Shown: in pieces, positions 1 to 64,000 of the stretch | Numbering within the stretch: the stretch's first letter is position 1 | Layout of the letters: every line of letters begins with the position of its first letter | From: Candidatus Zhuqueibacterota bacterium | GTDB taxonomy: Bacteria > Zhuqueibacterota > Zhuqueibacteria > Thermofontimicrobiales > Thiofontviventaceae | Direction: 5' to 3' | Assembly (NCBI GenBank): GCA_016931935.1 | Contig: JAFGDW010000300.1 | Coordinates: 55,274 to 119,273, forward strand | Length of the DNA stretch: 64,000 nucleotides | The notes under the pieces: model-generated | What the model was told of the DNA's origin: nothing | The model's input: the letters and a program-made list of their open reading frames with translations, nothing else | The model's database searches: none | Position numbers and translations under genes: made by a program

Positions 1-119
1 TCTGCCGGGCTCCAATATTTTAACAAGTCAATTTCAATGTCACTCTGTGCAAATAAAAATGGTGTAAATGATGCCACGATGAATCCGGCACACATTATAA
101 TTCCGAATCTCTTGAACAT
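1..119 (-). CDS. Partial CDS (N-terminus only; gene runs off the window start): hypothetical secreted protein, signal-peptide-like MFKRFGIIMCAGFIVASFTPFLFAQ
   Basis: Minus-strand ATG at 119..117 lies 1 nt after the stop of the upstream gene (121..123), suggesting translational coupling. The hydrophobic N-terminus ends in an AQ-type cleavage site. Only 39 codons are visible. Confidence 0.3.
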   Translation of the reverse strand, partial: MFKRFGIIMCAGFIVASFTPFLFAQSDIEIDLLKYWSPA

Positions 120-120
120 G

Positions 121-933
121 TTACACCCTCCTGAATTGTTTATATTTTCCTGTTAATTTTTGTACTTCTTGCCACTCCTGCGGCGTGAGTTGTCCTTCCA
201 AGAATTGAATTTGAAACCGACGCTGAAATCCGTTTTTGATGCCCCATACTACTTTATCAAATTTTTTAACAGCGGGATTTATTTGCGCTATTGATATGGT
301 TCTCCGGTACAATTCCTTTGTAAATGAATTTAGATCAATACTCTTTGAATCAGAAATATAGTCGCCAATTTTCAAATGTTCAATTCCCAGCAAAATTGAT
401 CCATGCTGGAGAATTGAATTTTCAAACCGCCGCTGGGCGCTGCCGATTAATTTTTTGCCCTGACAAGCAACTTCGTATCGTGCCGAACTGGAAAAACATG
501 GAAATTGATGGTGATATTCTCCGAAATTTTCCGATGGCTTCTCCTGCAATACCGCAGGGATACCAATTGATTTCAATCCTTCAACCAATCCTTCACTGAT
601 AATATTGTATACGGACAGTGTATCAAAATCAAAATACGGAAACGATTTTGGAATAGAAAAACTATATGTCACTTCTTCGGCATGGAAAACAGCCCGGCCT
701 CCTGTTGGCCGACGAACAACATCGATGCCATCCTCCTGACATTTTTCCAAATCAACATCATTTTCGTCCTGGTTATAGCCAAGCGAAATCGCGTAGGGTT
801 CCCACCCATAAACTCTCAAAACTGGTTTATTATCGCGCGGAACACTAAACTGGCTGATCACTTCATCGATCGCCATATTAGTTGCTGCATCAAGGTGTCC
901 GGTATTGATAAATCGCCAACTTGTATTTGTCAT
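121..933 (-). CDS. Lipoate-protein ligase A / octanoyltransferase family protein (BPL_LplA_LipB catalytic domain)
   Basis: 270 aa. Contains a GGRAVFH motif and the KLIGSAQRR lysine motif typical of the LplA/LipM/LipB catalytic domain. Lies at the end of the lpx cluster. Confidence 0.7.
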   Translation of the reverse strand: MTNTSWRFINTGHLDAATNMAIDEVISQFSVPRDNKPVLRVYGWEPYAISLGYNQDENDVDLEKCQEDGIDVVRRPTGGRAVFHAEEVTYSFSIPKSFPYFDFDTLSVYNIISEGLVEGLKSIGIPAVLQEKPSENFGEYHHQFPCFSSSARYEVACQGKKLIGSAQRRFENSILQHGSILLGIEHLKIGDYISDSKSIDLNSFTKELYRRTISIAQINPAVKKFDKVVWGIKNGFQRRFQIQFLEGQLTPQEWQEVQKLTGKYKQFRRV

Positions 934-1285
934 CTGGTTGCTCGTGCTTGATGGTCATTATTGTGTCCCCCCACGGGAAAATTAGTTCAGGAATAATGTG
1001 TTTGAAAAATTGCCTTTTTTTATATCCTTTCAGTAGCGGATGGTAATGTTGACTTCGACAGGCTCAGTCAACGGTATGGCACGTACCCTGAGCTTGCCGT
1101 CTCGCAGCGGCGCACCGTTCCGATGCATCGGAACACGAACGGGTCGAAGGGTACAATCACCATCATTTATTGAATGGATACTTTTTTTGATATATACTGG
1201 TAACGAAGTGTAATTGCTTATATTTCTGAAAACTCAATTTCCAACATTCTAAAAAATAATAGACATATTAATTTATTCGACCGAT

Positions 1286-2059
1286 TTATCGAATAATACC
1301 TCGTTCACTGCCTCTGATAAAATTAACAACATGCTGGACTTCCGGGCCCATTTCCATTTCTTCTTCAATGCGGGTCAATGCCTGACTCGTATTTAATTTT
1401 GAACGATAGATAAGTTTATAGGCTTTTTTGAGATCAGACATAACTTCCGGGGTAAAACCACGCCGTCTTAAACCAACGGAATTTAAACCGCCGAACGTCA
1501 ACGGCTCTCCGACTGCCAGAATATACGGAGGAATATCTTTATCCACGCGATATCCGCCACCAACGAATGCATGTTTTCCGATTCGTACAAATTGATGAAT
1601 CGGATCCATCCCACCAACGCCAACATATTCTTCGATAAGAATATGTCCCGCCATATTTACAGCATTGGCCAGTATGACCCGATCCTGAATAACACAATCG
1701 TGCGCTACATGAACATACGCCATCAACAGGCAGTTTTTACCAATTTCGGTTTTTAAATGATCGGCTGTGCCACGATTGAGCGTGCAATATTCGCGGACGA
1801 TTGTATTATCGCCAATCTCAATATACGTCTTTTCATTCTTGTACTTAAGGTCCTGGGGATCGGTAGCAATCACGGCACCATTAAAAATTTTACAATCATT
1901 GCCAATTCTGGCGCCATCAGCAATTACCACATTGGAACCGATCACCGTTCCTTTGCCAACAACGACATCAGCTTCGACAATCGTAAACGGACCGATTTTA
2001 ACATCATCATACAGCTCAGCCTTGGGATTGATCAGAGCAGTTGGATGAATCTCTGCCAA
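1286..2059 (-). CDS. lpxA: UDP-N-acetylglucosamine O-acyltransferase
   Basis: 257 aa with a left-handed beta-helix hexapeptide-repeat N-terminus and an LpxA-type C-terminal helical domain (GLNSVGLRRRGF). Located in the lpxD-lpxC/fabZ-lpxA operon. Confidence 0.9.
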   Translation of the reverse strand: MAEIHPTALINPKAELYDDVKIGPFTIVEADVVVGKGTVIGSNVVIADGARIGNDCKIFNGAVIATDPQDLKYKNEKTYIEIGDNTIVREYCTLNRGTADHLKTEIGKNCLLMAYVHVAHDCVIQDRVILANAVNMAGHILIEEYVGVGGMDPIHQFVRIGKHAFVGGGYRVDKDIPPYILAVGEPLTFGGLNSVGLRRRGFTPEVMSDLKKAYKLIYRSKLNTSQALTRIEEEMEMGPEVQHVVNFIRGSERGIIR

Positions 2060-2091
2060 GTGTGTCTCCTTTTCTTTATTATAGCAGTCGA

Positions 2092-3492
2092 TTAACGATC
2101 GACCAGCGCCGCCATCAGTTCTGCTTCACAGACCAGATCTTCCCCCACAAAAGCTTTGCCTGCCATTTTACAAATGGATCGTCTGTATTTGACCATCTCC
2201 AGTTCGAACCGAAGCGTATCTCCCGGAACAACCGGTTTTCTAAATTTCACGTTATCGATATTGGTAAAATACACAAGTTTTTCGCCGGGTTCCATTTCCG
2301 CATTCAGCATAAGAACGCCACCGACCTGGGCCATCGCTTCGATAACAAGCACGCCCGGCATAATCGGGCGGCCCGGGAAATGCCCCATGAAGAAGGGTTC
2401 ATTCGCCGTAACATTTTTAATACCGACCACACGTTCAAGCGGTACCAAATCAAGTATTTTATCGACAAGTAAAAAAGGATATCGATGTGGCAGAATTTGC
2501 TGAATTGCATTGATATCCAAAAATACACCTTTGGTTTTCGGCTCACCGGGCTGATATTTTAACCGGATCTTTTTCTTCTCTATTTGTTTGCGCAGCATTT
2601 TCACCAATTCAATATTTGCTGCGTGCCCAGAGCGAGCCGCCATAATATTTCCGATAATTGGCACACCCAACAAAGCCAAGTCGCCAATAATATCCAGCGC
2701 TTTATGCCGGACCGGTTCATTTTTGAACCGTAACACTTTGCCATCCAAAATGCCATTTTCGCCCAACACAACATCAGCAGGAACGTTGAACATTTTCTTT
2801 AATCGATCAAATTCGCTTTCATCGAGTTTGCGGTCAATAATTACAATCGCATTATCGACATTTCCGCCTTTGATCAATCCTTGTTCTTTTAATTGTTCTA
2901 CTTCACTTAAAAAACAAAACGTACGGGTGGGTGCAAATTCCTTCACAAATTCATCTTCGAGTGAATAGAGTGCGGTGTATTGCGTTCCGAGCGCCGGATT
3001 CCGGTAATCCACCATGCACGTAATTCGGAATGTATCGGATGGAACGACAACAATATCCACGCCGCGTGGCGGATCGGTGTAGGCAATCGTGTCTTCGATT
3101 ACCAAATAATCCTTGGGGAAATCCTGTTCTTCAAACCCTACTTTGAGTAATTTTTCCACGAATGGCATTGAACTACCATCGCCGACAGGTGGTTCATTCG
3201 TGTTGATCTCGACCAGAATATTATCGATTTCCAGGCCGGCAACCGCTGCCAAGACATGTTCAACGGTATGAATGGTCGCACCGTTTTGGGTTATGGTGGT
3301 TCCTCTGGAAATATCGGTGACATGATCTATATCGGCTAAAATTTCTGGTGAATCAGCTAAATCAGTTCGTTTGAAACGAATTCCTGAATTCACAGGGGCT
3401 GGCTTAAATGTGATTGTCGACGCATTTCCGGTATGCAGCCCAATACCGGAAAGCGATATTTCACCTTTGATCGTTCGCTGATTCTTTAACAT
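2092..3492 (-). CDS. lpxC/fabZ: Bifunctional UDP-3-O-acyl-N-acetylglucosamine deacetylase / 3-hydroxyacyl-ACP dehydratase (LpxC-FabZ fusion)
   Basis: 466 aa. The N-terminal half has LpxC motifs ([16 protein letters not shown]...HVLAAVAG) and the C-terminal half a FabZ hotdog fold ([11 protein letters not shown]...[13 protein letters not shown]). This fusion is typical of Bacteroidota and Chlorobi-type genomes. Confidence 0.9.
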
Positions 3493-4521
3493 CTATCCTC
3501 CATCCTTCATTTCTTTTATCATGCGCTCCAGTTCTGCGACGCGCTTAATAAGTTCCGGTAATCGTCGCATTGCTGCTTCCTCGCGTTTAGCCTGCATGAT
3601 AGGCCGTGCCGGATATCCAAAATATACCTGATCAGCACGTAATCCTTTTGATACACCGGATTGGGCGCCAATCGTTACGTTGTCGCCAATATCAATGTGT
3701 CCGGCTATGCCAACCTGTCCGCCCATAACGACAGCCTTTCCAACCTTCGTGCTACCGGAAATACCTGACTGCGCAGCAATCACTGTATTTTCACCGATAA
3801 CGACATTATGGGCGACCTGGATCAGGTTATCCAGCTTTACCCCCTTTTTGATACGTGTCTCACCAAGCGTTGCCCGATCGATTGAACAGTTGGACCCAAT
3901 TTCAACATTATCTTCAATAACGACTGTACCCACCTGCGGAATTTTATGATAAATATCCCCTTCGCGGGCAAATCCAAAACCATCGGAGCCTACGACTGTT
4001 CCATTATGAATGATTACATTGTTACCGATCGTCACATGTTCCCGGATTGTCACATTGGGATAAAGAATTGTATCTTCACCAATTGTAACATTTTCTCCGA
4101 TAACAACTCCGGGATGAATTCGTGTACCGCCACCGATGGTACAATTCTTCCCAATATAAACAAACGGTCCGATTGCACAATCATCGTCGATCAACGAATA
4201 TTCTTCGATAACTGCAGACGGATGAATACCGGGATGTAGTGAGTCGTTATCCGGGTAGAATGTTCGTAGTACTGTTAGAAATGCAACATATGCATTTTCA
4301 GTACGAATTACTGTTTTTTGTGTAGCCGGAAAATCCTTATTCACCAATACAGCGGATGCCTGGGTGGTATCCAGAAATTTCGCGTATTTGGGATTTGAGA
4401 TAAAGGAAAGCTCACCGGGACCTGCATCTTCAATTTTGGCGATCCCGGTTATGACAGTAGCTGTTCCACCATCGACTTGCCCATTGACCAACTTGGCAAT
4501 TTCTTGAATCGTAAACTGCAT
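3493..4521 (-). CDS. lpxD: UDP-3-O-(3-hydroxyacyl)glucosamine N-acyltransferase
   Basis: 342 aa with the LpxD N-terminal domain followed by long hexapeptide repeats. Its stop abuts the lpxC/fabZ start at 3492. Confidence 0.9.
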   Translation of the reverse strand: MQFTIQEIAKLVNGQVDGGTATVITGIAKIEDAGPGELSFISNPKYAKFLDTTQASAVLVNKDFPATQKTVIRTENAYVAFLTVLRTFYPDNDSLHPGIHPSAVIEEYSLIDDDCAIGPFVYIGKNCTIGGGTRIHPGVVIGENVTIGEDTILYPNVTIREHVTIGNNVIIHNGTVVGSDGFGFAREGDIYHKIPQVGTVVIEDNVEIGSNCSIDRATLGETRIKKGVKLDNLIQVAHNVVIGENTVIAAQSGISGSTKVGKAVVMGGQVGIAGHIDIGDNVTIGAQSGVSKGLRADQVYFGYPARPIMQAKREEAAMRRLPELIKRVAELERMIKEMKDGG

Positions 4522-4681
4522 GAATTACTCTTTCTTCACCGAGTCGGTGTTCATGGTTACTCAGGTTTCAAATGTGTATTTTCTGTCTTCTCAGTCGCGT
4601 GCCCATCCGCTATGGAAACAGAGACAACCATTTTGAATTTTAGTTAGGCATTATTTTTGAATATACATTTAAATACTTGCA

Positions 4682-5227
4682 CTACTTTTGTGTTGTACTT
4701 CCTTTTTCTAACTCAGCCAGAACTTTGTCTGTCAAATCGGGCATTTTATCACTAGCATAGAGAATATTTCCTGATGCTGTATCAAAAATATAATCGTAAC
4801 CTTCTGCATCGCCAACTTTTTTAATAGCAGCATTAATTTTTTCCAGAACAGGTTCCATAAACTCTTTTTCTTTTGCAAATATTTCACCACGGCCTGGTTC
4901 CCATTTCTGCTGTTGAAATTGCTGGATTTTTAAATACAATGCCTGAATTTCCTGGGCTTTCTCGGATTTTTTGCTTTCGCTCAGCAGCAAGCTTTGTGAT
5001 TCGAATTGGTCCTGCATATCCTGCAGTTGCTTCTGCATATCCAAACCTTCTTTTTGCCATTGCTGATTCAATTCTTCCACTTTCTTTTGCGCATCAATCG
5101 CATCTTTAAATTCAGCAATGATTTTTTGTGAATGAATATAGCCGATTTTTTGTGCAAAGCTACTACCTGTTAACATCAGCACAACTGTTAAAACGATTCC
5201 GAAAACAAACATACGATTGGATTTCAT
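4682..5227 (-). CDS. skp: OmpH/Skp periplasmic chaperone
   Basis: 181 aa. Signal peptide followed by an AQKIGYI..., Q/E/K-rich coiled-coil sequence typical of the OmpH family. Lies in the conserved position between bamA and lpxD. Confidence 0.8.
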   Translation of the reverse strand: MKSNRMFVFGIVLTVVLMLTGSSFAQKIGYIHSQKIIAEFKDAIDAQKKVEELNQQWQKEGLDMQKQLQDMQDQFESQSLLLSESKKSEKAQEIQALYLKIQQFQQQKWEPGRGEIFAKEKEFMEPVLEKINAAIKKVGDAEGYDYIFDTASGNILYASDKMPDLTDKVLAELEKGSTTQK

Positions 5228-5363
5228 TCAAATCCTCCCTAAGATATTGGGTTCATAGCTTCAAGTCTAACGTTTATTTAAAATTCTGTTCTTACTTATT
5301 AACTCTACAATGTTATTTTGTGAAATACAATTCGTCGCGTAAATGTCATTAATTTCAATTCAA

Positions 5364-7679
5364 CTAGAAACTGCGGCCGAAGACAAAGTGCGGATGCCAG
5401 CTCCCGTATTTTTGTCCTGCCGAATTGATATTGTCAAAGCCGTACGCGTAATCAAAACCGATGATGCCAATCATTGGCATGTAAATCCTGGCGCCGAATC
5501 CCACGGATCGACGAAGATTAAACGGATCTACATTCGAAAGTTCAGGCCAGGCCTCACCAGCTTCTGTAAATAAAATACCAAATGTGGTTGGATTTGGAAT
5601 TATCGGGAAACGAAATTCCAACCCGTATTTGAACATCGCTTTACCACCATCCGACGAAACCACGCCCGAAAACGGATCGTTGTAGCCACGTAATGGAATC
5701 GAGCGCGACATGCCTTCGCCGCCCATGAAAAACATTTCCGTGAATGGCAAGGTTGAGTTTTTGTTGAAACCATCCATAAAACCGGCTGTGACATTTGAAT
5801 AGAGTATGAACTTCCAAATTGTCGGGAAAAACCAACCGGCTGAAATGATGTGTTTATGATACTCAACGTTCCCACCGAGTGGGCCACCCGCTACTTCAGT
5901 TGAAATTGAGAATTCAGAACCCTCCGTCGGGAATTCCGGACGGTTGAGACTATTACGTGAAATGATCTGTGTAATACTACTTGAAATGAGCGGCCGTTCC
6001 GCATATTGAACCAGATATTTATATTGCTTTAGCTGATCAATAAGATCCCAGTATTCAATCCGATCGACGCGATAAATCCAGTCACCACGGAAGAAGTTAT
6101 CGGGCCAGCGGAATCTGCGTCCCAATCGAAATGATCCGCCCGTGCTGCGTGAACTGTAACCATAGTAGTAACTGGCATCGCGTTTGGTATCATTAAACGT
6201 AAATCCGGCAAGCGTCGGTGTATCTCTCAGCCACGGCTCAGTAAATCCGATTTGGAATGCCCGGTAGTACCGACCAAAATTCCAGTCGAAACTAAGCCGT
6301 TGACCATTTCCGAACAGATTGTTCATTGCCACGCCAATACTGCCGATTAGTTTATCACGTTCACTCCATCCTGCAGACATGTTCGCTAAATCGGTAGATT
6401 TTTCTTCGACTTCAAATTTTAAATCAATTTTATCTTCGCTAACCGGCCAGTAGTCCAGCTTAACATCAGAGAAATAATTTAACACCCACACTTCGCGCTG
6501 GCTTCGTTCGAGCGCCGCTTTGCTAAATGTATCCCCCGGCAAAATACGCAGTTCGCGTCGAATAACTTTTTCACTGGTTCGGGTATTATTGGCAATGTGA
6601 ATTTTGTTTACTTTGGCAATGTTCCCTTCAAACACCGAGAAGTGAATATTCACCGTATCACTGGCGACAGGAATTTCCCGGGGGTTAATTTGCACCCAAA
6701 TGTAACCCGAATTAAAATAGACGGTGCTCAGGTGTTCAACCACTGCCTTTTGAAGTTTCTCCAGACTGTATGTATCACCGCGCTCAAAATCGACTAATGA
6801 TTTAAGCTCATCGGTTGAATATAATTTATTGCCTTCAAAACTAACATCTCCAAAATAGTATTGATGACCTTCATTAACAGTGAGATCAATAAATAAATCT
6901 TTGCGCTTATCATCGTAGTAAACAGAATCGCTTACGATTTCAGCGTCACGAAAGCCTTCATTTCGATAAAATTTAATAATAAGTTGCTTGTCTTCTTCAA
7001 ATTTTTCACGATCAAAGTCTGCGCCGCGCCACCATTTGTCTTCTTTAATTTCCTTCATTTGTTTGCGTAGTTTGCCATCTTTAAACGTTTCGTTACCAAA
7101 AAAATTTATTTTCTTTACCTGAACCTTGTTACCTTCTTTTATATTAAAACGGAGAATTTGCCGTCCTTCCTGTTCTGCCGGCGAGGTCACCGGTTCGATG
7201 TCCGCGAGCAAATACCCCTTGTCCTTGTACATGCGTTTTAATTTTTGCTTGGCTGCAAAAATGCTTTGTGCCGATAATACCTGACCTCGATAGAAATCGA
7301 GTTCTTTCTCAATCTCATCTTTTTTTATTTTTTTATTGCCATCGAGCTCTATCTTTTCAAGCCGGTCGTATTCTTTTACACGAATTGTCAAATACACACC
7401 GCTTGTTAATTCCCGGTCTATCACCACCTCAATATCCGAAAAGATGTTCAAATTCCAGAGATTTTTAATTGCTTTTTGAATGTCATCACTGGTTATCTCT
7501 TTTCCAATTGACAAGCCTGAATTTATTTTTACGATATTTGCATCAACTGTTTTAATCCCCTCAACTGAAAGGCCAAGCAGTTTCACCGATTGACGTTGCG
7601 CAAATAAGGTTAATGGTAATAAAACCAACAGACTCCCCAACACCCAACGTAATGCAATTTTGGAATTCAACATCATCAT
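5364..7679 (-). CDS. bamA: Outer membrane protein assembly factor BamA
   Basis: 771 aa. Signal peptide, POTRA-like repeats, and a C-terminal Omp85 beta-barrel ending ...GFDYAYGF...HFVFGRSF. Conserved bamA-skp-lpxD synteny. Confidence 0.85.
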   Translation of the reverse strand: MMMLNSKIALRWVLGSLLVLLPLTLFAQRQSVKLLGLSVEGIKTVDANIVKINSGLSIGKEITSDDIQKAIKNLWNLNIFSDIEVVIDRELTSGVYLTIRVKEYDRLEKIELDGNKKIKKDEIEKELDFYRGQVLSAQSIFAAKQKLKRMYKDKGYLLADIEPVTSPAEQEGRQILRFNIKEGNKVQVKKINFFGNETFKDGKLRKQMKEIKEDKWWRGADFDREKFEEDKQLIIKFYRNEGFRDAEIVSDSVYYDDKRKDLFIDLTVNEGHQYYFGDVSFEGNKLYSTDELKSLVDFERGDTYSLEKLQKAVVEHLSTVYFNSGYIWVQINPREIPVASDTVNIHFSVFEGNIAKVNKIHIANNTRTSEKVIRRELRILPGDTFSKAALERSQREVWVLNYFSDVKLDYWPVSEDKIDLKFEVEEKSTDLANMSAGWSERDKLIGSIGVAMNNLFGNGQRLSFDWNFGRYYRAFQIGFTEPWLRDTPTLAGFTFNDTKRDASYYYGYSSRSTGGSFRLGRRFRWPDNFFRGDWIYRVDRIEYWDLIDQLKQYKYLVQYAERPLISSSITQIISRNSLNRPEFPTEGSEFSISTEVAGGPLGGNVEYHKHIISAGWFFPTIWKFILYSNVTAGFMDGFNKNSTLPFTEMFFMGGEGMSRSIPLRGYNDPFSGVVSSDGGKAMFKYGLEFRFPIIPNPTTFGILFTEAGEAWPELSNVDPFNLRRSVGFGARIYMPMIGIIGFDYAYGFDNINSAGQKYGSWHPHFVFGRSF

Positions 7680-7806
7680 TTCTCCTGATAGAACCTATAA
7701 AATAATCAAAAATTATAAAATTGTAAAGAAAAAAATTAGTTATTTATTTTGGTTAATAACAACATTATTTTATCGAATAAACTCAATAACAGTTCGAATA
7801 AAACAA

Positions 7807-10800
7807 TCAATTAATCGGAAATGAATGTCGTAAAAAAATTCGCTTATCTTCCCGTTCTATAAGAAAACTATTATAGTTATACTCCATCTCGAGCAGTAGG
7901 TTCGGATTTATTCTATATTCAAGTCCTAAAGTATGTTTCAATCCCAGTTCTTCACTTTGATGCCGATAATGCCGGGCAGCATCCAACTCACCCGTATATT
8001 GTAAGAAGACTCTGTCTGCAAGATATTTTCCGATCATTACCCGGGTGCTGCGAAACAAAAAAAGTTTTGAATAGGGTTGTACGTATTCATCCCCCCATAG
8101 GTTCATTTCTATTAAATTTCGTGCAAACCGGGAACTTAATCGTACCAGATCCAACCGCAGCGTTCGCTCTAGTTGTCGTTCAAACGGACGAAACAACGGG
8201 CGAAACAATAAATTATCCGTGCTGATACCAATAATATCGGTTGCCTTTTCCTTTATATTCGAGGGTGAATACCCAAGCGAAGCCATGATTTCACCCTCGG
8301 ATCGACCAAGGTTGGGATTATCACTGGTCAACTGGAATTGGATATTATTTAGACGACCGCGAGGGCGTATCTGTCCACTTTCTTCATCCTCAAGCAGGAG
8401 CGTAAGATAAATGTAATTACGCATTCCCATTGAATCGGCAATAACGGCTTTGGCCGAACCGTAGGCAATCGGAAAAATATTGCTCTTATCGAATTCAACA
8501 CCGGCTTTTTCTATACTGAAATTAAAATCCAGATAATCAACCATACCCTCGCTGGATTCCAGTTTGCCCTCAACGTAAAATGTTTCATCAGCTATTATAC
8601 CTTGAAAATCAAGACCCCCAACGCCACTATCTATTACCAGATTGACATAGACATTATCAACACCGCTGGGTATATCCTTTTCATATCGGGCATCTTTTAT
8701 TGGTACTGCTTTAACATCCCAGTTAATGCTTTTTAGTATTCTGACAACCAGGTTATCAGTTTCTTTGGTAGCGTTTGCAAATGGAAACATTATATTTGCA
8801 TTACGTACGTTTAATTTCCCGCGCACCAGAGGATTGGAAATCGGCCCGGCGACGTAAAATGATTCGCAGCTATCTTTCCCGACTAATTCAAAATGACCGA
8901 CCTCACCATTAGCCATTAAACCCGGAATGTGTAACGGCACACCTTTGGGCGCTGTATGGATTGTAAGCACGCCAAAATCCAGTCCAAGCGCTGGTACAAA
9001 CAAGGGTTCCAGCGGATATGCATTACAGATTGACGCTGCTTTTCGATTGCTGAATTGAAAGCGATTATTTTTGACAGTACCATTTATATAATGGATTCGG
9101 ATAAATCCATCTTCATCAATAAGAACATGGGCTGTTATATTTTTTATCTTTGGCGCAACATCGGCAAGTTCCATTACACCCTGTTCAAGTTTAATTTCGC
9201 CACCGGCAAGTTGAAAATTACCGGGACTCCCTGTAAGGTGTAACTGCCAGGTACCCTGACTTTCCGTATGTTTAAAAAATGGAGTAAGATCAGGCAAGAA
9301 TGAGAGAATGTTGCCTGTGCCATCGATTTGAATATCCATGTTCTGAGATGATGAAAATGGAATGAGACCATCTCCATGCAATTTAAACTCATTTCTACGT
9401 TCGATTAATCCGTCACTAATTACCAAACCCGGAGAATTGCTATTACTGGCGCCTTCTCGATCGCCTAATTTAACATACACCGAATCAAACGGAAACCGAT
9501 TTAGTTTACCCTTGCCAATCCGGACTGTACCACCAATATTCACATTTTTAGGTGGGCCGCTAATTAACAAATCAGCATGTCCAAATCCGGAAAGAATTCC
9601 ATTGCGGTTTGCCACAGTTTGGATGAGTGTATCCAGATTAACGGAATCAGCATGAACGTTAATTGCAACCTGGTTGCTATCAAGAAAATAATTCCCATCG
9701 GCATTAAGTACAATATTCGTATCTTTGAGAACGATAAAGTGGCCGAGCTTTAAAGTATCATTAGCGACATCAAAACTTGCGTCCGCATAAAATCCATCCA
9801 CTTGATTGATGGTACCATCGACCATATGTAGTTGCCCGGAAACGACCGGCGATTTTAATTGTCCGGTAATATTAATGTCTCCTGATACTTCGCCGGAAGA
9901 AATAACAGTGGAATCAAGTGCGAAGATATTGTACCAATAATTTAAATCAGCATCCCGCAAGGAAATATTGGCATCGATTTCGTTTGGCTGGTGTGGCCGA
10001 ATAACACCGTTTGCCCTGAATAGCTTATCAAATTCAATTTTTTTTATCAGTATAGAATCGGGATTAATAATAATATCGCCACGTCCATCATAATTATGGT
10101 TGGCAAATTTTACCTGCATATGTCCGATAATTTCCCGGTTTTGGCGATTCTGCACGATACCGACATCCAACGTTCCGAATCGTGGCGGATGCTCTTTGCC
10201 ATTTTTCCAGGCATATGAACCACGAATTGTACTCGATTTTTCGTGCAGTGTGAATTCAAATTCCGAGCGGGTCCAGTCAAGAATATGTTTCAGCGGTTTG
10301 AATTCCGGTAGCTGAAAAACAGTTTCATGAAAATTATCCAACCATACCTGTGTTCCACTAGTGTTCTTATTTTCGCGAATCACAGCTTTAACCGAGCCAC
10401 CATGCTGTTTTGCATTCAGAGCAACCATTAGCTGATGATCGACATATTCAAAATCACCCCCGTAACTTGACAATTCATCATCCCCGTCATAAGCACTGAA
10501 ATCGACAACATTACCTTCGACCTGCGCAAATGTTCCTTTGAGAAAACAATCCAGCTTGTAATCGGCATTGGCTAGTGAAGGCAATGAAATGTTAAACGGA
10601 CTTTTTCCAATAGCATTTACTCGCAGTGATACATTTTCCTGCGCACCGGAATAATCGAGATGTCCCGATGCAGCAATTCCCAACTCATTAAAATTTGTTT
10701 GAAGTTTATTAACCGAAAGGATGGATCGATGAAGCGTTAATTGACTATTGATTTCCCGAAATTCTGATTTGCCGACAAATAGCTGCGGGCATCGAACTTC

Positions 10801-11913
10801 TGCAGTGACCAAAGGATCCCGAAACGAATGTTTAACATGGAGGATTAATGATGCCAATGCCGATAAATTTACGCTTGAACGGGGAAGATACTGTTTGTGA
10901 AATTTACCAATATCAAATTCAAGCGCTTCACATTTCAGGTTGAATACAGGATCGAGCAAATTCTTAATTCGGCCATTAATTTCCACCGGCGAGCCATTAA
11001 ATGTTTGGGAGCAATTATTTATGACCAAATCCCAATCCTGAATAATTGCGTCCAGATTCATATTGGAAACATATAATTCCTGATTTTTAATTTTGAACGC
11101 TCCATCAATAATTGACAGGTCGCCATCAATATCAAAACCTTCCTGATTGGGTTTCTCGGACAATGTAATATTTGCATTCACGCGGCCATCCTGAATATCG
11201 AAGTATTCAGGAACGAATAGCGGAATTTTATCTTCCCAACGATAATTAGCGAGGTTTATCTCCAGAAAATTTAACCGCGATTGTACAAGATCGATCTCAC
11301 CATTCAAGCGCAGGTTAAACCGAGATGATTGAAACAACTTGCCAACCATTCTGGCTCGAGCTTGCTGGACATCCCTTGTGACAATCCAGCCACTAATATC
11401 CTGTGCCAAATCAGTCTGTTGTCCCGCTGAATCGGCAAAAACAATCGTGCCATGCGATACTGTAATTCGCTTCAGAAAATCGAAATCCCGCATTTTATCG
11501 AGATAACGCCGGTCAAACTCCGGTCCGGAAATTGATGGTTGTACACGCTGCTTTTTCGGTATATATGTGATTGTCAGACGGGGATTAACAAACAGAATGT
11601 CTTGTGGTGATTTTTTAGGTTGGAAACCATTTTTGATCAAATTTGTAAGACTGTATCCAATACGAAGGTCTTCTATCCATAATGAATAATACTGATTTTC
11701 AGCAACAATATTTACACCCTTTAGGTGCACCGCTCCCAGTGCAATGTCCAGAGCTTCTATGTTACACTGCTCCCCCAGCACGGGCCTGATATGGTCCAGT
11801 AAATAGTTTTTTATTCTCTCGTTTGCCTTAAAAATTGTCCAGCCCTTATACAACATCAAGAAACTGACCACTATAAAACCGGCAAGAACGAGAACCCATT
11901 TTCGTGACTTCAT
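7807..11913 (-). CDS. tamB: TamB-like translocation and assembly module protein (AsmA/DUF490 family)
   Basis: 1368 aa. N-terminal signal-anchor TM (VLVLAGFIVVSFLML), a long beta-rich body and a DUF490-like C-terminus. Sits immediately upstream of bamA on the same strand. Confidence 0.7.
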   Translation of the reverse strand: MKSRKWVLVLAGFIVVSFLMLYKGWTIFKANERIKNYLLDHIRPVLGEQCNIEALDIALGAVHLKGVNIVAENQYYSLWIEDLRIGYSLTNLIKNGFQPKKSPQDILFVNPRLTITYIPKKQRVQPSISGPEFDRRYLDKMRDFDFLKRITVSHGTIVFADSAGQQTDLAQDISGWIVTRDVQQARARMVGKLFQSSRFNLRLNGEIDLVQSRLNFLEINLANYRWEDKIPLFVPEYFDIQDGRVNANITLSEKPNQEGFDIDGDLSIIDGAFKIKNQELYVSNMNLDAIIQDWDLVINNCSQTFNGSPVEINGRIKNLLDPVFNLKCEALEFDIGKFHKQYLPRSSVNLSALASLILHVKHSFRDPLVTAEVRCPQLFVGKSEFREINSQLTLHRSILSVNKLQTNFNELGIAASGHLDYSGAQENVSLRVNAIGKSPFNISLPSLANADYKLDCFLKGTFAQVEGNVVDFSAYDGDDELSSYGGDFEYVDHQLMVALNAKQHGGSVKAVIRENKNTSGTQVWLDNFHETVFQLPEFKPLKHILDWTRSEFEFTLHEKSSTIRGSYAWKNGKEHPPRFGTLDVGIVQNRQNREIIGHMQVKFANHNYDGRGDIIINPDSILIKKIEFDKLFRANGVIRPHQPNEIDANISLRDADLNYWYNIFALDSTVISSGEVSGDINITGQLKSPVVSGQLHMVDGTINQVDGFYADASFDVANDTLKLGHFIVLKDTNIVLNADGNYFLDSNQVAINVHADSVNLDTLIQTVANRNGILSGFGHADLLISGPPKNVNIGGTVRIGKGKLNRFPFDSVYVKLGDREGASNSNSPGLVISDGLIERRNEFKLHGDGLIPFSSSQNMDIQIDGTGNILSFLPDLTPFFKHTESQGTWQLHLTGSPGNFQLAGGEIKLEQGVMELADVAPKIKNITAHVLIDEDGFIRIHYINGTVKNNRFQFSNRKAASICNAYPLEPLFVPALGLDFGVLTIHTAPKGVPLHIPGLMANGEVGHFELVGKDSCESFYVAGPISNPLVRGKLNVRNANIMFPFANATKETDNLVVRILKSINWDVKAVPIKDARYEKDIPSGVDNVYVNLVIDSGVGGLDFQGIIADETFYVEGKLESSEGMVDYLDFNFSIEKAGVEFDKSNIFPIAYGSAKAVIADSMGMRNYIYLTLLLEDEESGQIRPRGRLNNIQFQLTSDNPNLGRSEGEIMASLGYSPSNIKEKATDIIGISTDNLLFRPLFRPFERQLERTLRLDLVRLSSRFARNLIEMNLWGDEYVQPYSKLFLFRSTRVMIGKYLADRVFLQYTGELDAARHYRHQSEELGLKHTLGLEYRINPNLLLEMEYNYNSFLIEREDKRIFLRHSFPIN

Positions 11914-12031
11914 ATTGTCAATTTATATGAAAATGGCGACTCCAAAAAGAATCGCCAGAATGTTCTAAAACTCTTCGGTTAATGCATCATTTATACGCAT
12001 TGAAATTTTTGAAAGTTCCTGAATAACAGGG

Positions 12032-12859
12032 CTACTGGGCTTCCAACCTGACTTGTTCGCTAATCATGCCGAAGCGTCTTTCCCGACATTGATATGCTTC
12101 GATTGCCTGATAAAACTCATATTTTCTGAAATCGGGCCACAACGTGTTGGTAATGTATATTTCAGCGTATGCTATCTGCCAGAGCATAAAATTGCTAATA
12201 CGATATTCACCGCTGGTACGGATCAACAGATCCGGGTCAGGTAATCCTGCAGTAAATAATTTGTCAGAGATTGTGGATTCGTTTATTTCTTCCGGCAATA
12301 ATCGTCCGGCTTTTACTTCTTGCGCAAGCTCTTGTACAGCTCGCGTAATTTCCATGCGACTGCTATAGTTTAATGCAAGGTTTAAAATTAGTCCGGTATT
12401 CTTGTTTAATGCGTCAATTGCAAAAAGCACGCTTTGTCTTGTCACAGCGGGAAGTTCATCTATCAAACCACTCACAACCAAACGAACATTATTGCGTTGC
12501 AAATCCGGTACTTCCTTGCGAATTGTACGGATGAGTAACTTCCACAAAGCAAGTACTTCCGTTTTGGGACGTTTCCAGTTTTCAGTGGAAAATGTATAAA
12601 ATGTAACCGCTTCAACGCCAATTTCTCCGCACACTTCCACCACATCCCGAACTGAATTAACACCTTCAATATGGCCATCCACACGTTTTAAATTCCGTTG
12701 TTTGGCCCAACGCCCATTTCCATCCATTATTATCGCAACGTGTCGTGGTATATTCTTTCTTTTAATAACTCGCTCTTTAATCTCATTTGTATCCAATCTT
12801 CCGGTCCTTCTTTCAATACAAAAATCGTTGCTATTCAGACTTTGTCTCGCGGTATTCAA
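12032..12859 (-). CDS. uppS: Isoprenyl transferase (undecaprenyl-diphosphate synthase)
   Basis: HVAIIMDGNGRWA and FSTENWKRP motifs and an FMLWQ C-terminal region. The N-terminal ~40 aa may be over-extended. Confidence 0.9.
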   Translation of the reverse strand: MNTARQSLNSNDFCIERRTGRLDTNEIKERVIKRKNIPRHVAIIMDGNGRWAKQRNLKRVDGHIEGVNSVRDVVEVCGEIGVEAVTFYTFSTENWKRPKTEVLALWKLLIRTIRKEVPDLQRNNVRLVVSGLIDELPAVTRQSVLFAIDALNKNTGLILNLALNYSSRMEITRAVQELAQEVKAGRLLPEEINESTISDKLFTAGLPDPDLLIRTSGEYRISNFMLWQIAYAEIYITNTLWPDFRKYEFYQAIEAYQCRERRFGMISEQVRLEAQ

Positions 12860-13029
12860 TTATACCGGTATCTTTTTTGTCACAGAGAGCTACGAATCAA
12901 ACTCTCTGCCCTGTTTGCGATTAACAACAATGTAAGTATCACAATTTAATCGTATTAAACGATGATCAACTTACTAAACGAAATGAAATTTACGGCAAAT
13001 TGATATAAATGTCAAGGAGAAATTACATT

Positions 13030-13066
13030 TAAAAAAAAAGAGGAACAACATGCTGCTCCTCTTTTA
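13030..13066 (-). terminator. Rho-independent terminator downstream of the TPR lipoprotein gene
   Basis: Hairpin aagagga(13039-45)/tcctctt(13057-63). On the minus strand it is followed by a run of 9 T, immediately 3' of the stop at 13091. Confidence 0.5.
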
Positions 13067-13090
13067 AAATCAAATCAGATATATTTTCTG

Positions 13091-14212
13091 TTAATTTCCA
13101 TCAGCCTTCTTAAAAGCTTCCTCACCTTTTTCCTTCATGCCTGCGTTAATATAGGCAACGCCCAGGTTCGACCAGATTGAAGGGTCATTTTTTATTGAGA
13201 CAGCTTTTTCCAAGAATGGAATTGCGTTTTTGTATTCTTCAACTGCTTCAGCAAGCATAGCTTCCGATTCTGATTTTTTCATTTGTGCGCCTTCACGTAG
13301 CGGCTTCATTTTCTGTTCCGCTAAACTCAGGTATGCATTTCCAATATTTAGCGTAGCATCATAATCATCCGGTTCAATATCAAGAACACGTTTGAATTCT
13401 TTAATGGCGTCCTCATATTTTTTTTGCAGAAACAACAGCCGTCCCAAATTAAAAATTATGTCCGGATTGTTGGGTTGTTTTTCCAACACATCATTATAGG
13501 TGGCAAAAGCTTCATCGGTCTTGCCCATTGAATCGTATGAGAATGCCTTTTGTGAAATCGCTTCGATATTATCCGGCTCGATAGCCAATATTTTATTCAT
13601 CATATCAATACATTCATCGTATTTTTTTTCATCGTAATAGATAGATCCAGCCCGCAGCATCACCTCGGTATCCTTTGGATCGATTTCCAGAATTTGACGA
13701 TAAACTTTTGCAGCGGCTGCCAGAGAATCCATCCGAATATAGACGAATGCAATATTTTTATGGGCATCAACCCGAGTTGGATCAATGATCGGGCAATCCT
13801 TAAAGCTAGCCAATGCTTCTAGCATAATTTTGTTGCGGGTTTCATCATCGGTAGCAGATTCGCTTGCTTTTACTTTATTAACACCGTTATTAAACTCTTG
13901 AACCCAGTATTTATCCTTAAGAACTTTTACTTTCTCTTCAAGTTGCGGGCTAACTTCCAATGTTGTTGCCAGTTCTTTTGACATATCTACATAATTGCCG
14001 CGACGTGCATAGGCTTCAGCCAGTAACAGATGTGCCTCAGCTTCGTTAGGATATGTGGCGACAGCTTGTTTAAGTTGTTCTTCGGCTTTGGTCCAGTCAT
14101 CTTGTTGAATGTACACTTTTGCGGAGGTCAGTTCTTTTGATTGGCATCCAAACATCATGAGTAGGACGACCAGTAATGCACTCACTAATAAAATGGAGTG
14201 AATTCTTTGCAT
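13091..14212 (-). CDS. Tetratricopeptide-repeat lipoprotein
   Basis: 373 aa. Signal peptide with a lipobox-like LMMFGC, followed by multiple TPR-like helical repeats (AEAYARRGNY..., LGRLLFLQKKYEDAIKEF...). Confidence 0.7.
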   Translation of the reverse strand: MQRIHSILLVSALLVVLLMMFGCQSKELTSAKVYIQQDDWTKAEEQLKQAVATYPNEAEAHLLLAEAYARRGNYVDMSKELATTLEVSPQLEEKVKVLKDKYWVQEFNNGVNKVKASESATDDETRNKIMLEALASFKDCPIIDPTRVDAHKNIAFVYIRMDSLAAAAKVYRQILEIDPKDTEVMLRAGSIYYDEKKYDECIDMMNKILAIEPDNIEAISQKAFSYDSMGKTDEAFATYNDVLEKQPNNPDIIFNLGRLLFLQKKYEDAIKEFKRVLDIEPDDYDATLNIGNAYLSLAEQKMKPLREGAQMKKSESEAMLAEAVEEYKNAIPFLEKAVSIKNDPSIWSNLGVAYINAGMKEKGEEAFKKADGN

Positions 14213-14280
14213 GTTACTTCTCCTTTTATGATGGTTAATTTGTTATCAAACGTGTAATATAATAGATATATCTAACTTAA

Positions 14281-15321
14281 TCAAGAAATTTTTTTTAATT
14301 TTATTAACTTTCCGTCATATGGCGGATATATAACTTCCCGCTCAGTGATGATTGCGGTAATAAGGTCGTGCGGGGTTACATCGAATGCCGGGTTATATAC
14401 ATGCACATTCTCAGGAGCCGTACGTTTTCCAAAGCCTGCAATTACCTCAATTGCGGCACGTTCTTCAATTGGAATGTCTTTGCCAGACATTATCTCGAGA
14501 TCGACGGTCGATAATGGTGCGACAATATACATTGGGATCGAATGATATTTCGCCAGGATTGCAAGATTGTACGTTCCAATTTTATTGGCTGTATCGCCAT
14601 TTCGGGCAATCCGATCAGCGCCAACAAAAATTGCATCAATTTTCCCCTGTCGCATCACTGAAGCCGCCATATTATCGCAAATCAGGGTGACATCGATTTC
14701 ATTTTGCATCAACTCCCACGCCGTCAGTCGTGCGCCTTGCAACAGCGGCCTGGTTTCATCAGCATAGACGTGAATGGTTTTGCCCTGCTCCTTGGCTGCG
14801 TAGATAACGCCAAGCGCTGTACCATAGTCTGCAGTTGCTAACGCGCCGGCATTACAGTGGGTTAAAATCGTTGCTCCGTCTTGAATAAGCACTGCACCGT
14901 TGTTTCCCATTTCCCGACAAATTCGTTTGTCCTCATTCATAATTTGCATCGCTTCATTGAACAATGCTTTTTGCGCTTTATCAATCGACGGATGATCTGC
15001 ATGTAATACATTTTTCATGCGATTCAATGCCCAGAACAAATTGACAGCCGTGGGTCGGGTTTGTGCCAGTTCATCGATAATATGATCAATGAGTGACGTC
15101 CACTCACCTAACGTTTTACAAAATGTCTTTTGAGCGCCCAGTACAACGCCAAATGCCGCGGCAATGCCAATCGCCGGTGCGCCGCGAACCTGTAATTCAC
15201 GGATTGCCTCGGCAATGACAAGATAATCATCAGTGAGATGCTCAACAAAAAAATTGGGCAGCATTGTTTGATCGATGTATTTTACTCTGCCATGTTCCCA
15301 TTTTATTGTTTCAACTGGCAT
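14281..15321 (-). CDS. mtnA: S-methyl-5-thioribose-1-phosphate isomerase (eIF-2B alpha/beta/delta-like family)
   Basis: 346 aa. Has IDQTMLP near the N-terminus, a VRGAPAIGIAAAFG motif and a GADRIARNGDTANKIGT motif. A GGAG RBS lies upstream of the ATG at 15321. Confidence 0.8.
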   Translation of the reverse strand: MPVETIKWEHGRVKYIDQTMLPNFFVEHLTDDYLVIAEAIRELQVRGAPAIGIAAAFGVVLGAQKTFCKTLGEWTSLIDHIIDELAQTRPTAVNLFWALNRMKNVLHADHPSIDKAQKALFNEAMQIMNEDKRICREMGNNGAVLIQDGATILTHCNAGALATADYGTALGVIYAAKEQGKTIHVYADETRPLLQGARLTAWELMQNEIDVTLICDNMAASVMRQGKIDAIFVGADRIARNGDTANKIGTYNLAILAKYHSIPMYIVAPLSTVDLEIMSGKDIPIEERAAIEVIAGFGKRTAPENVHVYNPAFDVTPHDLITAIITEREVIYPPYDGKLIKLKKIS

Positions 15322-15647
15322 GAATGAAACGATCTCCTGTTTTATCTTTTATATCCCGAAGCCGGTATCGACATTTTGATTGAAATATTAAATCATTAAA
15401 AATGAATTTTGTCCCAGTTTGTTTAAAACTGTTCGGAGAAAAACGTCTCAGATGCCTGGCACCAAGTCGTCTTTAGCTAACGCGTGAATTGCCAAGAAGC
15501 TTATTGTTTGTGTCGGGTGATTATTTTAGGGAAGGAGGAATCATTGCCAAGCAGGTCAAACCCTCATACGACAATCACCATACGTTTGCGAAATATTATC
15601 ATCAGAACTGGTTATGATGTTCAATTTCACCAGGGAATAAGCAGGCT

Positions 15648-16967
15648 TTATTCAGCTACTCCTGTCTTTTCGCTCGTATGCCGCAAATACCCTGCGATTA
15701 CGTCGACTGTCTTTTCGGCAGCACCGGCATGAGCCATCACCAAATTACGGGCGGCCTCTCCCATTCGCTGACATAATTCAGGATTTTCCAACAAATCAAT
15801 AATAACATCTGCCATATCATCAACGTTGTGGACAACTCGCCCACCCTGGGAATCGGCCAGGATGACTGCCTCAGCCTGCGTGTCGTAGCACGGACCAAAC
15901 AGAACCGGGATGCCATGAGCCGCTGGCTCCAGCACATTATGTACTTTCTGTTCCATACTCCCGCCGACAAATGCAATCGTACCAATACCATAAATATGTG
16001 CCAATAATCCGATTACATCAATTATTAAAATTTGATATCGCGTTCTACAGTCCCATTGGGAATAACGTACAGTTGAGATTTTCAATTTTTCACATTGCTC
16101 TTCAAAATCAGCGAGGTGAGATTCGGTTATCTCGTGCGGAGCAATGATCATTTTAAATTCAGGAAATTTACGAATTACTTTGGTGTATGCCGGTAGAATA
16201 TGTTTCTCATCCGAGGGCCAACTGCTACCAACAACCCAGACCGGTACATTCTGTAACCGCTTATCGTTAACCAGATCGCTAATTTTTTCCATATCAGCCG
16301 CACGCCGTATCACCTGATCGTATTTGGTATCACCGGTAATAGTCATTTCTACTTCATTGCCAAGAATTGACTGGAAGCGCTGTTTTTCGTCATTCGAAAT
16401 CGGTAAAATGGCAGAGAATTGTTTAAATAATGTTTTGTTCATTCCCCGCAAAATCGGCCATAAGCGTGATGATGTTGCCGGAATAGAAGCATCCATTAAT
16501 ACTGTGGGAATATCACGTGCAGTGAGCTCATGCAGAAAATTGGGCCAAATATCATGACGAACGATGATAGCAATGGCCGGCTTCACGATTTCGATAAATT
16601 GTTGGGCATTGCTTTTTGTATCAAACGGCAGGTAACAAATATAATCCACAGGAGGCGCTAGCGGAATATATTCGTAGGCTGACGGTGAAAAGAAAGTTAC
16701 AACGATAGATATTTTAGGATACTGGATTTTTAAACGTTCCAGCACAGGACGTGCCTGTTCAAATTCGCCATAGGATGAGCTATGAATCCAAACACGGGGG
16801 TGGGGTAATTTAAAAATTTCTGAGACAAGTTGCTTTTGCCAGTGTCGCCGACCGACGATCCCCCGTTTGATTTTTGAATTAAACACACCCGCGAATCGAA
16901 AAACAACATACAAAAACGGTATGGCAATCAGGTTGTATAATAAATACATAGGAAAACAGTTCGGCAA
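15648..16967 (-). CDS. waaA: 3-deoxy-D-manno-octulosonic acid transferase
   Basis: 439 aa. N-terminal membrane helix MYLLYNLIAIPFLYVV, VWIHSSSYGEFEQARPV motif (matches WaaA IWxHAxSVGE) and a GT-B fold C-terminus. Start could instead be the internal Met at 16949. Confidence 0.8.
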   Translation of the reverse strand: MPNCFPMYLLYNLIAIPFLYVVFRFAGVFNSKIKRGIVGRRHWQKQLVSEIFKLPHPRVWIHSSSYGEFEQARPVLERLKIQYPKISIVVTFFSPSAYEYIPLAPPVDYICYLPFDTKSNAQQFIEIVKPAIAIIVRHDIWPNFLHELTARDIPTVLMDASIPATSSRLWPILRGMNKTLFKQFSAILPISNDEKQRFQSILGNEVEMTITGDTKYDQVIRRAADMEKISDLVNDKRLQNVPVWVVGSSWPSDEKHILPAYTKVIRKFPEFKMIIAPHEITESHLADFEEQCEKLKISTVRYSQWDCRTRYQILIIDVIGLLAHIYGIGTIAFVGGSMEQKVHNVLEPAAHGIPVLFGPCYDTQAEAVILADSQGGRVVHNVDDMADVIIDLLENPELCQRMGEAARNLVMAHAGAAEKTVDVIAGYLRHTSEKTGVAE

Positions 16968-17281
16968 AATTGTGTGTTAGTCATTGGTCCATATAAATTC
17001 GAACCGGCTTATTTAAACGTATGGTGCTAACCGTACACAAACCAAATCTATTGCGATTTCGGTTATTGTATCATTTTATTGTAAACTGATTTTAAAAAGT
17101 TATTCGTGCAGACTTACGTTACATGAATTGCGGCATTGTTTTTTGATATACCACTTCGCAGTAGCTTTTTCATATTTTCTTTCAATTATTTACATGTCAA
17201 CGTAATCAATCGATTTCCGTGTTATAAAAATTTGCTTTGTATTTAAGTAGTGGATATCGTCATACAAAACAACAGTTGGTT

Positions 17282-17770
17282 TTATTGAAATGCTTTTAAA
17301 TTCTGGTAGTCAGTCCCAATGATAATTGTCACATCAGCATTACGCGCATCGCTGATTTGCGGAAAAATGTTTCGAGATGAAATTCCTGCAAACTGCCCCA
17401 CTTTTTTAGCTCGTTTCATATCCATCGAAACCCGGTCAATTACCAAAGTTTCCGGAATATCAAATCGGTCGTAATCAGTAAAATCAACGACATCAAATTC
17501 CTGATTTGTGCGGAGATAGTTTGTCAAATTGAGCGCCAGACGATTCACACCACATCCATTTAGCACTTCAATATGAATTGTCTTTGTATTTGGGACGCCA
17601 CCGACAATATTCAATCCTGTTTGTTCCGGCTGCTCACCTTTTGCCCGTATTTCATGAAATGTCCAGGAAACAATAAACAGTAACAGCGCCGCAAACAATA
17701 CAACATTAAGCACAAACAGTGAACCGGACTTAAATTTTTCTTTAACGGTTGCCGTTTTCGTTTTCTCCAT
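17282..17770 (-). CDS. LytR_C (LytR/CpsA/Psr C-terminal) domain-containing membrane protein
   Basis: 162 aa. N-terminal TM followed by IHIEVLNGCGVNRLALNLTNYLR, which resembles the LytR_C domain. Confidence 0.5.
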   Translation of the reverse strand: MEKTKTATVKEKFKSGSLFVLNVVLFAALLLFIVSWTFHEIRAKGEQPEQTGLNIVGGVPNTKTIHIEVLNGCGVNRLALNLTNYLRTNQEFDVVDFTDYDRFDIPETLVIDRVSMDMKRAKKVGQFAGISSRNIFPQISDARNADVTIIIGTDYQNLKAFQ

Positions 17771-17774
17771 TGAT

Positions 17775-17810
17775 CAAAAAAGAATGACCGAGCAGTAAGG
17801 CTCGGTCAAT
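17775..17810 (-). terminator. Hairpin terminator between the 17849..18337 gene and the LytR_C gene
   Basis: tgaccgagc(17785-93)/gctcggtca(17800-08). On the minus strand it is followed by a T-run (the A-run 17775-82 on plus). Confidence 0.45.
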
Positions 17811-17848
17811 TTATATTTTTTTCACGTAAACTGATTAAATCCTATGGA

Positions 17849-18337
17849 TTACTCGTCAGCATCCCACAACGTTGAACCACGAAAATTCCGATAACTACCG
17901 GGATAATAATAGCTACTATTAGGTAGTGCGCTGTATTCAAATTTCACAGAAAATTTATCCGATGGTTGATATTTTAATTGCATGCCTGAAAAGACAAATC
18001 CGCTTTGAAATGCCGGATGATCGGGACTAAACGTGCTGTATGGAAAACTTTGAATACCCCATTGCATTTTTAATGACAATGGATCGGAAAGTTGATAAGA
18101 AATCGTGTTCAAATATAAACTTTGGCTAACGGCCATATCGCCCATGGATTGATACGAAAGCGAATAACTGTGACTCATATGAATTTTGGATAAATCGATT
18201 AAACCCAGATATTTTCCATTATCTGATTGCAACAATCCGCTTCTGATATCCACCGGGGCGTTTTGTTTCTTAAGTTGGCCAAATACCAATGCCGGCATCA
18301 GCACAACAATCATAACAATCCAATGTATTCGCTTCAT
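17849..18337 (-). CDS. Hypothetical secreted protein (possible small beta-barrel / outer-membrane protein)
   Basis: 162 aa with a signal peptide MKRIHWIVMIVVLMPALVFGQ and an aromatic/S/Y-rich sequence with alternating hydrophobics. Confidence 0.45.
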   Translation of the reverse strand: MKRIHWIVMIVVLMPALVFGQLKKQNAPVDIRSGLLQSDNGKYLGLIDLSKIHMSHSYSLSYQSMGDMAVSQSLYLNTISYQLSDPLSLKMQWGIQSFPYSTFSPDHPAFQSGFVFSGMQLKYQPSDKFSVKFEYSALPNSSYYYPGSYRNFRGSTLWDADE

Positions 18338-18419
18338 ATTTTCACCTCCTGATAAATGCGAGACGAACAGTTTAATTAACTAAATATTTTGCAGAAAGTC
18401 AACATCTTTTTCAGATGGC

Positions 18420-19532
18420 TCAGGCGATATGATCGCTGGTTATAATGCCTCCGCCAAGCACTTGTTCATCATCAAAAAACACTGCTGACTGACCGGGCGT
18501 AACAGCTTGAACCGGTTCGTGAAATTCAACCCGGACGATGTTTTCTGAAATTAATTTAATGCTGGCTGGTTTCCCCTTATCGTTGTAACGAATCCGCACT
18601 ATCGCCTCAAACGGCACTTCCGGCTGCGCAATACTCACCCAATTCACCCGATCAGCAAATAATGTATGGCGTTTTAAATCGTCCTGATCACCGACAACAA
18701 TCCGGTTGCGCTGCACATCAATATCGACTACATATATTGGACGACCAACAGCAACTCCAAGTTTACGCCGTTGTCCGATGGTGAAATACGGATACCCATT
18801 ATGGTAACCGAGCACATTGCCATCGGTATCGACAATTTCACCATTCTTCAGATCTGCAATTTTTTCGGGAGCCCGCTCCTGGATGAATCGCCTGTAATTA
18901 TTATCGGGAATGAAGCAGATTTCCTGACTTTCACTCTTCTGAAATGTCTTTAGTCCGAACCGTTCCGCCAGTTCACGCACCTGTGGTTTTGTGTAAATCC
19001 CGAGGGGTAACAGCGTGCGGGCAAGCTGATCCTGTGTCAATGCCCATAAAGCATATGATTGATCTTTTTGCAGATCAATCCCTTTTACAAGATGGAAACG
19101 CTGTTTTTTATCGTCAAATATAATTTGAGCGTAGTGGCCGGTCGATATCAGGCCAAATCCCAATTGGTCGGCTTTCTGCATCAACACCGACCATTTCATC
19201 ATCGAATTGCATAATACGCACGGATTCGGCGTGCGGCCGCTCAGATATTCGGATACAAAATTCCCAATCACGTGTTGCTCAAACTCCCGGCGGACATCCA
19301 CGGTATAATGCGGAATACCAATTTGATCGCAGACATGCCGGGCATCATGAATATTATCAATGGAACAACAACTGGTTTCATGATGCACGTTACCACCCAC
19401 ACTATCGAAATTCCACAGGTGCATAGTTAAGCCAACAACATCGTATCCTTGTTCTTTCAATAATGCTGCTGCCACAGAACTATCGATGCCACCACTCATT
19501 GCAATGGCGACTTTTTGTCTATTTGCACTCAT
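18420..19532 (-). CDS. mnmA: tRNA-specific 2-thiouridylase
   Basis: 370 aa. SGGIDSS PP-loop, catalytic Cys motifs and a C-terminal beta-barrel; classic MnmA. Confidence 0.9.
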   Translation of the reverse strand: MSANRQKVAIAMSGGIDSSVAAALLKEQGYDVVGLTMHLWNFDSVGGNVHHETSCCSIDNIHDARHVCDQIGIPHYTVDVRREFEQHVIGNFVSEYLSGRTPNPCVLCNSMMKWSVLMQKADQLGFGLISTGHYAQIIFDDKKQRFHLVKGIDLQKDQSYALWALTQDQLARTLLPLGIYTKPQVRELAERFGLKTFQKSESQEICFIPDNNYRRFIQERAPEKIADLKNGEIVDTDGNVLGYHNGYPYFTIGQRRKLGVAVGRPIYVVDIDVQRNRIVVGDQDDLKRHTLFADRVNWVSIAQPEVPFEAIVRIRYNDKGKPASIKLISENIVRVEFHEPVQAVTPGQSAVFFDDEQVLGGGIITSDHIA

Positions 19533-19652
19533 ATGAAGATTCTATTTTGATAAAAACATACATGTATATTTGGCAAAGAGCAAAGCGAAGATATTTTCGC
19601 CTCAATTTCGTTTTACTCTACATACTACTCTTTGTGCAGAAAATACCATGGT

Positions 19653-20807
19653 TTACGCCAATGGAGACATTGCCCGTAAGCGTTTTATGATTTCCGGTAG
19701 AATTTCCACTGCGTAATCCACTTCTTCCATTGTGTTATAGCGACCGAGTGTAAATCGAATTGCTGATTGGCCAAGTTCGGGCCTGATGCCCATCGCCATC
19801 AGCACATGCGATGGCTCCACACTGCCCGACGTACACGCTGATCCGCTGGACGCTGCAATCCCTTTCATATCCATACTCAGCAGGATCGACTCCCCTTCCA
19901 CAAATTCAAATGATAGATTCAAATGTCCGGCCAAACGTTTTTCCGGATGGCCATTTAAATAAATCTTCGGAATCGATTGCTGCAAGCGTTCGTGAAAAGT
20001 ATCTCGCAACTGACGGATATGTTGTTCATCCTGAACCATTCGCTGACGACAAATATCGACGGCTTTGGCAAGTCCGACAATACCAGCAACATTTTCCGTA
20101 CCGGCGCGGCGGTTACGTTCGTGTGCACCACCATGCAGCAAATTTGTCAGTTTCACACCTTTGCGGATAAATAATCCGCCCGTTCCTTTTGGTCCATAAA
20201 TTTTATGGGCTGAAAAACTGATTAAATCAACCGGCAATTCTTTTACGTTAATTGGCAACTTGCCAAACGACTGCACAGCATCCGTATGAAACCGTATATT
20301 ATTTTCCCGGGCGAGTTGGGCAATCTCACCGATCGGATTGATCGTTCCGACTTCGTTATTCGCATGCATAATTGAAATCAGAATCGTTTTATCGGTAATT
20401 GCTTCTGCGACTGACTCTGCTGATACCATCCCGTACTGATCGGGTTTGAGATACGTCACGTTAAATCCGTGCGCTTCCAAATATTCGCATGTATGGATAA
20501 CGGCGTGATGCTCCGGTTTGGATGTAATAATGTGATTGCCTTTTTCACAGAATTGTACGGCCACGCCCTTGATTGCCATATTGTCGGCTTCAGTGCCACC
20601 GCTGGTAAAGAACAATTCGGTTGCTTCGGCACCAATAAAAGCCGCCACCCGTTCCCGCGCGTCCTCCAATGCTACTTTGGCATTCCGGCCAAAAGCATGA
20701 ATGCTGCTCGGATTTCCAAAATTCTCTTTGAAATACGGCAGCATTGCATCGAGTACATCAGGATCAATCGGGGTGGTAGCGCTATGATCGAAGTAGACTC
20801 GCTTCAT
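19653..20807 (-). CDS. Cysteine desulfurase (NifS/IscS class V aminotransferase)
   Basis: 384 aa. FDHSATTPIDPDV N-terminus, PLP-lysine region SFSAHKIYGPKG and the active-site loop SSGSACTSG. Adjacent to mnmA, consistent with a sulfur relay. Confidence 0.9.
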   Translation of the reverse strand: MKRVYFDHSATTPIDPDVLDAMLPYFKENFGNPSSIHAFGRNAKVALEDARERVAAFIGAEATELFFTSGGTEADNMAIKGVAVQFCEKGNHIITSKPEHHAVIHTCEYLEAHGFNVTYLKPDQYGMVSAESVAEAITDKTILISIMHANNEVGTINPIGEIAQLARENNIRFHTDAVQSFGKLPINVKELPVDLISFSAHKIYGPKGTGGLFIRKGVKLTNLLHGGAHERNRRAGTENVAGIVGLAKAVDICRQRMVQDEQHIRQLRDTFHERLQQSIPKIYLNGHPEKRLAGHLNLSFEFVEGESILLSMDMKGIAASSGSACTSGSVEPSHVLMAMGIRPELGQSAIRFTLGRYNTMEEVDYAVEILPEIIKRLRAMSPLA

Positions 20808-20833
20808 GAATTTCTAAATTTCCCCGTAATGAT

Positions 20834-21778
20834 TTAAAAAATGTATGTGAAAGATACCCGATTTAGCGATCCCACTTCTCCCAATGATGAGATTGCGTAA
20901 TCGAGATGATATTCATTCCTGTTAAAACCAAATCCCGCTGATACACCGGCAAGCTTGTCCAAATCACTGTTGACATGGGCGTCGCGGCCAATCGAGTCAA
21001 AACCGAAACGCAAAAAAACACCAGTCGCCACGTTCAGTTCTCCGCCGACTACAAACTGGAAATCTTCATCGTTCGAGACTTTGTATCCATTCAAATTAAA
21101 CAGTAGCGGTAAATGTGCTAATTGTTTGGAAAATCCGGCCACAATTTTTTGAGGCAATTTACTTTTCTCTTCGATAAATGCAGACATAGTATTGCCGATA
21201 TTCAATACCGACAGACCGATATCCAAATCTTCGGTGAACGGCACACGGTAAATAACACCAACATCGACAGCCGCTGCAGTCGAACTAAATGACTGAATGA
21301 CCGAACGAATATATTTTGCACTCACCCCAACAAACATATTCTCGATGACTGCCTGTCTGGCATATGAAGCCGTGAGCACCATCGTATTCGCATTAAACGT
21401 TGTGCCAAGTTTCTCACCCTGACTATCGGTTTCATCAAACTCACCATAGTCGATATAATTGATCCCCAATGCAAACACACTGTTTTGTTTGAGCGATTGT
21501 GCATACCCGACAAATCCCGATTGAAAATCGATCAGGTGTTTTAAATAAGTAACACTCCCCACACGGCCTTCAATGGTTGCCAGTCCGGCGGGATTGTAAT
21601 ACAGGGCGTGGAGATCCCCTGTATGTGCAACAGCAGCACCCGCTAATGCGGATTGTCGGGCTCCCACATTTGTTTGCAGAAAATGAAAGCCTGTAGGTTC
21701 AACAGCCGTAATCCGTGCTGGTGAAATGAATAATAAGATTAAAAGAAGTGCACAAATACCTGCATACAGTTTATTCAT
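20834..21778 (-). CDS. PorV/PorQ-family (UPF0164-like) outer-membrane beta-barrel protein
   Basis: Signal peptide MNKLYAGICALLLILLFIS, then GARQSALAGAAVAHTGDLHALYYNPAGLA, matching the family N-terminal signature GAR..A.GGA...D..A..NPAGLA. Alternating beta-strand pattern ending ...SFTYIF. Start placed at the internal Met (the track ORF extends to 21850). Confidence 0.45.
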   Translation of the reverse strand: MNKLYAGICALLLILLFISPARITAVEPTGFHFLQTNVGARQSALAGAAVAHTGDLHALYYNPAGLATIEGRVGSVTYLKHLIDFQSGFVGYAQSLKQNSVFALGINYIDYGEFDETDSQGEKLGTTFNANTMVLTASYARQAVIENMFVGVSAKYIRSVIQSFSSTAAAVDVGVIYRVPFTEDLDIGLSVLNIGNTMSAFIEEKSKLPQKIVAGFSKQLAHLPLLFNLNGYKVSNDEDFQFVVGGELNVATGVFLRFGFDSIGRDAHVNSDLDKLAGVSAGFGFNRNEYHLDYAISSLGEVGSLNRVSFTYIF

Positions 21779-22018
21779 GGTTGCTCCTGTTTCCTGATCC
21801 GATTTGTTTGATAAGTTAAACTGAGAGCGATTTTTAATGGTTCCCATCAAAGTGAATTTCTTTTCGCGTGAAGATGTTTCTTTTATAAAACAAACGTTTG
21901 AAATAGTCGTGAAATTTTATAAGTCGAATGAAAAATCATGAACGAGCTGTCGTGTTACTCATTGTCTTTTGAACTTGCGTCCGTTGGCCATTGTCCGTTA
22001 TCCGTTATCCGTTCATCT

Positions 22019-22366
22019 CTATCCATCAAGGTATCGTTGAAACTGATTTGTTTCATCCACAAGTATCACTTTCGGCTGAACAGGCTGGTCTGTTAATTCA
22101 AATCCCATAATAATAATTTCTTCACCGGGACCAATTAAATGTGCAGCAGCGCCATTCATGCAAATTTCACCGGAATTTGCTTCGCCTTCAATCACATACG
22201 TTTCCAACCGTGCACCGGACGTATTGCTTGCGACCAACACTTTTTCACCAGGCCATAGATCGACCATTTCCATCAACGTTTTATCAATCGTTATGCTGCC
22301 AACATATTCAACATCTGCTTCGGTCACAGTAGCTTTATGAATTTTGGAACGTAACACCCAACGCAT
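22019..22366 (-). CDS. panD: Aspartate 1-decarboxylase
   Basis: 115 aa. MLRSKIHKATVT-like N-terminus and a GSITID pyruvoyl-forming serine motif. Confidence 0.9.
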   Translation of the reverse strand: MRWVLRSKIHKATVTEADVEYVGSITIDKTLMEMVDLWPGEKVLVASNTSGARLETYVIEGEANSGEICMNGAAAHLIGPGEEIIIMGFELTDQPVQPKVILVDETNQFQRYLDG

Positions 22367-22368
22367 GG

Positions 22369-23208
22369 CTAAACCTCAACTTCCATATTGTCGATCAAAC
22401 GAACACTGTCAATAAATACTGCCATTGATATCAATACTTTTCTTTCAATCGTTTCCAATTCATTCAAATTATCCGGGTTGGCTATACTGATATAATCAAT
22501 CGTCGCGCGATCGTGTTTCAGAACAATATCGGTCATTTCACGACGGACATTCGTAGCTGTACGTTCACCTGCATCTATTAACTCTTTTCCCCTGACAAGT
22601 GATTGATACAGACATGTCGCCTGTTGCCGCCCTTCCGCGCTCAAATTGACATTACGTGAACTCATCGCCAATCCATCAGCTTCTCTAACGATTGGACACG
22701 GCACAAGTTCAATCGGAAAATTTAAATCATTCACCATCTGGCGAATCACAGCCAATTGCTGATAATCCTTTTGTCCCAAATAGGCACGGTGTGGTTGGAA
22801 CATATTGAACAGTTTGGCCACAACAGTGGTCACTCCCAGGAAATGGCCGGGACGTGTGGCGCCTTCCAGCACCTGCGTAATTTTTTCAACCGCCACATGG
22901 GTTTGAAACCGGGGTGGATATACAATTTCTTTCGGTGGTGTCCATACGAGATCAACATCTTCATCTTCGAGCAGCATCAAATCGCGTTCCACAGTCCGTG
23001 GATATTTTTCCAAATCGTCCGGATTGTTGAACTGAATCGGATTAACGAAAATACTCACGGCAACCCGCTCGTTTTCCGCCCGGGCGCGCCGGACCAGACT
23101 CATGTGGCCTTCATGTAATGCGCCCATCGTCGGGACGAGTCCCCAGGTTTTAGATTGTTCAGCAGCCCGGATTTTTCGTATATTTTCGATATCCTGAAAT
23201 GTTTGCAT
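22369..23208 (-). CDS. panC: Pantoate--beta-alanine ligase
   Basis: 279 aa. PTMGALHEGH HIGH-type motif and a PanC fold. The panD start lies 3 nt downstream. Confidence 0.9.
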   Translation of the reverse strand: MQTFQDIENIRKIRAAEQSKTWGLVPTMGALHEGHMSLVRRARAENERVAVSIFVNPIQFNNPDDLEKYPRTVERDLMLLEDEDVDLVWTPPKEIVYPPRFQTHVAVEKITQVLEGATRPGHFLGVTTVVAKLFNMFQPHRAYLGQKDYQQLAVIRQMVNDLNFPIELVPCPIVREADGLAMSSRNVNLSAEGRQQATCLYQSLVRGKELIDAGERTATNVRREMTDIVLKHDRATIDYISIANPDNLNELETIERKVLISMAVFIDSVRLIDNMEVEV

Positions 23209-23611
23209 GTAACTCTCGTCATTAAGCTTTCAGCAATCTGTTGTCAGATGTGGTAACTATTCAGTGGAACATGTCATTCCGGTTTTGATCCACTGTTTTT
23301 GTGGATCAAATTCCGGAATCTCCTTCATCTAAACGTAAATATTAAGGAGATTCCAGCCCACAGGACTTCCCTGGGAAACGGATTGCATTCCTTCCGCAGA
23401 AAACGCGGAATCCAGTCGTAGATGCGCCGTGGCGTGCCGGAATGAAAGTACGGCTGAATGGACACCAGATGTTAATAGTATGTAACTGTGTCCACTGGTT
23501 TTAACACGCCTAAAAAATATCTATTTTTTAGAACCACGAAATACACAAAACACACAACATATATTTGTTCATGTGGTTCGTGGGTGCAAAATCTCTTTGA
23601 ATCAGATTAAT

Positions 23612-24451
23612 TCATTTTCCCGACTCAAACTCATCCAACTCTTTCGCATCCATCGGATAACTGTGCGTTTCATCCGGATATGCGCCGGATTCCACATCAT
23701 CCCGGTAATTTTGAATGGCGCTGACTATTTGCGGCCACAACTGTGCATATTGCTTTACATACTTTGGCACAAATTGGTCATACAGCCCCAAAATATCATG
23801 AAACACCAACACCTGGCCATCACAACCGGGGCCAGCGCCGATTCCAATCGTGGGAATCTCTAATTTTTCCGAAATTGTTTTCGCAACCGGAGCCGGGAGC
23901 GCTTCCAATACGATGGCAAAACAGCCTGCATCCTGCAACGCCAGCGCATCATTCAGCAGACGACGCGCATCCGCTGCTTTTTTTCCCTGCACATGATAGC
24001 CGCTCAATTTGGTGATTGATTGTGGCGTTAATCCGATATGCCCCATCACAGGAATGCTAGCGTTTACCAATGCCTTAATAGTACCAGTCACTGCTTCGCC
24101 GCCCTCAAGTTTTATCGCGTCCATCTGGGCTTCTTTAATGAAACGGCCAGCGTTTTGGATGGCTTCAGGAATACTTGTCTGATAGGATAAAAATGGCATG
24201 TCGCCAATTAAAAAGGTATCCGGCGCCCCGCGCGATACGGCCTTACAATGGTGCAGCATTTCATCCATTGTTACACTGACAGTCGATTTATGACCAAGCA
24301 TGGTCATCGCCAGTGAATCGCCAATGAGAATAATATCAATTCCTGCTTCGGCTACCATTTTGGCGCTGGGATAATCGTAAGCGGTCAACATAGTAATCGG
24401 CCGCTTCTCGATCTTTTTTTGATGTAAATCATGTATGGTTAATTTTTTCAT
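23612..24451 (-). CDS. panB: 3-methyl-2-oxobutanoate hydroxymethyltransferase
   Basis: LTAYDYPSA...GDSLAMTMLGH motifs. Start set at the internal MKKLTIHDL (the track ORF extends to 24511). Confidence 0.9.
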   Translation of the reverse strand: MKKLTIHDLHQKKIEKRPITMLTAYDYPSAKMVAEAGIDIILIGDSLAMTMLGHKSTVSVTMDEMLHHCKAVSRGAPDTFLIGDMPFLSYQTSIPEAIQNAGRFIKEAQMDAIKLEGGEAVTGTIKALVNASIPVMGHIGLTPQSITKLSGYHVQGKKAADARRLLNDALALQDAGCFAIVLEALPAPVAKTISEKLEIPTIGIGAGPGCDGQVLVFHDILGLYDQFVPKYVKQYAQLWPQIVSAIQNYRDDVESGAYPDETHSYPMDAKELDEFESGK

Positions 24452-24758
24452 GATCGTACTCCGTACAACGAAATGAACCAACAATATAACCGGGTTCATT
24501 TTAAATAGCAAGTTTTTTTTACAAAAAATTGAATTCAGGGATGACTTTAGTGTTCACCGTTTTTGCTACGTCTTTATAAAATCCAATATTTAATATGAAT
24601 GACCAGTTGAAAATAGCGATTAGTTGAAATTTAACGAGTTATCACGATTCGACGGAGTATATCCTGAGCTAACCGAAGGGTTCACCGTGAAGTGTGCTCT
24701 TCAGCCTGAGTCCCGACGAGTCGGGAAAGGCGATTATTTTAACTGGTCATTCGTATAC

Positions 24759-25709
24759 TCATACATAATTCCGCAGCATCAACTCCAACGGATGCGGATG
24801 TAGATATACTTGTCGCAACAGATAATTTTCCTGATACTTCCGCGTATAGTGATTCAGTAGCGTCACTGGAACAATCAGCGGCACCAAACCCTGATGATAG
24901 GATGAAATCACATCCAGCAGTTCCTGCTTTTCATCGCTCGAAATTTGTTTTTTAAAATAGCCCATAATATGCTGCAACACATTGACATTTTTTTTAATCG
25001 TGGCAGATAGTTTTAACGATTTCATTAATAATGCCAGATAATCACTAAATAAAACTTCGCGGTCAATTTGTTTATGCCGGGCGACCATACTTCCCAATTC
25101 GTACAACGTTCTCGGGTTGTGCGCCATAATAAGCAGCTTATGATCAGTATGAAATTCCACCAGGCCTTTGATGCTAGCATCCCCTGTCACAAAGTTACGC
25201 CAACGATGATACACAAAAATCCGCGTGATAAAACTATCCCGCAATCCGGAATCATTCAACCTTCCTTCATCTTCCACCGGCATCAGCGGAAATCGTTCCA
25301 TAAATACCCGGGCAAACATCCCGACACCTTTACCAGTTGGCAATCCCTTTTCGTTGTACACTTTGATATCACGCATGCCAGAGCTTGGCGATTTTGCTTT
25401 GAACACATAGCCACACAGGTTTTCACGTTCAAGCTCATCCAACCGTTTTACGGCCCAGCTCTGCATACGTTGAGTGTGATCAATGCCGGTCTTTTGCGTC
25501 ATGAGCTTGGGATTCTCCGGGTCACCAACCAGTCGGATTGCTTCACGGGGAATTGGCAAACCGCATTCCACCTCCGGACAGACCGGGACATAGTCGACAA
25601 ATTGTCCCAACGTATCGCGGAGGTATTTATCCAGTTTATGCCCGCCATCGTAGCGGACATTTTCACCCAATAGGCAGGTGCTGATGCCGAGTTTTGGTTT
25701 TTGCATCAT
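24759..25709 (-). CDS. DUF523/DUF1722 fusion protein (TudS-like [4Fe-4S] domain plus YbgA-like domain)
   Basis: 316 aa. GISTCLLGENVRYDG...CPEVECGLPIPRE cysteine motifs of DUF523, followed by a DUF1722-like helical C-terminus. Confidence 0.6.
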   Translation of the reverse strand: MMQKPKLGISTCLLGENVRYDGGHKLDKYLRDTLGQFVDYVPVCPEVECGLPIPREAIRLVGDPENPKLMTQKTGIDHTQRMQSWAVKRLDELERENLCGYVFKAKSPSSGMRDIKVYNEKGLPTGKGVGMFARVFMERFPLMPVEDEGRLNDSGLRDSFITRIFVYHRWRNFVTGDASIKGLVEFHTDHKLLIMAHNPRTLYELGSMVARHKQIDREVLFSDYLALLMKSLKLSATIKKNVNVLQHIMGYFKKQISSDEKQELLDVISSYHQGLVPLIVPVTLLNHYTRKYQENYLLRQVYLHPHPLELMLRNYV

Positions 25710-25933
25710 TCATTCCCTTCAATAAAAACTATAAATAATTCAGAAGAATATGAATCGATTCCACTGTAAAGATTTCAAGTTTTCATACTATTCAAGTACG
25801 TATTATACAAATTTTTCCAATTTTTTTCAAGCTGTTTATCTTCAACAGGAACCTGGAATTGTGTATTATTGAAGATATTTGGCATAAATTTTTTCTTGCA
25901 TCTGTGAAACTTTTTCACTATACTCCGTTTAAG

Positions 25934-25954
25934 AAAATGACTATCAGTCATTTT
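25934..25954. promoter_or_regulatory. Candidate TetR operator: perfect 9-bp inverted repeat aaaatgact-atc-agtcatttt
   Basis: Palindrome ~55 bp upstream of the tetR start, in the divergent promoter region with the DUF523 gene. Confidence 0.4.
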
Positions 25955-26007
25955 TTTGATTAACGTTTATTTTTTTATCGACTGATTAGTTTATAGGAGA
26001 GTGTAAA

Positions 26008-26646
26008 ATGGGCATTAATGAACGTCGTGAACGCGAAAAAGAACAACGCACGAACGATATTATCGATGCTGCCGAACGGGTATTCGCCGAAAAAGGGGTT
26101 AGTGCGGCAACCATGGATGACGTGGCAACTGAAGCGGAGCTAAGTAAGGGCACACTTTACCTTTATTTTAAAAGCAAAGAAGAACTGTATCGCGCCATCA
26201 ATGTCAGGGGATTTATGAAACTCATCGAATTGTTCAGGGAAGCAATTCAATCTGAATCAACGGGGCTGCAGCAGGTACGGGCAATTGGCCGAGCCTATCT
26301 GAATTATTCCAAGGATTACCCGGATTATTTTAACGCAATGCTGCATTTCGAATCCAGCGATATGGTTCCAGACTTCGAAGCTGGCAGTATCGAAGCAAAT
26401 TGTGTCGCAAAAGGACATGATGCACTGGATTTGGTCGTTGAGGCACTAAACAATGGCATTGCCGACGGCAGCATCCGCAAGGACGTGAATCCACAAAAAA
26501 CCGCTGTCATATTATGGGGATTTTGCACTGGATTCATTCAGCTTATTGCAAAGAAAGGTGAGCATTTCGAGGATTACCATCATTTGAATACAGATGATTT
26601 AATCACTGAGTCGTTTCTACTCATAAAACGTTCGTTAGAAACCTAA
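26008..26646 (+). CDS. TetR/AcrR-family transcriptional regulator
   Basis: 212 aa. N-terminal HTH (IIDAAERVFAEKGVSAATMDDVATEAELSKGTLYLYFKSKEELY). Lies directly upstream of the RND efflux genes. Confidence 0.85.
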   Translation: MGINERREREKEQRTNDIIDAAERVFAEKGVSAATMDDVATEAELSKGTLYLYFKSKEELYRAINVRGFMKLIELFREAIQSESTGLQQVRAIGRAYLNYSKDYPDYFNAMLHFESSDMVPDFEAGSIEANCVAKGHDALDLVVEALNNGIADGSIRKDVNPQKTAVILWGFCTGFIQLIAKKGEHFEDYHHLNTDDLITESFLLIKRSLET

Positions 26647-26675
26647 CATCGTAACATTTAGCCGAAGGACACACT

Positions 26676-28034
26676 ATGAAGCAGAAATTATTAACCACAT
26701 TATGTATATTGTTTATTTGTAGCACTGCCAGAGCAGATATACTTGATTCCTATATAGCTCAGGGACTATCAAACAATCTGGCGTTAAAACAAAAATCTAT
26801 TTCACTGGAGCAATCGATTCAGGCTTTACATCAGGCGCGTGGTATGTTTTTGCCATCAGTTTCATTGGATGCCCGTTATTCCCGCGCAGGCGGAGGCCGC
26901 ATGATTGAAATTCCGATTGGTGATTTGATGAATCCTGTGTACAGCACTCTGAATCAATTACTCACGCAGGTAGGGCAACCGGCGCTATTTCCGGAAAATC
27001 TACAAAATCAATCAGTGCCGTTTTTGCGGGAAAAAGAACAAGATACAAAAATCCGTGTTGTGCAGCCGTTATTTCAGCCGGCGATTTATCGGAATTATAA
27101 AATCCGCTCCGATCAACGCGGCATGCAGGAAGCAGAAGTTGGCATATTCAAACGCCAATTAATTTCGGATATTCATGAGGCGTATTTCAACTATCTAAAA
27201 ACCGTTCGAGTGGTTGCACTGTTGGATCAAACAAACAACTTATTAAAAGAGAATGTGCGTGTAAGTGAATCGCTGTTTCGGAATCAGAAAATTACTGAAG
27301 AAGGTGTGTTCAGTGCCCGCGCAGAATTGAGTGCGCTCGAACAACAGCGCGCCGATGCACAAAAATCACAAACCATGGCCGCCGCATATTTCAATTTTTT
27401 ATTGAATCGTCCATTGGATGTATCGATCGATATTCTGGACGTTGAAGCTGATAACGCATTTAAGTTAATTCCCCTGGCTGACGCTCTGGCACTGGCACGA
27501 TCACATCGCGAAGAATTTCAATTAGTGAATCACGGAATCGATGCTGCGTATCATGGCGTGCGACTAGCCGGCAGTTCATTTTTGCCTGGCGTTACCGGCG
27601 TATTTGACTATGGCTATCAGGGAGAAAAGTACAAATTCACTCCAGATGATGATTACTGGATGGCATCGGTGGTATTAAACTGGAATTTCTTTAACGGATT
27701 TCAGGATAAAGCCAAACGTAATCAGGCAGTGTTGGAGAAGACAAAGTTGGAAACTCAATTAATGGAACTGGAAAATCAAATCCAGCTTCAGGTGAAGGAA
27801 GCCCATGAGAATGTTCGGGTTGCTCAACTGGCAATTGCATCCACCAGAGATCGTGTTACAAGTGCACGCAAATCGTTCCAATTGACACAAAAAAAATATA
27901 CTCTGGGAATGGTCCCGCCAATTGAATATCGCAATGCCCGCCACGATCTAACCGAGGCAGAATTGCAGGCAATTATTGCGGTGTATGATTATCATATACA
28001 AGCAGCACGGTTTGAACGCGTGATTGCAAAGTAA
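26676..28034 (+). CDS. TolC-family outer-membrane efflux protein
   Basis: 452 aa. Signal peptide plus the two-repeat OEP architecture (Q-rich coiled coils). First gene of the efflux operon. Confidence 0.85.
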   Translation: MKQKLLTTLCILFICSTARADILDSYIAQGLSNNLALKQKSISLEQSIQALHQARGMFLPSVSLDARYSRAGGGRMIEIPIGDLMNPVYSTLNQLLTQVGQPALFPENLQNQSVPFLREKEQDTKIRVVQPLFQPAIYRNYKIRSDQRGMQEAEVGIFKRQLISDIHEAYFNYLKTVRVVALLDQTNNLLKENVRVSESLFRNQKITEEGVFSARAELSALEQQRADAQKSQTMAAAYFNFLLNRPLDVSIDILDVEADNAFKLIPLADALALARSHREEFQLVNHGIDAAYHGVRLAGSSFLPGVTGVFDYGYQGEKYKFTPDDDYWMASVVLNWNFFNGFQDKAKRNQAVLEKTKLETQLMELENQIQLQVKEAHENVRVAQLAIASTRDRVTSARKSFQLTQKKYTLGMVPPIEYRNARHDLTEAELQAIIAVYDYHIQAARFERVIAK

Positions 28035-28050
28035 ATAAAGTGTATCCATC

Positions 28051-28156
28051 GTTTCCAGCGTCCCGCTGGAAATACATAAATTGCGGCTCTGCCGCGAGTT
28101 TAAAGTTACAAGGCAGAGCCTTGATATATACGTTCCCAGCGGGACGCTGGAAACGA
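28051..28156. repeat. Nested palindromic element: two hairpin-forming 23-bp arms in inverted orientation flanking a third hairpin
   Basis: Arm cgtttccagcgtcccgctggaaa (28051-73) has its reverse complement at 28134-56 (20/20 nt identical core). Each arm is itself a 9-bp palindrome (tttccagcg/cgctggaaa). Between them sits the hairpin ggctctgcc(28086-94)...ggcagagcc(28113-21). Confidence 0.5.
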
Positions 28157-28199
28157 TTACTAATTCGAATCCAACCACTTTGTAATAAGGAGAATCTCT

Positions 28200-29255
28200 A
28201 TGAAAATTAGGGCCATTATTTTTGGTCTGACAATAATCGTAGGTATCATTATCGTCGGACTCACCATACAGGCAAAATCGGATACAACATCTGCAGATAA
28301 TACCGAAAAAATCCCGGTCAATGTAAGTCCGGTATTGCAAAAGCAATTGTCTTTTCCTATTAAAAGTAGTGGTCGGTTAGCGCCAAAATCAGAGAGTAAA
28401 CTGTCGTTTAAAATTGGCGGAATCATTCAATCGATTAATGTAGATGAAGGGCAACGTGTACAAAAAGGTCAATTGCTGGCCCAGCTTAATCAGGCAGAAA
28501 TTCAGGCAAATGTTCAGCAGGCGCAGAGTGGATTTGATAAAGCCACCCGCGATTTGCAGCGAGTAAAAAAACTTTATGCTGACAGTGTCGCCACGCTCGA
28601 GCAGGTGCAAAACGCCACGACCGGGTTGAACATTGCCGAGGCCAATCTTAACATTGCCAAATTTAATCTGCAATATGCCTCAATTCACGCGCCAATGGAT
28701 GGCACAATTCTCAAGCGATTCAACGAACCCAACGAACTTATTTCCGCAGGCATGCCGGTGATTCTATTCAGTGGGCTGAATAAGGACTGGGTCGTCCGTA
28801 TCGGCGTGAGCGACCGCGATATTCTTCGTGTGCAGCCGGGCGACTCGGCGCTGGTTACCATCGATGCGTTTCGCGATTCCATATTCACTGCACAAGTAAG
28901 CGAAATTGCCGAGGCCGCCGATCCAATGAGTGGAACATTTGAAATTGAAGTCCGGCTCGAAAATCCCTCGCTCCAATTGAAAGCAGGATTTGTGGCGTCG
29001 GTGACAATTATTCCTTCCCGAAAAGAATTGGCCTGGATTGCCCCGGTAGAAGCATTGGTCGAAGGGGAAAAAAATCGTGGATTTGTCTATGTGGTCGATC
29101 AGGATCATGCACGAAAGACACCGGTAGAAATTATACACCTGCTGGGAAAAACAATGGCGCTTAAAGCTGACTTTTCAACAACAACTCGCGTGGTTACAGA
29201 AGGCGCGCCGTACGTTACTGATCAGGCGTTGATCACGATCGCATCTAAAATGTAA
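28200..29255 (+). CDS. Efflux RND transporter periplasmic adaptor subunit (HlyD/MFP family)
   Basis: 351 aa with an N-terminal TM, coiled-coil hairpin and beta-barrel/MP domains. Between tolC and the RND pump. Confidence 0.85.
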   Translation: MKIRAIIFGLTIIVGIIIVGLTIQAKSDTTSADNTEKIPVNVSPVLQKQLSFPIKSSGRLAPKSESKLSFKIGGIIQSINVDEGQRVQKGQLLAQLNQAEIQANVQQAQSGFDKATRDLQRVKKLYADSVATLEQVQNATTGLNIAEANLNIAKFNLQYASIHAPMDGTILKRFNEPNELISAGMPVILFSGLNKDWVVRIGVSDRDILRVQPGDSALVTIDAFRDSIFTAQVSEIAEAADPMSGTFEIEVRLENPSLQLKAGFVASVTIIPSRKELAWIAPVEALVEGEKNRGFVYVVDQDHARKTPVEIIHLLGKTMALKADFSTTTRVVTEGAPYVTDQALITIASKM

Positions 29256-29426
29256 ACAAGAAAAATATCGTTCCACCGGTATCAGTCCAGGCTAAGACAA
29301 CATTTTTTTTATCAAATACAAATCCTATAATACTGGTCGAAGAGCGACCGTACTTCATTCTGCCAGAGACTGGCGGAACAAAATTAACTAAATCTTATAA
29401 TTTCACTTTTTATATACAGGTAAACA

Positions 29427-32400
29427 ATGCGACTACCAAAATTGGCAATAGAAAATTACCAGTTCACTCTCATCATAATATTGATACTGGTTTCTCTTGG
29501 AGCGGTCTCGTTTATGACCATGCCTCGCTCCGAAGATCCACAGGTTTCGCCACCGGGAGCGACAATCTTTGCAATTTATCCCGGCGCCACACCGGCCGAT
29601 CTGGAACAGCTTGTTGTCGATCCGATTGAAGAAGCGCTTAATGAACTGGACGATGTGAAGCTCATTGATTCCAATATGAAAGACGGTCTGGCGCTGACGA
29701 CAATTGAATTTGTTGTTGGTTCGAATGCCGAAAAGAAATACGACGATGTGGTACAGAAAGTCAATACTGTGCTTCCACAACTGCCCAAGGAAATCTGGCA
29801 GCTAAGCACCGTAAAGTGGTCGATTACCGATGTAAATATTCTGCAAATGGCGCTGGTGTCAGATTCTGCAAATTATTCAACACTCGAAAAAGAGGCAGAA
29901 CGACTGAAGGATATGCTGGAAAAAATCGCCGGCGTCAAACGCGTGGAAACGCTGGCATATCCCCAACAGGAAGTTCGGGTTGAACTGCGTACGGAAAAAA
30001 TGGCGCAAAACGGACTATCACTCAGTCAGGTCACCGGCGCAATTCAAGCCGCGAATATGAATATTCCCGGCGGCTACGTGGATTTAGGCAGCAAGCGCTT
30101 CAATATCCAGACCAGCGGTGATTATCAATCACTTGACGACATTCGCAACACGATTGTGCATTCCAGCGGCGCCAAATTGGTTTATCTGAAAGACATCGCC
30201 AATGTGACAATGTCATACGAAGATCAACAATATAAGGCGCGGTTTAACGGTCACCGTGCGGTGTTTGTAAATTTGAAGCAGAAGCCGCATACCAATATTT
30301 TCATGATCATTGAAAATATCGAGCAAAAGCTGGCTAAATTTAAACAGACATTGCCAGTGAATATCTCGATGCACTATGTGTTCAATCAGGCAGATAGTGT
30401 GCATCATCGCATCAGTAATTTCATTTCTAACCTGTTGCAGGGAATTGTGCTGGTCGGTGTGGTGATGTTCCTGTTTCTTAGCTTTCGCGCCTCAATGATT
30501 GTGATGATGGCAATTCCGATCTCCATACTCATCGGTATTGGTTTTGTGGACATGACCGGCTATGGACTACAGCAGATGACAATTGCCGGATTGGTGATCG
30601 TCCTGGGTATTCTGGTAGATAATGCGATTGTAGTAGCGGAAAATGTTTCCCGCTTCATCAAAATGGGCTATTCCAATATTGAAGCTGCTGTGGAAGGCAC
30701 AAAACAGATTGGCTGGGCGATTGTCAGCGCAACTGCAACAACGTTGCTGGCATTCGTGCCAATTATGATGATTGGTGATATGACCGGAGACTTCATCCGT
30801 AGCATGCCGGTGACAGTTGTATATACATTAAGCGCATCGTTACTGGTCGCACTTATTTTTACACCATTTCTGGCTAGCCGTTTTCTAAGCGCTAATAAAA
30901 TCCAGCATGGGAATCGCGTCCAAAACAGTATGATGAAATTTGTCGAGGGACCATACAGAAAAACGCTGAAATATGCATTGGGTCATCGCAAGCTCGTGAT
31001 CATTTTGGCATTAGTTGCATTTATGCTTAGTTTACTATTATTTAAAGTGGTCGGCACCAGCCTGTTTCCCAAGGCTGAAAAACCACAATTTCTGATTAAT
31101 ATCCAAACTCCGCAGGGCACCAATCTGGACCGAACCGGAGAGATTGCCACGAACGTTGAATCCTTACTTCTGGCGCGTGATGACGTGGAACGGGTCGCGA
31201 CGAATATCGGGCATAGCAATCCGCGCATCTACTACAACATTGCAGAGGAACGGGAACAGAGCACGCATGCTCAGCTTTTCATTCAATTAAAGAAATACAA
31301 TCGAAAGCGGATGGCAGCGACGATCGATGCACTTCGTGCCACGTTTAAAACATGGCCCGGCGCCGTTATCGAAGTGAAGGAATTGGAACAAGGCCCGCCG
31401 GTGGAAGCGCCGGTTGCCGTGAAAATAATTGGCCCCAATCTGGATGAACTACGGCAATATGCCCTCACGGTTGAAAAAATTGTACGCAGCGCTGAAGGTA
31501 CCGTGAATGTGAAAAATCCGCTACAGACAAACAAAACCGATTTGCATGTGGACATCAATCGGGAGAAAGCCGGCCTGTTTGGTGTGCCGTTGGTGGAGAT
31601 CGACCGAACCGTGCGCACCTGCCTGACTGGCATGCCAGTGTCGATTTATCGCGATGCTAATGGCGATGATTACAACATCGTACTGCGATTGCCGATTGAA
31701 GGATCACCACAGTTGAGTGATTTTGACCGGATATTTGTATCGTCCCTGACAGGTACACAAATTCCACTGAAACAGTTGGCTACCATCGAGTTCATCGAGA
31801 GTCCGATGGAGATCAATCATTTCAAGCTTGAGCGTGATGTGACCATCACCGCGGATGTGATGAGTGGCTACCTCGTCAGCGATGTAACGCAGCAGGTCGT
31901 TTCCAAACTGGATGACATTAAATTGGCGCCGGATTATCGGTTTCACATTGGCGGCGAGCAGGAGCATCAACAGGAAGCATTTGGCGGCATGATGAAGGCG
32001 ATTATCATTGCAGCGATTGGCATTATTGGCGTGCTCGTATTGCAATTCCGGTCGTTCTTACAACCGATGATTGTGATCACGGCGTTTCCGTTGGCCATTA
32101 TCGGCGCAACGCTGGCGTTGTTGATTACCGGTTACAGTTTTTCATTCACCGCGTTTGTCGGATTAGCCAGTCTCGTTGGCATTGTAGTTAACAATTCGAT
32201 CATTCTGGTTGATTATACAAATCAATTGCTTGCTCAGGGCCGCAGCATCGATGATGCAGTGCAGGAGGCCGGCGAAACCCGCTTCCGTCCGATTGTACTC
32301 ACCACAGGCACTACTATCGGTGGCTTACTACCACTCACGTTAAGTGGCGGCACACTCTGGGCGCCGATGGGCTGGGTAATTATCGGAGGCCTCACTGTTT

Positions 32401-32468
32401 CAACGATTTTGACGTTGGTGATTGTGCCGGTGTTGTACAAAATATTTACACCAAATGGTTCTCGATAA
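29427..32468 (+). CDS. Efflux RND transporter permease (AcrB/CzcA superfamily)
   Basis: 1013 aa with 12 TM and two large periplasmic loops; canonical RND architecture. Confidence 0.9.
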   Translation: MRLPKLAIENYQFTLIIILILVSLGAVSFMTMPRSEDPQVSPPGATIFAIYPGATPADLEQLVVDPIEEALNELDDVKLIDSNMKDGLALTTIEFVVGSNAEKKYDDVVQKVNTVLPQLPKEIWQLSTVKWSITDVNILQMALVSDSANYSTLEKEAERLKDMLEKIAGVKRVETLAYPQQEVRVELRTEKMAQNGLSLSQVTGAIQAANMNIPGGYVDLGSKRFNIQTSGDYQSLDDIRNTIVHSSGAKLVYLKDIANVTMSYEDQQYKARFNGHRAVFVNLKQKPHTNIFMIIENIEQKLAKFKQTLPVNISMHYVFNQADSVHHRISNFISNLLQGIVLVGVVMFLFLSFRASMIVMMAIPISILIGIGFVDMTGYGLQQMTIAGLVIVLGILVDNAIVVAENVSRFIKMGYSNIEAAVEGTKQIGWAIVSATATTLLAFVPIMMIGDMTGDFIRSMPVTVVYTLSASLLVALIFTPFLASRFLSANKIQHGNRVQNSMMKFVEGPYRKTLKYALGHRKLVIILALVAFMLSLLLFKVVGTSLFPKAEKPQFLINIQTPQGTNLDRTGEIATNVESLLLARDDVERVATNIGHSNPRIYYNIAEEREQSTHAQLFIQLKKYNRKRMAATIDALRATFKTWPGAVIEVKELEQGPPVEAPVAVKIIGPNLDELRQYALTVEKIVRSAEGTVNVKNPLQTNKTDLHVDINREKAGLFGVPLVEIDRTVRTCLTGMPVSIYRDANGDDYNIVLRLPIEGSPQLSDFDRIFVSSLTGTQIPLKQLATIEFIESPMEINHFKLERDVTITADVMSGYLVSDVTQQVVSKLDDIKLAPDYRFHIGGEQEHQQEAFGGMMKAIIIAAIGIIGVLVLQFRSFLQPMIVITAFPLAIIGATLALLITGYSFSFTAFVGLASLVGIVVNNSIILVDYTNQLLAQGRSIDDAVQEAGETRFRPIVLTTGTTIGGLLPLTLSGGTLWAPMGWVIIGGLTVSTILTLVIVPVLYKIFTPNGSR

Positions 32469-32527
32469 ATAATATTGGAATTGCTAACGATTATAAAATT
32501 TTCGTATAAAGTCCCTTTCATTAAAAT

Positions 32528-32562
32528 GCAGGCTCTGCCGTTGGTGGGCCTGTATTTTTTTA
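32528..32562 (+). terminator. Putative rho-independent terminator after the RND operon
   Basis: GC hairpin caggc...gcctg (32529-52) followed by a T-run (32555-62). Confidence 0.4.
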
Positions 32563-32743
32563 TTATCTTCATTTTATCTTCATTGTCATTTATTATTATC
32601 CGATCAATATTCGATGGACACTATTATTACATATTATTTTATCATTTAACTTGATTTTATCCTCATAATTTTGTAACATGTTTACTTTATTTTTCACTAT
32701 TTTAAACAATCACGTTTATCATTTTCAATAACAATTTTGAACC

Positions 32744-33337
32744 ATGACACTTGAACATTTCATCAGCCAATACGGCTATCTGGCATTGTTTCTTGGCATT
32801 TTACTAGAAGGCGAAATGGTGCTCATTATCGCCGGGATAGCAGCCCGTCAGGAATTTTTAAGTCTTTTTAACGTCATAATGGTCGCTTATATGGGGGCAT
32901 TTCTTAGCGATCAGTTTTTTTTCTTTCTGGGACGGTTGAAAGGAAATTCACTAATTGTCAATCGCCCGGCCTGGCGTTGGCGTGCCCGTAAAGTTCAGCG
33001 AATGTTGAAAAAATACCAAAACTGGGCAATTTTAGGATTCCGATTTTTCTATGGAACGCGTATCATCGCCCCGTTTGTGATTGGAACTAGCAAAGTTACG
33101 GTTCGCCGATTTGTTATATTAAACGTTATTTGTGTCGGCGTATGGGCAAGCATTATTGCCTCGGGCGGTTATTTGTTCGGTCACGCCGTTGAAACGCTGT
33201 TTAAGGATGTGCAACATTATCAAAAATATGCGATCCTTGGATTTGTGTTGCTTGGATTTATTCTATGGTTAATCCAATCCATCAGAACAAAACGGATACA
33301 AAAAAATAATAGAATTTCGGAAACGGATGATATCTAA
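32744..33337 (+). CDS. DedA/SNARE-associated (TVP38/TMEM64) family membrane protein
   Basis: 197 aa. YGYLALFLGILLEGE start and a GxxxF...FFYGTRIIAPFVIG signature. Confidence 0.8.
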   Translation: MTLEHFISQYGYLALFLGILLEGEMVLIIAGIAARQEFLSLFNVIMVAYMGAFLSDQFFFFLGRLKGNSLIVNRPAWRWRARKVQRMLKKYQNWAILGFRFFYGTRIIAPFVIGTSKVTVRRFVILNVICVGVWASIIASGGYLFGHAVETLFKDVQHYQKYAILGFVLLGFILWLIQSIRTKRIQKNNRISETDDI

Positions 33338-33626
33338 ATATGTAATACTACCATGAAACGTAATAAAGCTAACCGCAGTGAGCAGTGGCAAAACCGATTA
33401 CCGATCTCTGCTTGCCGATTATTAATGATTCGGTTAATTAGATGTCTGTCCGGAAATCGTTGACTTCGTAACGCAATCATCTTGATTGCAAGTTAAATAT
33501 TGAAGTTATATATGAAATTATACAAGCTGGAAGCTTATCGTACTTTCCCTGACATCAACAGAGTGATTAGTGCATATTTAAACTAAAACACTCGTTCTCG
33601 ATTTTTAACCCGGAGTTTATAAAATA

Positions 33627-35093
33627 ATGACACATAATATATCAACAATTGACTATAGCCGTAAATGGTGGGTGATGGCCGTATTAGGCATGGGAATATT
33701 TTTAGCAACGATCGATGGCAGTATCGTCAACATTGCTTTACCAACATTAGTAAAACAGTTCGACGCACGGTTTGAAACTGTACAATGGGTGGCGCTAAGT
33801 TACATGCTTACGCTGGCTACACTAATGCTTAGTATAGGCCGGCTAGCGGATATGGTTGGGAAAAAACCAATTTACTTTATTGGAATGATTTTATTCACAC
33901 TGGGCTCTTTAATGTGTGGGCTTTCACAGACTATCTACCAATTAATTGCGTTTCGTATATTTCAAGCCATAGGCGCTTCCATGATGTTGGCGCTGGGTAT
34001 TGGTATTTTGACAGAATCGTTTCCGCCACAAGAACGTGGCAAAGCCCTGGGAATTTCGGGCGCAATTGTTTCCATCGGTATCATTCTCGGCCCAACACTT
34101 GGTGGTATGCTTATCGATCTGATTTCATGGCACTGGATTTTCTTTGTCAATCTGCCAATCGGGATTGTTGGCTCTTTTATGGTCATTCGTATTCTCCCGA
34201 ATACGAAAGGTGCAGCCGGCCAAAAATTTGATTTTCCGGGCGCTGTAGCACTTTTTGTCAGTTTACTGGCGTTTCTGTTGGCGCTAACAGTTGGACAAAA
34301 AATTGGCTTCACCCATCCGATTATTCTAAGCTTGTTGGGAACCTGGTTCATCTTTTTCATTATATTTCTTGTCGCGGAAATTAAAACCAATCATCCGATG
34401 GTCGACCTGCGGCTGTTTCGCAATCAATTGTTCAGCCTCAGCCTGTTTACCGGCTTTATCACATTCGTCTGTACCGGGGGCATTGTGTTGCTCATGCCAT
34501 TTTATCTGGAAAATGTGCTGCACTACGATCCCCATCAGGCAGGCTTACTGATGGCCATTGTCCCGGTCAGCGCCGGAATTATCAGTCCACTATCAGGATC
34601 GTTGTCAGATCGATTTGGCACCCGGCCCGTAGCAATTGTCGGATTGATCTTTATGCTTATCGGCTATTCAAGTCTGCTCAGTCTAAGCGCCACAACAACA
34701 ACCATCGGCTATTTGATCCGATTTTTCCCGGTCGGATTGGGCATCGGTGTTTTCCAATCTCCAAACAACAGCGCCATTATGGGCACTGCCTCAAAAGAAA
34801 AATTGGGCGTTGTTTCCAGCTTGCTTTCGCTCACGCGCACACTCGGTCAAACTTCCGGCATTGCCGCGCTTGGTGCGTTCTGGGCATTCCGCGTTGCCGC
34901 CCATTCACATCAGGCATTCGATTTCAGCGCCGCCAATACCGATCCAATTGCTCAGGTCTCCGGCCTATTTGATACATTTATCATTGCGGTCGGGTTTACG
35001 GCGATTGCCCTGGCGTTAAGTGTAATCAGTTGTGTACGGGAAAAGGCCTGTGTTATTGGGAAATCCATGATTGTTGATGGGGCGGTTTCGTAG
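33627..35093 (+). CDS. MFS transporter, DHA2 (14-TMS drug:H+ antiporter, EmrB/QacA-like)
   Basis: 488 aa, 14 predicted TMs. MFS motif A region GRLADMVGKK. Confidence 0.8.
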   Translation: MTHNISTIDYSRKWWVMAVLGMGIFLATIDGSIVNIALPTLVKQFDARFETVQWVALSYMLTLATLMLSIGRLADMVGKKPIYFIGMILFTLGSLMCGLSQTIYQLIAFRIFQAIGASMMLALGIGILTESFPPQERGKALGISGAIVSIGIILGPTLGGMLIDLISWHWIFFVNLPIGIVGSFMVIRILPNTKGAAGQKFDFPGAVALFVSLLAFLLALTVGQKIGFTHPIILSLLGTWFIFFIIFLVAEIKTNHPMVDLRLFRNQLFSLSLFTGFITFVCTGGIVLLMPFYLENVLHYDPHQAGLLMAIVPVSAGIISPLSGSLSDRFGTRPVAIVGLIFMLIGYSSLLSLSATTTTIGYLIRFFPVGLGIGVFQSPNNSAIMGTASKEKLGVVSSLLSLTRTLGQTSGIAALGAFWAFRVAAHSHQAFDFSAANTDPIAQVSGLFDTFIIAVGFTAIALALSVISCVREKACVIGKSMIVDGAVS

Positions 35094-35461
35094 TTATATT
35101 GCAATGATATTCCATTATGAATATTCCGGTAGAGAAAATTCATACCATATCCAGTTTCCCTATCCTCCCAACAAATCTCATATCCACCAATCGCCAAATA
35201 AGGCATTCCCAAATCGATAATAGTTTATAATTTTATCCAACATCTTCAGGTAATTCTTTCATCTATCTTCTGCCATACGGACGTTTCCTCCATTAATTAA
35301 AAAATCTTCATTTTGTTCAACAATTGTTATTTTTTCAATTCGAAAAACGATGAAGTATAAATGGAAGCATATCCGAATTACCAAATCAATGTCGGTTTCT
35401 GCAATTTTTTCTTGTGGGAAGCAGAACTGCTTATTTACTAATCAGAGGAGGCGCTACGATC

Positions 35462-38400
35462 ATGCAACAGTACAAAAAATTATTCATAATTACTCTTGTG
35501 TTATTGAGCACGATATTTTCAATGCAGATTGCGCTGGTTGCCCAGGGACAGCCACCGGAGTCGCCCAAAGGCCCGATGGGCATCCCCTTTATGCTTGCAT
35601 TTATGCCTGGCGACAGTGCTAAAATCCCGGTTGAATTTTTTGAATCCGTACCTGCCGATTCGCAGGTCAGCGGTTTTGCCTTTACGTTAGTAAAGAATTC
35701 CAGTGATCTTAAATTTCACGGAGTTGACACAGCAGCTACTGCGCTGAGCCATTGGACAGTTGATTACACCATGTCTGGTGACTCAATTCGAGTACAAGCA
35801 AACGCTCCGGGTGGAGTTTACTTTACGAAACCAGACGGCCCTCCAGCATTGCTTTGTGCTATCCGAGGCATGATCTATCAGGGCGCTGCCGTAGGTGACA
35901 GCATTGGCCTGCAGATTCGCCATGTGTCGATAGTAAAGAAGGGCCAGACGGTGGCGCTACCGGATTCAATGTTTGGCCCATCGATGATAAAATTACAGAC
36001 AGGCGATACTCCTCCACAGCCAGGAAATACAATCGCGTTTACATTTCTCGATACCCAATCGTGGCCTGATTCCAGCTTTAGCATTGATTTTGCCGTTACC
36101 GAGCCGGTTCCTGCGGATTCACAGGTTAGTCGCATTCGCGGAGTGATGGAAGCGATACCAAACGAAGTCATGTGGTCCAGCAGCGAAAGCATGTTGTCGC
36201 CCCAATTCAGTGGCTGGTCACTTATCGTTACACCCGAAAGCGGCCTCGTTGAGTTCGATCTCGAAGCGCCGAATGGAACATATCTCGTCCATGATGGGAA
36301 CGATCCATTTGTTATCTTCAGTCTTGGTGGGAATATATTGTCAACATCGATGCCCGGGACTAATATTGAAGTGCAAGCAGACCGATTATTTCTGACAATT
36401 AAAGGTACAGAATTGGTGACGGATCCGGATAAGGTGCATTCCGGTTTTATCAAGATCATGGGCGATGAACCGCCTCCACCTCCGCCGGGGAACGAATTGT
36501 CATTTTCGTTTGGCCATAGCTTTTCCAAACCGGACTCAGGCTTTGGTTTGGATTTCATGATAACGCAACCGATTCCCGCTGATTCCCAACTTATTCGAAT
36601 TCATGCGAAAGTTGTTGCCAATCCGACCGAGGTCATTTGGACATCCAACGGTCAAATTTTGGCGCCTGAATTATCAAATTGGGCATTAGACATCATCCCC
36701 GGTGATGAATTTGTCGAATTCGAATTAATGTCTATCGATGGTTCCCCGCTTGTGCATGATGGGCAAGATCCATTTATTGTGTTTAATCTTACGGGCGTCG
36801 TTAAGGGTTACGCCACTCCGGATCATGCGATTGAAGTAGTCGCAACTGAACTCGAGCTTGAAGTCAATAATAAAGTCGTAACTGCCGATCCACAAATAAT
36901 CATGCCCGGCAAAATTATGTTGGATGATGGCGAAAATCCGCCTCCACCACCCGATCACGGATACTTATTTTCGTTTAATGAAGCCATATCGGACCCCGGA
37001 TCTTATTTTAATTTAATGTTCGCGTTAACAAGCCCGGTGCCACCGGATTCGCAATTAAGCCGTATCCGCATGGTTGTGCAGAGCATGCCGCCAGCGTTAA
37101 ACTGGGCCGAAACAGGGCATTCACTTCAACCAATTATGAGTGATTGGACATTAACGGTGACACCGGGACCGGAAGCCACCGAATTTGATCTTGTCGCTCC
37201 GCCGGGCGTTTTCCTGGCAACTGATTCATCCATGTCTGGGTTGAATTTAGTTCTGTTTAGCGGTGAAGTCGCACCAGATGCGCCGGCTCAGGGGATGGTT
37301 GATGTTCAGGCCAAAGAACTGTTCCTGACACTCAATGGCGTCGAAAAGACGATCGATCCGATAACTGTTCAACCGGGAAAAGTTTTACTCGGCAATGGCG
37401 AAGAACCACCACCAGGGCAACAATCCCTGTTTGCATTTTTCGATACATTCTCCAAACCGGATTCCAACTTTGCAATGGAATTTGCCATTACACAACCAAT
37501 TCCCGCCGACTCACAGTTAAGCCGGATTTGTGCAGTCGTTCGGGCGATGCCACAGGAGCTGGATTGGTCGCCAACCGGGCACATGCTAGCACCAGGCATG
37601 GAAAGCTGGAGCTTGAATGTAACGGTAGGCAATGATTCGATGATGTTCGATATCCAGGCGCCAACCGGCCAATTCATCACACATGATGCGATGGTGCCGC
37701 TCGTGCTTGCAACATTCGTGGGGGGTGTTCGCCCGTCAGCATCGGTTGAACAGAATATTGAAGTCAAAGCGGAAAATCTAAAGCTGACCATCAAGGGTAT
37801 AGAACATGAGTTTGATCCCGGAATGATTCAACCGGGCAAAGTGCGGTTGAATAATAATCCCGATGGTCCGCCACCGGGAGGGGAATCACTGTTCATATTC
37901 TTCGATACAAACGCTGAACCCGGAACTGATTTTCTGCTTGATTTTGCCGTTGCCATGCCGGTTCCGGCAGATTCAGAAATTAGTCGCTTACAGATCGGCT
38001 TAAAAATTGAACCGAATTTATTGGTGTGGAACGCCGATGAATCAAAAGTCGCCGAGGAGCTTGCGGATTGGACGCTTACATCCACTGCGGCAGGAGATTC
38101 AATGGAGTTCGATTTGCAGTCGACAAGTGGCAGCTTTCTGGTGCATGATGGATTCGATCCATATCGGATTGCTACGTTAGCCGGTTCTGTTCAGGCAAGC
38201 GCACCACAAAATGCCATTATTCAATTAACAGCGACAAAAATTTATGTAACTATGCACGGTGTTGTAACATCAATACCACCGACGTCCATCCCCCCGGTAA
38301 AAATTATGCTCGGTGGTCATGTTGGTCCACCTCCGCCGCCTCCACCGCCTCCGCCTCCAACACCAATTTCATCGGGCGATGGCCGCATGAATCTTGGATT

Positions 38401-40858
38401 ATACGGCGGTTCGGTAGCAGATATGGCCTACGATGAAGTACACGACATCGTTCTGGCAGCATTGAGCGCGCCGCAATCCGTATTTATTTCCGCTGACAGT
38501 GGTTTAACCTGGACGGCTGCATTCCCATATGATTCGTTGGAATTCTGGACCGGCCAGGAACGTCGCGGCTTTGGTGGCCGGGCTGACCAGGTACAAGCTT
38601 CCCTCGGATATTGTTATGCCAAAACCAGTCAGGAAGCTGGTACACTTACCGGTTCCCAGGTATCGTTTGATGGTATTAACTGGAAAACCCTGCTTGATCC
38701 ATACATGGTTGGCAATCTGTTAGGTACAACTTTTCCGGGACAAGCCAATGGTCAATATGCCATCGGCTCACTGTCAACGTATGGCCCGGTAGCGCTTGTA
38801 AGCGCGATGAATTTCGTATTTCGCACTACTGACGCCGGACAAACGTGGGATATTAGTGTCGTGCCAAATTCAACGGCATTTAATACAGATAAAACCATCA
38901 CGACAGTCGAATTATGTCGGGATGATCCGACGGGGCGCAGTTTTTATGTGGTGTTAACCGGTAATAACGGCTCATCCAATCCGGAATTCTATCGCACCCA
39001 TGATGGGGTTGATTTCAGTCGAATCTTTATCGTCTCCGGCGCTGATACAGTTCACAACGTTATGGGCATCACAACACATCCGTATGCCAGCGATACTTTA
39101 TGGGCAGCAGCTGTTGATGAAGGCAAGCCGACACTCGGCGGATTGTGGCGATCATACGACGCCGGAGCCAATTGGACAATGATTTACCCGGGCGGGAATC
39201 CCCATAATGCACCAATGGCAACAATTTATGAAGACATCAGCTATCCGGGACCAAATAATCTCCGAATTTTCATTGTCGGCGAAAACAAATATTCTGACGA
39301 TTTAGGCACCACCTGGGTAGAATTCAGTCCGCAAACTGATCCATATGTAGATCGTGGATCAAACGCCAGAGCGGGTATCGGTCATGTGACCAACACCGAT
39401 ATTTATTTTGCCATGGGTGACGGTGCGCCATCGCGCTCAACGACGGGTATTGATGGCTACTATCTGTTTGTGCCAACCGGACTTGAAGGCATAAATATCT
39501 GGGACATTGCCCAGGTACCTAACCAGGTTGATAAAGTCTATCTGGCAACAAGTGTCGGTATTGCCTATACATCCGAGTTTACGAATACCGCATTAACTTC
39601 CACGCAAAAATGGGCATCACCCTATGGCAATTATCCGATCAATCCGGCGCAAGGCGGTAATACCGGATTTACTGCGATTGAAATTGATCCGAACAATACG
39701 TTGCATGTTGTGGCAGCCAATGGCAATGCAATTTTTGTAACGATGAACGGCGGCTTTACCAATAACGATTGGGATGCCACCCAATATAGCGAAGTTAGCG
39801 GATTGGACGAATCCGAGTTTAAAGGACGTGGCGGCCAGGTCAGCCAGATTACATTTATCACCAGCGACACGTTGATCGCCTCTGTATTTTGTGAACATTC
39901 GCTTTATGGCGTGCTCATGCAAAGCACCGATGGTGGCTACACCTGGTCAACAATGCCACAAGCCGGTGAACATGCGTTCCGTACTGTTATTGCCGCGTGG
40001 AATAGTGCACAGGATTCGGTTGTGCTCTATGCCGGTGGAGGCCATGTTACAGAAGATGTGTTTACTCATGCCACCCTGATCGATTCGGGTGCAGTCTATC
40101 GTTCCGAAGATCGGGGCGCGACATGGTCACAAGTCTCCACGGCTCCACATGGTGTATTCAATCCCGCGCCGTATCCGTTGCCGATTAACAATATGATGGC
40201 AAAACCGGGCAGCCTGGATACGCTGTACATGGCGTGCGGTGAAAATTTGAGCAATGCCATTGTCCGAACGTTTGACGGTGGCGTCACGCTCGAATCGTTG
40301 AGCATGGCCGCAGTCGGCATGTTTGAGGGCGCGTTTGAAGCGGTGGCGATCAACAAGAATCATCCCGATAGCGTGTACTTTGCCGTTCGTCGTGATATTT
40401 TGGTGTACGATGCTGCTTCAAACACCACAGCCACAATGTTCCGCGGCTACCCGGGTGAATTGACCCACGCATTGTTATTTGATGAGTTGACAATGGGATC
40501 ATCATCCGGTTTCTACCAATTGACAGCGCCAACGAATACCGATCCCAGTGCGCTTGATGGTAAGAAAGCAACAATTCCGACACGAGTGGAACTGGCGCAG
40601 AACTATCCGAATCCGTTTAATCCATCTACCAGCATTATTTTCTCACTACCGCAGGACGGTAACGTGAAGCTGGAAGTATTCAACCTGATCGGCCAGCGAG
40701 TCGCCACGCTGCTTTCCGAACCACGGAAAGCCGGTGAACATCGCATCAGCTACCAGGCGGATGATCTGGCCAGCGGTATCTATTTCTATCGGCTACAGGT
40801 CACCTTTGCCAACGGACAGAAGCGAATTCTGTCGAAGAAGTTGATGGTGATCAAGTAG
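35462..40858 (+). CDS. Giant secreted protein: N-terminal Ig/cohesin-like domain, 5 tandem ~155-aa novel repeats with poly-Pro linkers, BNR/Asp-box-like beta-propeller region, and a T9SS type-A C-terminal sorting domain
   Basis: Start set at MQQYKK (signal peptide; AGGAGG RBS at ~35444). Repeats span aa 206-975 of the track ORF with a conserved F.F......PDS.F...FA.T.P.PADSQ.SRI core, ...LVHDG.DPF... and IEV.A..L.L. Followed by PPPPPPPPPPPTP. Then six or more SxDxGxTW Asp-box motifs (SADSGLTWT, TTDAGQTWD, SYDAGANWT, SDDLGTTWV, STDGGYTWS, SEDRGATWS). C-terminus QNYPNPFNPSTSIIFSLPQDGNVKLEVFNLIGQRVATL...SGIYFYRL matches the Por-secretion CTD signature. Confidence 0.8.
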   Translation: MQQYKKLFIITLVLLSTIFSMQIALVAQGQPPESPKGPMGIPFMLAFMPGDSAKIPVEFFESVPADSQVSGFAFTLVKNSSDLKFHGVDTAATALSHWTVDYTMSGDSIRVQANAPGGVYFTKPDGPPALLCAIRGMIYQGAAVGDSIGLQIRHVSIVKKGQTVALPDSMFGPSMIKLQTGDTPPQPGNTIAFTFLDTQSWPDSSFSIDFAVTEPVPADSQVSRIRGVMEAIPNEVMWSSSESMLSPQFSGWSLIVTPESGLVEFDLEAPNGTYLVHDGNDPFVIFSLGGNILSTSMPGTNIEVQADRLFLTIKGTELVTDPDKVHSGFIKIMGDEPPPPPPGNELSFSFGHSFSKPDSGFGLDFMITQPIPADSQLIRIHAKVVANPTEVIWTSNGQILAPELSNWALDIIPGDEFVEFELMSIDGSPLVHDGQDPFIVFNLTGVVKGYATPDHAIEVVATELELEVNNKVVTADPQIIMPGKIMLDDGENPPPPPDHGYLFSFNEAISDPGSYFNLMFALTSPVPPDSQLSRIRMVVQSMPPALNWAETGHSLQPIMSDWTLTVTPGPEATEFDLVAPPGVFLATDSSMSGLNLVLFSGEVAPDAPAQGMVDVQAKELFLTLNGVEKTIDPITVQPGKVLLGNGEEPPPGQQSLFAFFDTFSKPDSNFAMEFAITQPIPADSQLSRICAVVRAMPQELDWSPTGHMLAPGMESWSLNVTVGNDSMMFDIQAPTGQFITHDAMVPLVLATFVGGVRPSASVEQNIEVKAENLKLTIKGIEHEFDPGMIQPGKVRLNNNPDGPPPGGESLFIFFDTNAEPGTDFLLDFAVAMPVPADSEISRLQIGLKIEPNLLVWNADESKVAEELADWTLTSTAAGDSMEFDLQSTSGSFLVHDGFDPYRIATLAGSVQASAPQNAIIQLTATKIYVTMHGVVTSIPPTSIPPVKIMLGGHVGPPPPPPPPPPPTPISSGDGRMNLGLYGGSVADMAYDEVHDIVLAALSAPQSVFISADSGLTWTAAFPYDSLEFWTGQERRGFGGRADQVQASLGYCYAKTSQEAGTLTGSQVSFDGINWKTLLDPYMVGNLLGTTFPGQANGQYAIGSLSTYGPVALVSAMNFVFRTTDAGQTWDISVVPNSTAFNTDKTITTVELCRDDPTGRSFYVVLTGNNGSSNPEFYRTHDGVDFSRIFIVSGADTVHNVMGITTHPYASDTLWAAAVDEGKPTLGGLWRSYDAGANWTMIYPGGNPHNAPMATIYEDISYPGPNNLRIFIVGENKYSDDLGTTWVEFSPQTDPYVDRGSNARAGIGHVTNTDIYFAMGDGAPSRSTTGIDGYYLFVPTGLEGINIWDIAQVPNQVDKVYLATSVGIAYTSEFTNTALTSTQKWASPYGNYPINPAQGGNTGFTAIEIDPNNTLHVVAANGNAIFVTMNGGFTNNDWDATQYSEVSGLDESEFKGRGGQVSQITFITSDTLIASVFCEHSLYGVLMQSTDGGYTWSTMPQAGEHAFRTVIAAWNSAQDSVVLYAGGGHVTEDVFTHATLIDSGAVYRSEDRGATWSQVSTAPHGVFNPAPYPLPINNMMAKPGSLDTLYMACGENLSNAIVRTFDGGVTLESLSMAAVGMFEGAFEAVAINKNHPDSVYFAVRRDILVYDAASNTTATMFRGYPGELTHALLFDELTMGSSSGFYQLTAPTNTDPSALDGKKATIPTRVELAQNYPNPFNPSTSIIFSLPQDGNVKLEVFNLIGQRVATLLSEPRKAGEHRISYQADDLASGIYFYRLQVTFANGQKRILSKKLMVIK
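35546..38340 (+). repeat. Tandem in-frame coding repeats (~465-480 bp unit, ~6 copies counting the diverged first domain) inside the giant CDS
   Basis: Periodic protein motif (PADSQ[VL]SRI) recurs every ~155 aa. Units are separated by Pro-rich linkers (PPPPPPGN, PPPPPDHG, EPPPGQQ, GPPPGGE, PPPPPPPPPPPTP). Diverged at ~30-40% aa identity, so ancient rather than recent duplications. Confidence 0.6.
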
Positions 40859-40868
40859 TATAGTTTAA

Positions 40869-40901
40869 TTGGCAAGCGGGAGATTTTCTTCCGCTTGCCA
40901 A
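40869..40901 (+). terminator. Perfect 11-bp hairpin immediately after the giant CDS stop
   Basis: ttggcaagcgg(40869-79)/ccgcttgccaa(40891-901). No clear T-run, so possibly rho-dependent or an RNA-stability element. Confidence 0.35.
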
Positions 40902-41020
40902 TACCCCAACTATCTCAAAGAACTCCAACTTCAATAGTTAAATAATTTCACCTTGATTTTCTCCTAACTTTTTCGTAATATTACCGAATCCTTCCCTACA
41001 CTTAATCTAAAAAAAACTTC

Positions 41021-41057
41021 ATTGAATTTTGAGTTTTGAATGTTGAATTTTGAATGG
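41021..41057. repeat. Left inverted repeat of the four-helix-bundle gene cassette (ttgaatg / gttttgaat-rich)
   Basis: attgaattttgagttttgaatgttgaattttgaatgg. Its imperfect reverse complement lies at 41511-41543. Confidence 0.5.
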
Positions 41058-41130
41058 AAAAATTATAGCACTTTGTTCCAGCCATTATCGAGTAAACATT
41101 TGTTACTAAATTTCAAAGGGAAAACATTGA

Positions 41131-41484
41131 ATGAAAGACAATATTATTCGGGATAGAAGTTTTGAATTTGCATTGGCGATTATTAATCTCTACCAGTCAC
41201 TGATCTAAGATAAGGAATTTGTGTCGTCCAAACAACTACTTCGAAGTGGGACAAGTATAGGGGCAAACATTGAAGAATCAGGTGCCGCCCAAAGCAAGCG
41301 GGATTTTCTATCAAAAATGTCAATTGCCTCAAAAGAAGCGCGAGAAGCAAAGTATTGGCTACGATTATTGAACGAAAACAAATTAATCCAAATTAATGTC
41401 GATGAATATCTCGGTGAAATTGATCAGATTATAAATATCTTGACCAGAATTGTCAAAACAACATCACAAAATTTAAAAAATTAG
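41131..41484 (+). pseudogene. Four-helix-bundle protein (TIGR02436; '23S rRNA intervening-sequence protein' family) interrupted by an in-frame TAA at 41206..41208
   Basis: Reading from the ATG at 41131 gives MKDNIIRDRSFEFALAIINLYQSLI*DKEFVSSKQLLRSGTSIGANIEESGAAQSKRDFLSKMSIASKEAREAKYWLRLL... The family-defining LLRSGTSIGANI..E..G..SK.DF and KEARE..YWL motifs are intact on both sides of the stop. The ORF track only reports the downstream GTG-initiated fragment 41221..41484. Confidence 0.6.
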
Positions 41485-41510
41485 CACACCATGAGGCGTT
41501 ATTTTTTTCT

Positions 41511-41543
41511 AATTCAAAACTCAACATTCAACATTCAAAATTT
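41511..41543. repeat. Right inverted repeat of the four-helix-bundle gene cassette
   Basis: aattcaaaactcaacattcaacattcaaaattt. Its reverse complement aaattttgaatgttgaatgttgagttttgaatt matches the left repeat's motif content. Confidence 0.5.
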
Positions 41544-41551
41544 AGTACTAA

Positions 41552-42775
41552 ATGTCTAAGCAACTTCGCACTCTCTACGACAACGAAAATGCAGTCTCAT
41601 TCCTCATTTGCATGCTCATTTTCGGTATATCGGGCGGACTAAACTCCGGATCGCTGAATAATTACCTGCACGAGGTATTGGCTATTTCCCAGGTGGAACG
41701 TGGTATAGTGGAATTCCCACGGGAACTACCAGGCTTACTGCTAATGTTCATCATCGCCATTCTGTCACGATTTTCCGAGCTGAAAGTCATGAATTTCGCG
41801 TTGCTGATTTCCATGACCGGCATGATCGGTCTGGGATTTGTGGGTGATACACGAACGATGGCCATTGTCTCCATCATTCTTTTCAGCACCGGTGAGCACA
41901 TGTTGATGCCGATCAAACAATCGGTTGCCATGCACATGGCACGAAATGGCAAGGAAGGGTTGGCCATGGGCGGTGTCAGCAGCCTGGAAAATATCGGACA
42001 ATTGATTGGGCAATACACGATTCCCGTACTATTTTTGATTGTTGGTTTTATCATCCCAGGCGTCAGTGTTTATGGAAAATTCCGCCATGTATTTCTGCTG
42101 GCTGCCATCGTGCTGTTTGGCGCGTTTGTCATTGCGTCACGAATCCGTGAAACCCATGGACATATCGAACGAAAGAAAATTTATTTTCGGAAGAAATTCA
42201 CCAAATACTATATTCTGGAAATGTTCTTTGGCGCACGTAAACAGGTATTTCTCACATTCGCACCGTATGTGCTGGTTCTAAATTATGGGGCAAAAACCGA
42301 ATACGTAGCATTTCTCTACGGCTTGTGGTCGTTTATCAACATTTTTCTTGGTCCGTTAATGGGACGACTGATCGACAGGCTTGGCTATAAACTTATCATT
42401 GTAATCGATACGATTGTGCTTGTCGGATTGTGCTTCCTGTACGGATTTAGTCATCGTTTATTCCCACATCCGATTGCATTTGCTATCATATCCGTTGTGT
42501 TTGTGCTCGATGCTATTTTATTCATGGTCGGCATGGCGCGGGCAGTGTATGTGAAATCAATTTCCAATTCGAAAGCAGAAATCACTACCGTACTTTCAAC
42601 CGGCGTTTCCATCAATCATGTGGTTAGCATTGCGATTGCTATTGCTGGTGGTATTATCTGGCAAAAAATCGGAATCGAAGGCTTATTTTCGTTGGCGGCA
42701 GTATTTGGAATTGGGTCATTTTTATTTGCATTGACATTGCCTTCACCAAGCACAATTTCAGCAATACGGTCATGA
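41552..42775 (+). CDS. MFS transporter (12 TMS)
   Basis: 407 aa. 12 hydrophobic segments and MFS-like loop motifs. Confidence 0.75.
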   Translation: MSKQLRTLYDNENAVSFLICMLIFGISGGLNSGSLNNYLHEVLAISQVERGIVEFPRELPGLLLMFIIAILSRFSELKVMNFALLISMTGMIGLGFVGDTRTMAIVSIILFSTGEHMLMPIKQSVAMHMARNGKEGLAMGGVSSLENIGQLIGQYTIPVLFLIVGFIIPGVSVYGKFRHVFLLAAIVLFGAFVIASRIRETHGHIERKKIYFRKKFTKYYILEMFFGARKQVFLTFAPYVLVLNYGAKTEYVAFLYGLWSFINIFLGPLMGRLIDRLGYKLIIVIDTIVLVGLCFLYGFSHRLFPHPIAFAIISVVFVLDAILFMVGMARAVYVKSISNSKAEITTVLSTGVSINHVVSIAIAIAGGIIWQKIGIEGLFSLAAVFGIGSFLFALTLPSPSTISAIRS

Positions 42776-42977
42776 AATGACACTAATTAGTGTTTGAACG
42801 AAAACGCCCAAACATGTCATTCCGAGTCGCTTTTTGACGAGGAATCTATGACCTCACAACGCTTATAGAACCAAAGTAATAGTGGTCGCAAATTTTTCGT
42901 CGCTTCACTCATTAAAATGACAAAAAATGAGTTTTTGTTCAGACTATAATTAACAATCATAATTTATGAGGGAGAAT

Positions 42978-43640
42978 ATGAAAAAAATAATCATACGGAT
43001 GCTTCTTATCGTCGTCCTGCTGGTGGTCGCAATCTTCGTTTACGGCCTCATTCTTGTGAAACAAGCCGCTGTAATCTCTGAAGGCGCACTTATTCCCAAT
43101 TACGAAAATCCGGAGGCAGCGCTGCTGGTGATTGATATTCAGGAAGGCACGTCCGGTCGCTCCTCGATGATTGAAGGACTCATCGAGCAATCGGATTCGC
43201 TTATCCGAACCGTGAATCATGTCATCGATATTGCTGATTCTAACGGTATGCCAGTCATTTACATTACGCAGGAAAACGAAAACTGGCTGGTGAATTTGGC
43301 AAGCGGAAAGACTATGGCGAAGGGCAGTCCCGGCGCTGATATCGACAGGCGGGTGAATGTGGTTTCGGACAATCGTTTTTCAAAGACTAAACAGGATGCA
43401 TTCAGCAATCCGAATCTGGAAAAATTTTTACGCGACTATCAAGTCGCGGCGCTATTTATCACCGGACTGGATGCGGCGTATTGTGTGAATTCGACATCGT
43501 TTGCTGCTTTAAATCGTGGATATAAAGTTAACATCATTCAGGATGCCATTATTGCCAGCGAGGCAGAAATAAAGAATCAAAAGATCGCTGAATTCAAAAA
43601 AGCTGGTATGAATATCATTTCCTCAAAAGAATTTCATTAA
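42978..43640 (+). CDS. Isochorismatase-family cysteine hydrolase with N-terminal membrane anchor
   Basis: N-terminal TM (IIRMLLIVVLLVVAIFVYGLIL), then ALLVIDIQEG...ITGLDAAYCVNSTSFAALNRGYKV (catalytic Cys-containing motif). Start chosen at the second ATG, which has a GAGGGA RBS. Confidence 0.7.
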   Translation: MKKIIIRMLLIVVLLVVAIFVYGLILVKQAAVISEGALIPNYENPEAALLVIDIQEGTSGRSSMIEGLIEQSDSLIRTVNHVIDIADSNGMPVIYITQENENWLVNLASGKTMAKGSPGADIDRRVNVVSDNRFSKTKQDAFSNPNLEKFLRDYQVAALFITGLDAAYCVNSTSFAALNRGYKVNIIQDAIIASEAEIKNQKIAEFKKAGMNIISSKEFH

Positions 43641-43805
43641 ATTTTTGGCATAAAGTTAATTTCATAAAAAATCGGACGATGGTGTTGTAACCGACAAAGA
43701 GCCAGTAATTGTACGCACACGCAATAACCACTCACTATCCCGAACCTCTTTACTGGATTGAAAATTAAACTGAATCCGAATCCGACGCTAATTAATAGTT
43801 CGCTT

Positions 43806-46148
43806 ATGAAACAACGATTTATATCCGGCATTTGTCTATGCCTCTGGACGATTTTATTCCTGAATTTTTCAGGGATATTTGCCGAACCAAACACATCGAA
43901 GCATATGAGTGAAACGCGCGCGCTGTGGGTTACTCGTTGGGATTTTACCTCCCCGGATGATATAAAAACGATTATGCGCAATGCGGCGGCGTACCACTTC
44001 AATACTGTTTTCTTTCAGGTGCGAGGTGCGGGGACAGTTTATTTCAAATCAAGGTATGAACCGCCGGCATTTAACGGTTCGCAATTCTGGGATCCGCTGG
44101 ATGTCGCAATCAAAGCGGCACACCAGCACAATATGCAATTGCATGCGTGGGTCAACGTCTATCCTGGCTGGGCAGGTACCTCACCACCGGAACATCCGGG
44201 ACAGCTCTGGAACGAGCATCCCGATTGGTTCATCACCGATGCCGAGCGTAATCCAATGACGCTCAATCGGCATTACGTCTGGCTGTCACCAACTCATCCG
44301 GATGCACGACTGCACCTGACGCAGCTTTTTTGCGAACTTATCAGTCGCTATGATATCGACGGTCTCCATTTCGATTACATCCGTTTTCCCGGACCAGGCT
44401 ATTCCTACGATTCATTGTCCGTTGCTCGTTTCAAAAATCAAACAATAGATTATGCCGGAAATATTCACGAACTATGGGATCAGTATCGACGCGATGGCAT
44501 CACGCAACTGGTAAAGGCCATTTATGGATACACGCGCGAACAAAAACGGAATGTGATTCTTTCCAGTGCAGTGATGCGAAATCGTGATATTGGGCGGCGC
44601 CTGTATATGCAGGATGGCCATCGCTGGCTGGCGGAAGGCGCGACGGATTTTCTCGCGCCCATGCTATACACCACAAATGCATTGCTGTTTGAAAACATGC
44701 TGAATGATCATTTGCGGAACGCGCACGAACGTTATATTTTCCCCGGCATCAACATCACCGACGGCCCAAAGGTTGAAGCACAAATCATGCTCTGCCGGTC
44801 GCATGGTATTCCCGGGCACTGTCTGTTTTCATATGAGGAGTTGTTTCCCGGTCACAGACCGAATGGCACTGCAAATTATTTGCTAAAATCGGTGTACGTC
44901 GAGCCTGCAGACCCCGCCCAATTGGAATGGAAAAAAGATCATACGGAACGAATGGTGATTCATACGGTCGAAACGCTTCCTGATGAGGTTCTCGGTCAGC
45001 AGCCGTTCAATGTTCGCTGCACCGTTTCCAATCTGCAGGAAAAATCGTCGATTTATGCCGCCTGGAGTTTGCAGCCGGATCATTTCCCCATCAAATTCCG
45101 GCGGCCGATGACACGGCTAAATGGCAATTCCAATCAATTTATTACATCCTATCCAATTCCTGCCTTTCCCAAAGGAAGTATCATTTACATGAAAGTAATA
45201 ACGGCGGACAGCTCAAGCGTTAGTGATGTTATCCCGGTGATTGTGCAAACCAGTCAGAAAACATATCAGCAGGAAAAACTATTCGGCCCATTATTATCCA
45301 ATGCGCAGTATGCGGTGACCGATACTTTGGGGCAAACATGGGTGTGTGAACAGGGGAAGCGACAAATCCGCGTGTTTGCTTATATGGGGAATGAACTGCC
45401 ATTTTCACCGATTTCCATCGGGCGCAGTCCCTCGAGTAATTTTGAGTCGCTGCCGAAACCGTGCGGTTTGGCGATCAATCAGTACGGAATTGTGCATGTC
45501 TCAGCCAATTCCGGACGTAACGCGATTTATCGCTACAAATGCCAAACCGGCGCAGCAGCGTCTGCGATTCAGCTCACTTTCTGGCCGGGTGATCTCGATA
45601 TTGATGGCCAGGGCAATATTTTTGTGATTGAATCGGATGGCAATGGCTGGCATATTCTGAATAGCAATGGAAAGGAATTGCGACACAGTCCGATGTTCGG
45701 AGCCCATATGAGCCAGGGAATTGCTGTTAATAAGGAAGGCACACGCGTGTACATTGCCTGTCGTGCTGAGGGAACGGTTCACTGCTGGCAGGGCAGCATT
45801 ATTGGCGATGAAGCAATTTACGAGCAGATGGATGACTTGCCGGTCACAGATGTCGGTCTCGGCGCTGTTGATGTCGGCCCCGACGGACGGGTTTACGTCT
45901 CCCAATGTGACATTGGCACAATTTCGATTTTTAATAAAAATCATGAATTTATTGAATATTTACGTGGCGATGATCCCCCAATTACTGCACCCCGTGGTGT
46001 GGCAATCGCTCCCAACGGACAATATCTGACCGTTGCCGAATGGGGGATTGACAGTCCGCTCTTTATGCAGCGGTGGGAAATTCGGCAGGAAAAGGAATTT
46101 TTAAAAACTGTAAACGGTAACCGGAAAATGGAAAACGTCATCCGGTGA
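43806..46148 (+). CDS. Glycoside hydrolase-like family 10 (GHL10, YngK-like) domain protein with C-terminal NHL-repeat beta-propeller
   Basis: Signal peptide MKQRFISGICLCLWTILFLNFSGIFA. N-terminal ~400 aa resemble the GHL10 TIM-barrel (RALWVTRWDF...NTVFFQVRGAG...LHFDYIRFP). The C-terminal ~350 aa have 5-6 NHL-like blades (PCGLAINQYGIVHV, GNIFVIESDG, GIAVNKEGTRVYIA, GRVYVSQCDIGTISIF, PRGVAIAPNGQYLTVAE). Confidence 0.6.
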   Translation: MKQRFISGICLCLWTILFLNFSGIFAEPNTSKHMSETRALWVTRWDFTSPDDIKTIMRNAAAYHFNTVFFQVRGAGTVYFKSRYEPPAFNGSQFWDPLDVAIKAAHQHNMQLHAWVNVYPGWAGTSPPEHPGQLWNEHPDWFITDAERNPMTLNRHYVWLSPTHPDARLHLTQLFCELISRYDIDGLHFDYIRFPGPGYSYDSLSVARFKNQTIDYAGNIHELWDQYRRDGITQLVKAIYGYTREQKRNVILSSAVMRNRDIGRRLYMQDGHRWLAEGATDFLAPMLYTTNALLFENMLNDHLRNAHERYIFPGINITDGPKVEAQIMLCRSHGIPGHCLFSYEELFPGHRPNGTANYLLKSVYVEPADPAQLEWKKDHTERMVIHTVETLPDEVLGQQPFNVRCTVSNLQEKSSIYAAWSLQPDHFPIKFRRPMTRLNGNSNQFITSYPIPAFPKGSIIYMKVITADSSSVSDVIPVIVQTSQKTYQQEKLFGPLLSNAQYAVTDTLGQTWVCEQGKRQIRVFAYMGNELPFSPISIGRSPSSNFESLPKPCGLAINQYGIVHVSANSGRNAIYRYKCQTGAAASAIQLTFWPGDLDIDGQGNIFVIESDGNGWHILNSNGKELRHSPMFGAHMSQGIAVNKEGTRVYIACRAEGTVHCWQGSIIGDEAIYEQMDDLPVTDVGLGAVDVGPDGRVYVSQCDIGTISIFNKNHEFIEYLRGDDPPITAPRGVAIAPNGQYLTVAEWGIDSPLFMQRWEIRQEKEFLKTVNGNRKMENVIR

Positions 46149-46190
46149 CCGATATTTCTGTTTTCCTTGCTCCGTTCTCCGTTTTCCATT

Positions 46191-47582
46191 CTATCCACTT
46201 TGCTTGCTCCGCTCTCCATTTTCCGTTTCTGCCTGGTTTTCAATGCGCTGTAGCGTAAACAGGGCACGAATATCACGGAACGCAAACAGTGCACTCAACG
46301 TATCTCTAATTCGCCAATCATCAACCGGCTCCAGCCGCCGAGTTAGGAAAATAATCGGGAGACACACAACAAAAATTATGGCGAAATAGAGCCGGTAGAT
46401 ATTTAAATCAGCAAATCCCACATAACGCAATCCCTGCAACAAACCTCCGCCCATAAAAGTCCCAATGAATCCCGCGAGCACACCGGAAATCATGTACATG
46501 AAAATATTCACACCAACCCGATCACCATCAGTAGTAATAGTCAAAAAATAATGTGTCAATGATGTCTCATTTCCTGATCGGCAGGCGCCGAAGATCAGAA
46601 AAATCACCGCCGGATATACAACAATTAGCTGCGCTGGCGCCACAATCCAAAGCGCACAAATCGCAACAAAACCGGCATTGAAAATCACCAGCATTGGCCG
46701 TGGCCCAAAACGGTCGAGAATGATTCTGTTAATATACGATACAGTGATGCTGCCAACGACCTGCACCAGCGTAAAAAACAACGCATTCCGATCGGAAATT
46801 AAATAGCCGCGCTTCAATGCCACGATAGAAAATGGACCGATCAGTACAATCGCCGCACCAGATGCCGTCCAGGCAAACAGCAGCTTACGGATTCGCGGTG
46901 TATGAATCGTGCGAAAGAAGGCCTCCCGGATGGATTTGTGGGCGGAAAGTTTAGGACCATTCGTTTCCGGCACCCGACTGATAATTGAAGCAGCCAACAG
47001 TCCGAAAATGATACCGAACGTAATAATGCCCTGGAACACCGGAATCGATTCGTTATAATTCAAAACGAAAATCAGGCTGCCGACTGTTATCAGCAGCATA
47101 ATATGGAAATACATCCAGTTACTGGCTAAATATTGTCCCCTTGATTTTTGATCGGTAATCTCACCCAAAATCGGTGTATTTGCGGTAATTCCCATACTGC
47201 GAAAACTAAAAAATCCGAAGATGCTAAATACAAGCAGGCCCAATCCCGCATGCGTTCCCCATGTGCGAATGACCAGTGGCACCAATAACAACAACGACGC
47301 ACACATTTTGCGCAGAACCCACACCAAACCATACGTTCGTGCAGCGCCAATACGTTTGACAAACGCCTTTCCGACAAACATAAACGGCATTGTCAGGTAA
47401 AAGAACGATGACAGCAAACCGATAACAAATTCATTCGCACCGTTTTTCAACGCGTAAAGAATGAGAATACTATCGGCCAGGCAGGCAAACGAGACCGCGT
47501 TCATGCGCGTGAACCATAAGTAACGGCTGCGGCCAATGTGCTGCTGTTGGAGTGTTAATTTATCGTGAATCTGGTCAGACAT
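46191..47582 (-). CDS. MFS transporter
   Basis: 463 aa with ~12 TMs. Confidence 0.75.
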   Translation of the reverse strand: MSDQIHDKLTLQQQHIGRSRYLWFTRMNAVSFACLADSILILYALKNGANEFVIGLLSSFFYLTMPFMFVGKAFVKRIGAARTYGLVWVLRKMCASLLLLVPLVIRTWGTHAGLGLLVFSIFGFFSFRSMGITANTPILGEITDQKSRGQYLASNWMYFHIMLLITVGSLIFVLNYNESIPVFQGIITFGIIFGLLAASIISRVPETNGPKLSAHKSIREAFFRTIHTPRIRKLLFAWTASGAAIVLIGPFSIVALKRGYLISDRNALFFTLVQVVGSITVSYINRIILDRFGPRPMLVIFNAGFVAICALWIVAPAQLIVVYPAVIFLIFGACRSGNETSLTHYFLTITTDGDRVGVNIFMYMISGVLAGFIGTFMGGGLLQGLRYVGFADLNIYRLYFAIIFVVCLPIIFLTRRLEPVDDWRIRDTLSALFAFRDIRALFTLQRIENQAETENGERSKQSG

Positions 47583-47807
47583 TTTATTCCTTTAGCAAAC
47601 AAAACACAAAATAGGAAGCATAGTCATCGCTATGCACTATGCGCCATGCTCTATGCGATAATCACAATTTGCAAGCGCATAATATACATAATAATCCCCA
47701 ATTTTGCAACCGGCAAACTGCACATGTTAAAAATATGTTGCAAATCATTTTGTAAATGCTTATATTTTACAGTAATTAACCACACGTATAACCCAGGGAG
47801 GAAAACC

Positions 47808-48596
47808 ATGAAACAGCTGCTCGGTGTATTTACACTCTTGTTGCTTTCTGTTTCTGTGACATTCGGACAAACACTTTTGGAACAAGCCGATTCGCTGTAC
47901 GATCTGCGAGCGCATGGATTTGACGCAGCGCAATTACTGGCTGATGTAACACCAATTAATAACGCGATTGAAATGTATCAACAGGCGTTGCAAGCGGATG
48001 ATGGGGCGAATAAAGAAGAAATTACCTGGAAATTAATTCGCGCTATTTATTTTAAGGGACGCTATACAACCAAAGATAGCGAAATGAAAAAGAAAATTTA
48101 TGATGAGGGTAAAAATATCGGTGAAGCTGCACTGAAAGAGTTACCCAATTCTGCTGGTATCAATTTATATACGGCGATTGTCTGGGGTGTCTGGGGTGAG
48201 GAGTACGGAATTTTGAAAGCCGCGAAGGAAGGCGTTGCCGGAAAAATCAAAGACTATTGCGAACGCTCCATTGATGCTGATCCGGCTTTTGATGAGGCAG
48301 GCGGTTACCGTGTGCTCGGCCGCGTCTATTTCAAAGCGCCGAAAATCTGGCCGATCTTGCGTTGGCCATCCAAATCCGAGGCTGTGAAAATTTTAGAAAA
48401 AGGCCGTGAACTTGCACCCGAAAATTTGGCCACCCAGCAATTTCTGGCGGAAGCGCTTCATGCTGAAGATCAGAAAGATCGCGCCGTGGATATGCTTGAA
48501 GAAATTCTGGCTGTGGATGACGTAAGGGAAGGGATTGTGGAAGACGCGGTTTTAAAGGACGAGGTAAAAGGTATTCTTGCCGATTGGCAAAAATAA
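47808..48596 (+). CDS. Hypothetical secreted alpha-helical (TPR-like) protein
   Basis: Start moved to the internal MKQLLGVFTLLLLSVSVTFGQ (signal peptide; GGGAGG RBS at 47795-800). The 81 codons upstream in the track ORF lack any coding signature. Confidence 0.5.
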   Translation: MKQLLGVFTLLLLSVSVTFGQTLLEQADSLYDLRAHGFDAAQLLADVTPINNAIEMYQQALQADDGANKEEITWKLIRAIYFKGRYTTKDSEMKKKIYDEGKNIGEAALKELPNSAGINLYTAIVWGVWGEEYGILKAAKEGVAGKIKDYCERSIDADPAFDEAGGYRVLGRVYFKAPKIWPILRWPSKSEAVKILEKGRELAPENLATQQFLAEALHAEDQKDRAVDMLEEILAVDDVREGIVEDAVLKDEVKGILADWQK

Positions 48597-48632
48597 TTAG
48601 TTTGGTTTTCAAAATAGAGTTGTGGATTGATA

Positions 48633-48669
48633 AACCAGGTTTCTTATAGAAGCCTGGTTTTTATTTTTT
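48633..48669. terminator. Bidirectional rho-independent terminator between convergent genes
   Basis: aaaccaggtttc(48633-44)/gaagcctggttt(48649-60) hairpin with one G·U pair. T-runs on both strands. Confidence 0.5.
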
Positions 48670-49638
48670 ATCTCCCCTGCCGCATAAATGATCAAATATC
48701 TTCACTGCCTGATCGCGGGAATTTTCAATTAAGTATTTGCCCGTACGCATACCGCCACAAACAACGCCCGCAAGATAACAACCCGGAACGTTCGTCTCAT
48801 GTGTCCCCGGATGAAAAGCCGGCGCCTTTATATCATCGTTGGAAATTTCAATTCCGATCGATGTTAGCAATTGATAATCCGGATGATAACCGGTTAATGC
48901 CAACACAAAATCATTCTCCAGTGTGAATACACCGTTTGGTCCATTCACATCGATTGTCTTCTCATGAATCGCTGTCACCTCCGTATTGTAATATGCTTTA
49001 ATACGGCCTTCTTCAATACGATTAAGAATATCAGGACGAATCCAGTATTTTATGCCGTGACTTAATTCAGCCTCGCGTACAATCAACGTCACATCCACTA
49101 ACCGACGGCAGCCTTCAAGCGCGGCTTGCGCTGCCGAATTGGCGCCGCCAATGATTGCCAGTTTTTGAAACGCATACGGATGAACATCCCGAAAATAGTG
49201 ACTCACCTTCGGCAACTGTTCTCCGGGAATACCCAACATATTCGGCTGATCGTAAAAGCCGGTAGCAATTATCACAGCGTTCGCTCGGTAGCTCCCGTTG
49301 TCCGATTCAATTTCAAAGCCATCATCACTTCGTTTGACTCTAATTACTCTCTCATAAGAATGGATATTCAATTGCCACGCGGCTGCCACACGCCGATAAT
49401 ATTCCAGCGCTTCGCTACGTACCGCTTTATCACCATGGGAAACAAACGGAATATCGCCAATTTCCAATCGATCCGAAGTAGAGAAAAAAATCATGTTCGT
49501 AGGGAAATGATACAGCGAATTGACCAGGCACCCTTTTTCAAGAATCAGATGAGAACGCTTTCTCCGTTTCGCCTCAATGCCGCAGGTCAGGCCGATCGGC
49601 CCGGCGCCGATAATAATAATGTCATATTTCACAGTCAC
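48661..49638 (-). CDS. YpdA-family putative bacillithiol disulfide reductase (FAD/NAD(P)-binding pyridine nucleotide-disulfide oxidoreductase)
   Basis: 325 aa. YDIIIIGAGPIGLTCGIEAKRR Rossmann fold, EKGCLVNSLYHFPTNMIFFSTSDRLEIGDIPF (YpdA-type signature), a second GxGxxA site (IIGGANSAAQAA), and ~325 aa length. Confidence 0.65.
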   Translation of the reverse strand: MTVKYDIIIIGAGPIGLTCGIEAKRRKRSHLILEKGCLVNSLYHFPTNMIFFSTSDRLEIGDIPFVSHGDKAVRSEALEYYRRVAAAWQLNIHSYERVIRVKRSDDGFEIESDNGSYRANAVIIATGFYDQPNMLGIPGEQLPKVSHYFRDVHPYAFQKLAIIGGANSAAQAALEGCRRLVDVTLIVREAELSHGIKYWIRPDILNRIEEGRIKAYYNTEVTAIHEKTIDVNGPNGVFTLENDFVLALTGYHPDYQLLTSIGIEISNDDIKAPAFHPGTHETNVPGCYLAGVVCGGMRTGKYLIENSRDQAVKIFDHLCGRGDKK

Positions 49639-49767
49639 ATCCTGAATGTTTGTTTACGATAATTTTCATGGATTAAAATTTCATGCAAAGTCAAGCGACG
49701 GTATCTCATCAAGCGAGACTATCACTTAATTTCCTTTATTAAAAATTGAATCATATCAAGCTTATTA

Positions 49768-49812
49768 AACAAAAAAGCATGGCCGCAGGTTCATTTTCCC
49801 CTTGGCCATGCT
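49768..49812 (-). terminator. Rho-independent terminator downstream of the first PilX-like gene
   Basis: agcatggcc(49776-84)/ggccatgct(49804-12), 9-bp GC-rich stem. On the minus strand it is followed by ttttttgttt. Confidence 0.55.
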
Positions 49813-49841
49813 TATAAAATTCGCTGTATTTATAAAATAAT

Positions 49842-50762
49842 TTAATCGTTCCAGGAAAGTATTTTCATTATTTTTTTACTGCCGCCTACATCACCAAACA
49901 ATTCCAGGTACTCCGGATTATATTGAATCGACACATGATTTCCGGTACCGGAAATGTCACCATTGGCCAAAATGCCGCCTACAACAGAACTCTCTGATGG
50001 AGAACCTCCACCGGTAAAATCCATTTCATAAATAACTTCTGATGTCGGATTTAACATATAAAGTACGCCTTCTACACGTGCAGATCCATTAATAACTATA
50101 TCTTTTTCCACGATAAAAATGCCATAAATATGTGTTCCACCACTGACTTTCATATCGCCTTTAATGTAGGTAATATTGGGAATTCCGGCTGCAGAATCGG
50201 CGTAAAAACTGCCATTGGGATATCCATCAGGAGGTTTGACCAGATCATTTGGATCGCCAAAATAATGCCCCTGAGAATCTGCCTTTGTTGCGAGGCCAAG
50301 AATATCAATGTATGGCATTTCACTGGCATTTGTCACCATGAGTGTGCTGTCGACATTGCGATTTTCGTCGAGCGGGGTAACTTTGTCAACATCACCGGTA
50401 GCATAAATTGCTTGCAGACCGACTTCAGATGTCAATTTCAAATCAACAGATACCTGATTCGTATAACTAGCCACATGTCCGACAGAAGTAAGACGCACAA
50501 GCGAATCCATATCATTGATACTTACTTCAAACGAGCCCTCATTACTGGACGTTTCATCGTACCCATCCCGCCAGTTAAAATTGCGTGAGATTTTTGAGAG
50601 TGCAAGGTTCATTCCGGATGTTGCCATATTCAAAGCGCCAATCTGTCCATATTCTTCAACCATTTGTTCGTGCTGCATTGACATACGATTTTGCTGGGTC
50701 ATCAATCCGGATGTAATTGTAAAGCTGATCCCTGCTAAAATGAGGAGTATTGCTTTTCCCAT
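49842..50762 (-). CDS. PilX-like (type IV pilus minor-pilin/assembly, PilX_N-like) membrane-anchored protein, paralog A
   Basis: 306 aa. N-terminal anchor MGKAILLILAGISFTITSGLM, followed by ...ALNMATSGMNLALSKI (PilX_N-like A..AEaG..A helix). C-terminus VEGVLYMLNP...GGGSPSESSVVGGILANGDISGTGNHVSIQYNPEYLE is typical of PilX-like proteins. No prepilin-peptidase G/FTLIE motif. Confidence 0.4.
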   Translation of the reverse strand: MGKAILLILAGISFTITSGLMTQQNRMSMQHEQMVEEYGQIGALNMATSGMNLALSKISRNFNWRDGYDETSSNEGSFEVSINDMDSLVRLTSVGHVASYTNQVSVDLKLTSEVGLQAIYATGDVDKVTPLDENRNVDSTLMVTNASEMPYIDILGLATKADSQGHYFGDPNDLVKPPDGYPNGSFYADSAAGIPNITYIKGDMKVSGGTHIYGIFIVEKDIVINGSARVEGVLYMLNPTSEVIYEMDFTGGGSPSESSVVGGILANGDISGTGNHVSIQYNPEYLELFGDVGGSKKIMKILSWND

Positions 50763-51203
50763 AACACGTCCCCCTTGAGTTTACCAAACACCATTATCAT
50801 TTTTTGTGTGTTTAAATTACAAAACGATAAATTTGATTGTGAATATCATTAATTACCATTTATTTAGACACAATTTAAGAATCGACTTCGAATGGTTACT
50901 AAATCACAACCTGTTTTCATTTTGCCATTGCTATTCAAAATTAAAACATAATGGGACACCATTTTGCTGTAATGGGAAAAGCGAAAAAATGTGGACTGCC
51001 ATTTTAAAACAATTAATTGAGCTGATTTTATAAATGACAGAAAGCAGTACTATCATTATGCCTTAAGGTCGCGCTTAAATTCACCTCCCTTCGCTGAATG
51101 GATCATTGGCTTTTACGGAATTTAAAATTATCAATTAAAATACATAATCATAACCTAGCAAGTAACGCCTAGTCGACTTAATAAACATTTGTAATAATTA
51201 TGA

Positions 51204-52118
51204 TTAATCTTTCCAGGTAAGAATTTGCATAACTCTCTTGCTCTGCCCAATCGAGCCAAATAATTCCATGTATTCTGGCTTATATTGTACCGAAATATGA
51301 CTTCCAGTTCCGGATACATTGGCGTTTGCCAATACCCCACCAACCACAGAGCTCTCTTCAGGGGTACCACCACCTAATGCTGTCAAATCGTAATAAACTT
51401 TTGCGGTAGGATTAAGTAAATACAAAACTCCTTCGACACGAGCTGATCCGTAAAGGATAATATCCTTTTCAACAAGAAAAATTCCGTATATTCTACTTCC
51501 ACCCTGAACTTTCAGAGTACCTTTGATATATGTAACATTCGGAACGTTCCCGACCTTATAAAAACTCCAGTTTGGGTAGCCGTCGTAAGGTTTGATTATA
51601 GCAGACGGGTCTCCAAAAAATTGGTATTGACTTACTGATAATTGTATCAACGGGACCAGATTTAACAATGGCATGGCATCGGCATCCTGAATCAATAAGG
51701 TGCTATCGACATTTCGATGCTCATCCAAAGGTATGACGTTATCTACCGTCGCCGTCGAATAAATCGCATATCGTCCGGCTTCTGTGGTTAATCGTACATC
51801 CACCTGAACTTTATTGCTAGCACCTGATGAATGACCTGTCGACGTAATCCTTACGAGTGAATCCATGTCATTGACTTGCACATCAAATGACCCTGATGAA
51901 ACTGAAGTCTCGCTATAACCTTCCCGCCACGTATAATCACGTTTAATTTTAGAAAGCGCCAGATTCATCCCCGAAGTTGCCAAATTCTTTGCGGCTAATT
52001 CTTCGTATTGTTCAACAACAATTTCATTTTGTTCGCTGATCTGTTTTTGGTGATTTACCAATCTGGTTGAAAAAGTAAAACCAAGACCAGCAATTATCAT
52101 TAACATTGCTTTGCCCAT
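51204..52118 (-). CDS. PilX-like membrane-anchored protein, paralog B (~55% aa identity to paralog A)
   Basis: 304 aa, same architecture. Shares LATSGMNLALSKI..., SGSF.V.VNDMDSLVR.TS.GH, NVDSTL, NVTYIKG.LKV.GG..IYGIF.VEKDI...GSARVEGVLY.LNPT and ESSVVGG.LAN...SGTG.H.S.QY.PEY.ELFG with paralog A. Confidence 0.4.
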   Translation of the reverse strand: MGKAMLMIIAGLGFTFSTRLVNHQKQISEQNEIVVEQYEELAAKNLATSGMNLALSKIKRDYTWREGYSETSVSSGSFDVQVNDMDSLVRITSTGHSSGASNKVQVDVRLTTEAGRYAIYSTATVDNVIPLDEHRNVDSTLLIQDADAMPLLNLVPLIQLSVSQYQFFGDPSAIIKPYDGYPNWSFYKVGNVPNVTYIKGTLKVQGGSRIYGIFLVEKDIILYGSARVEGVLYLLNPTAKVYYDLTALGGGTPEESSVVGGVLANANVSGTGSHISVQYKPEYMELFGSIGQSKRVMQILTWKD

Positions 52119-52399
52119 AACCGACCCCCATCTTCTTCACGACAATGTTATTATTTTTAGTATCTTCTCAATATGTAATGGAGTGAACCTGCTTAATATT
52201 CACATTTCCAAACAAAATAGTGAGTGAAACGTGAGACGAAAAAATCATTCCGAAATTCACGTAACCGCCAAATATTGAAAAGATACAAATTCGTTAATCT
52301 TTAAAAGAACAGTGTATTCAGCATTTATTTGCCGAAGATATCCTGGAAACATGAACACTTTAACTATACAGACAAACTGTCGAGGTTGCGAAGTTATAT

Positions 52400-53071
52400 T
52401 TAGTTAACATTTGTATTCGTCAATGGTACGAAGACTGTATCATGCACCGACTTATAAATATAAATACAATCGCGGTAGACGGTATCGGTTTCCGCTTTAA
52501 TATATTCTACCATTTTATCCGGTAGTCGCGCTGCCTGGTCAGGTATTTCCATCAGGCGATTTTCATTATAACTCCACAACTCAAAAATCACCGTTGAGGT
52601 ATCCCGTTCAAACCGGATTTTAATAGGATAATCTTTGTAATTCTTGTTCAGGCCAGTAAGAATCGATCCGAAAATATTGTACGCCGGTCGATTATTTTCA
52701 TAATCTTCCAAAATACTAATATCTTTATTTTGAGCGGTGATTTGAAAGTTCGCAGTAAATTTCCACTGGTTCATTTTCGCCTGTGCCTTATCGCTGACAT
52801 ACTGAAGAAAATAAATTTGATCCGATGGATACAGCCGTACAATATCATTTTCCCCAAAACCATTCAGGCTGACGTCGATGATATCCATGCGCGTCACCAG
52901 CGTTTCGGGAATAAAAAATTCATCGAGAAAAAATTTGATAAGCTTACCGTCTTGAATCGTGACCAACGGTACACTGGTTTGATTGACAATTAATTCATCG
53001 CCGGCGTGAACCGAAATTGTTTGAATCAAGAATATAGTACTAATAAAAAAAAGTACGATCATTGATCGCAT
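52400..53071 (-). CDS. Hypothetical secreted protein (last gene of the exbBD-containing operon)
   Basis: Start set at MRSMIVLFFISTIFLIQTISVHA (signal peptide), 10 nt after the upstream gene's stop. The track ORF extends 43 codons further into the neighbouring gene. Confidence 0.45.
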   Translation of the reverse strand: MRSMIVLFFISTIFLIQTISVHAGDELIVNQTSVPLVTIQDGKLIKFFLDEFFIPETLVTRMDIIDVSLNGFGENDIVRLYPSDQIYFLQYVSDKAQAKMNQWKFTANFQITAQNKDISILEDYENNRPAYNIFGSILTGLNKNYKDYPIKIRFERDTSTVIFELWSYNENRLMEIPDQAARLPDKMVEYIKAETDTVYRDCIYIYKSVHDTVFVPLTNTNVN

Positions 53072-53081
53072 TTCGTGCTCC

Positions 53082-54119
53082 TTATCGCATGGTTTTCGTT
53101 TTTGCAGTTGTCCACCATGATAAAAATATTTTATAAAAATCTTCGGTGACTTCAGGGGTGGGTGTTTTTTGTTGGGAAATAAATGATGAAATCGTGCCAT
53201 CAGCAGCCCGTTTGATTGAGCCCAGCCGTAAGTAGTTGCTTTTCTCTTTCAATCCGCTATCGATGAGCAGCGTTAAATTATTTCGTTCGATTAAACAAAT
53301 TCGAATTTCCAAAATATTTATTTTGCACAGCAAAAACAACTCGTATACTTTTGAATTTATTTCAAACCGCGTATGTGACGTAAGATTTCCCGGCTCATAA
53401 TTTAAAAACCGTTTAAACACACTGCTAAATACCACGGGATTCGATTGCATCCACTGAATCAATTCGTGAATAATTGGCGATAAATCCTTTTCGTTTTCCT
53501 TAATGTCATCCGGGCGCAATTCAATTTTTATAATTTCCGCATCGGGGATTGCCTTGTCTACTTCCAATTTGTTAAATTGCGTTGGTGCAACAAACCGGAA
53601 TGCCTGCAAATCCAGCGGGGTGTCATCCGGCAAATCGACGATAATTTGTGGCACCTGTCCGGCTTCGGGAAACGGCACATCGTGCAGACTGGCGTATTCG
53701 GCCTGCTGCATCGAGACATTTACCTGATTCTTTGGCTGTTGATGCCGGGCGAACTGCATTTGCCGATCCACTCGCTCAGTCTGTGGAACAGCCAGCGCCT
53801 GGTATGTTTTACGGGGAAGGTCCAGCTTGCTGGTGATGTCCGCATCCAGCGATTCAATTGACGGGATAATAATTGCATTGTCGCGGTATCGCGTGATTTT
53901 GTCATCGGGCTGCGGTAATCGTGAATGGCCGGTTTTCTTTGGCGTTGTTTCTTCAATATGAAAAATTGTCCAGTCGATTTCTTTCTGTGGTGCACGAAAC
54001 AGATACTTCCCCGGAGATACCCGGATTCCGGCGAGTAACAAGTAGGTAAAAATCAACCCGATCATTAATATAAGATCGCAGATGCGTTTTTCTATTTTAA
54101 CACGATCACTAAATTTCAT
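53082..54119 (-). CDS. Membrane-anchored hypothetical protein in the TonB position of an exbB-exbD-exbD operon, with no recognisable TonB C-terminal domain
   Basis: 345 aa. N-terminal TM ICDLILMIGLIFTYLLLAGI and a modestly Pro/Gln-rich middle. Its start overlaps the exbD stop by 11 nt. Confidence 0.45.
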   Translation of the reverse strand: MKFSDRVKIEKRICDLILMIGLIFTYLLLAGIRVSPGKYLFRAPQKEIDWTIFHIEETTPKKTGHSRLPQPDDKITRYRDNAIIIPSIESLDADITSKLDLPRKTYQALAVPQTERVDRQMQFARHQQPKNQVNVSMQQAEYASLHDVPFPEAGQVPQIIVDLPDDTPLDLQAFRFVAPTQFNKLEVDKAIPDAEIIKIELRPDDIKENEKDLSPIIHELIQWMQSNPVVFSSVFKRFLNYEPGNLTSHTRFEINSKVYELFLLCKINILEIRICLIERNNLTLLIDSGLKEKSNYLRLGSIKRAADGTISSFISQQKTPTPEVTEDFYKIFLSWWTTAKTKTMR

Positions 54120-54510
54120 AATGAATGCTCTTGGGAATGCCGTTCATTTCACACAGGTCAATCAGATCGACGGTTGTTTGAATCATTGTATTTTCGTCCG
54201 GGTAGATTATCACCATCATATCCATGCCCTGCGCACGCCAATCGTCACGCACACGCTGGATCAATGCATCGACATCGGATATTTTGGTGATCAATGGCCA
54301 AAAGGTATCACCGCATGATAGCTGGAATTCGGTATCGCTATTAACGCGAATGGTTAATACCTGTCGTTTGACAATCGCCGGACTTTCGTTTCCACCGGTA
54401 GGAAGTTTAATTTGGGTTTTGACAGTAAAATCGGAAATACCGATAAAACCGAGTAATAATATCAACACAACATCAATTAACCGAATGATGAGACCACCTT
54501 TGCTGAACAT
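54109..54510 (-). CDS. exbD: ExbD/TolR biopolymer transport protein
   Basis: 133 aa. GGLIIRLIDVVLILLLGFIG TM plus an ExbD periplasmic domain. Confidence 0.8.
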   Translation of the reverse strand: MFSKGGLIIRLIDVVLILLLGFIGISDFTVKTQIKLPTGGNESPAIVKRQVLTIRVNSDTEFQLSCGDTFWPLITKISDVDALIQRVRDDWRAQGMDMMVIIYPDENTMIQTTVDLIDLCEMNGIPKSIHYEI

Positions 54511-54567
54511 ATGTAAATGACTCCTGATATTGTCTATTTAATATTTCACAGATACAAAATGCCCGAC

Positions 54568-54966
54568 TCATTTCCCTTTCCGAATCACATCAATGCCTTT
54601 CAGCAACTGCCGCTGATCACAAAGGTTTGCCAGTGCGATGGTGTATTTTATCGGCGTATCCCAATTCGCGCGAATTTGCACCCGTGGCCGTTTTTCAGAA
54701 TCTTCCAGGCCAGCGAGCTGTTTGTCTATATAGCCAACAAGTTCATCATGGGACGTGAGCGTTTGCGTTTCATTGTCCACAAGAAAATTCCCATCCCGAT
54801 TAATCCCGATAATTAAGGTTTCCCCGTTTGACGGATTGGTAAGTGGCGTGGCTTCACTCGTTGGCAGCTCAATTTGACTATGCCGACTGATTTCACTAAT
54901 GGAAATAAAACCAAATAACAGAATCAGCACCACATCAATCAGCCGAACGATTATTCCACCTTTTTG
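54568..54966 (-). CDS. exbD: ExbD/TolR biopolymer transport protein (second copy)
   Basis: Start at MQKGGIIVRLIDVVLILLFGFISI. Paralog of the downstream exbD. Confidence 0.8.
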   Translation of the reverse strand, partial: QKGGIIVRLIDVVLILLFGFISISEISRHSQIELPTSEATPLTNPSNGETLIIGINRDGNFLVDNETQTLTSHDELVGYIDKQLAGLEDSEKRPRVQIRANWDTPIKYTIALANLCDQRQLLKGIDVIRKGK

Positions 54967-54970
54967 CATG

Positions 54971-56473
54971 CTATTGCCCCAATACTTCAAATTCTATTTT
55001 GGAACGACGCAAGCCCTTGGCGGTCACAACGATTGAATTGAATCCCGGCTCGGTATTCAGTGTGAAATAACTTTTGGCATATCCGTTTGAATCGGTTTGT
55101 GCAACATAACTATTGCGATTGCCCGGGAAGTACCCTTTCCCCATTTTGACTTTAAAAAGCACAGTTTCATTGGGAATCGGATTCTTGAAACAATCGAGTA
55201 ACTGGACAACAAACGGTTCACCAATTTCCCGACCTGCGGGTAAATTTTGATGATTCCCGGATACATATTTTAGCTCGGATGGATCTGCCGGACGCCCCAG
55301 TGCTTCAAACTGGACAAATTTACCGTTATTGTTCAGCCGGGCATTCACAATATTAGTACCGGCAACATTGCCCAGTGTCAGATATGTTTCCGCCAGCCCT
55401 GCTTCATCGGTCAAAATTTCTTCAACTTTATTGCCGTTTTTAAATGTACCGTTGCCATTTTCAATTTTGAAAGTAACCAGTTGATGGATCATACTGTTTC
55501 CGTCTTCATCGTGTACTTTTACCTGCAACGGTTTTTTAAGACGTGTATTCACGGGCGCCGCCTGATGATCTCCGGCCAGCGGTGCAATTGTCAGGTGCTT
55601 CGGCACGGATTCCGGTTCCGGCGTGACTTTTTTCTCGGAAGTAAATAAGTTCTCATCTTCAAAATCATTAATCTCTGCTGCTTCATGTTGCGGCGCTTGA
55701 TAGCGGAAACCTTGTTGCTGGGAGATGAGCAACCGCAATCTCAATTCTTCACCTTTAGTCAGAATCGTATCCATCTGTTTGCGAAATGCACCCTGCAATT
55801 GGGTTGAGAAAAAATTCAAAACAATACTGACGACCAATCCCATCAACGTGGTGACGAGCGCCAGTCCCATTCCATGGAGTATCACTTGATTGTCGAGATT
55901 TCCACGGAAAAATGTAACGAACATTCCCCAGACAGTTCCCAACAAACCGAGCGCCCCGGCGGTATCCGATAAGAACGATATTTTCGATTGGAATGTGCTG
56001 AATTTATCCTGCTGTAACTGAACATGATTGGTTATTTCGTAATGGGCATCGACCGCCGAATTTGTCGAGCGATACACATTCAGCATGTTCATGTATAGCT
56101 GATGGAGTAAATTATTCGGTGTATTTTGTACTGTCTGTTCGATATGCCGGAGCGATGCCGCTTTTGTATTCAATTCTAGAATATCTTTTGATCGGCGTTT
56201 GTCCATAAGTAAATCGGCATATCTGTAAAGCATTGTGGCTAAGCCAGCGACCAAAACCAGGATAATCACCCAGCGTAATCCACCAGCCAGTCGGGTGATT
56301 TCCCAAATCGATTTAAAATCGGATAACCGGGTTAAAGAGCCGGGATCGACCACTTGAGCAGCGGCAACATCGAGCGTCGAATCGATTGCTGCTGCCGCCG
56401 GGGCGTCCTGGCAGAATCCTTGTGAAGTCACAAGGATTATAAACATCATGAATAGAAATGCAACGCGCTGCAT
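54971..56473 (-). CDS. MotA/TolQ/ExbB proton-channel family protein with a ~230-aa C-terminal extension containing two Ig-like (Big/invasin-like) domains
   Basis: Start at MQRVAF (signal peptide). Three TMs with the ExbB signature AGALGLLGTVWGMFVTFF / GMGLALVTTLMGLVVSIVLNFF. C-terminus LQVKVHDEDGNSMIHQLVTFKIENGNGTF...EILTDEAGLAETYLTLGNVAGTNIV... and a second similar unit ...TVLFKVKMGKGYF...AQTDSNGYAKSYFTL...NSIVVTAKG resemble Big_1-type beta-sandwiches. Confidence 0.7.
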   Translation of the reverse strand: MQRVAFLFMMFIILVTSQGFCQDAPAAAAIDSTLDVAAAQVVDPGSLTRLSDFKSIWEITRLAGGLRWVIILVLVAGLATMLYRYADLLMDKRRSKDILELNTKAASLRHIEQTVQNTPNNLLHQLYMNMLNVYRSTNSAVDAHYEITNHVQLQQDKFSTFQSKISFLSDTAGALGLLGTVWGMFVTFFRGNLDNQVILHGMGLALVTTLMGLVVSIVLNFFSTQLQGAFRKQMDTILTKGEELRLRLLISQQQGFRYQAPQHEAAEINDFEDENLFTSEKKVTPEPESVPKHLTIAPLAGDHQAAPVNTRLKKPLQVKVHDEDGNSMIHQLVTFKIENGNGTFKNGNKVEEILTDEAGLAETYLTLGNVAGTNIVNARLNNNGKFVQFEALGRPADPSELKYVSGNHQNLPAGREIGEPFVVQLLDCFKNPIPNETVLFKVKMGKGYFPGNRNSYVAQTDSNGYAKSYFTLNTEPGFNSIVVTAKGLRRSKIEFEVLGQ

Positions 56474-56489
56474 GTCAATCTCCTTAATT

Positions 56490-58193
56490 TCATTGCCGTT
56501 TCGCATGTCGCACTGCAGGGAGTGACTGAGCCTCCTGCTGTAATTCCGGTGTCATGACCGCCGGCTCAGTCGAAAAGTCAATGCTCGTTCGTTGATGTCG
56601 AGTCACAATTACAAGCTGCCCTTTTGCGGAACGTTGAATATTTTTATTGTCATAAGTCCAGGTGAACTGATAAGAATATACGCCAGGGCGCAGCTTTTCC
56701 ATGATCGGTTTGTCCAGTTCCCATACAATCCGTGAAGGAATCCGGCCAATACCATCAAACCATTGGATGCCCAGCCCCTTGTCATCCTGGATTATCAAAT
56801 GCCACGATTTTGCCCGGCCACGTCGTCCTTTAATGCGGAATTCGATGCGGTCAGGGTTACATTTATAAGATTCGTTCGATTGATTGGTTAATTTCTGATC
56901 ATTTTTTCCCGGCATTGGTAATTTTTCACGGCGGATTCGGGCAGTCGGGATCGCCTCGAGCAACTCGTCCGCTACCTTTGTGGAGTCACGCATTAAAATC
57001 TCCGCGATGCCGTTCGCCGGATCGATCACATGCTGTCCAACCTTTTGTAATGATTGCTGATATGCCGCTGTCAAGATTTCTGTTGAATCCTTTGAACCAC
57101 CAATAAAAACGATATACCGTGTTTGCGATTCTGGAGCAACGGGTTTATTTATTTCAGTTTTTAATGCGGTGGTCAAATGCCGCCACTCACGTTTGTTCAA
57201 TTTTTCATCGACACGCTCTTCAGAACAAATTCGTTGAACCTCAATCTGCTTTACCGAAGCGTCTACCTGAAGCAGTGCATCTTCTACCGGTGGTGCGGCT
57301 TTATAATTGATGATTGGACGTTCATCACCAAAAGCAAATACCAGACCAACCTGATGCGAACCGATGCTGAAATCCTGAAATTCATTCGTCGGATAGTCGT
57401 ACGTGTAGAACATTTGCATACGATCGGCAACACTCAGTCGTCCCTCGAATTCAATACCATCGGACGTATAACCAAAACGTAATATGCCGCGATCGTTAAT
57501 TTTATAGTCAAGCATTCCGCCGAGCGTTTCCTGATCCAGCAGTGTGATACCAGCAGCGAAACTGCCACGCATATAGCTAATGCCAACATCGAGACGATAA
57601 GGCAGGCGCGCGTCACCGCCGACAAGCGATAAATTTGGCTCGGTTAAATTACTCATGCCGACACCGATCCGCAAATCATAGCGCGGCTGAAACAATAAAC
57701 CAACGCCTACACTATGCGCCAGCGATTGCACGCCATTGGCAAATAACGGATCGTTCGCATCACCCAACTGAAACTGATCCTGCTGATACGACTGATAGAA
57801 GATTTGCCACGATGCTCCCACACTTAGCGATTCCAGCAACCGATAGGCTGTCTGTGCCTGAATGTGTGACTGCTGGTACATCGCAATGCCAAATTGCTGC
57901 CCGTTGATACCAATCACCCACTCACGATCCAACAGGAACGGACTGGTAATATTGAAATAATTCGCCCGCAAGCCAAACTTGTCCTGCTCAAGAAAGCCAA
58001 CGTGCAGCATCTTAACACCCAGCGATACATGCCACGGCTGCAGTGCAATCACAGCCGGATTAATCAGCGAACTGCGGCAATCAAACACATCCGCCGGATT
58101 GCTGTCAATCCAATGTTGGGCTTTCAGCGGCCCGACTGCCACAAGTATGCTGATGGTGACAAGAATGAATGTTTTCGGACGATTTAATTTCAT
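56490..58193 (-). CDS. PorP/SprF-like T9SS outer-membrane protein with ~270-aa C-terminal extension
   Basis: 567 aa. Signal peptide MKLNRPKTFILVTISILVAVGPLKAQ. The N-terminal ~290 aa carry ...SSLINPAVIA (family NPAxxG/A motif) and an alternating beta-strand pattern. It lies directly downstream of a type-B-CTD cargo gene, which is the classic sprB-sprF arrangement. The C-terminal part (WHLIIQDDKGLGIQWFDG...PGVYSYQFTWTYDNKNIQRSAKGQLVIV) is beta-sandwich-like. Confidence 0.5.
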   Translation of the reverse strand: MKLNRPKTFILVTISILVAVGPLKAQHWIDSNPADVFDCRSSLINPAVIALQPWHVSLGVKMLHVGFLEQDKFGLRANYFNITSPFLLDREWVIGINGQQFGIAMYQQSHIQAQTAYRLLESLSVGASWQIFYQSYQQDQFQLGDANDPLFANGVQSLAHSVGVGLLFQPRYDLRIGVGMSNLTEPNLSLVGGDARLPYRLDVGISYMRGSFAAGITLLDQETLGGMLDYKINDRGILRFGYTSDGIEFEGRLSVADRMQMFYTYDYPTNEFQDFSIGSHQVGLVFAFGDERPIINYKAAPPVEDALLQVDASVKQIEVQRICSEERVDEKLNKREWRHLTTALKTEINKPVAPESQTRYIVFIGGSKDSTEILTAAYQQSLQKVGQHVIDPANGIAEILMRDSTKVADELLEAIPTARIRREKLPMPGKNDQKLTNQSNESYKCNPDRIEFRIKGRRGRAKSWHLIIQDDKGLGIQWFDGIGRIPSRIVWELDKPIMEKLRPGVYSYQFTWTYDNKNIQRSAKGQLVIVTRHQRTSIDFSTEPAVMTPELQQEAQSLPAVRHAKRQ

Positions 58194-58240
58194 AATTAGT
58201 ACTTGAAACGTACAATTGTTCTATCAATTTCTGTGCATGG

Positions 58241-58357
58241 ACATCCCCCTGATTCCATCTCGCTGCCCGCAAGCGGGGCGAGGTAGAATATTCCCCCTTC
58301 GAAGGGAGACGATCTCATTTCGCCGCTTGCGGCAACGAAACGGGATCAGGGGGATGT
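58241..58357. repeat. Compound palindromic element in the adhesin-porP spacer
   Basis: Outer 13-bp inverted repeat acatccccctgat(58241-53)/atcagggggatgt(58345-57). It encloses three internal palindromes: ctcgctgcccgcaagcggggcgag, cccttcgaaggg and gccgcttgcggc. Confidence 0.45.
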
Positions 58358-58382
58358 TCGCACTAAACAATTTTAAACTTCA

Positions 58383-61300
58383 TTACCGCGCCAATACCAC
58401 ATATCCCCGCGATACATGGCGATCTCCGTCCTGGAGTACGTACAAATACACGCCCGGTAAAACTAATTGTCGGTCGCGGTTCATTCCATCCCAGACAAAT
58501 GTTGATGCGGATGGGGTATGTAACGTAATGACCGGTCGCCCCTGCATATCAAATACTTTTAATGAAGGGTGACTTAGCTGGAACCGTGAAAAATCAAATT
58601 CCACTTCGTCGTTAAATCCATCATTATTCGGGGTGAACGGATTGCTGCTAAGCCGCAATTCACCTTCGTTGACACGGATATAGATATCCACGACATTGTT
58701 CGTCTCATCAGATTCGGTGATACGATTGTCCGGATCGACGGTAAAACGAATCAGGTGTCTGCCAATTGTATCAAATTGCACGGCTGCATCCATCCTCTGT
58801 TCAAAAGACACTGGCAGATTATTCACTGTTTCCGCGTCGATGATTTCACCTTTGTGTTCAAACTTCATATCGAATGGCTGCTCCACGTCAACTTCGTTCG
58901 CGATCACCTGTCCGTGAACATTCACAGATGAATGAACAAGCAAAGTGGTGCTGTCCGCTGAAATCGACGCCACCAAATCGGGTAACGCTTCACGAATAAA
59001 AAAATACGATTGCCAATTTTGCAGACAATTTGCCGGTTCGCTGAGATCGCATGCATCAACGCGTACAGTCACTTTTTCTCCTGATGCAAAACCTGTATCC
59101 GGTGTGTATTCAATTATAAATTCATTCGGAGTACCGGAAATATCAGGTGTTACATCAATATTATTCACCTGCACCTGAATGCTCTCCTGCGATACGCCTG
59201 CAACATCATCCAATAATCGAAATAGTATCGTCGGTCGGTTCAGTACATTGGTTTCGCCTGGTGCAGGTTGCATATCGACGATGTAGGGCGCAATAGTATC
59301 AACACGCGTCCAAAAAATAAATTCAGCATCGCTTTTGTTCGGCGGCACGATCAAATCGGCTGCATTCGCTGAAATACGGATTTGCTGATTGTATGCAAAG
59401 CGATTTTCGGGCTTCCATTCAACCGTTGTGTATTTGGGTGTTCCAGCAATATTGGGTTGGACAATTTCATTATTCACTCGTAACTGAATCGAACCAGCGT
59501 CCACTCCACTTTGCGTGTCCGTAATTTCAAACTGAAGTGAACTGGTAACAGGAACTTCAACGGCAGAATCGCCGGGTGAAATAAATCGAATAACCGGCGG
59601 CTGCACATCTGTTTCGGGATAAAATACGTATTTTTCCGTCGGCATTATGTTAGGAGTATCCGCAAGGTCAGCAGCGTCAATTTCCACTGTTACGCTGTCG
59701 CCATAAGAAAATGGCGTCGCTGGTTTGTACATTAATTGATAATCATAAACAAAACCGTTAATCATCGGTCTGACTGACCGGCCATTGATGCGCATTTTAA
59801 TTGATTGTAGATCGACACCCGACTGCAAATCCGCCAGATGCACGGCGACGGAATCAGTAATCCGGACATTCGTTTGTCCGGGCGTCGGATGGTGGCCGTA
59901 AGTAAACGGCGCTTGTCTGTCACGTCGGTCAGTCAACTTGAACGTGTAGGTTGAATCCAACAAATTTGCCGGATGTGAAAGATCGCGTGCATGAATCCGA
60001 ACACGAATTTGCTGGCCATGCGCCTGATTGGGTGGCATGTGTGACGACACAAACCAAACATCCCCTTCGCGATGCATTTCCAACACCGATGCCATTGAAA
60101 CGTCGTTCACCACAATCCCAACCGCCGATGTATCGACGCCGGCGACAGCATCCGTTAATCGGAAGGCAATATGGGCGGATGGTAGCACGCCTGTATCTCC
60201 CGGTGCAGGCGTTAAATAGCTCAAAATCGGCGGCTGCTTGTCTTCTATGATTGAAAATGAATAATCATCGGGATTCATCTGATTGGGATGCCGGGCATAA
60301 TCCTGTGCGGTCAGCCGGACAGAGACAATTTGATTGTACTGAAATAGTGTATCCGGTTGCCAGCTTATCCGATACCCCTGACTGAGTTTCTGAAATGATG
60401 GCACGACACTCCCGCCATTCACGCGGAGATTGACGAAACTGGTGTCGACACCGCTCATATCGTCCTGAATAGTCATCGAAATGGCTGTATTTCTGGGCAC
60501 CTGCTCAGCCGACTTTGCCGGTTGGTGCGCCGATGTCCAGGGCGGAAGCGAATCCCGCAATGTATAAAACTGATACTTCAATTCAGATGCATTTCCCGGC
60601 TGGGCCCTATCCTTTGCGGTAATGCGGATATTGATAGTATCATTTTCCATAAATTGCTGTGCTGGGTGAAATGTCAGTGTGCTGCCATCCACAAGCAGCG
60701 GTTCTGCATTTTTGGCATCGACATACAAACGCACATCGGCAACACCCGTGCGATCATCCGTTACTTTGAAAGAAATATTCGTATTCAGTGGGACATTCGT
60801 TTGACCTGCTGTTGGCGATACCGGTGCTATCACCGGTCCCAATGTGTCCTGTGCAATAAAGAATCGATAGAAATAAGGTGGCTGAATCGCATTCGGCGGA
60901 TTTGATTTATCGGCTGCAGCTACTGTGACACTCACGGTATCATTATAGGCAAACGACAATTCGGGCATCAAAATCCGTGTATGCAACATATCGCCATCAA
61001 TTGTCGTTGGCACAAGCGGATTATTCTGCACGTGCACCTGTATCGTGTTCCAATCCACACCAGCGATTGTATCCGCCAGCATAAATTGAATGGCGAGCTG
61101 TTTCACATCATTGGTCGAATTTGCGAGTGGATAAACAGGCACAACCCGGGGGGGCGTCACATCACGTTGCAGGGAAAATTGATACGATTCATCCATAGCA
61201 TTTGGCGTGTATGCCATATCCTGTGCTGTTACACGAACAGTCACATGATTATTGAATAAAAACGGAGTATTCGGCTGCCAGGTGAGCGTAATTATTTTGT

Positions 61301-63224
61301 TCTCAGCGCCAATCTGCATTGCTGGCATCACCGGTGCGTTATTGACCCACATGTGAATCGAATTCACCTCGACGCCACGATAATCATCATGTACCTCGAC
61401 GATAATTGGTTTATCCAGGGGCGCATCCAATGCATCGGCTAATGGTTGCACAGGATTAAGGTAAGGCGCAACCGAATCCGGAAGCATTTTGCCGAGCCCA
61501 TAATACGTAATCAATGTCTTGGATTCACCTGCCTGCATAAACACCGGTTCCCACCACATGGCGACAGCGCTATCGAACGTAATTCTGCTGGTATCGTTAA
61601 GGGTGTAATCCCATGGTTGGCGGAAGATATCGCGCCAGCGCAAAATCGCGAAACGGTCGGGAACCGTCGCATCGTATTTTTTTAGCGTTCCCTGTGCGGA
61701 AAAAATCGTACGGGTTGGATCGCCCTCAATCGCCGTCCACCACTCGGGAATTGCTGCCCCAATAAACTCCTGCTCCATCTGGACAAAATCACCATCCGCA
61801 GTTTTGATGGGCGCACCATCATTTTCACCAAGCATGGTATCAAACAAAATCCGTAACCCAATAACTCTGCCAGCCCCGTTATTGGTAATTGTGTATCTGA
61901 GCTCAGCCGTATCTTCGATTCTATCCACCGACCACTCACTACGCGTCAGCGAAATTGTTTGATCAACACGTACATTCTTGTATGTCCAACTCCAGGTAAC
62001 GGCCGGATCGCCATTTCCCAGTTGAATAGCTGTCGGAATGCTTCGTTGACCGTTAGTCACCACAGCCTCACCCTGGTCCGATCCGAACACTGCCACTTCA
62101 TCTTCAACTTTGAGGGTTGTATATGATGTATGCGGCCAGGGATGGCCGAACAGCAACGGCTTGTTATCGTCCCAGAATGTATTTGGGAGACCTTCCAGCG
62201 TTTGCATGGAGAAATTTGTGCCCGGATATTTATCCGTGACCATCACCTCAATAAATTCATTTTGAATTTTTGTATAAGTCACCGGTGTCAATGAAAAATT
62301 GATATTGGGGATGGTATCACCTGAAGTCACGACAACCGGATATGGAATTTCGGCGGTATGATATTTTGTTGGGTCGACACTGAAAATATATATACGATAA
62401 TTTCCGGGAGCTAATCCTGCTGCACAGTATTCACCGGTTTTCCAGCTACTATTGGCTTCGGAACACCACTGATGCGTTTCCCAATCTTCGACAACCACCC
62501 AGGCAGATATAGGCGCAGCAGGCTGGCCATCGTCCAGTACAAGCCCTTTTATTGCCCCACCTTTAGCCAACTGAAAATCAATATCATCGACCGTGTCACC
62601 AACTGTGACCGTTACCGGATAGGCCATATCCCACGTCGGCGAATTTTTATAGTACGTGGTAATGTAACCGAGTCCCGGATTTCCGGCCAGGATAATATGG
62701 CGTCCCGCTGGCAATGCCGGACTGATATATTCTCCCTGTCGGTTATTCATCGCATAGCCACGATCGATTTTTTCCCGGGCATCATAAAAACCAACATTAA
62801 TCGCATCACGAACTATGTCACCGTTGGGCGTACGTATAATACCCCGGATAAAACCGCCCTGATCGAGATGGAAATCGATACCAGTGATAATACTTTCCGG
62901 ACTTATTTTGATGGTTACAGCATCCGCCGGATTCAGAACGTTATTATAGTACTCATCCACATAATCATCCACATTAACGACTCGAACAATATATTCGCCA
63001 GTCGCGATGGATTGAATACGGTAATGACCGGAGGCGTCTGTTCTGGCGTCATAGTCAAAATGCGTGCCGGCACTCTGCTTGGCGCGAACCACGACATCCG
63101 CTAACGTACGACCATCATAGCTGTATACTGTGCCTTCAATAGTGCCTGCGTGTGCAAATTCATATGAATATAGCATGGCCACGACACCCAAAAGCACACC
63201 GATTCGATGCAAGTGCATTTTCAT
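58383..63224 (-). CDS. SprB-like giant cell-surface adhesin with T9SS type-B C-terminal sorting domain
   Basis: Start at MKMHLHRIGVLLGVVAMLYSYEFAHA (signal peptide). N-terminus has three carboxypeptidase-regulatory-like domains (GTIEGTVYSYDGRTLADVVVRA...TDASGHYRI). Eight ~95-aa SbsA/Big_5-like Ig repeats follow, with consensus D..PP.I....P..G.TNV.....I.F...D..SGVD..SI...VN. C-terminus NPFTPNNDGFNDEVEFDF...VFDMQGRPVITL...WDGMNRDRQLVLPGVYLYVL matches the gliding-motility type-B CTD. Confidence 0.75.
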   Translation of the reverse strand: MKMHLHRIGVLLGVVAMLYSYEFAHAGTIEGTVYSYDGRTLADVVVRAKQSAGTHFDYDARTDASGHYRIQSIATGEYIVRVVNVDDYVDEYYNNVLNPADAVTIKISPESIITGIDFHLDQGGFIRGIIRTPNGDIVRDAINVGFYDAREKIDRGYAMNNRQGEYISPALPAGRHIILAGNPGLGYITTYYKNSPTWDMAYPVTVTVGDTVDDIDFQLAKGGAIKGLVLDDGQPAAPISAWVVVEDWETHQWCSEANSSWKTGEYCAAGLAPGNYRIYIFSVDPTKYHTAEIPYPVVVTSGDTIPNINFSLTPVTYTKIQNEFIEVMVTDKYPGTNFSMQTLEGLPNTFWDDNKPLLFGHPWPHTSYTTLKVEDEVAVFGSDQGEAVVTNGQRSIPTAIQLGNGDPAVTWSWTYKNVRVDQTISLTRSEWSVDRIEDTAELRYTITNNGAGRVIGLRILFDTMLGENDGAPIKTADGDFVQMEQEFIGAAIPEWWTAIEGDPTRTIFSAQGTLKKYDATVPDRFAILRWRDIFRQPWDYTLNDTSRITFDSAVAMWWEPVFMQAGESKTLITYYGLGKMLPDSVAPYLNPVQPLADALDAPLDKPIIVEVHDDYRGVEVNSIHMWVNNAPVMPAMQIGAENKIITLTWQPNTPFLFNNHVTVRVTAQDMAYTPNAMDESYQFSLQRDVTPPRVVPVYPLANSTNDVKQLAIQFMLADTIAGVDWNTIQVHVQNNPLVPTTIDGDMLHTRILMPELSFAYNDTVSVTVAAADKSNPPNAIQPPYFYRFFIAQDTLGPVIAPVSPTAGQTNVPLNTNISFKVTDDRTGVADVRLYVDAKNAEPLLVDGSTLTFHPAQQFMENDTINIRITAKDRAQPGNASELKYQFYTLRDSLPPWTSAHQPAKSAEQVPRNTAISMTIQDDMSGVDTSFVNLRVNGGSVVPSFQKLSQGYRISWQPDTLFQYNQIVSVRLTAQDYARHPNQMNPDDYSFSIIEDKQPPILSYLTPAPGDTGVLPSAHIAFRLTDAVAGVDTSAVGIVVNDVSMASVLEMHREGDVWFVSSHMPPNQAHGQQIRVRIHARDLSHPANLLDSTYTFKLTDRRDRQAPFTYGHHPTPGQTNVRITDSVAVHLADLQSGVDLQSIKMRINGRSVRPMINGFVYDYQLMYKPATPFSYGDSVTVEIDAADLADTPNIMPTEKYVFYPETDVQPPVIRFISPGDSAVEVPVTSSLQFEITDTQSGVDAGSIQLRVNNEIVQPNIAGTPKYTTVEWKPENRFAYNQQIRISANAADLIVPPNKSDAEFIFWTRVDTIAPYIVDMQPAPGETNVLNRPTILFRLLDDVAGVSQESIQVQVNNIDVTPDISGTPNEFIIEYTPDTGFASGEKVTVRVDACDLSEPANCLQNWQSYFFIREALPDLVASISADSTTLLVHSSVNVHGQVIANEVDVEQPFDMKFEHKGEIIDAETVNNLPVSFEQRMDAAVQFDTIGRHLIRFTVDPDNRITESDETNNVVDIYIRVNEGELRLSSNPFTPNNDGFNDEVEFDFSRFQLSHPSLKVFDMQGRPVITLHTPSASTFVWDGMNRDRQLVLPGVYLYVLQDGDRHVSRGYVVLAR

Positions 63225-63720
63225 GATGCTTTGGTGCAATAATCTTGTTTTGGATTTTTTAAAGATAAATAGGATGGACGAAATTATCCTATGTTCCCTT
63301 TCCACGGCTGCAAATATAGGATGGCTTCCTCCATTTGAACTGCTTTATCAACTGGAGGTTTGTAACAAAGATGATAGAACTTGCGACTACATTATAGCAA
63401 AAGGTTGGCTAAAATGCAAGTTTTTTTTACTAAACAGAGATAATTTTATCAATAAATATATTATCTTTATGGGATTATAATAAAATCAAATATATCATTT
63501 CAATAGATACAAAATGTTAACCCAATATTCTCAACCACTAATACGCATCAAAAAAATGTCACCATTCTATCAATATTGTAACTTTTCTTGAATTACCGGA
63601 TTGTAATTCATAAAAAACAATATAGCTATGAAAGATAATTTGTAATCGTTCACAGGGTTTCAGAATGGTACTCCAATTTTTGGTGCCCTACATACTGTCT
63701 TCAGGAAACAGTTGATCAGA

Positions 63721-63787
63721 CAAGGAGATGGGGCGACAAGGTGACAGGGAGAAACAATAAATTGTTTATCATCTCCCCATCTCCTTG
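63721..63787. repeat. Hairpin with 13-bp stem enclosing an AT palindrome, in the 5' region of the adhesin gene
   Basis: caaggagatgggg(63721-33)/ccccatctccttg(63775-87). Inner palindrome aacaataaattgtt(63753-66). Confidence 0.35.
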
Positions 63788-64000
63788 TCACCCTGTCTCC
63801 CACTCTCGATGCCTGGTGTTCTAATATTACGACCGAGCCACGAAAATATTGCCTTCATACACCTGTGAACGGTTACGATAATTTGTATTTTTCAATTAAT
63901 GATGAAGCGAACTTGCTACACCTTATTATTTCAAAATCAGATAGTACGTTTAACGTCAGCGAGCCGTCAAACGGGATGCGCAAGTCAGACAACTTAGTCC

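Follow-up and report, generated by a model that had tools for sequence, protein, structure and literature searches.

Cellulosomes are organised around cohesin–dockerin assemblies, which are also in wide use as a toolkit for protein engineering and whose cataloguing has relied almost entirely on sequence profiles. Within one classical scaffoldin, the units usually differ very little, since all of them bind the same type of dockerin. KSB1 is an uncultured phylum common in marine and hydrothermal sediments, and our literature search turned up no relevant work linking KSB1 or Calditrichota to cohesins, dockerins or a T9SS. Clostridial scaffoldins, such as CipA from Acetivibrio thermocellus (1AOH, 1OHZ, 3KCP), combine tandem ~150-aa cohesin-fold jelly rolls, Pro-rich linkers and one non-catalytic substrate-related module (CBM3) in a chain displayed on the cell surface via a type II dockerin/SLH system. 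Cohesins also occur outside cellulosomes on glycosidase-type proteins from Clostridium perfringens (NagH/NagJ/GH33; 2VO8, 2W1N, 2O4E) and Archaeoglobus fulgidus (2XDH), where they are usually single and have a known dockerin-like (FIVAR/Doc) partner. Closest in lineage is a predicted T9SS-anchored scaffoldin from the FCB-group bacterium 'Ca. Stygibacter' (Cloacimonadota), a large non-catalytic protein with tandem InterPro-recognised cohesins alongside CBM2/CBM3 and a T9SS CTD for surface attachment, in a genome encoding dockerin-bearing enzymes (Williams et al. 2021, PMC8542988).

The main finding of this study is that a KSB1 protein of 1798 aa, encoded in a window of 64 kb (the whole stretch of DNA that was analysed), probably serves as a binding or scaffold protein at the cell surface, a variant of this known design in which a predicted cohesin-fold family wholly missed by sequence profiles is fused to a probable GH74-derived pseudo-enzyme and would be displayed by a T9SS. 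As in clostridial scaffoldins, there are tandem jelly rolls (here predicted), Pro-rich linkers, one seemingly non-catalytic substrate-related module and, as we infer, surface display. However, the host is Gram-negative and the anchor is a T9SS CTD, the units have no Pfam Cohesin sequence match and are only 31-46% identical, the partner module is a GH74-like double propeller instead of CBM3, and no dockerin partner was found in the window and the ortholog flanks searched. The features just listed for the 'Ca. Stygibacter' scaffoldin—FCB-group host, large non-catalytic protein, tandem cohesins, T9SS CTD—recur here, but the cohesins are cryptic and the partner module is GH74-like, while six units in tandem distinguish the protein from non-cellulosomal cohesins. 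Its domain architecture is secure: a signal peptide is followed by six units with Pro-rich linkers, an Asp-box propeller and a T9SS type-A CTD, as listed below.

35462-40858, + strand: open reading frame, 1798 aa from ATG 35462 (upstream alternative start, GTG at 35414)
35447-35451, + strand: Shine-Dalgarno-like GGAGG, read directly from the sequence, 10 nt before ATG 35462
35462-35542, + strand: Sec-type signal peptide, aa 1-27, MQQYKKLFIITLVLLSTIFSMQIALVA followed by QG, assigned by inspection
35549-36019, + strand: unit R0, predicted cohesin fold, 'A-type', diverged, aa 30-186 (BLASTP against R1-R5)
36020-36487, + strand: unit R1, predicted cohesin fold, 'B-type', aa 187-342, with a PPPPPP linker at its end (HMM domain E 3e-63)
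36488-36952, + strand: unit R2, predicted cohesin fold, aa 343-497, the unit chosen for modelling
36953-37414, + strand: unit R3, predicted cohesin fold, aa 498-651 (BLASTP, HMM)
37415-37876, + strand: unit R4, predicted cohesin fold, aa 652-805 (BLASTP, HMM)
37877-38326, + strand: unit R5, predicted cohesin fold, aa 806-955 (BLASTP, HMM)
38327-38359, + strand: poly-proline linker of 11 consecutive Pro, aa 956-966
38411-39319, + strand: N-terminal half of the GH74-like Asp-box double propeller, about aa 984-1286 (AF2, Foldseek, hhalign)
39392-40444, + strand: C-terminal half of the GH74-like double propeller, about aa 1311-1661 (AF2, Foldseek, hhalign)
40604-40855, + strand: T9SS type-A CTD, aa 1715-1798 (TIGR04183, PF18962), followed by the stop codon at 40856-40858

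The start at 35462 is favoured over GTG 35414 because of the GGAGG, and its product agrees with the NCBI call MBN2012369.1, which is also 1798 aa long. By eye, a KK n-region and a hydrophobic core can be made out in the signal peptide, along with LVA as an A-x-A-like site; there is no lipobox Cys. At the other end, aa 1715-1789 match both TIGR04183 (35.1 bits against a cut-off of 23, E 9.4e-9) and PF18962 (30.1 bits against a cut-off of 27). The original prediction of a 1798-aa T9SS type-A cargo with a Por-secretion CTD at this position therefore stands, as does its description of five clear repeats preceded by a diverged one and separated by Pro-rich linkers including an 11-Pro run. The six units are each ~155 aa long and all mutually homologous by BLASTP, R1-R5 being 31-46% identical in pairs (E 1e-27 to 1e-43) and R0, the most diverged, 18-23% identical to the others, which is still significant (E 3e-4 to 2e-10). 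Pro runs occupy aa 337-342, 493-497, 649-651, 803-805 and 956-966.

Since assemblers typically struggle with tandem protein repeats and the sequence derives from a metagenome-assembled genome, mis-assembly might have inflated or collapsed the unit count, which had been named as something that would undo the prediction. We regard the chance of this as negligible. No exact DNA match shared by two units exceeds 14 nt, BLASTN similarity is undetectable for most pairs, and TRF found no ~465-nt or other long-period tandem DNA repeat in the gene, the CCN triplets of the 11-Pro run being the only tandem repeat at the DNA level. A Logan contig (SRR13394437) from a different assembler is 100% identical across 6570 nt. 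An assembly artefact in the repeat region is in practice excluded, and the low identity between units bears out the view that they are old diverged modules and not products of recent slippage.

The nature of these units emerged from modelling one of them, as had been proposed with the original prediction. The AF2 model of R2 (pLDDT 90) is a nine-stranded flattened beta-jelly-roll of ~140-150 aa, i.e., a cohesin fold, and its best structural matches are type I cohesins. We conclude that the six units are highly diverged cohesin-type modules, an assignment for which the predicted structure is the sole basis. The earlier guess, 'possibly cohesin- or Ig-like', was right, and so was the statement that the units match no named sequence family: Pfam and NCBIfam returned nothing for aa 1-955, whether the whole protein or single units were searched. 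Pfam Cohesin (PF00963) had no match at E <= 10 in the six units or in 34 units from the whole family, profile searches of the units against PDB sequences retrieved no cohesin, and hhalign of the units against three CipA cohesins gave a probability of 4.3% (E 0.009), though in the expected register. A cupin (3d82) retrieved from PDB sequences with the six-unit profile (E 7e-5) was rejected as spurious; its E-value is 0.05 with the 34-unit profile and it disagrees with the predicted fold. Six tandem units, Pro-rich linkers and a T9SS CTD as anchoring device nevertheless make up a scaffoldin architecture. The search for partners covered the 64-kb window and about 175 kb of ortholog flanks: no dockerin-type Ca-binding motif is present in any ORF of the window or of ~122 kb of loci L003-L011, and no dockerin or cohesin Pfam family is recorded for the called genes in ortholog neighbourhoods L017-L019.

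The second module is homologous to GH74 (xyloglucanases and OXG-RCBH; 2CN2, 6MGL, 5FKQ, 1SQJ), with which it shares the organisation as a tandem seven-bladed double propeller of ~740 aa with two seven-blade-sized Asp-box halves, although the identity is only 14-20% and there is an extra ~50-aa insertion (model residues 177-227). The AF2 model is of medium confidence (pLDDT 73, pTM 0.55) and shows two halves, both of which match seven-bladed propellers along ~255 aa. In Foldseek against the PDB, the top 18 matches are all GH74 and full-length (E 1e-20 to 5e-16, 750-830 aligned columns), with TM-scores of just 0.33-0.44, a consequence of uncertain inter-domain geometry in the model. Because the register of HMMER matches to the GH74 profile was inconsistent, being driven by the Asp-box blades, we used hhalign instead, against an alignment of real GH74 sequences recovered from plasmids; this yielded probabilities of 99.2-99.7% (E 5e-26 at 99.7%) in N-to-C register. 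Searching for homologs from an OXG-RCBH fragment brought up nothing but short fragments of eukaryotic origin. The predicted Asp-box propeller with at least six motifs is there, with boxes at aa 1010, 1122, 1231, 1278, 1488 and 1548, four of which are strict S.D.G.TW and two variants, but its attribution to a BNR/Sortilin-Vps10 type gives way to a GH74-type double propeller. Sortilin (PF15902) has an Asp-box beta-propeller as well, and its profile matches aa 1544-1641 marginally, with 33.8 bits (cut-off 33) over positions 2-86 of the 446 in the profile. We rejected this identity: Sortilin has a single ten-bladed propeller plus a Cys-rich 10CC module, whereas in the KSB1 protein there are two halves, each the size of seven blades, and just four Cys over 747 aa, and the profile E-value is 1.6e-12 for GH74 versus 4e-4 for Sortilin.

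The propeller lacks the RTD[IM]GG and GD.xGF Asp motifs of GH74 enzymes, whose Asp residues (D35 and D465 of OXG-RCBH) we take to be catalytic from established GH74 literature. In both local and global hhalign alignments, the first Asp aligns to Ser1056, YAKTSQEAG (aa 1052-1060) occupying the place of its motif, while for the second a GH74 segment of ~30 aa is gapped opposite SEFKGRGG (aa 1451). The RTD[IM]GG motif and the numbering were checked on 1sqj/2ebs. The PDB title of 2EBS names a D465N mutant. With both catalytic Asp missing, the propeller is probably no active GH74 enzyme and probably a GH74-derived pseudo-enzyme whose catalytic residues have seemingly been lost, as judged from a profile alignment at ~20% identity and a medium-confidence model.

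Orthologs come from KSB1, Calditrichota-like and unclassified MAGs. They all have the same propeller, with any units on its N-terminal side, and the number of units runs from 0 to 6, the window protein standing at the top of this range. Since orthologs without any unit exist (P0009-P0011, P0018), the array is dispensable for the core function. In 5/6 orthologs compared, the propeller is 55-70% conserved and the cohesin region 34-43%; in the most distant one (P0017), the values are 42% and 28%. Many Asp and Glu residues of the propeller are invariant across orthologs. In other family members the ortholog of R0 is the leading unit (45-49% identity), and units have also duplicated within lineages, as in L004, where two units are 98% identical. 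The P-x-D-S and Trp positions show little or no variation across all 34 family units, A- and B-type, which argues for a strong structural or functional constraint. A word-indexed homolog search with the repeat region found one relative only, and an exhaustive HMMER search added same-family proteins only, apart from four weak matches (P0005-P0008) that we rejected as short stretches of repetitive proteins with no relation to the family, some of them clearly SdrD-B-like. The 12 ortholog loci have no conserved neighbour in common. Rfam had no match in the 64-kb window, no tRNAs were found, and promoter and terminator scans stayed at background level.

Two further features of the window bear on secretion.

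56490-58193: PorP/SprF homolog
58383-63305: type-B CTD cargo, the second CTD cargo of the window

These point to a T9SS in the KSB1 organism; the core genes porK/L/M/N, sov, porU and porV were not seen in these 64 kb. The protein would be exported by Sec and then translocated by the T9SS, upon which its type-A CTD is expected to be cleaved off. If Bacteroidota cargo is a guide, the new C-terminus would then attach the protein to the outer membrane. The double propeller would thereby lie next to the cell, with six cohesin-fold modules pointing outward and spaced by stiff Pro-rich linkers. The former is most likely glycan-binding and not glycan-cutting, and the latter are most likely protein–protein or ligand-binding modules, so that surface-anchored docking sites and a substrate-binding module might work together in a scaffoldin-like manner.

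We infer from this that the protein would be anchored at the surface, bind glycans and recruit partner proteins, and we see about an even chance that this secreted KSB1 surface protein, displayed by a T9SS, is a scaffoldin-like docking array joined to a GH74-like substrate-binding module. The confident R2 model (pLDDT 90), the homology of the units, the scaffoldin-resembling Pro-rich linkers, the GH74 homology, the predicted Cloacimonadota precedent and the T9SS genes in the window count for it, while the lack of a dockerin in the window and ortholog flanks, a cohesin match by predicted structure only, unit identities of just 31-46%, unit-free orthologs and the weak identity behind the catalytic loss count against it. 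The lack of dockerins in the DNA searched also suits a passive adhesin or spacer, in which the units have no specific protein partner and the conserved propeller does the real work, the units serving as an Ig-like extension for more reach or avidity, or binding the substrate or other cells directly. A unit number free to vary from 0 to 6, units evolving much faster than the propeller and their strong divergence inside one protein all lean this way. We nevertheless hold this to be rather unlikely, as the near-invariant P-x-D-S and Trp in all 34 units imply constraint and, because the CTD is C-terminal, the array is distal to both anchor and propeller and cannot be a stalk that lifts this head off the cell.

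Alternatively, the propeller could be an active GH74-like or related endo-glucanase with other catalytic residues, to which the cohesin-like units are mere accessories resembling CBM or X modules. Clear GH74 homology, strong propeller conservation in most orthologs (55-70%, with 42% in P0017) with its many invariant Asp/Glu, and a GHL10 glycosidase-like gene 3 kb downstream are in keeping with this, as is Glu1058, two residues past the lost-Asp position. But the Glu1058 column is not conserved in P0017, neither catalytic Asp has a counterpart in local or global HMM–HMM alignment, and none of the 12 ortholog loci lies in a conserved glycan-utilisation neighbourhood, which makes such an enzyme improbable.

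If the units of the scaffoldin-like protein do recruit partners, surface complexes of the scaffoldin type would be present in a further FCB-group lineage, and the units would offer as many as six binding modules that are mutually diverged and possibly orthogonal. In a bolder version, which is a long shot, KSB1 and related sediment bacteria would build a Gram-negative, T9SS-anchored multi-protein surface complex from profile-invisible cohesins, with a dead GH74 propeller as substrate-targeting module, each diverged unit recruiting a different partner through a module that is non-canonical, being no dockerin or a highly diverged one, and a unit number of 0-6 tuning the size of the complex by lineage. 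If the units recruit none, the protein would join the ranks of modular T9SS adhesins, and our analysis would chiefly have served to correct its annotation. At present, MBN2012369.1 is labelled only 'T9SS type A sorting domain-containing protein'.

The window protein unites three known parts in one architecture, a combination undescribed so far: modules with a predicted cohesin fold, a propeller of the GH74 type and a T9SS C-terminal sorting domain (CTD). The listed ORF (35414..40858, +; 1814 aa) opens with a GTG at 35414, and the 1798 aa originally predicted are reproduced from an in-frame ATG at 35462, which is preceded by GGAGG 10 nt upstream. The identical NCBI protein, MBN2012369.1 (candidate division KSB1 bacterium, 159-kb contig, titled "T9SS type A sorting domain-containing protein"), has the same length. 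When the first 955 residues are split at the proline runs, six units of the predicted size of ~155 aa result:

aa 30-186, unit R0
aa 187-342, unit R1
aa 343-497, unit R2
aa 498-651, unit R3
aa 652-805, unit R4
aa 806-955, unit R5

R1-R5 are pairwise 31-46% identical (BLASTP, E 1e-27 to 1e-43), and the diverged R0 shows 18-23% identity to the other units, which is significant (E 3e-4 to 2e-10). R1-R4 each end in a run of 3-6 prolines; the run after R5 is 11 Pro long (aa 956-966). Six Asp-boxes were located (aa 1010, 1122, 1231, 1278, 1488 and 1548), in line with the expected minimum of six, and for both TIGR04183 and PF18962 the CTD scores above the curated cut-off. With length, units, proline runs, Asp-boxes and Por-secretion CTD all found, every element observed in the original prediction is confirmed. 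The assembly artefact that it had considered for the repeats can be set aside for practical purposes. The longest exact DNA identity between any two units is 14 nt, most unit pairs have no similarity detectable by BLASTN, the only repeat that TRF reports in the gene is the CCN stretch in the poly-Pro linker, and a Logan contig from a separate assembly (SRR13394437) is 100% identical across 34487-41056.

No Pfam or NCBIfam model matches aa 1-955, and the cohesin-like sequence family is missing from both databases. An AlphaFold2 model of R2—computed from an alignment of the six window units and four units of P0001, the sole homolog found by word search—shows an all-beta sandwich with roughly nine to eleven strands (pLDDT 90.1, pTM 0.83). 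Its structural matches include type I cohesins of CipA, OlpA, ScaB and ScaC, Ruminococcus type III cohesins, and non-cellulosomal cohesins from C. perfringens and Archaeoglobus. On the strength of these matches, the unit is modelled as a cohesin-type jelly roll nearest to type I. This bears out the suggestion that it was possibly cohesin-like; the repeat is novel as a sequence family but not as a fold. At the sequence level the unit is unrecognisable as a cohesin: Pfam Cohesin matches 0/34 units from the whole family even at E <= 10, a 34-unit profile retrieves no cohesin from PDB sequences, and hhalign against three CipA cohesins gives a probability of only 4% (E 0.009). The hhalign register is as expected, with matches at PG-D/S-x-V-x-IPV, the V/I-P loop before strand 3 and A-P-x-G before strand 8. 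A cupin identity, raised by an early profile match, was discarded because the match faded with a broader profile and contradicts the R2 model.

The second module (aa 967-1713) had been described as a BNR/Sortilin-Vps10-like propeller, and here the evidence points elsewhere. Pfam gives a marginal Sortilin-Vps10 match covering one fifth of the model. A family profile searched against PDB sequences (HMMER) retrieves GH74 xyloglucanases at E 1.6e-12 to 6e-7 and Sortilin at 4e-4, the GH74 matches being spread over many short Asp-box segments whose register is inconsistent. The AF2 model (pLDDT 73, pTM 0.55) comprises two halves, together about 14 blades of four strands each, linked by a poorly predicted segment, and Foldseek places 18 GH74 structures on top with full-length alignments (E 1e-20 to 5e-16). 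The propeller lacks both the ten-bladed ring and the 10CC module of Sortilin/Vps10 (it has only four Cys), so that assignment was rejected. When the family alignment, cut down to the window sequence, is compared with a GH74 alignment, hhalign gives probabilities of 99.2% (local) and 99.7% (global, E 5e-26), in register from N to C terminus. The reference GH74 genes, taken from plasmids by tblastn, contain RTDMGGAYR and GD.GGF motifs; the N-terminal motif aligns to residues 4-83 of the solved enzyme OXG-RCBH, which places the catalytic D35 in RTDIGG, and the second aligns to GDVSGF/GDLVGF in solved GH74s. Both the local and the global hhalign put the first catalytic Asp opposite Ser1056 in the family-conserved YAKTSQEAG, and the ~30-residue GH74 segment with the second Asp in a gap opposite SEFKGRGG (aa 1451); the column of Glu1058, near Ser1056, is not conserved in the most distant ortholog, P0017. 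The module is a GH74 homolog in which, judging from a profile alignment at ~20% identity, GH74-type catalysis has most likely been lost.

The family is small and its unit number variable. Among all 1.84 billion 50%-representatives, a HMMER search with a ten-unit profile retrieved three true proteins, which share the same architecture; four weak additional matches, short stretches of unrelated repetitive proteins, were rejected. The propeller as query found about a dozen relatives, and a GTDB species genome scan found nine loci, titled candidate division KSB1 (three), "Bacteroidetes bacterium HyVt-473", "uncultured Cytophagia" and unclassified "bacterium"; the homolog P0004 is labelled Calditrichaeota. 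Matches of a unit HMM to six-frame ORFs of all loci are confined to the orthologous gene, and no cohesin-like unit was found in other ORFs of the window, L003-L011 or L017-L019. The units are distributed among ortholog loci (L) and homologous proteins (P) as follows:

six units: window protein
four units: L001, L003, L010, P0003, P0004
three units: L004, L005
two units: L009, L011
at least one to two units: L006, L007, L008 (gene cut by contig end)
two units, and one more in an ORF upstream that is in a different frame: L017
no unit: L018, L019

The full-length proteins P0009-P0011 and P0018 are likewise unit-free. In L017, the additional unit lies in ORF 9118-9924 (+), upstream of the gene at 10001-13414, which reflects either frameshift/pseudogenisation or else a sequencing error, so the annotated start of its protein P0012 is probably wrong. 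There are two unit subtypes, A-type (R0-like), orthologous between species (45-54% identity), and B-type (R1-R5-like), duplicated within lineages, with pairs 98% (L004), 59% (L005) and 51% (P0001) identical. The order is A-B-A-B in P0003 and P0004, A-B-B-B in P0001 and A-B-B-B-B-B in the window protein. The L004 pair adjoins (aa 209-365 and 368-523; gene 3365-7438, +) and shows a very recent tandem duplication; unit number in the family is thus still in flux. In five of six orthologs compared, identity to the window protein is 34-43% in the cohesin region, 55-70% in the propeller and 48-68% in the CTD; the values for P0017 are 28%, 42% and 45%. Because the propeller is better conserved than the cohesin region, it is the conserved core of the family, to which a rapidly evolving cohesin array of varying unit number is added.

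Type-A CTD cargo in Bacteroidota has its CTD cleaved and the new C terminus attached to the cell surface, and cohesins are protein-binding modules. If the window protein is processed as in Bacteroidota, the propeller would adjoin the outer membrane, with the six cohesin-fold modules reaching outward on Pro-rich linkers; the array, as the exposed end, could then not be a stalk lifting the propeller. The pseudo-GH74 propeller might serve in glycan recognition and the cohesin units as docking sites. With an exposed array of protein-binding type, the most economical model, drawn from architecture and analogy, would be a scaffoldin-like surface protein. A CTD-bearing multi-cohesin scaffoldin has likewise been predicted in "Ca. 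Stygibacter", from another FCB-group phylum (PMC8542988).

Several observations speak against the scaffold model, however. Searches of the window and the ortholog loci found no partner: no ORF of the window or of L003-L011 contains a Ca-binding loop of the dockerin type under either a strict or a loose pattern, and no dockerin or cohesin Pfam family is recorded among the called genes of L017-L019. Unit-free orthologs exist, and the units differ from one another in sequence much more than the units of classical scaffoldins do. For these reasons, a plain adhesin or extension role deserves weight comparable to that of the scaffold model, and an active enzyme less. We found no literature that connects cohesins, dockerins or the T9SS with KSB1 or Calditrichota. 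The function of the protein is read from its architecture; the analysis usefully corrects its annotation and offers a starting point for work on cohesins in uncultured Gram-negative lineages.

The gene is separated from its neighbours by 368 and 693 nt of intergenic DNA. Flanking it are two MFS transporters:

33627-35093, MFS transporter
41552-42775, MFS transporter

Further upstream is a TetR-OEP-HlyD-AcrB RND efflux operon (26008-32468, +), and downstream are an isochorismatase and a GHL10 glycosidase-like gene. Since these neighbours are conserved in none of the ortholog loci, the gene is a solitary unit. A second T9SS locus (54971-63305, -) comprises:

58383-63305, -, 1640-aa cargo with CarboxypepD_reg, Big_5, CARDB and a type-B CTD (CHU_C)
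56490-58193, -, PorP/SprF homolog, downstream of the cargo
54971-56506, -, unusual MotA/ExbB-Big_1 fusion protein, downstream of the cargo

Given the PorP/SprF homolog and this second cargo, a T9SS is plausibly present in the organism. The RND operon and a BamA + TamB pair (5364-11913, -), ordinary Gram-negative envelope genes, confirm a diderm host. The 693-nt gap 3' of the gene contains an 87-aa ORF (41221-41484, +; ...SIGANIEES...EAKYWLRLL...), which we take to resemble the four-helix-bundle/23S rRNA intervening-sequence protein family; within it lies a minus-strand promoter-like site (41456-41428) with a perfect 12/12 sigma-70 consensus. Long antisense ORFs inside the gene (35878-36558, 37369-37794 and 39617-39922, all -), some with "homologs" antisense to orthologous genes in other loci, were rejected as genes, being shadow ORFs of the conserved sense frame. 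Around the zero-unit ortholog P0011 in L019 are multihaem cytochrome genes (1-5773 and 14019-18209), some with T9SS CTDs (Cytochrome_C7/MtrC-like plus Por_Secre_tail), which suggests T9SS-exported extracellular electron-transfer proteins in this related organism.

Follow-up and report, generated by a model that had tools for sequence, protein, structure and literature searches.

The window (the whole 64-kb stretch of DNA that was analysed) contains a small cassette between two protein-coding genes, in which two inverted heptamer arrays surround an open reading frame for a four-helix-bundle (4HB) protein. The upstream neighbour encodes an 1814-aa secreted-type protein, and the downstream neighbour (41552–42775) encodes an MFS transporter (PF07690, 66 bits) that is 100% identical to the NCBI protein "MFS transporter [candidate division KSB1 bacterium]", encoded on a 159-kb contig, which identifies the host as a bacterium of that division; both genes, the hairpin and the cassette lie on the + strand. 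An earlier note, made by reading the sequence alone, had placed the cassette in an intergenic gap after a strong hairpin, and both observations hold, although the hairpin is outside the cassette: it is located at 40868–40902, just past the stop codon of the upstream gene (40856–40858) and 118 nt before the left arm, has 16-nt arms that are 94% complementary and a 3-nt loop, and is followed by no T-run on either strand. The left arm (41020–41075) comprises a core of period-7 TTGAATN units (41022–41057) from which the pairing extends to position 41075, and a spacer (41076–41130) that is longer than in most homologous loci separates it from the start codon of the 4HB gene (41131–41484). The right arm (41492–41547) comprises a period-7 NATTCAA core (41509–41543) complementary to the left arm. 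The MFS gene begins 5 nt past the right arm, and its start codon overlaps a palindrome of 14 nt (41540–41553).

The two arms were identified by several measures. A repeat search returned an inverted repeat of 43 nt (41025–41067 and 41500–41542; 81% complementary) with a 20-nt core at 95%, and Tandem Repeats Finder returned period-7 arrays of 4.9 copies of TTGAATT on the left (41022–41055) and 4.6 copies of AATTCAA on the right (41511–41542). As RNA, 41020–41075 pairs with 41492–41547 over 49–50 bp at −46.7 kcal/mol, compared with −14.2 ± 3.3 kcal/mol for 500 shuffled versions (z about −10). The corresponding antisense duplex is weaker by about 10 kcal/mol (−36.4 kcal/mol) because eight of the pairs in the sense strand are G·U. 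When the whole 546-nt cassette is folded, the arm stem closes the minimum free energy structure (z −3.3), and none of 100 shuffled sequences is as stable, which bears out the long stem that the earlier note had proposed to test by folding. The note had also described inverted repeats of about 35 bp that bracket the gene and form a stem at the boundary of the element, as in the intervening sequences of 23S rRNA; the bracketing and the stem stand, whereas the length was underestimated, the stem being about 50 bp.

The cassette has a GC content of 34.7%, compared with 45.8% in its flanks. On the + strand of the cassette, a promoter search found neither a sigma-70-like motif nor TAnnTTTG; the one perfect sigma-70 match is antisense and is accounted for by the codons of a conserved protein motif. 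No Rfam family was found in 40500–42000, and no PADLOC or PHROG model matches the cassette.

The 4HB gene and its nonsense codon

Translation of 41131–41484 yields a 117-residue, single-domain product with one internal stop, which is within the length class of the family (approximately 110–125 residues). Codons 1–25 (41131–41205) cover the helix 1 region, where the matches to TIGR02436 and PF05635 begin at residues 2–7; codon 26 is an in-frame TAA (41206–41208); and codons 27–117 together with the terminal TAG (41482–41484) occupy 41209–41484 and keep every invariant family residue. With codon 26 written as X, the protein scores 98.4 bits against TIGR02436 (cut-off 24; profile positions 2–108 of 109) and 84.4 bits against PF05635 (cut-off 33.8; positions 1–105 of 106), and nine intact homologues score 100.7–112.5 bits on TIGR02436. 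These end-to-end matches agree with the assignment made in the earlier note to the family first found in the intervening sequences of 23S rRNA, and the translation likewise bears out its report of a nonsense codon at codon 26. The note had further held that the family motifs are whole on both sides of the stop; in an alignment of 20 sequences (the window copy and 19 full-length homologues), the window copy indeed retains 35 of 35 invariant columns. Codon 26 is variable, the homologues having E, Q, K, S, A, G or R at this position, and TAA is one base change away from GAA, CAA or AAA. The TAA is thus the only visible lesion of the gene.

Relatives of the gene are abundant. A search of 5.8 billion proteins returned thousands of full-length relatives of 115–122 aa, the best of which is 71% identical; the best match in a metagenome scan is 68% identical to the window copy; and the family comprises 14,764 cluster representatives at 50% identity. 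Judged by its sequence, the window copy is a member of the TIGR02436/PF05635 family by descent and, as sequenced, a pseudogene. The presence of one nonsense codon, with no further lesion and a near-normal profile score, supports the proposal of the earlier note that the inactivation was recent.

The same features would be expected if the TAA were an artefact of sequencing or assembly, or a minority variant, in an organism whose typical cassette contains an intact, functional 4HB gene. The stop is the sole lesion, the score is close to those of intact homologues, and the source is a metagenome-assembled contig. The sole independent assembly found for the window, a Logan contig (L081; SRR13394437) identical to 41242–42843, begins 34 nt downstream of the TAA, and exact look-ups of the 87-aa downstream ORF and of a neighbouring isochorismatase-family gene returned no match. 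On the other hand, base-substitution errors are rare in the consensus of short reads, and nonsense codons recur in unrelated assemblies. Single TAA or TAG codons interrupt otherwise full-length copies at codon 14 (L104), codon 22 (L130) and codon 83 (L139); both cassettes of another locus (L112) contain a nonsense codon, at codons 30 and 78; and the 4HB copy in a complete Monoglobus record (L164) contains two stops, in a sampling that favoured high-scoring copies and in which frameshifted copies would be under-counted. Because of this recurrence, the TAA in the window is more likely to be real, and an artefact appears quite unlikely.

A further reading accepts the TAA and holds that the gene is nevertheless expressed, either by read-through or as a 25-aa helix 1 peptide and a second product re-initiated downstream. 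A GTG at 41221, 12 nt past the TAA, opens an 87-aa ORF in the same frame (41221–41484), and the sequence is fully conserved on either side of the stop, as this reading would predict. However, the sequence shows no obvious recoding signal, the standard code applies in the neighbouring genes, and the stops in other copies are scattered (codons 14, 22, 30, 78 and 83), as expected of random nonsense mutations; continued expression is therefore highly improbable. The scatter also rules out programmed recoding at a fixed site, and the recurrent stops look like ordinary knock-outs.

The heptamer bracket in homologous loci

The flanks of homologous genes were compared in two samples drawn from the subfamily of 4HB relatives with roughly 55–70% identity. 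From genomes, 80 loci were fetched on contigs representing one genome per species, and 78 were scored for inverted repeats; their hosts belong to the Bacteroidota, Chloroflexota, Acidobacteriota, Cyanobacteriota, Planctomycetota, Lentisphaerota, Spirochaetota, Ignavibacteriota, Balneolales and Desulfobacterota and to two lineages of the candidate phyla radiation. From metagenomes, 80 contig loci were fetched and 61 independent loci were scored. In each case, the 120 nt upstream of the ORF were aligned to the reverse complement of the 120 nt downstream, and a score above the 99th percentile of shuffled flanks was taken as significant. Significant inverted repeats flank the gene in 73% of the 78 genome loci and 61% of the 61 metagenome loci (139 in total), and the same threshold is reached by 6.5% of 214 control ORFs from the genome loci (L001–L080); 27–39% of the homologous loci have no significant inverted repeat.

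The periodicity of the arms is strictly 7 nt. At least 17 of 21 positions match at lag 7 in a flank of 59% of copies, compared with 10% of control flanks, and equivalent periodicity at 5, 6, 8 or 9 nt occurs in 0% of the 4HB copies. The autocorrelation of the flanks reaches 0.45–0.46 at lag 7 and 0.41–0.44 at lag 14 over a background of about 0.28, with a further peak at lag 21, and is flat in controls. The commonest units are TTTTGAA, TTTTAAA, ATTATAA, ATGTTGA and GTTTTGA, and the upstream flank has more G than C in 134 of 148 copies. The units vary by lineage (TTTTGAA, ATTATAG/ATTTTAA, AGTTAGG, AATTAGG, GTGGAAA, TGGTCAC and GATTAGT, for example) while the arms remain complementary to one another. 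Even distant homologues (44–50% identity) share the same design with quite different units: TTCAAAA/TTTTGAA on a Nostoc plasmid, AATTAGG in Monoglobus (Bacillota), GTGGAAA/CTCTCCG in Treponema, 13 copies of TGGTCAC in Euhalothece and 10 copies of GATTAGT in Bernardetia. A change of unit that keeps the arms complementary amounts to co-variation at the level of the whole arm. At one locus (L078) the arrays are direct, not inverted. Thus, the inverted period-7 bracket is a trait of the 4HB family in the more than ten phyla sampled.

The low GC content of the cassette is likewise shared by the family. In 145 of 146 homologous loci the GC content of the gene is below that of its flanks, the mean difference being 9.5 percentage points, and it tracks the GC content of the host (r = 0.8); because the offset in the window is typical, low GC is ruled out as a sign of recent acquisition.

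The homologous loci are found in a consistent genomic setting. Both neighbouring genes lie on the strand of the 4HB gene at 104 loci and both on the opposite strand at six, and the median gaps to the neighbours (52 nt upstream and 41 nt downstream) leave little room beyond the length of the arms. In the Weeksellaceae, ten loci share one syntenic site between the genes for a thiolase and an acyl-CoA dehydrogenase, with a different unit in both arms in one genus. In Chitinophagales-type genomes, the cassette lies between the genes for PreT-like and PreA-like subunits in a pyrimidine-degradation operon, and in Monoglobus it lies between hsdS and hsdR. No rRNA or Rfam family was found in 20 sampled homologous loci. 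In these loci, the distance from the arm to the ATG is usually no more than about 30 nt; the window copy is atypical in that its spacer measures 55 nt and in that it lies 272 nt from the upstream gene, with a separate hairpin between. The window cassette may share a transcript with the MFS gene and not with the upstream gene.

Gain and loss of cassettes and the possible role of the arms

In the pyrimidine operon, the junction that precedes the CN-hydrolase gene illustrates the fate of such cassettes. Depending on the genome, this junction is bare (L037, 14 nt; L024, 27 nt), contains an arms-only heptamer hairpin (L034, 89 nt; L032, 80 nt) or a solo array (L039 and L022), or harbors a full cassette (L016 and L112). 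This series implies that individual junctions acquire or lose cassettes and that arms can exist without an ORF. The arm units differ between the filled and the arms-only versions of the junction. At another locus (L001), an array is followed by the ORF, a second array in the same direction, a fragment of the 5′ part of the ORF and finally an inverted array.

The inverted ends and the variable occupancy of this one orthologous junction might suggest that the window cassette is a recently inserted MITE-like element or small transposon, the arrays of which serve as terminal repeats for a recombinase encoded elsewhere. The patchy occurrence of the gene in more than ten phyla at 60–71% protein identity is consistent with this idea, as is the heptamer of the window: the unit TTGAATN (or TTTTGAA) is that of the closest homologues in unrelated phyla, whereas the other heptamer arrays of the host (46104–46192 and 21994–22013) consist of AACGGAN. 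This match to the homologues, and mismatch to the host, suggests that the gene and its arms travel together. However, the search for further copies of the inverted repeats that the earlier note had proposed found none in the 64-kb window, which contains no second copy of either the gene or the arms. A test for a target-site duplication revealed no direct repeat abutting both outer borders of the arms, the direct-repeat families found being internal or chance-like; the cassette encodes no transposase, and no recombinase lies within or adjoining it. The closest homologues of the MFS protein (66–74% identity), among which an empty site was sought, have unrelated upstream genes and are too distant and not syntenic, so that they bear on mobility neither way. 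Further points against the idea are that the GC offset occurs throughout the family and varies with the GC content of the host, the Weeksellaceae cassette has been stably inherited in place across genera, the family is scarce on plasmids (31 of 72,556 records) and in phages (2 of 50,697), and the bias of 104 to 6 toward the sense orientation is unexpected for random insertion. Near-identical copies in Nostoc flagelliforme share at least 200 nt of flank on each side and belong to larger duplicated segments, which argues against intragenomic transposition as their origin. An origin as a recently inserted transposon-like element is therefore unlikely, and the mobile-like character that the earlier note had proposed is unproven at this locus.

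A serious rival to a role of the stem in RNA is that the arms act at the level of DNA. According to this model, heptamer arrays made by slippage provide patches of homology, through which recombination converts arms-only hairpins to filled cassettes and back, and the RNA stem is a by-product. The arms-only hairpins (L034 and L032) at a junction that contains a full cassette elsewhere (L112 and L016) and the layout of L001, which is as expected from unequal recombination, fit this model. Heptamer repeats are over-represented in bacterial genomes in general, which has been attributed to slippage (PMC4692102). The distribution of wobble pairs is also compatible with it, since transition mismatches that keep G·U pairing across 94 loci are about as numerous in sense RNA (77) as in antisense RNA (72); given these counts, the stem could be important in the DNA or in the RNA of either strand. 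By contrast, a cruder comparison of whole-flank duplexes favoured the sense strand (54 loci vs. 23; p = 0.009), and the sense duplex in the window, with its eight G·U pairs, is the more stable by 10 kcal/mol. The model also leaves unexplained the sense orientation and the flush fit of the cassettes to the neighbouring stop and start codons, and the difference in unit sequence between the filled and arms-only versions of one site also speaks against it. We regard the DNA-level model as rather unlikely for the window cassette.

The reading that we prefer, and consider moderately probable, is that the window element is a cassette of the intervening-sequence type that lies outside rRNA and combines an inactivated ORF with a stem that is still intact. 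A sense ORF that appears to have no promoter, arms that lie nearly flush with the neighbouring genes, the length and complementarity of those arms, and a protein family known from rRNA elements all follow the logic of an intervening sequence. Such a cassette would be transcribed within the transcript of its host operon, or transcription would start at a weak promoter within the AT-rich 118 nt that precede the left arm. The arms would then pair in the RNA and form a long duplex that would bring the host sequences on either side together. By analogy with the intervening sequences of 23S rRNA, the duplex may be a substrate of RNase III; cleavage would free the 4HB mRNA and reduce the damage to the host operon. 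In the window copy, the full-length protein would no longer be made while the stem persists, as in the intervening sequence of Coxiella.

On this account the window copy is an ordinary dead member of a common family in its typical wrapping, and the wider pattern of stem-enclosed, heptamer-armed 4HB inserts in the operons of many phyla looks under-described and testable. So far, a stem combined with heptamers has been described for one rRNA intervening sequence; in the protein-coding operons of the sampled phyla, this architecture is the usual setting of 4HB genes. A search of the full-text literature, with subscription-only papers outside its reach, found no general association between 4HB/S23p genes and flanking heptamer inverted repeats, and the novelty of the association is therefore provisional. 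It is tempting to speculate that heptamer-bracketed 4HB genes are widespread "intervening sequences of operons," namely sense ORFs inserted between co-transcribed genes in at least a dozen phyla, the arms of which co-evolve and outlast the ORF as hairpins. The protein or the processing of the stem would be tied to the arrays, and cassettes and their remnants would explain part of the puzzling excess of intergenic heptamer repeats in genomes such as those of Xanthomonas and Nostoc. This generalization is tentative, and we consider it possible rather than probable. If the usual setting described above were confirmed in a full census, it would provide a handle on the purpose of 4HB proteins and of rRNA intervening sequences, for which RNA processing or the tolerance of insertions inside transcription units would be a candidate. 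It would also suggest an origin for some intergenic heptamer repeats and furnish a rule for annotation, whereby a 4HB cassette, or what remains of one, is recognized by two inverted period-7 arrays at a distance of approximately 350–450 nt.

Comparison with known systems

Several known systems resemble the window cassette in part. MITEs and REP-type palindromes are likewise small and intergenic, with terminal inverted repeats and the potential to form an RNA stem. By contrast, the window cassette carries a conserved protein gene and belongs to a family in which the 7-mer arms vary by lineage, and neither a target-site duplication nor multi-copy identity is found in the 64-kb window.

Intergenic heptamer arrays have been reported as convergent pairs of GGGAATC in Xanthomonas, as GGGGA(C/T)T in Nostoc, as heptanucleotide repeats in cyanobacteria and as TAACTGA in the Beggiatoaceae (PMC4692102, PMC4679880). 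These arrays share with those of the window a tandem period of 7, an intergenic location and, often, a convergent (inverted) pairing. The arrays in the window differ in that they specifically bracket a 4HB gene; a term search of the two papers gave no hit for S23p, intervening-sequence or four-helix-bundle genes.

Among proteins, the closest homologue with a solved structure is PDB 2RLD (profile E = 3.6e-36 over the full length), an "uncharacterized protein" with five identical chains from Bacteroides-type genomes. It is a close sequence relative in the same length class, and the window copy differs from it in carrying a nonsense codon. Avd, the accessory protein of diversity-generating retroelements, is listed under PF05635 (PMC10053308) and hence belongs to the same fold class. 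However, the immediate neighbours of the window gene encode a secreted-type protein and an MFS transporter, not a reverse transcriptase, and no pair of template and variable repeats was seen by the gene when the neighbouring genes were examined. A member of the 4HB family is transcribed and differentially expressed in Flavobacterium psychrophilum (PMC5787105).

The closest parallel is found in the intervening sequences of 23S rRNA that contain an S23p/PF05635 ORF, which are known from Leptospira, Coxiella burnetii, Brucella and Xanthomonas (cited in PMC4990558). In the Coxiella element, tandem GACAGAT heptamers lie 5′ of the S23p ORF, a 28-bp stem joins the two ends, cleavage by RNase III occurs at the first heptamer, and the ORF is decaying while the RNA element is retained (PMC4990558). 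The window cassette differs in being located between protein-coding genes rather than in a 23S rRNA gene, and its stem, at about 50 bp, is longer. Excision by RNase III has been demonstrated for the rRNA elements only, and cleavage of the arms in the window would be expected by analogy with them. The tandem heptamers that lie 5′ of the ORF in Coxiella are matched in the window by period-7 arrays in both arms. Thus, the cassette and the rRNA elements have in common the protein family, a long enclosing stem, the sense orientation of the ORF and the decay of that ORF within an element that persists.

One operon junction in several states

Among Chitinophagales-type genomes (L037, L024, L034, L032, L039, L022, L016 and L112), one orthologous operon junction, located 5′ of a CN-hydrolase gene, occurs in four states: bare (14 and 27 nt), arms-only, in which a heptamer hairpin is present without the four-helix-bundle (4HB) ORF (80 and 89 nt), a solo array, and a complete 4HB cassette.

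Interrupted copies in other loci and truncated family representatives

In L112, a single pyrimidine-degradation operon harbors two 4HB cassettes (L112:288-653 and L112:2995-3348), one of which lies between PreT-like and PreA-like genes. A single nonsense codon inactivates each of them (TAG at codon 30 in one case and TAA at codon 78 in the other), and the arm units differ between the two cassettes. Another 4HB copy, interrupted by two in-frame stops and flanked by arms of the AATTAGG type, is located at L164:601-939, in a 518-kb Monoglobus pectinilyticus record from the plasmid collection. It sits between the type I restriction-modification genes hsdS and hsdR and is absent from the gene table of the record.

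Many of the cluster representatives of the 4HB family at 50% identity are themselves truncated calls (P0287, P0307, P0352, P0378, P0302, P0304, P0314 and P0319, among others). Some of these start at profile positions 24-27, and in others the profile match ends at positions 76-86 and is followed by unrelated tails. The truncated representatives suggest that public data commonly contain interrupted 4HB copies.

Unusual array layouts

At L001:2948-3548, a TTTTGAA array is followed by the 4HB ORF, a second TTTTGAA array in the same direction, codons 1-33 of another copy and, finally, an inverted array, a layout that looks like the product of unequal recombination or of nested duplication. The Syntrophaceae assembly L078 is an exception to the inverted-arm rule: at L078:2900-3520, GTTTTGG/GTTTTGA arrays flank the gene in the same direction, forming direct rather than inverted repeats, and additional arrays are present nearby.

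Other features of the window

On the minus strand, antisense within the 4HB gene, window 41428-41456 carries a perfect 12/12 match to the sigma-70 consensus (TTGACA, a 17-nt spacer and TATAAT). This match is produced by the codons that specify the conserved IINILTxIVK motif; only 2 of 161 homologs reach 12/12 and the majority score 8-10. Directly after the right arm, a perfect 14-nt palindrome, ATTTAGTACTAAAT (window 41540-41553), overlaps the ATG of the downstream MFS gene.

Period-7 arrays with a unit other than that of the cassette arms (AACGGAN/TCCGTTA) are located at window 46104-46192 and 21994-22013. Between two convergent genes, the array pair at 46104-46192 folds into a hairpin that is weak (-24.5 kcal/mol, z -2.6) and overlaps the end of the plus-strand gene.

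The gene upstream of the cassette (window 35414-40858) encodes an 1814-aa product with repeated modules and a run of 12 prolines; its C-terminal segment (NYPNPFNPSTSIIF...) is presumably similar to the sorting domain of type IX secretion.

Follow-up and report, generated by a model that had tools for sequence, protein, structure and literature searches.

The architecture considered here has been described for ComZ (PMC6561018), and all cyanobacterial PilX homologs carry an ice-binding-protein-like β-solenoid before the C-terminal strand, which has been proposed to plug the tip (bioRxiv 10.64898/2026.02.12.705559). In Synechocystis, PilX1-3 lack Glu5, and several paralogs prime different filaments; PilV partners furthermore accompany cyanobacterial PilX also where the genes lie apart (bioRxiv 10.64898/2026.02.12.705559). 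A subunit without Glu5 caps the tip complex of minor pilins (PMC10191384), and in the modular pilins PilB and PilC of Streptococcus sanguinis a functional module is grafted onto a pilin module in a "cut and paste" fashion (PMC8179133, PMC10191384). Here we analysed a 64-kb stretch of DNA (the window) from the uncultured phylum KSB1, which contains a tandem pair of genes, paralogs A and B. Homology and structural modeling place both among the PilX/GspK/ComZ-class minor pilins. As an explanation of the locus as a whole we favor, with a probability of roughly 0.8, that A and B are K-type minor pilins whose machinery is encoded elsewhere and which would serve as alternative tips of one filament machine. 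As proteins of this kind have been described before, the finding is a fairly ordinary one. It assigns a testable role as predicted pilus tip subunits bearing an ice-binding-protein-like head to two previously unannotated "hypothetical proteins" and to their family, which comprises some 300 to 2,000 clusters at 50% identity and is mostly outside Pfam, and it extends the ComZ/cyanobacterial PilX architecture to KSB1.

The gene pair and its flanking DNA

The initial annotation had described two genes of about 305 aa on one strand, and strand, lengths and positions agree with the intact open reading frames in Table 1. By BLASTP, A and B are 58% identical (79% positives, E 2e-140) over their full length, close to the ~55% first estimated, and they are reciprocal best matches of each other. 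The N-terminal hydrophobic helix (MGKAILLILAGISFTITSGLM in A, MGKAMLMIIAGLGFTFSTRL in B) and the conserved C-terminal motif (VVGGILANGDISGTGNHVSIQYNPEY in A, VVGGVLANANVSGTGSHISVQYKPEY in B) were likewise found as annotated. Both proteins retain each of the 20 invariant columns of the family, and a pN of 0.27 with a saturated pS of 0.78 indicates purifying selection on both copies since an old duplication. Divergence between A and B is equal in the head and the pilin module (pN 0.27 and 0.28), with no sign of faster evolution of the head. The pair arose by an old tandem duplication, and constraint has acted on both copies since.

Table 1. Positions of the gene pair, its flanking elements and the neighboring cluster within the window
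Feature	Positions	Strand	Remarks
Intrinsic-terminator-like hairpin	49770-49812	(-)	GCAUGGCC...GGCCAUGC + U6; ~30 nt 3' of the stop codon of A
Paralog A	49842-50762	(-)	306 aa; MBN2012376.1, JW960_23810; intact ORF; PilX/GspK/ComZ-class minor pilin (homology and model) with predicted β-helix head
A, right-handed β-helix head (predicted)	49920-50408	(-)	residues ~119-281; ice-binding-protein-like (DUF3494-type) fold
A, N-terminal α-1 helix	50583-50762	(-)	residues 1-60; starts M-G-K; hydrophobic from residue 4
Spacer B to A	50763-51203	(-)	441 nt; AT-rich box ACACAAAAAATGATAAT at 50793-50809
Ribosome-binding site of A	50770-50774	(-)	GGGGG, 7 nt before ATG; conserved with the B site
Paralog B	51204-52118	(-)	304 aa; MBN2012377.1, JW960_23815; intact ORF; architecture as in A
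Spacer upstream of B	52119-52399	(-)	281 nt; matching AT-rich box ATACTAAAAATAATAAC at 52147-52163
Ribosome-binding site of B	52125-52129	(-)	GGGGG, 6 nt before ATG; aligns with the A site
ExbD (one of two)	54109-54510		PF02472
ExbD (other of two)	54568-54990		PF02472
ExbB of the neighboring "motor" cluster			Big_1 domain at the C-terminus
PorP/SprF-like protein			member of the neighboring cluster
Adhesin of the neighboring cluster			1640 aa; T9SS type-B C-terminal domain

The terminator that had been assigned to the pair is supported by the hairpin that follows A, the second gene in the order of transcription. Its outer stem of 9 bp precedes a run of UUUUUU, its folding energy is -22.2 kcal/mol (z -3.73), and 0 of 200 shuffled sequences folded as well. 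The long loop explains why a simple terminator scan did not detect this hairpin; in general, the pattern scans for terminators and for sigma-70 promoters gave no excess over shuffled sequences. No terminator comparable to this hairpin was found 3' of B. The spacers, given as 280 and 440 nt in the initial annotation, measure 281 and 441 nt, and the one between B and A resembles the region upstream of B only in its last ~50 nt, which comprise the AT-rich box and the ribosome-binding site. Each gene is preceded by a ribosome-binding site of its own and probably also by a separate promoter. Since clusters of relatives carry sigma-54 activators, a sigma-54 scan was also run: neither spacer contains a site within two mismatches, and the count across the window equals that expected by chance. 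A search of positions 49500-52500 against Rfam returned a group I intron as the only candidate, which at 20 bits against a threshold of 50 bits was dismissed as a chance match; the 441-nt spacer matches no Rfam family.

Family membership and predicted fold

Neither A nor B matches the Pfam model PilX_N (PF14341), even at E <= 1, so that the PilX_N likeness first proposed does not hold as a direct match and emerges only from relatives and from the predicted structure. Matches to PilX_N were obtained for 11 of 30 close homologs (best E 3.8e-7) and for 9 of 41 distant family members (best E 6.3e-10), and these relatives align with A and B from residue 1, in keeping with full-length homology. A further 31 homologs are 33-44% identical to A and B. 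DUF7305 (PF23981) is matched by neither paralog and weakly by one of the 30 relatives (E 0.0084) and two of the 41 (E 0.0012). Direct scans of A and B against Pfam and NCBIfam gave bMG6 (E 0.1) and AmpH (E 0.012), both regarded as noise, and the family profile found no match among PDB sequences. The assignment to this class therefore rests on transitive homology and predicted structure.

The AF2 model (pLDDT 85.9), with a DSSP helix over residues 2-60 of A, shows the lollipop fold of type IV pilins, in which a long N-terminal helix packs onto a β-sheet. In this model a head of about 160 residues, folded as a β-helix, appears to sit before the last β-strand: in A a helix (283-293) and the last strand (297-305) come after it, and the order of secondary-structure elements corresponds to that of ComZ and cyanobacterial PilX, with a large β-solenoid preceding the last strand. 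In sequence, neither paralog belongs to the ice-binding proteins (IBP-1 fold, DUF3494), as no Pfam match was obtained for A or B. In any register, the first glutamate is found at residue 32 of A and residue 29 of B; Glu5 is thus absent from both, as is typical of K-type pilins.

Homologs in pilus clusters and competing readings

Apart from the pair, the window contains no type IV pilus genes, as originally noted. Pfam searches of all its open reading frames of at least 150 aa yielded no T2SSE, T2SSF, secretin, N_methyl or A24 peptidase, a six-frame scan revealed no motif of the G-F-T-L-I-E type, and HMMs built from the pilins of relatives found no match; pilus machinery, partner minor pilins and a prepilin peptidase are all missing from the 64 kb. 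In relatives, the homolog lies within a type IV filament cluster at every informative locus (~45 of 56), next to I/J-like minor pilins, ATPases, a platform protein and a secretin, and a filament machine is encoded alongside it at 12 of 13 loci from genomes and at 29 of 39 from metagenomes. Two types of cluster were observed. In one, which also carries PilC-like, PilB-like and PilN/O-like genes and a secretin, the homolog has I/J-like minor pilins on one side and a PilT-like ATPase on the other, while in the other it follows canonical GFTLIE pilins. The K-type gene of relatives follows minor pilin genes of 165 and 169 aa, an order absent from the window. The initial annotation had suggested that the pair may be an orphan minor-pilin-like surface component and had named adjacency of homologs to full pilus clusters as the observation that would speak for a conventional pilus role. 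This adjacency is what we found; a minor pilin without local machinery is retained from that proposal, and the non-conventional role is not.

A filament cluster of the same lineage, in which pilins start with M-G, is probably present on another contig of the same MAG, although the evidence is circumstantial. The ATPase P0168 (MBN2013291.1), whose accession number is 915 above that of paralog A, is identical at 590 of 591 residues to the ATPase encoded at locus L021, where a pilin starting MGQQQ, T2SSF, T2SSE, pilins starting MGTRE and MGDHIV, and a 418-aa DUF4900 protein are found. Look-ups returned no record for P0168, as for the window proteins, but did so for a control protein from a different MAG of that study. 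The first 129 residues of the DUF4900 protein match the profile of the A/B family (E 1e-20), and the pilin at the K position of L021 thus shares its N-terminal module with A and B while its head (DUF4900) differs. It is for this reason that the orphans A and B are considered alternative tip subunits. Among 44 matches to the 865-aa PilN-like cluster protein of relatives, no copy belonging to this MAG was found.

The N-terminal hydrophobic helix anchors A and B in the inner membrane, and the predicted fold includes a small pilin β-sheet. K-type pilins, which lack Glu5, cap the minor-pilin complex that starts filament assembly, and we therefore infer that A or B, joined to I-like and J-like minor pilins, would prime the pilus and end up at its tip. 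There, the β-helix head might act as a plug, as a binder of a surface or polymer, or both, and A and B might give the same machine different tips.

Directly upstream of the pair on the same strand lies an ExbB-ExbD-ExbD/PorP-SprF/T9SS type-B adhesin cluster, whose two ExbD genes had been overlooked in the initial annotation, and it is tempting to regard A and B as surface or envelope parts recruited to it independently of any pilus. Big_1-domain proteins, moreover, accompany the family in the pilus clusters of relatives, and the ExbB of the window has such a domain. Homologs of the window ExbB, ExbD, 345-aa and 266-aa proteins, PorP and adhesin were, however, found at 0 of ~60 relative loci, the Big_1 domain of ExbB shows no specific resemblance to the Big_1 proteins of pilus clusters (best E 0.098), the two long spacers set the pair apart, and the modeled fold is that of a pilin, which would need a filament for its display. 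We consider such a recruitment highly improbable: as the homologs reside in pilus clusters and none lies beside ExbB/ExbD, PorP or a T9SS adhesin, the proximity to the motor/adhesin cluster that the initial annotation had noted is a local coincidence. An unsupported connection is thereby removed.

Two further readings accept a relation to filament systems. The pair might represent stranded, non-functional remnants of a pilus cluster that was lost or rearranged, as the lack of machinery and of a partner pilin in the 64 kb and the failure to find an ortholog of the 865-aa cluster protein for this MAG could suggest. Against this, the reading frames are intact, with strong ribosome-binding sites and a terminator 3' of the pair, every invariant residue of the family is kept in both copies, and the saturated pS beside the low pN argues for purifying selection since the old duplication. 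Another orphan tandem pair, moreover, occurs on an unrelated contig (L058), and tandem copies recur within the family at L056 and L042. Loss of function is thus very unlikely. That A and B are GspK-equivalent pseudopilins of type II secretion, located at the tip of a piston and not at that of an exposed pilus, appears quite unlikely as well, even though GspK and XcpX are the best matches of the pilin module and the clusters of relatives have a GspE/GspF-type ATPase and platform plus a secretin. These clusters add a PilT-like ATPase of 395 aa and PilN/O-like proteins and show no GspC/L/M signatures, the architecture of the whole protein is that of ComZ and cyanobacterial PilX, both of which belong to pili, and a bulky head of 160 residues suits an exposed tip better.

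M-G starts and comparison with known systems

Pilins of this lineage share an M-G start: the candidate major pilin begins MGQQQLLLLVLG..., I-like pilins MG-x-R-E-..., K-like pilins MGKA..., and many J-like pilins also begin with M-G. In the I-like and major pilins the fifth residue, with the initiator methionine counted as the first, is Glu or Gln. Any leader would thus comprise two residues at most. In A, the reading frame already uses the earliest start codon that follows a stop, which precludes a longer leader. The hydrophobic stretch covers residues 4-21, and M-G is the sole possible leader. The glycine of M-G aligns with the glycine at -1 of relatives with long leaders; the register relative to L016 (GG|FTLLEV) is ambiguous by one or two residues. 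Because the M-G-K-A... terminus of A and B has no conventional leader, processing by a prepilin peptidase is uncertain. Judged from the sequences, the M-G starts would fit pilins that are made in their mature form or lose at most a dipeptide. If true, assembly without processing by prepilin peptidase would be an exception to a rule held to be universal for type IV filaments, and the consistent M-G start is a more interesting lead than the assignment as tip subunits.

It might tentatively be speculated that KSB1 and allied MAGs possess a filament lineage in which all pilins start with M-G, followed at once by the hydrophobic helix, and in which the K-type tip pilin serves as an exchangeable cassette, a reading we regard as possible but doubtful. 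One pilin module would then carry either a β-helix or a DUF4900 head, with recurrent tandem copies and orphans outside the cluster, and one machine could assemble pili that differ in their tips. Swapping of heads, together with orphan copies, would in this way suggest a route by which a single machine diversifies its tips.

Among the described systems, ComZ of Thermus thermophilus (PDB 6qvi), the tip pilin of the competence pilus, differs in size (~500 aa against 305) and is ~10-13% identical to A and B; its prepilin leader is conventional and it binds DNA together with PilA2, whereas A and B start with M-G and have no partner pilin gene nearby. The architecture of cyanobacterial PilX matches the A/B model, a likeness drawn from the published description and not from sequence; A and B, however, belong to another phylum, KSB1, and start with M-G in place of a conventional leader. 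Compared with GspK/XcpX of type II secretion and PilX of type IVa pili, the insert of GspK is helical, while the head of A and B is a predicted β-helix and their genes lie outside a cluster. With the IBP-1/DUF3494 ice-binding proteins and the tapirins of Caldicellulosiruptor, A and B share neither sequence membership nor any indication of ice binding, and tapirins are not pilins. The modular pilins of S. sanguinis, a monoderm, carry vWA and lectin grafts, and adhesion was shown there by experiment; the likeness to A and B lies in the modular design, as one N-terminal module is found with two heads, the predicted β-helix in the window and DUF4900 at L021.

Two tandem pilin-like genes and their surroundings

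Both same-strand genes of the pair, paralogs A and B, are present as described in the initial annotation, and their spacers, estimated there as 280 and 440 nt, measure 281 nt (in front of B) and 441 nt (separating B from A). Over the full length, identity between the two proteins is 58% and similarity 79%. In each gene the start codon is the first one past an in-frame stop, which leaves no room for extending the N-terminus (M-G-K-A, then about 18 hydrophobic residues); a GGGGG ribosome-binding site precedes each ATG. The upstream regions are alike only over the last ~50 nt, which comprise this site and an AT-rich box that may represent a promoter element. A sigma-54 site is absent upstream of A and B, although the clusters of relatives encode sigma-54 activators. 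The terminator ascribed to the pair was confirmed as a hairpin about 30 nt beyond the stop of A that has an outer stem of 9 bp and a U6 tract behind it (dG -22.2 kcal/mol, z-score -3.7; 0 of 200 shuffles fold equally well).

A and B are mutual best matches among 5.8 billion sequences (406 bits versus 227 bits for the next). Saturation of synonymous differences (pS 0.78), with a pN of 0.27 both in the N-terminal pilin module and in the head beyond it, indicates that the duplication is old and that constraint has preserved both copies. Further loci carry two copies, among them a second orphan tandem pair (L058); about 8 kb of sequence on each side of it is free of filament genes, and its neighbours are unrelated genes, one encoding a membrane protein and the other a homocysteine methyltransferase-like protein. 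The locus of the closest relative (P0003, on L018) has tandem repeats of a module made up of I-like, J-like and K-like minor pilin genes. The K-type C-terminal motif (GGIIANGDVRGTGNHV) at the end of the last partial ORF points to a chimeric contig end.

Genes for T2SSE, T2SSF, secretin, N_methyl or A24 peptidase were not found in the 64-kb window, no canonical prepilin motif was found in any of its frames, and profiles built from pilins of relatives gave zero matches in it, in agreement with the earlier statement that other type IV pilus genes are absent. Downstream of the pair lies a gene for a pyridine-nucleotide-disulphide oxidoreductase. Between the pair and the ExbD genes, the 345-aa protein has an N-terminal membrane helix, and its ORF overlaps that of the 266-aa protein by 119 nt as listed; the latter ORF probably starts at Met44, which would give a signal peptide (MRSMIVLFFISTIFLIQTISVHA). 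A terminator-like hairpin (53054-53070) coincides with this probable start. An unusual feature of the region is the apparent coupling of a T9SS cargo/PorP pair to an ExbB-ExbD-ExbD proton-channel module (54109-63305, minus strand). The remaining genes of the window concern housekeeping, lipid A, BAM/TAM, efflux and T9SS cargo, and the further T9SS elements indicate that the source organism leans heavily on this system for its surface proteins.

Coordinates of features in the window and in loci of relatives (L numbers)
Feature	Locus	Positions	Strand	Remarks
Paralog A	window	49842-50762	-	306 aa; hypothetical protein JW960_23810, candidate division KSB1 MAG, 159-kb contig (database record)
Paralog B	window	51204-52118	-	304 aa; hypothetical protein JW960_23815, candidate division KSB1 MAG, 159-kb contig (database record)
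AT-rich box before A	window	50793-50809	-	ACACAAAAAATGATAAT; about 30-45 nt upstream of ATG
AT-rich box before B	window	52147-52163	-	ATACTAAAAATAATAAC; about 30-45 nt upstream of ATG
345-aa and 266-aa proteins	window	within 52400-54119	-	no family match; between ExbD genes and paralog B
ExbD genes, two	window	54568-54990 and 54109-54510	-	PF02472; overlooked by the initial annotation
ExbB/MotA-family protein	window	54971-56506	-	C-terminal Big_1 domain; 17-nt overlap with PorP gene
PorP/SprF-like protein	window	56490-58193	-	upstream of paralogs
Big_5/CARDB protein	window	58383-63305	-	1640 aa; T9SS type-B (CHU_C) sorting domain; upstream of paralogs
PorV-like protein	window	20834-21850	-	further T9SS element
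Sortilin/BNR-type protein	window	35414-40858	+	1814 aa; Por_Secre_tail; further T9SS element
418-aa K-position pilin	L021	5642-6898		first 129 residues match family profile, E 1e-20
Two family copies	L056			45% identical; inside type-2 cluster
Two family copies	L042			54% identical
Two family copies	L058	8515-10546		303 and 311 aa; 48% identical; conventional leaders
Tandem I-, J-, K-like module	L018	1-2888		closest relative, P0003
M-G-start pilin layout	L004	4878-10930		also L006, L007, L009, L013, L014, L021, L033, L044
Type 1 features	L001	7523-9238 (-) and 11093-14563		layout recurs in L002, L005, L008, L011, L012, L046
J-like minor pilin	L016	7877-9922		681 aa

Family membership and gene neighbourhoods of relatives

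A and B themselves match no Pfam or NCBIfam model, and the PilX_N similarity that had been proposed for them shows only by way of homologs and structure. A large protein database yielded 31 further homologs with 33-44% identity; A and B keep all 20 invariant columns of the family alignment, 11 of whose 30 members match PilX_N (PF14341; best E 3.8e-7) and one DUF7305. An exhaustive profile search of 1.84 billion cluster representatives returned 2263 proteins at E <= 1e-3, 306 at E <= 1e-10 and 75 at E <= 1e-30, mostly of 300-350 aa; among 41 distant representatives, nine match PilX_N (best E 6.3e-10) and two DUF7305.

On the contigs of three homologs, the gene resides inside type IV filament clusters. 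Using reference proteins drawn from the first clusters for annotation, we found filament genes adjoining the homolog in 12 of 13 loci from a genome scan and in 29 of 39 from a metagenome scan, nine of the ten remaining metagenome loci having short flanks. Two layouts recur. Type 1 comprises HK-RR, T2SSE (MshEN), a sigma-54 regulator, T2SSF, canonical GFTLIE pilins and the PilX-like gene, whose product has a leader of 20-45 residues with Gly at its end, directly followed by genes for an 896-aa Big_1-repeat protein and a 256-aa protein. Type 1 clusters always have, on the opposite strand, a Rax2-like protein with a T9SS Por_Secre_tail; in these organisms, this layout may connect the pilus with T9SS surface proteins. 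Type 2, mostly from KSB1 MAGs, comprises HK, a sigma-54 regulator, RR, a 133-aa pilin, T2SSF, a 598-aa T2SSE, minor pilins of 165 and 169 aa, and a PilX-like gene whose product starts MGKA, MGRA or MGQA, like the window proteins; a 395-aa PilT-like T2SSE, an 865-aa PilN-like/SPOR protein, a 304-aa protein with a weak PilO match, a secretin and Big_1 proteins follow. That the proteins of 165 and 169 aa are true minor pilins follows from their homologs on L016, which have canonical leaders and the N_methyl motif. The J-like minor pilin of L016, a modular protein with N_methyl motif, Big_7 and fn3 domains, is a further case, within this gene neighbourhood, of a pilin with grafted domains.

The adhesin operon was not found to accompany the family: the ExbB, ExbD, 345-aa, 266-aa, PorP and adhesin proteins of the window have no homolog in any relative locus, and the Big_1 domain of ExbB shows no specific relatedness to the pilus-cluster Big_1 proteins. 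Thus, the adjacency to a 'motor/adhesin' cluster is not conserved. The initial proposal of an orphan minor-pilin-like surface component is partly right: A and B are PilX-like minor pilins sited away from any pilus cluster, but the role seen among their relatives is that of a conventional pilus, with no tie to the adjacent ExbBD/T9SS genes.

M-G starts and a probable filament machine on another contig

Every pilin-like ORF of the type-2 and L021-type clusters starts with M-G at the first available start codon, which limits the leader to two residues at most. The start is MGQQQ (MGQQQLLLLVLG...) in all 11 distinct 133-aa pilin sequences, mostly MG-x-R-E in the 165-aa pilins, and MG(K/R/Q), as in MGKA, in the K-type pilins. 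At position 5 from Met, I-like pilins have Glu and the major pilin candidates Gln; alignment of M-G pilins with canonical relatives leaves an ambiguity of 1-2 residues in the register. Annotation of the 20-kb loci with M-G pilins revealed no gene for a prepilin peptidase. A literature search of limited reach returned no publication on M-G-start pilins or DUF7305, which is absence of evidence only.

The source organism probably possesses a filament cluster of this lineage on another contig, with a different head on its K-type pilin. Three observations favour this. A KSB1 T2SSE (P0168, MBN2013291.1) has an accession that lies 915 above that of paralog A. Like the window proteins, P0168 is missing from the record look-up, where a control protein from another MAG of the same study is present. 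Finally, P0168 agrees at 590 of 591 residues with the ATPase of L021, a contig of 7 kb that comes from a public sequencing run and encodes an MGQQQ pilin, T2SSF, T2SSE, the minor pilins MGTRE and MGDHIV, and a 418-aa K-position protein. The first 129 residues of the latter are 32-40% identical to A and B and share the motif SK-x-x-RDYTWR-x-GY, and the remainder is DUF4900, not a beta-helix, indicating a head swap on a common pilin module. With the 865-aa type-2 protein as query, no member from the source MAG was found; the cluster may thus represent a third variant, unless the MAG is incomplete. On the reading that the organism has an L021-type machine, A and B would act as its alternative tip subunits.

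Predicted fold and proposed class of tip pilins

The AlphaFold model (pLDDT 85.9, pTM 0.71) consists of a helix (2-60), a four-stranded sheet (71-112), a strand-rich region (119-281), a second helix (283-293) and a last strand (297-305). ComZ was the sole significant Foldseek match (E 2e-4, probability 0.99). ComZ has a large beta-solenoid built into the pilin framework and has been argued to fit at the pilus tip only (PMC6561018). In all cyanobacterial PilX homologs, the pilin fold is broken before the C-terminal strand by a triangular ice-binding-protein-like beta-solenoid, proposed as a tip plug (2026 preprint, 10.64898/2026.02.12.705559). Neither A nor B has a Glu within the first 28 residues, and a minor-pilin tip complex is capped by a subunit without Glu5 (PMC10191384). 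A and B, both unannotated, are new members of the ComZ/cyanobacterial-PilX type of pilins, with a predicted beta-solenoid like that of ice-binding proteins and a probable place at the tip. Their architecture is already published for ComZ and cyanobacterial PilX, and the pair is of modest interest; what deserves following is the lineage of M-G-start pilins and the head-swapping orphan copies.

Follow-up and report, generated by a model that had tools for sequence, protein, structure and literature searches.

The array examined here places the genes for an ExbB/ExbD-type motor beside those for an adhesin and its outer-membrane carrier, and raises the question of whether this motor works upon the pair or serves some other purpose in the cell envelope. 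The window, by which we mean the whole 64-kb stretch of DNA analysed, is from a candidate-phylum KSB1 bacterium. All seven genes of the cassette lie on the minus strand at the positions given in a preliminary description, whose domain assignments (CHU_C, PorP/SprF, MotA_ExbB with Big_1, and two ExbD) were all borne out by Pfam.

Gene organization

From the carrier gene through the gene for the 223-aa secreted protein, the intergenic distances are 16, 1, 57, -11 and 10 nt. The preliminary description had put every gap at no more than 16 nt or an 11-nt overlap, which is correct for most junctions but not for the 57 nt between the two exbD genes. A single transcript for the whole array is plausible. 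The best sigma-70-like match (TTGAAA-18-TATAAT, 11/12), a candidate promoter for the cassette, is found at 63474..63503 on the minus strand in an AT-rich stretch upstream of the adhesin gene; it constitutes weak evidence, because promoter-like sites overall are no commoner than in shuffled sequences.

The adhesin and carrier genes are separated by a 189-nt spacer (58194-58382) containing a long imperfect palindrome (58241..58357). As had been proposed, this spacer is strongly structured (dG -91 kcal/mol, z = -9.2), but the structure is not conserved, the corresponding spacer of the nearest relative (L088) being 76 nt long with no significant structure (z -1.07). No U-tract follows the palindrome, and similar hairpins are present at 63716-63808 and 28048-28157. 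The hairpin is a genome-specific element and does not belong to the conserved parts of the cassette.

Downstream of the cassette are two paralogs which share 58% identity and lie 281 and 441 nt from their neighbours. Their earlier designation as PilX-like is unsupported. Like the 345-aa and 223-aa proteins, they match no Pfam or NCBIfam family; nor are they conserved as cassette members among the loci compared.

The adhesin and its carrier

The adhesin gene (63224->58383, minus strand) encodes 1613 aa when counted from the ATG, the open reading frame reaching back to a GTG at 63305. The product has a signal peptide, MKMHLHRIGVLLGVVAMLYSYEFAHA, followed by CarboxypepD_reg, four Big_5, CARDB and a C-terminal CHU_C domain. 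The last scores 34.9 bits (cutoff 27) at residues 1554-1637 of the 1640-aa open reading frame; the score against the type B model TIGR04131 is 28.5, under the cutoff of 35. The C-terminal domain (CTD) consensus PNPFTPNxDGFND...WDGRD..G...PGVYLY is kept in 44 cassette adhesins. Passenger domains differ between adhesins (Big_5/CarboxypepD_reg versus FG-GAP/ASH/HYDIN), while the CTD, the carrier and the motor are constant. Elsewhere in the window, a PorV-like gene and a gene for a type-A CTD protein provide a type 9 secretion system (T9SS) context.

The PorP/SprF-like carrier (58193->56490, minus strand; 567 aa) possesses a signal peptide, a β-barrel (aa ~22-289) and a ~280-aa extension in which a linker and then a helical region lead to an Ig domain. 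It matches Pfam PorP_SprF with 35 bits (cutoff 22.3), the match being limited to aa 94-285, and scores 40.8 against TIGR03519, under the cutoff of 90.55. Homology to SprF would place the extension in the periplasm; in SprF itself the periplasmic C-terminal tail is the point of energy coupling (PMC12635249). The terminal FlgD_ig/CTD-like β-sandwich (56562..56855, minus strand; aa ~447-544) shares homology, judging from profile comparison, with the core of the type-B CTD in the adhesin itself (hhalign probability 97%, E 5.7e-11). Pfam FlgD_ig is matched by 17/50 members of the carrier family, and weak matches among PDB sequences are to the PorU CTD and FlgD. Neither a conserved cysteine nor an SprF-like CxC tail is present among 55 carrier homologues.

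The motor

The ExbB-like protein (56473->54971, minus strand) is 500 aa long according to public assemblies, the first ATG of its open reading frame being at 56506. It consists of a signal peptide, a periplasmic N-terminus, three TM helices and, in the cytoplasm, a linker followed by two Ig domains of the Big_1 type, and matches Pfam MotA_ExbB (54 bits) and Big_1 (48.5 bits). Residues 34-245 align to the ExbB chain of 6YE4, and the TM2-TM3 core (FLSDTAGALGLLGTVWGMF...GMGLALVTTLMGLV) is invariant throughout the family. Scores against the NCBIfam equivalogs for ExbB, TolQ, MotA and PomA are all far under cutoff. Because the Ig domains come after TM3 with no further hydrophobic segment, they are assigned by ExbB topology to the cytoplasm, in agreement with the preliminary description.

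Two ExbD/TolR paralogs of 133 aa each follow at 54969->54568 and 54510->54109, both on the minus strand. Each matches PF02472 and carries the TM aspartate, which lies within RLIDVVLILLFGF in the first and RLIDVVLILLLGF in the second. Presumably an ExbB pentamer surrounds a heterodimer of the two paralogs, a stoichiometry that we infer.

The 345-aa protein and its secreted companion

The next gene (54119->53082, minus strand) encodes a 345-aa protein which begins with an N-in TM helix (aa ~3-31) and continues with the motif KEIDWTIFH (family consensus Y.EID..RF.P), a disordered linker of ~150 aa (family median ~165 aa, 9% Pro) and a conserved α-β6-α domain (aa ~208-344) ending in FYKIFLSWW. The family comprises 250 cluster representatives, almost all of ~350 aa, and its C-terminal domain is modelled as confidently globular (pLDDT 80-90). 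The TM helix has a conserved face (A-T-L-Y-L spacing); His is found in it in 9/74 members, and the His/SHLS motif that TonB and TolA use is missing. The conserved motif located 15-25 residues past the helix parallels the "motor box" of TolA and TonB (PMC12204202). As the preliminary description had stated, Pfam reveals no TonB_C domain; the C-terminal domain has no homology to TonB_C and no significant match in the PDB. We regard the family as a candidate new inner-membrane-anchored, periplasm-spanning force transducer.

The 223-aa protein (53071->52400, minus strand) has a signal peptide ending ...TISVHA, immediately before GD, and its single-sequence AlphaFold2 model has a pLDDT of 34. Its family is the universal companion of the 345-aa family. 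In mirror-tree analysis the 345-aa C-terminal domain and the 223-aa protein co-vary (partial r 0.48), as do the carrier and the adhesin CTD (partial r 0.27), and neither the 345-aa C-terminal domain nor the 223-aa protein shows excess co-variation with the carrier (partial r ~0). Direct contact between the 345-aa protein and the carrier is therefore not favoured.

Conservation of the cassette

Eighty loci from KSB1/Zhuqueibacterota, Calditrichota, Rhodothermota/Balneolales and Gemmatimonadota were compared. The core, consisting of ExbB-Ig, two ExbD and the 345-aa and 223-aa families, is invariant across them: among assessable loci, two ExbD occur in 69/70, the 345-aa family in 60/60 and the 223-aa family in 46/46. 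The L001 cassette, which is from a complete genome, ends after the first ExbD. TPR lipoproteins usually accompany the core, most lineages adding two; the window has none.

The adhesin and carrier adjoin the core in ~85% of loci outside the Gemmatimonadota. The carrier is immediately upstream in 14/16 Rhodothermota/Balneolales loci and in 28/38 from KSB1/Calditrichota, where four more have it downstream, and the adhesin adjoins the carrier in 38/40 loci. In L018, L020, L022 and L033 the pair has shifted to the downstream side and is still adjacent. Five to six genomes hold two cassettes, diverged in every part to 21-43% identity, which implies duplication of the whole cassette and cognate specificity. 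Within 10 kb of the core, a PorP or CHU_C gene was found in 0/10 assessable Gemmatimonadota loci, which retain the module of motor, 345-aa, TPR and 223-aa proteins; L004 and L044 also have no adjacent adhesin and carrier. The core thus has some function for which an adjacent type-B pair is not needed.

Dozens of loci whose proteins are 30-50% identical have the genes in this order, a recurrence that chance is far from explaining. The neighbourhood predicted to recur in relatives (adhesin, PorP, ExbB-Ig and two ExbD) does so, together with the 345-aa and 223-aa genes, and the array in the window is one copy of a conserved FCB superphylum cassette. In the literature searched we found no description of this cassette, conserved as it is over several related phyla.

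A possible mechanism and its alternatives

The explanation we prefer, to which we would give slightly less than an even chance on the strength of gene context, is that a Ton/Tol-like motor module is coupled to the type-B adhesin and its carrier. The protein contacts and the output of the system are throughout those that we infer. The core would be a Ton/Tol-type proton-motive-force motor with the 345-aa transducer and the secreted 223-aa partner; in KSB1 (the window among them), Calditrichota and Rhodothermota/Balneolales it shares its array with a client module of T9SS type-B adhesin and cognate PorP/SprF-type carrier. The adhesin would be exported by the T9SS and remain bound to the carrier. 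The SprF Cys-x-Cys tail ties that protein to the GldK track; the cassette carrier, having no such tail, may instead offer its ~280-aa periplasmic extension with the CTD-like Ig end. Proton flow through ExbB/ExbD would set the transducer moving, and its C-terminal domain would exert force upon the carrier at the outer membrane, probably via the 223-aa protein and, where encoded, the TPR lipoproteins. Force on the carrier would cause the adhesin to be deployed, moved or released, while the cytoplasmic Ig domains could connect the motor with a partner in the cytoplasm or with adjacent motors. The earlier proposal of a motor dedicated to this pair is sustained by synteny in most lineages but weakened by the Gemmatimonadota loci and by the lack of co-variation between transducer and carrier. 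If true, coupling suggests a second way to power type-9-secreted adhesins.

A somewhat unlikely alternative is that the core is an autonomous envelope module, Tol-Pal-like or otherwise engaged in outer-membrane maintenance or tethering, which transmits no force to the carrier, and that the adhesin and carrier are neighbours through co-regulation or a shared envelope context. Its gene order parallels tolQ-tolR-tolA-tolB-pal-cpoB (PMC12204202), the core is 100% conserved whereas the pair is missing from Gemmatimonadota and a few other loci, and the 345-aa C-terminal domain co-varies with the 223-aa protein rather than with the carrier. However, the cassette encodes no Pal/OmpA-like peptidoglycan-binding domain, TolB β-propeller or TolA C-terminal domain, and its scores against the TolQ and TolR equivalogs fall far under cutoff. 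Two deeply diverged cassettes, with separate pairs of adhesin and carrier, coexist in several genomes, which is unusual for a housekeeping system, and carrier adjacency survives across lineages at 30% identity, even with the pair downstream.

We consider it improbable that the carrier Ig domain instead docks onto the usual T9SS energy chain (GldM/PorM and the PorN/GldK hub), replacing the SprF disulfide, while the ExbB/ExbD module serves another end, such as moving TPR lipoproteins and the 223-aa protein in the course of assembly or quality control. The homology of the carrier's C-terminal domain to the T9SS CTD, the coupling of the SprF periplasmic tail to the T9SS hub (PMC12635249) and the failure of the 345-aa and 223-aa proteins to co-vary with the carrier would all accord with such docking, but it leaves unexplained both the joint duplication of motor, transducer and partner with adhesin and carrier, and the lasting adjacency of the two modules.

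An ordinary Ton system beside an unrelated adhesin is very unlikely. FCB Ton operons have the order exbB-exbD-exbD-tonB, which the cassette matches with the 345-aa gene, as a divergent TonB, in the last place; alternatively, TonB could be the product of a true TonB_C gene (198 aa; PF03544, 3.9e-12) lying 0.77 kb upstream of the adhesin gene, just past the window edge, and likewise upstream in L007 and L083. That gene, however, begins 10 nt after BatE and closes a BatD-BatE operon; between it and the adhesin gene lie 770 nt with a hairpin and promoter-like sites. Apart from the window's own locus (L087), TonB_C occurs in just 2/86 other loci searched, L007 and L083. The 345-aa protein has a C-terminal domain other than TonB_C, the type-B pair stays syntenic with the core, and, as the preliminary description had noted for the vicinity, there are no TonB-dependent receptors in the whole window. 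A Zorya-like anti-phage defence built on a MotA/ExbB-type channel is effectively refuted by gene content, for although PADLOC ZorA models weakly match the channel (best E-value 8.4e-5, ~85 residues), these matches are limited to the generic MotA/ExbB core, the cassette contains no ZorB (OmpA-type), ZorC, ZorD or ZorE and no other PADLOC match, and what it does encode is envelope proteins and T9SS cargo.

Comparison with known systems

The cassette resembles Ton systems in its MotA_ExbB channel, which has the topology of ExbB, in its two ExbD, each bearing the TM aspartate, and, for most cassettes, in the TPR gene and additional periplasmic-protein gene that come next. It differs in a transducer whose C-terminal domain is neither TonB_C nor significantly matched in the PDB and whose TM helix lacks a conserved His, in the two cytoplasmic Big_1 domains of ExbB, and in adjoining a T9SS type-B adhesin and carrier with no TonB-dependent transporter nearby.

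As in the SprB/SprF gliding system of Flavobacterium johnsoniae (PMC12635249), a gene for CHU_C/type-B CTD cargo adjoins one for a PorP/SprF-family barrel, the C-terminus of which is the periplasmic place where energy would couple. In F. johnsoniae the energy comes from GldLM via the GldK/GldN track. The cassette, unlike that system, encodes a complete ExbB/ExbD-type motor and transducer alongside; its carrier, with neither CxC nor a conserved Cys, bears a ~280-aa extension that includes a CTD-like Ig domain, and its 1.6-kaa adhesin has Big_5/CARDB domains and no SprB-like repeats.

The transducer is similar to that of the vWA-transducer system in concept, having a TM helix, a linker that is disordered or Pro-rich and, at the C-terminus, a globular domain unlike that of TonB, and its gene likewise comes after one TolQ-like gene and a heterologous pair of TolR-like genes, a TPR gene being encoded as well. 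Its C-terminal domain, however, is α-β6-α and not vWA, the SHLS His is lacking, and it is tied to a T9SS carrier and adhesin.

The Agl-Glt machinery of Myxococcus xanthus comprises TolQ-like AglR, TolR-like AglQ and AglS, TonB-like GltG/GltJ, outer-membrane barrels and the CglB adhesin. The cassette may be compared with it in combining one TolQ/ExbB-like and two distinct TolR/ExbD-like proteins with a surface adhesin, one or more outer-membrane barrels and one or more anchored proteins that span the periplasm, in a single system, and in cytoplasmic extensions that could reach intracellular partners. In contrast, the cassette is far more compact (7-9 genes), its transducer has no TonB_C, and its adhesin is T9SS type-B cargo as opposed to a vWA lipoprotein.

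Tol-Pal shares with the cassette the order of motor, transducer, periplasmic partner and TPR protein, and a transducer and partner that co-vary; unlike Tol-Pal, the cassette is devoid of TolB, Pal/OmpA and TolA C-terminal domains, is present in multiple diverged copies per genome, and is linked to an adhesin.

Gene organization of the cassette

The cassette lies on the minus strand of the window, from position 63224 to position 52400. It opens with a secreted adhesin of 1613 aa (63224 to 58383), in which Pfam recognizes CarboxypepD_reg, four Big_5, CARDB and a C-terminal CHU_C domain. This is followed by the carrier, a 567-aa barrel protein (58193 to 56490; PorP_SprF); ExbB-Ig, an ExbB of 500 aa (56473 to 54971; MotA_ExbB and two Big_1 domains); two ExbD proteins of 133 aa each (ExbD1, 54969 to 54568; ExbD2, 54510 to 54109; both Pfam ExbD); a 345-aa protein (54119 to 53082); and a 223-aa protein (53071 to 52400). 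The last two have no match in Pfam or NCBIfam. The domain calls made in the preliminary description for the adhesin, the barrel, ExbB and both ExbD are thus upheld by Pfam. The successive intergenic gaps, from the adhesin to the 223-aa gene, are 189, 16, 1, 57, -11 and 10 nt, and the spacing of 16 nt or less originally ascribed to all genes is broken at the ExbD1-ExbD2 junction (57 nt). Full-text searches found no description of this cassette in the literature covered.

Two paralogs of ~305 aa, 58% identical to one another, are encoded at 49842-50762 and 51204-52118, also on the minus strand. Both have a hydrophobic helix at the N-terminus and are rich in Gly towards the C-terminus (…GGSRIYGIFLVEKDI…GSARVEGVLY…). 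Although initially labelled "PilX-like", they match no family when compared with Pfam, NCBIfam and PADLOC, and since no other locus contains them either, they are not counted as parts of the cassette. The group I intron model of Rfam matches weakly at 49695-49857 on the minus strand (20.4 bits, gathering score 50; E 0.17), a hit that is probably noise.

ExbB and ExbD proteins

ExbB-Ig matches PF01618 with 54.4 bits (cutoff 22.9), and phmmer aligns its residues 34-245, from the periplasmic N-terminus through TM3, with the Serratia ExbB chain 6YE4. Its scores on the NCBIfam ExbB equivalogs fall far under the cutoffs, from which we conclude that it belongs to a distinct subfamily. The 264 detectable relatives, mostly 480-580 aa in length, likewise combine MotA_ExbB with Big_1, and the TM2/TM3 channel core is invariant across the family. 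No hydrophobic segment occurs after TM3 and the flanks obey the positive-inside rule which, taken with the topology of ExbB, suggests that both Big_1 domains are cytoplasmic. An ExbB bearing cytoplasmic Ig domains would be an unusual architecture in itself. PF02472 matches both ExbD proteins, each of which carries the TM-aspartate motif RLIDVVLILL; a regular expression of this type matches 130 of 164 ExbD family ORFs.

The 345-aa and 223-aa proteins

The 345-aa protein, the candidate force transducer, is identical to a hypothetical protein from a candidate division KSB1 MAG. It is composed of an N-in TM helix, a predicted-disordered segment of ~150 aa and a C-terminal domain, modelled with pLDDT 80-90 as helices, an antiparallel sheet with six strands and a last helix. 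An exhaustive HMMER search yielded 250 cluster representatives, nearly all of ~350 aa, in which the C-domain is the conserved part. Across 72 members the conserved features are one face of the TM helix (A-T-L-Y-L), the motif Y.EID..RF.P situated 15-25 residues past the helix, and the C-domain; the linker contains 9% proline. As the preliminary description had it, there is no TonB_C domain here: no homology to TonB_C was found, and this assignment is ruled out. Neither the SHLS motif nor the essential His is a feature of the family's TM helix, a His being present in the TM window of 9/74 members. The C-domain, with its alpha-beta6-alpha topology, has no Pfam VWA match, and its sole match among PDB sequences, the designed repeat protein 7RDR, is spurious. 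The 223-aa protein carries a signal peptide, and several of its motifs are invariant. No relatives of its family were found in PDB-sequence or Pfam searches, and a single-sequence AlphaFold2 model (pLDDT 34.5) was too low in confidence to use. Both the association of the cassette genes and the new family that the 345-aa proteins constitute are solid and open to testing.

Adhesin and carrier

The CHU_C domain lies at the extreme C-terminus of the adhesin (34.9 bits, cutoff 27); TIGR04131 scores 28.5, under its cutoff of 35. Conservation of this C-terminal domain (CTD) extends over 44 cassette adhesins, and it is kept while the passenger domains vary by lineage (Big_5/CarboxypepD_reg versus FG-GAP/ASH/HYDIN-Ig). 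The reading of the 567-aa barrel as PorP/SprF-like is borne out by PF11751 (35 bits, cutoff 22.3; aa 94-285 only), with a TIGR03519 score of 40.8, under the cutoff of 90.55. The carrier consists of a barrel (aa ~22-289) and an extension of ~280 residues that ends in a beta-sandwich. The latter is FlgD_ig-like in 17 of 50 homologues and is homologous to the core of the adhesin CTD (hhalign 97%, E 5.7e-11). Because a word-based search with the carrier gave just 2 proteins, its homologues were gathered from the loci by iterative HMMs. Among 55 of these no alignment column contains Cys at 20% or more, and none has Cys-x-Cys within the final 60 aa (0/55).

Flanking genes and palindromic elements

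Elsewhere in the window are genes for LPS and outer-membrane biogenesis proteins, including a cluster of LpxA, LpxC-FabZ, LpxD, OmpH, BamA and TamB (1286-11913), together with a PorV-like barrel (20834-21850; PF19572, 30.6 bits), an RND pump, MFS transporters and an 1814-aa Sortilin/BNR protein with a type-A T9SS CTD (35414-40858). Of a T9SS core, this 64-kb stretch shows the PorV-like gene; gldKLMN and sprA are not seen in it. Past the right edge (window ~63994-67245; L087:3-3253, L087 being the window's own locus), the public contig of the same organism contains the tail of a Bat (aerotolerance-type) operon, namely BatD (604 aa), BatE (TPR+SH3, 252 aa) and a 198-aa TonB_C protein (PF03544, 3.9e-12) that combines a TM helix with a Pro-rich linker. 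A distance of 10 nt separates BatE from the gene for the latter, and 770 nt lie between its end and the start of the adhesin. The picture of a TonB-free neighbourhood holds for receptors, no TonB_dep_Rec or Plug domain being present in ORFs of at least 150 aa in the 64-kb window, but is qualified by this genuine TonB_C gene. The BatD-BatE-TonB_C trio recurs in L007, a relative at 50% identity. In L083, too, the adhesin is preceded by a TonB_C gene, which none of the remaining loci searched shows. We read the gene as the tail of the Bat operon. Since Bat-type vWA proteins have recently been proposed as motor-driven force transducers, the location of this operon next to a motor cassette may be no accident.

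The 189-nt spacer between adhesin and carrier is structured, as first reported, and contains a palindrome of ~117 nt (58241-58357; -91 kcal/mol, z = -9.2), but in the nearest relative the corresponding spacer is 76 nt long and unstructured. With two others, at 63716-63808 and 28048-28157, it makes three long, near-perfect intergenic hairpins (z of -9.2 and -6.25 for the two of the three that were tested). Each has its own sequence, and none is followed by a U-tract or conserved in the nearest relative; they may be palindromic elements of the REP type or serve to stabilise RNA. Rfam returned only miRNA hairpin-like noise, at a second hairpin lying upstream. Given its absence in the nearest relative and the similar hairpins elsewhere in the genome, we regard the spacer hairpin as a genome-specific element, not a conserved part of the cassette. 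Its candidacy as a conserved regulator was rejected, its motif occurring in the window in its own two arms alone.

Distribution of the cassette

A scan of one genome per species produced 80 loci with ExbB-Ig, which were annotated by iterative HMMs seeded with the window proteins. They span KSB1/Zhuqueibacterota, Calditrichota, Rhodothermales/Balneolales (here with the cultured Rhodohalobacter sp. 8-1) and Gemmatimonadota/Longimicrobiales. The neighbourhood proved to be conserved in related loci, context look-ups revealing the same gene order at 30-40% identity. Two ExbD genes follow ExbB-Ig in 69 of 70 assessable loci, and genes of the 345-aa family (60/60) and the 223-aa family (46/46) come after them. 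In KSB1/Calditrichota the extended carrier gene directly precedes ExbB-Ig in 28 of 38 loci, and four more have it downstream of the 223-like gene. In Rhodothermota/Balneolales it is found upstream of ExbB-Ig in 14 of 16. A CHU_C protein adjoins the carrier in 38 of the 40 loci that could be assessed. Neither gene occurs near the module in Gemmatimonadota (0/10 loci).

Outside the window's own clade, which lacks both genes, a TPR lipoprotein of ~500 aa is encoded between the 345-like and 223-like genes, and one of ~350 aa often precedes the adhesin. In most cassettes these TPR proteins have a lipobox (L058:13404-14918 and L058:3903-5006; equivalents in L005, L006 and L056), and the larger displays a conserved VPAGVDS shortly past the lipobox Cys.

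In Gemmatimonadota the 223-like domain forms the N-terminus of a ~600-aa protein (L056:14842-16608), the remainder of which contains three EF-hand-like repeats (DxDxSGxxD…IPCxVW) with a conserved Cys in each. The same fusion, again with no adhesin or carrier nearby, is found in L048, L054, L065, L070, L074, L080, L082 and L084. A plus-strand gene upstream of exbB in this phylum was discarded as a shadow ORF on the basis of GC3; the true upstream gene is divergent, encodes about 450-480 aa and has no family match.

Response regulators flank some cassettes, with two PatA_N+Response_reg genes downstream in L002 and L003 (L002/L003:15336-18887) and a LuxR-type regulator upstream in L004 and L005 (L004:8726-9409; L005:2681-3370), which hints at regulated or behavioural control. 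In the complete genome CP070762.1 (L001:3574-12142), the cassette comprises the adhesin, carrier, ExbB-Ig and one ExbD, after which multihaem cytochrome genes on the opposite strand interrupt it; neither a 345-like nor a 223-like gene is present within 10 kb.

Five to six genomes harbour two cassettes, all parts of which are merely 21-43% identical between copies; this points to an ancient duplication of the whole. The entire cassette is, as far as these sequences indicate, inherited and duplicated as one unit. In a mirror-tree analysis of 39 complete cassettes with the shared signal removed, the correlation was 0.48 between the 345-aa C-domain and the 223-aa protein, 0.27 between the carrier and the adhesin CTD, and about 0 between these two sub-modules, the test being a weak one.

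Possible function

In place of a tail, the carrier has a large folded extension. The array also encodes a complete motor of the proton-driven type, together with the candidate transducer that would span the periplasm. The simplest reading of this gene context, which we hold tentatively, is that the motor delivers force to the carrier and adhesin. We go no further because Gemmatimonadota have the core with neither adhesin nor carrier next to it, and because the mirror-tree, weak as it is, reveals no co-variation of the sub-modules. The force, if any, would probably reach the carrier via the 223-aa protein, and also via the TPR lipoproteins in those cassettes that have them.

The main alternative, which we consider less likely, is that the motor is an autonomous, Tol-Pal-like envelope module which merely neighbours the adhesin. 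A CpoB-like TPR lipoprotein is found in most cassettes, although not in the window, but TolB, Pal (an OmpA-like lipoprotein) and the TolA C-domain are all missing from the window cassette, L058 and L056. Against it, too, are the multiple diverged copies that a genome can hold, each with its own adhesin and carrier. Improbable, in our opinion, is that the CTD-like domain of the carrier docks it onto the normal T9SS hub. An ordinary Ton system, with which the cassette shares the ExbB channel domain, the three TM helices and the ExbD TM aspartate, is very improbable, the 345-aa protein having neither TonB_C nor SHLS and the 64-kb window no TonB-dependent receptor. Zorya or another defence system is excluded, there being only weak matches to the ZorA core, no ZorB or ZorC/D/E, and no other PADLOC family match in the cassette.

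Delivery of force by the motor to carrier and adhesin has a bolder version, which we consider doubtful: a self-contained adhesin engine, independent of the GldLM/GldK track, in which a Ton-like 5:2 motor would pull on or drag the periplasmic, Ig-bearing extension of the carrier by way of the 345-aa protein, as a new class of transducer, and its 223-aa partner. The Ig domains of ExbB might then provide an anchoring or steering point in the cytoplasm. If true, KSB1, Calditrichota and Rhodothermota would have a third, independently evolved way to propel or actuate a surface adhesin, be it for gliding or for adhesion that depends on force.

Comparison with known systems

The known outputs of 5:2 motors of the ExbB/TolQ/MotA type are nutrient import, envelope maintenance, flagella, myxobacterial gliding, T9SS/GldLM and Zorya; to these a T9SS type-B adhesin and its carrier would be added, if the proposal is true. 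The cassette would operate along the lines of Ton, Tol or Agl-Glt, with a 5:2-type motor, a transducer and an outer-membrane target. Compared by composition, the cassette matches the one TolQ-like and two TolR-like motor proteins of Myxococcus Agl-Glt, but not its TonB_C-type transducer (GltG/GltJ).

The adhesin and carrier conform to the Pfam definitions of a type-B pair, a CHU_C cargo with an adjoining PorP_SprF barrel. Type-B T9SS cargo remains attached to its dedicated PorP/SprF carrier, and SprF of F. johnsoniae is energised via a periplasmic C-tail disulfide-bonded to the moving GldK track (PMC12635249). Unlike SprF, the present carrier has no Cys-x-Cys periplasmic C-tail for a disulfide to GldK. 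It would offer a natural alternative to the tail described in that 2025 work, with a folded domain in its stead and a motor encoded next door, and the energisation of carriers outside Bacteroidota thereby becomes a directly testable question. At least one strain in culture, Rhodohalobacter sp. 8-1, possesses the cassette, which makes genetics feasible.

Conceptually, the nearest match is the vWA-type force transducer put forward in 2025 (PMC12204202), whose three-domain architecture of TM helix, linker and C-domain is matched by the 345-aa protein, although the vWA C-domain itself is not. Beside that class, the 345-aa proteins would represent a second family of force transducers that are neither TonB nor TolA.
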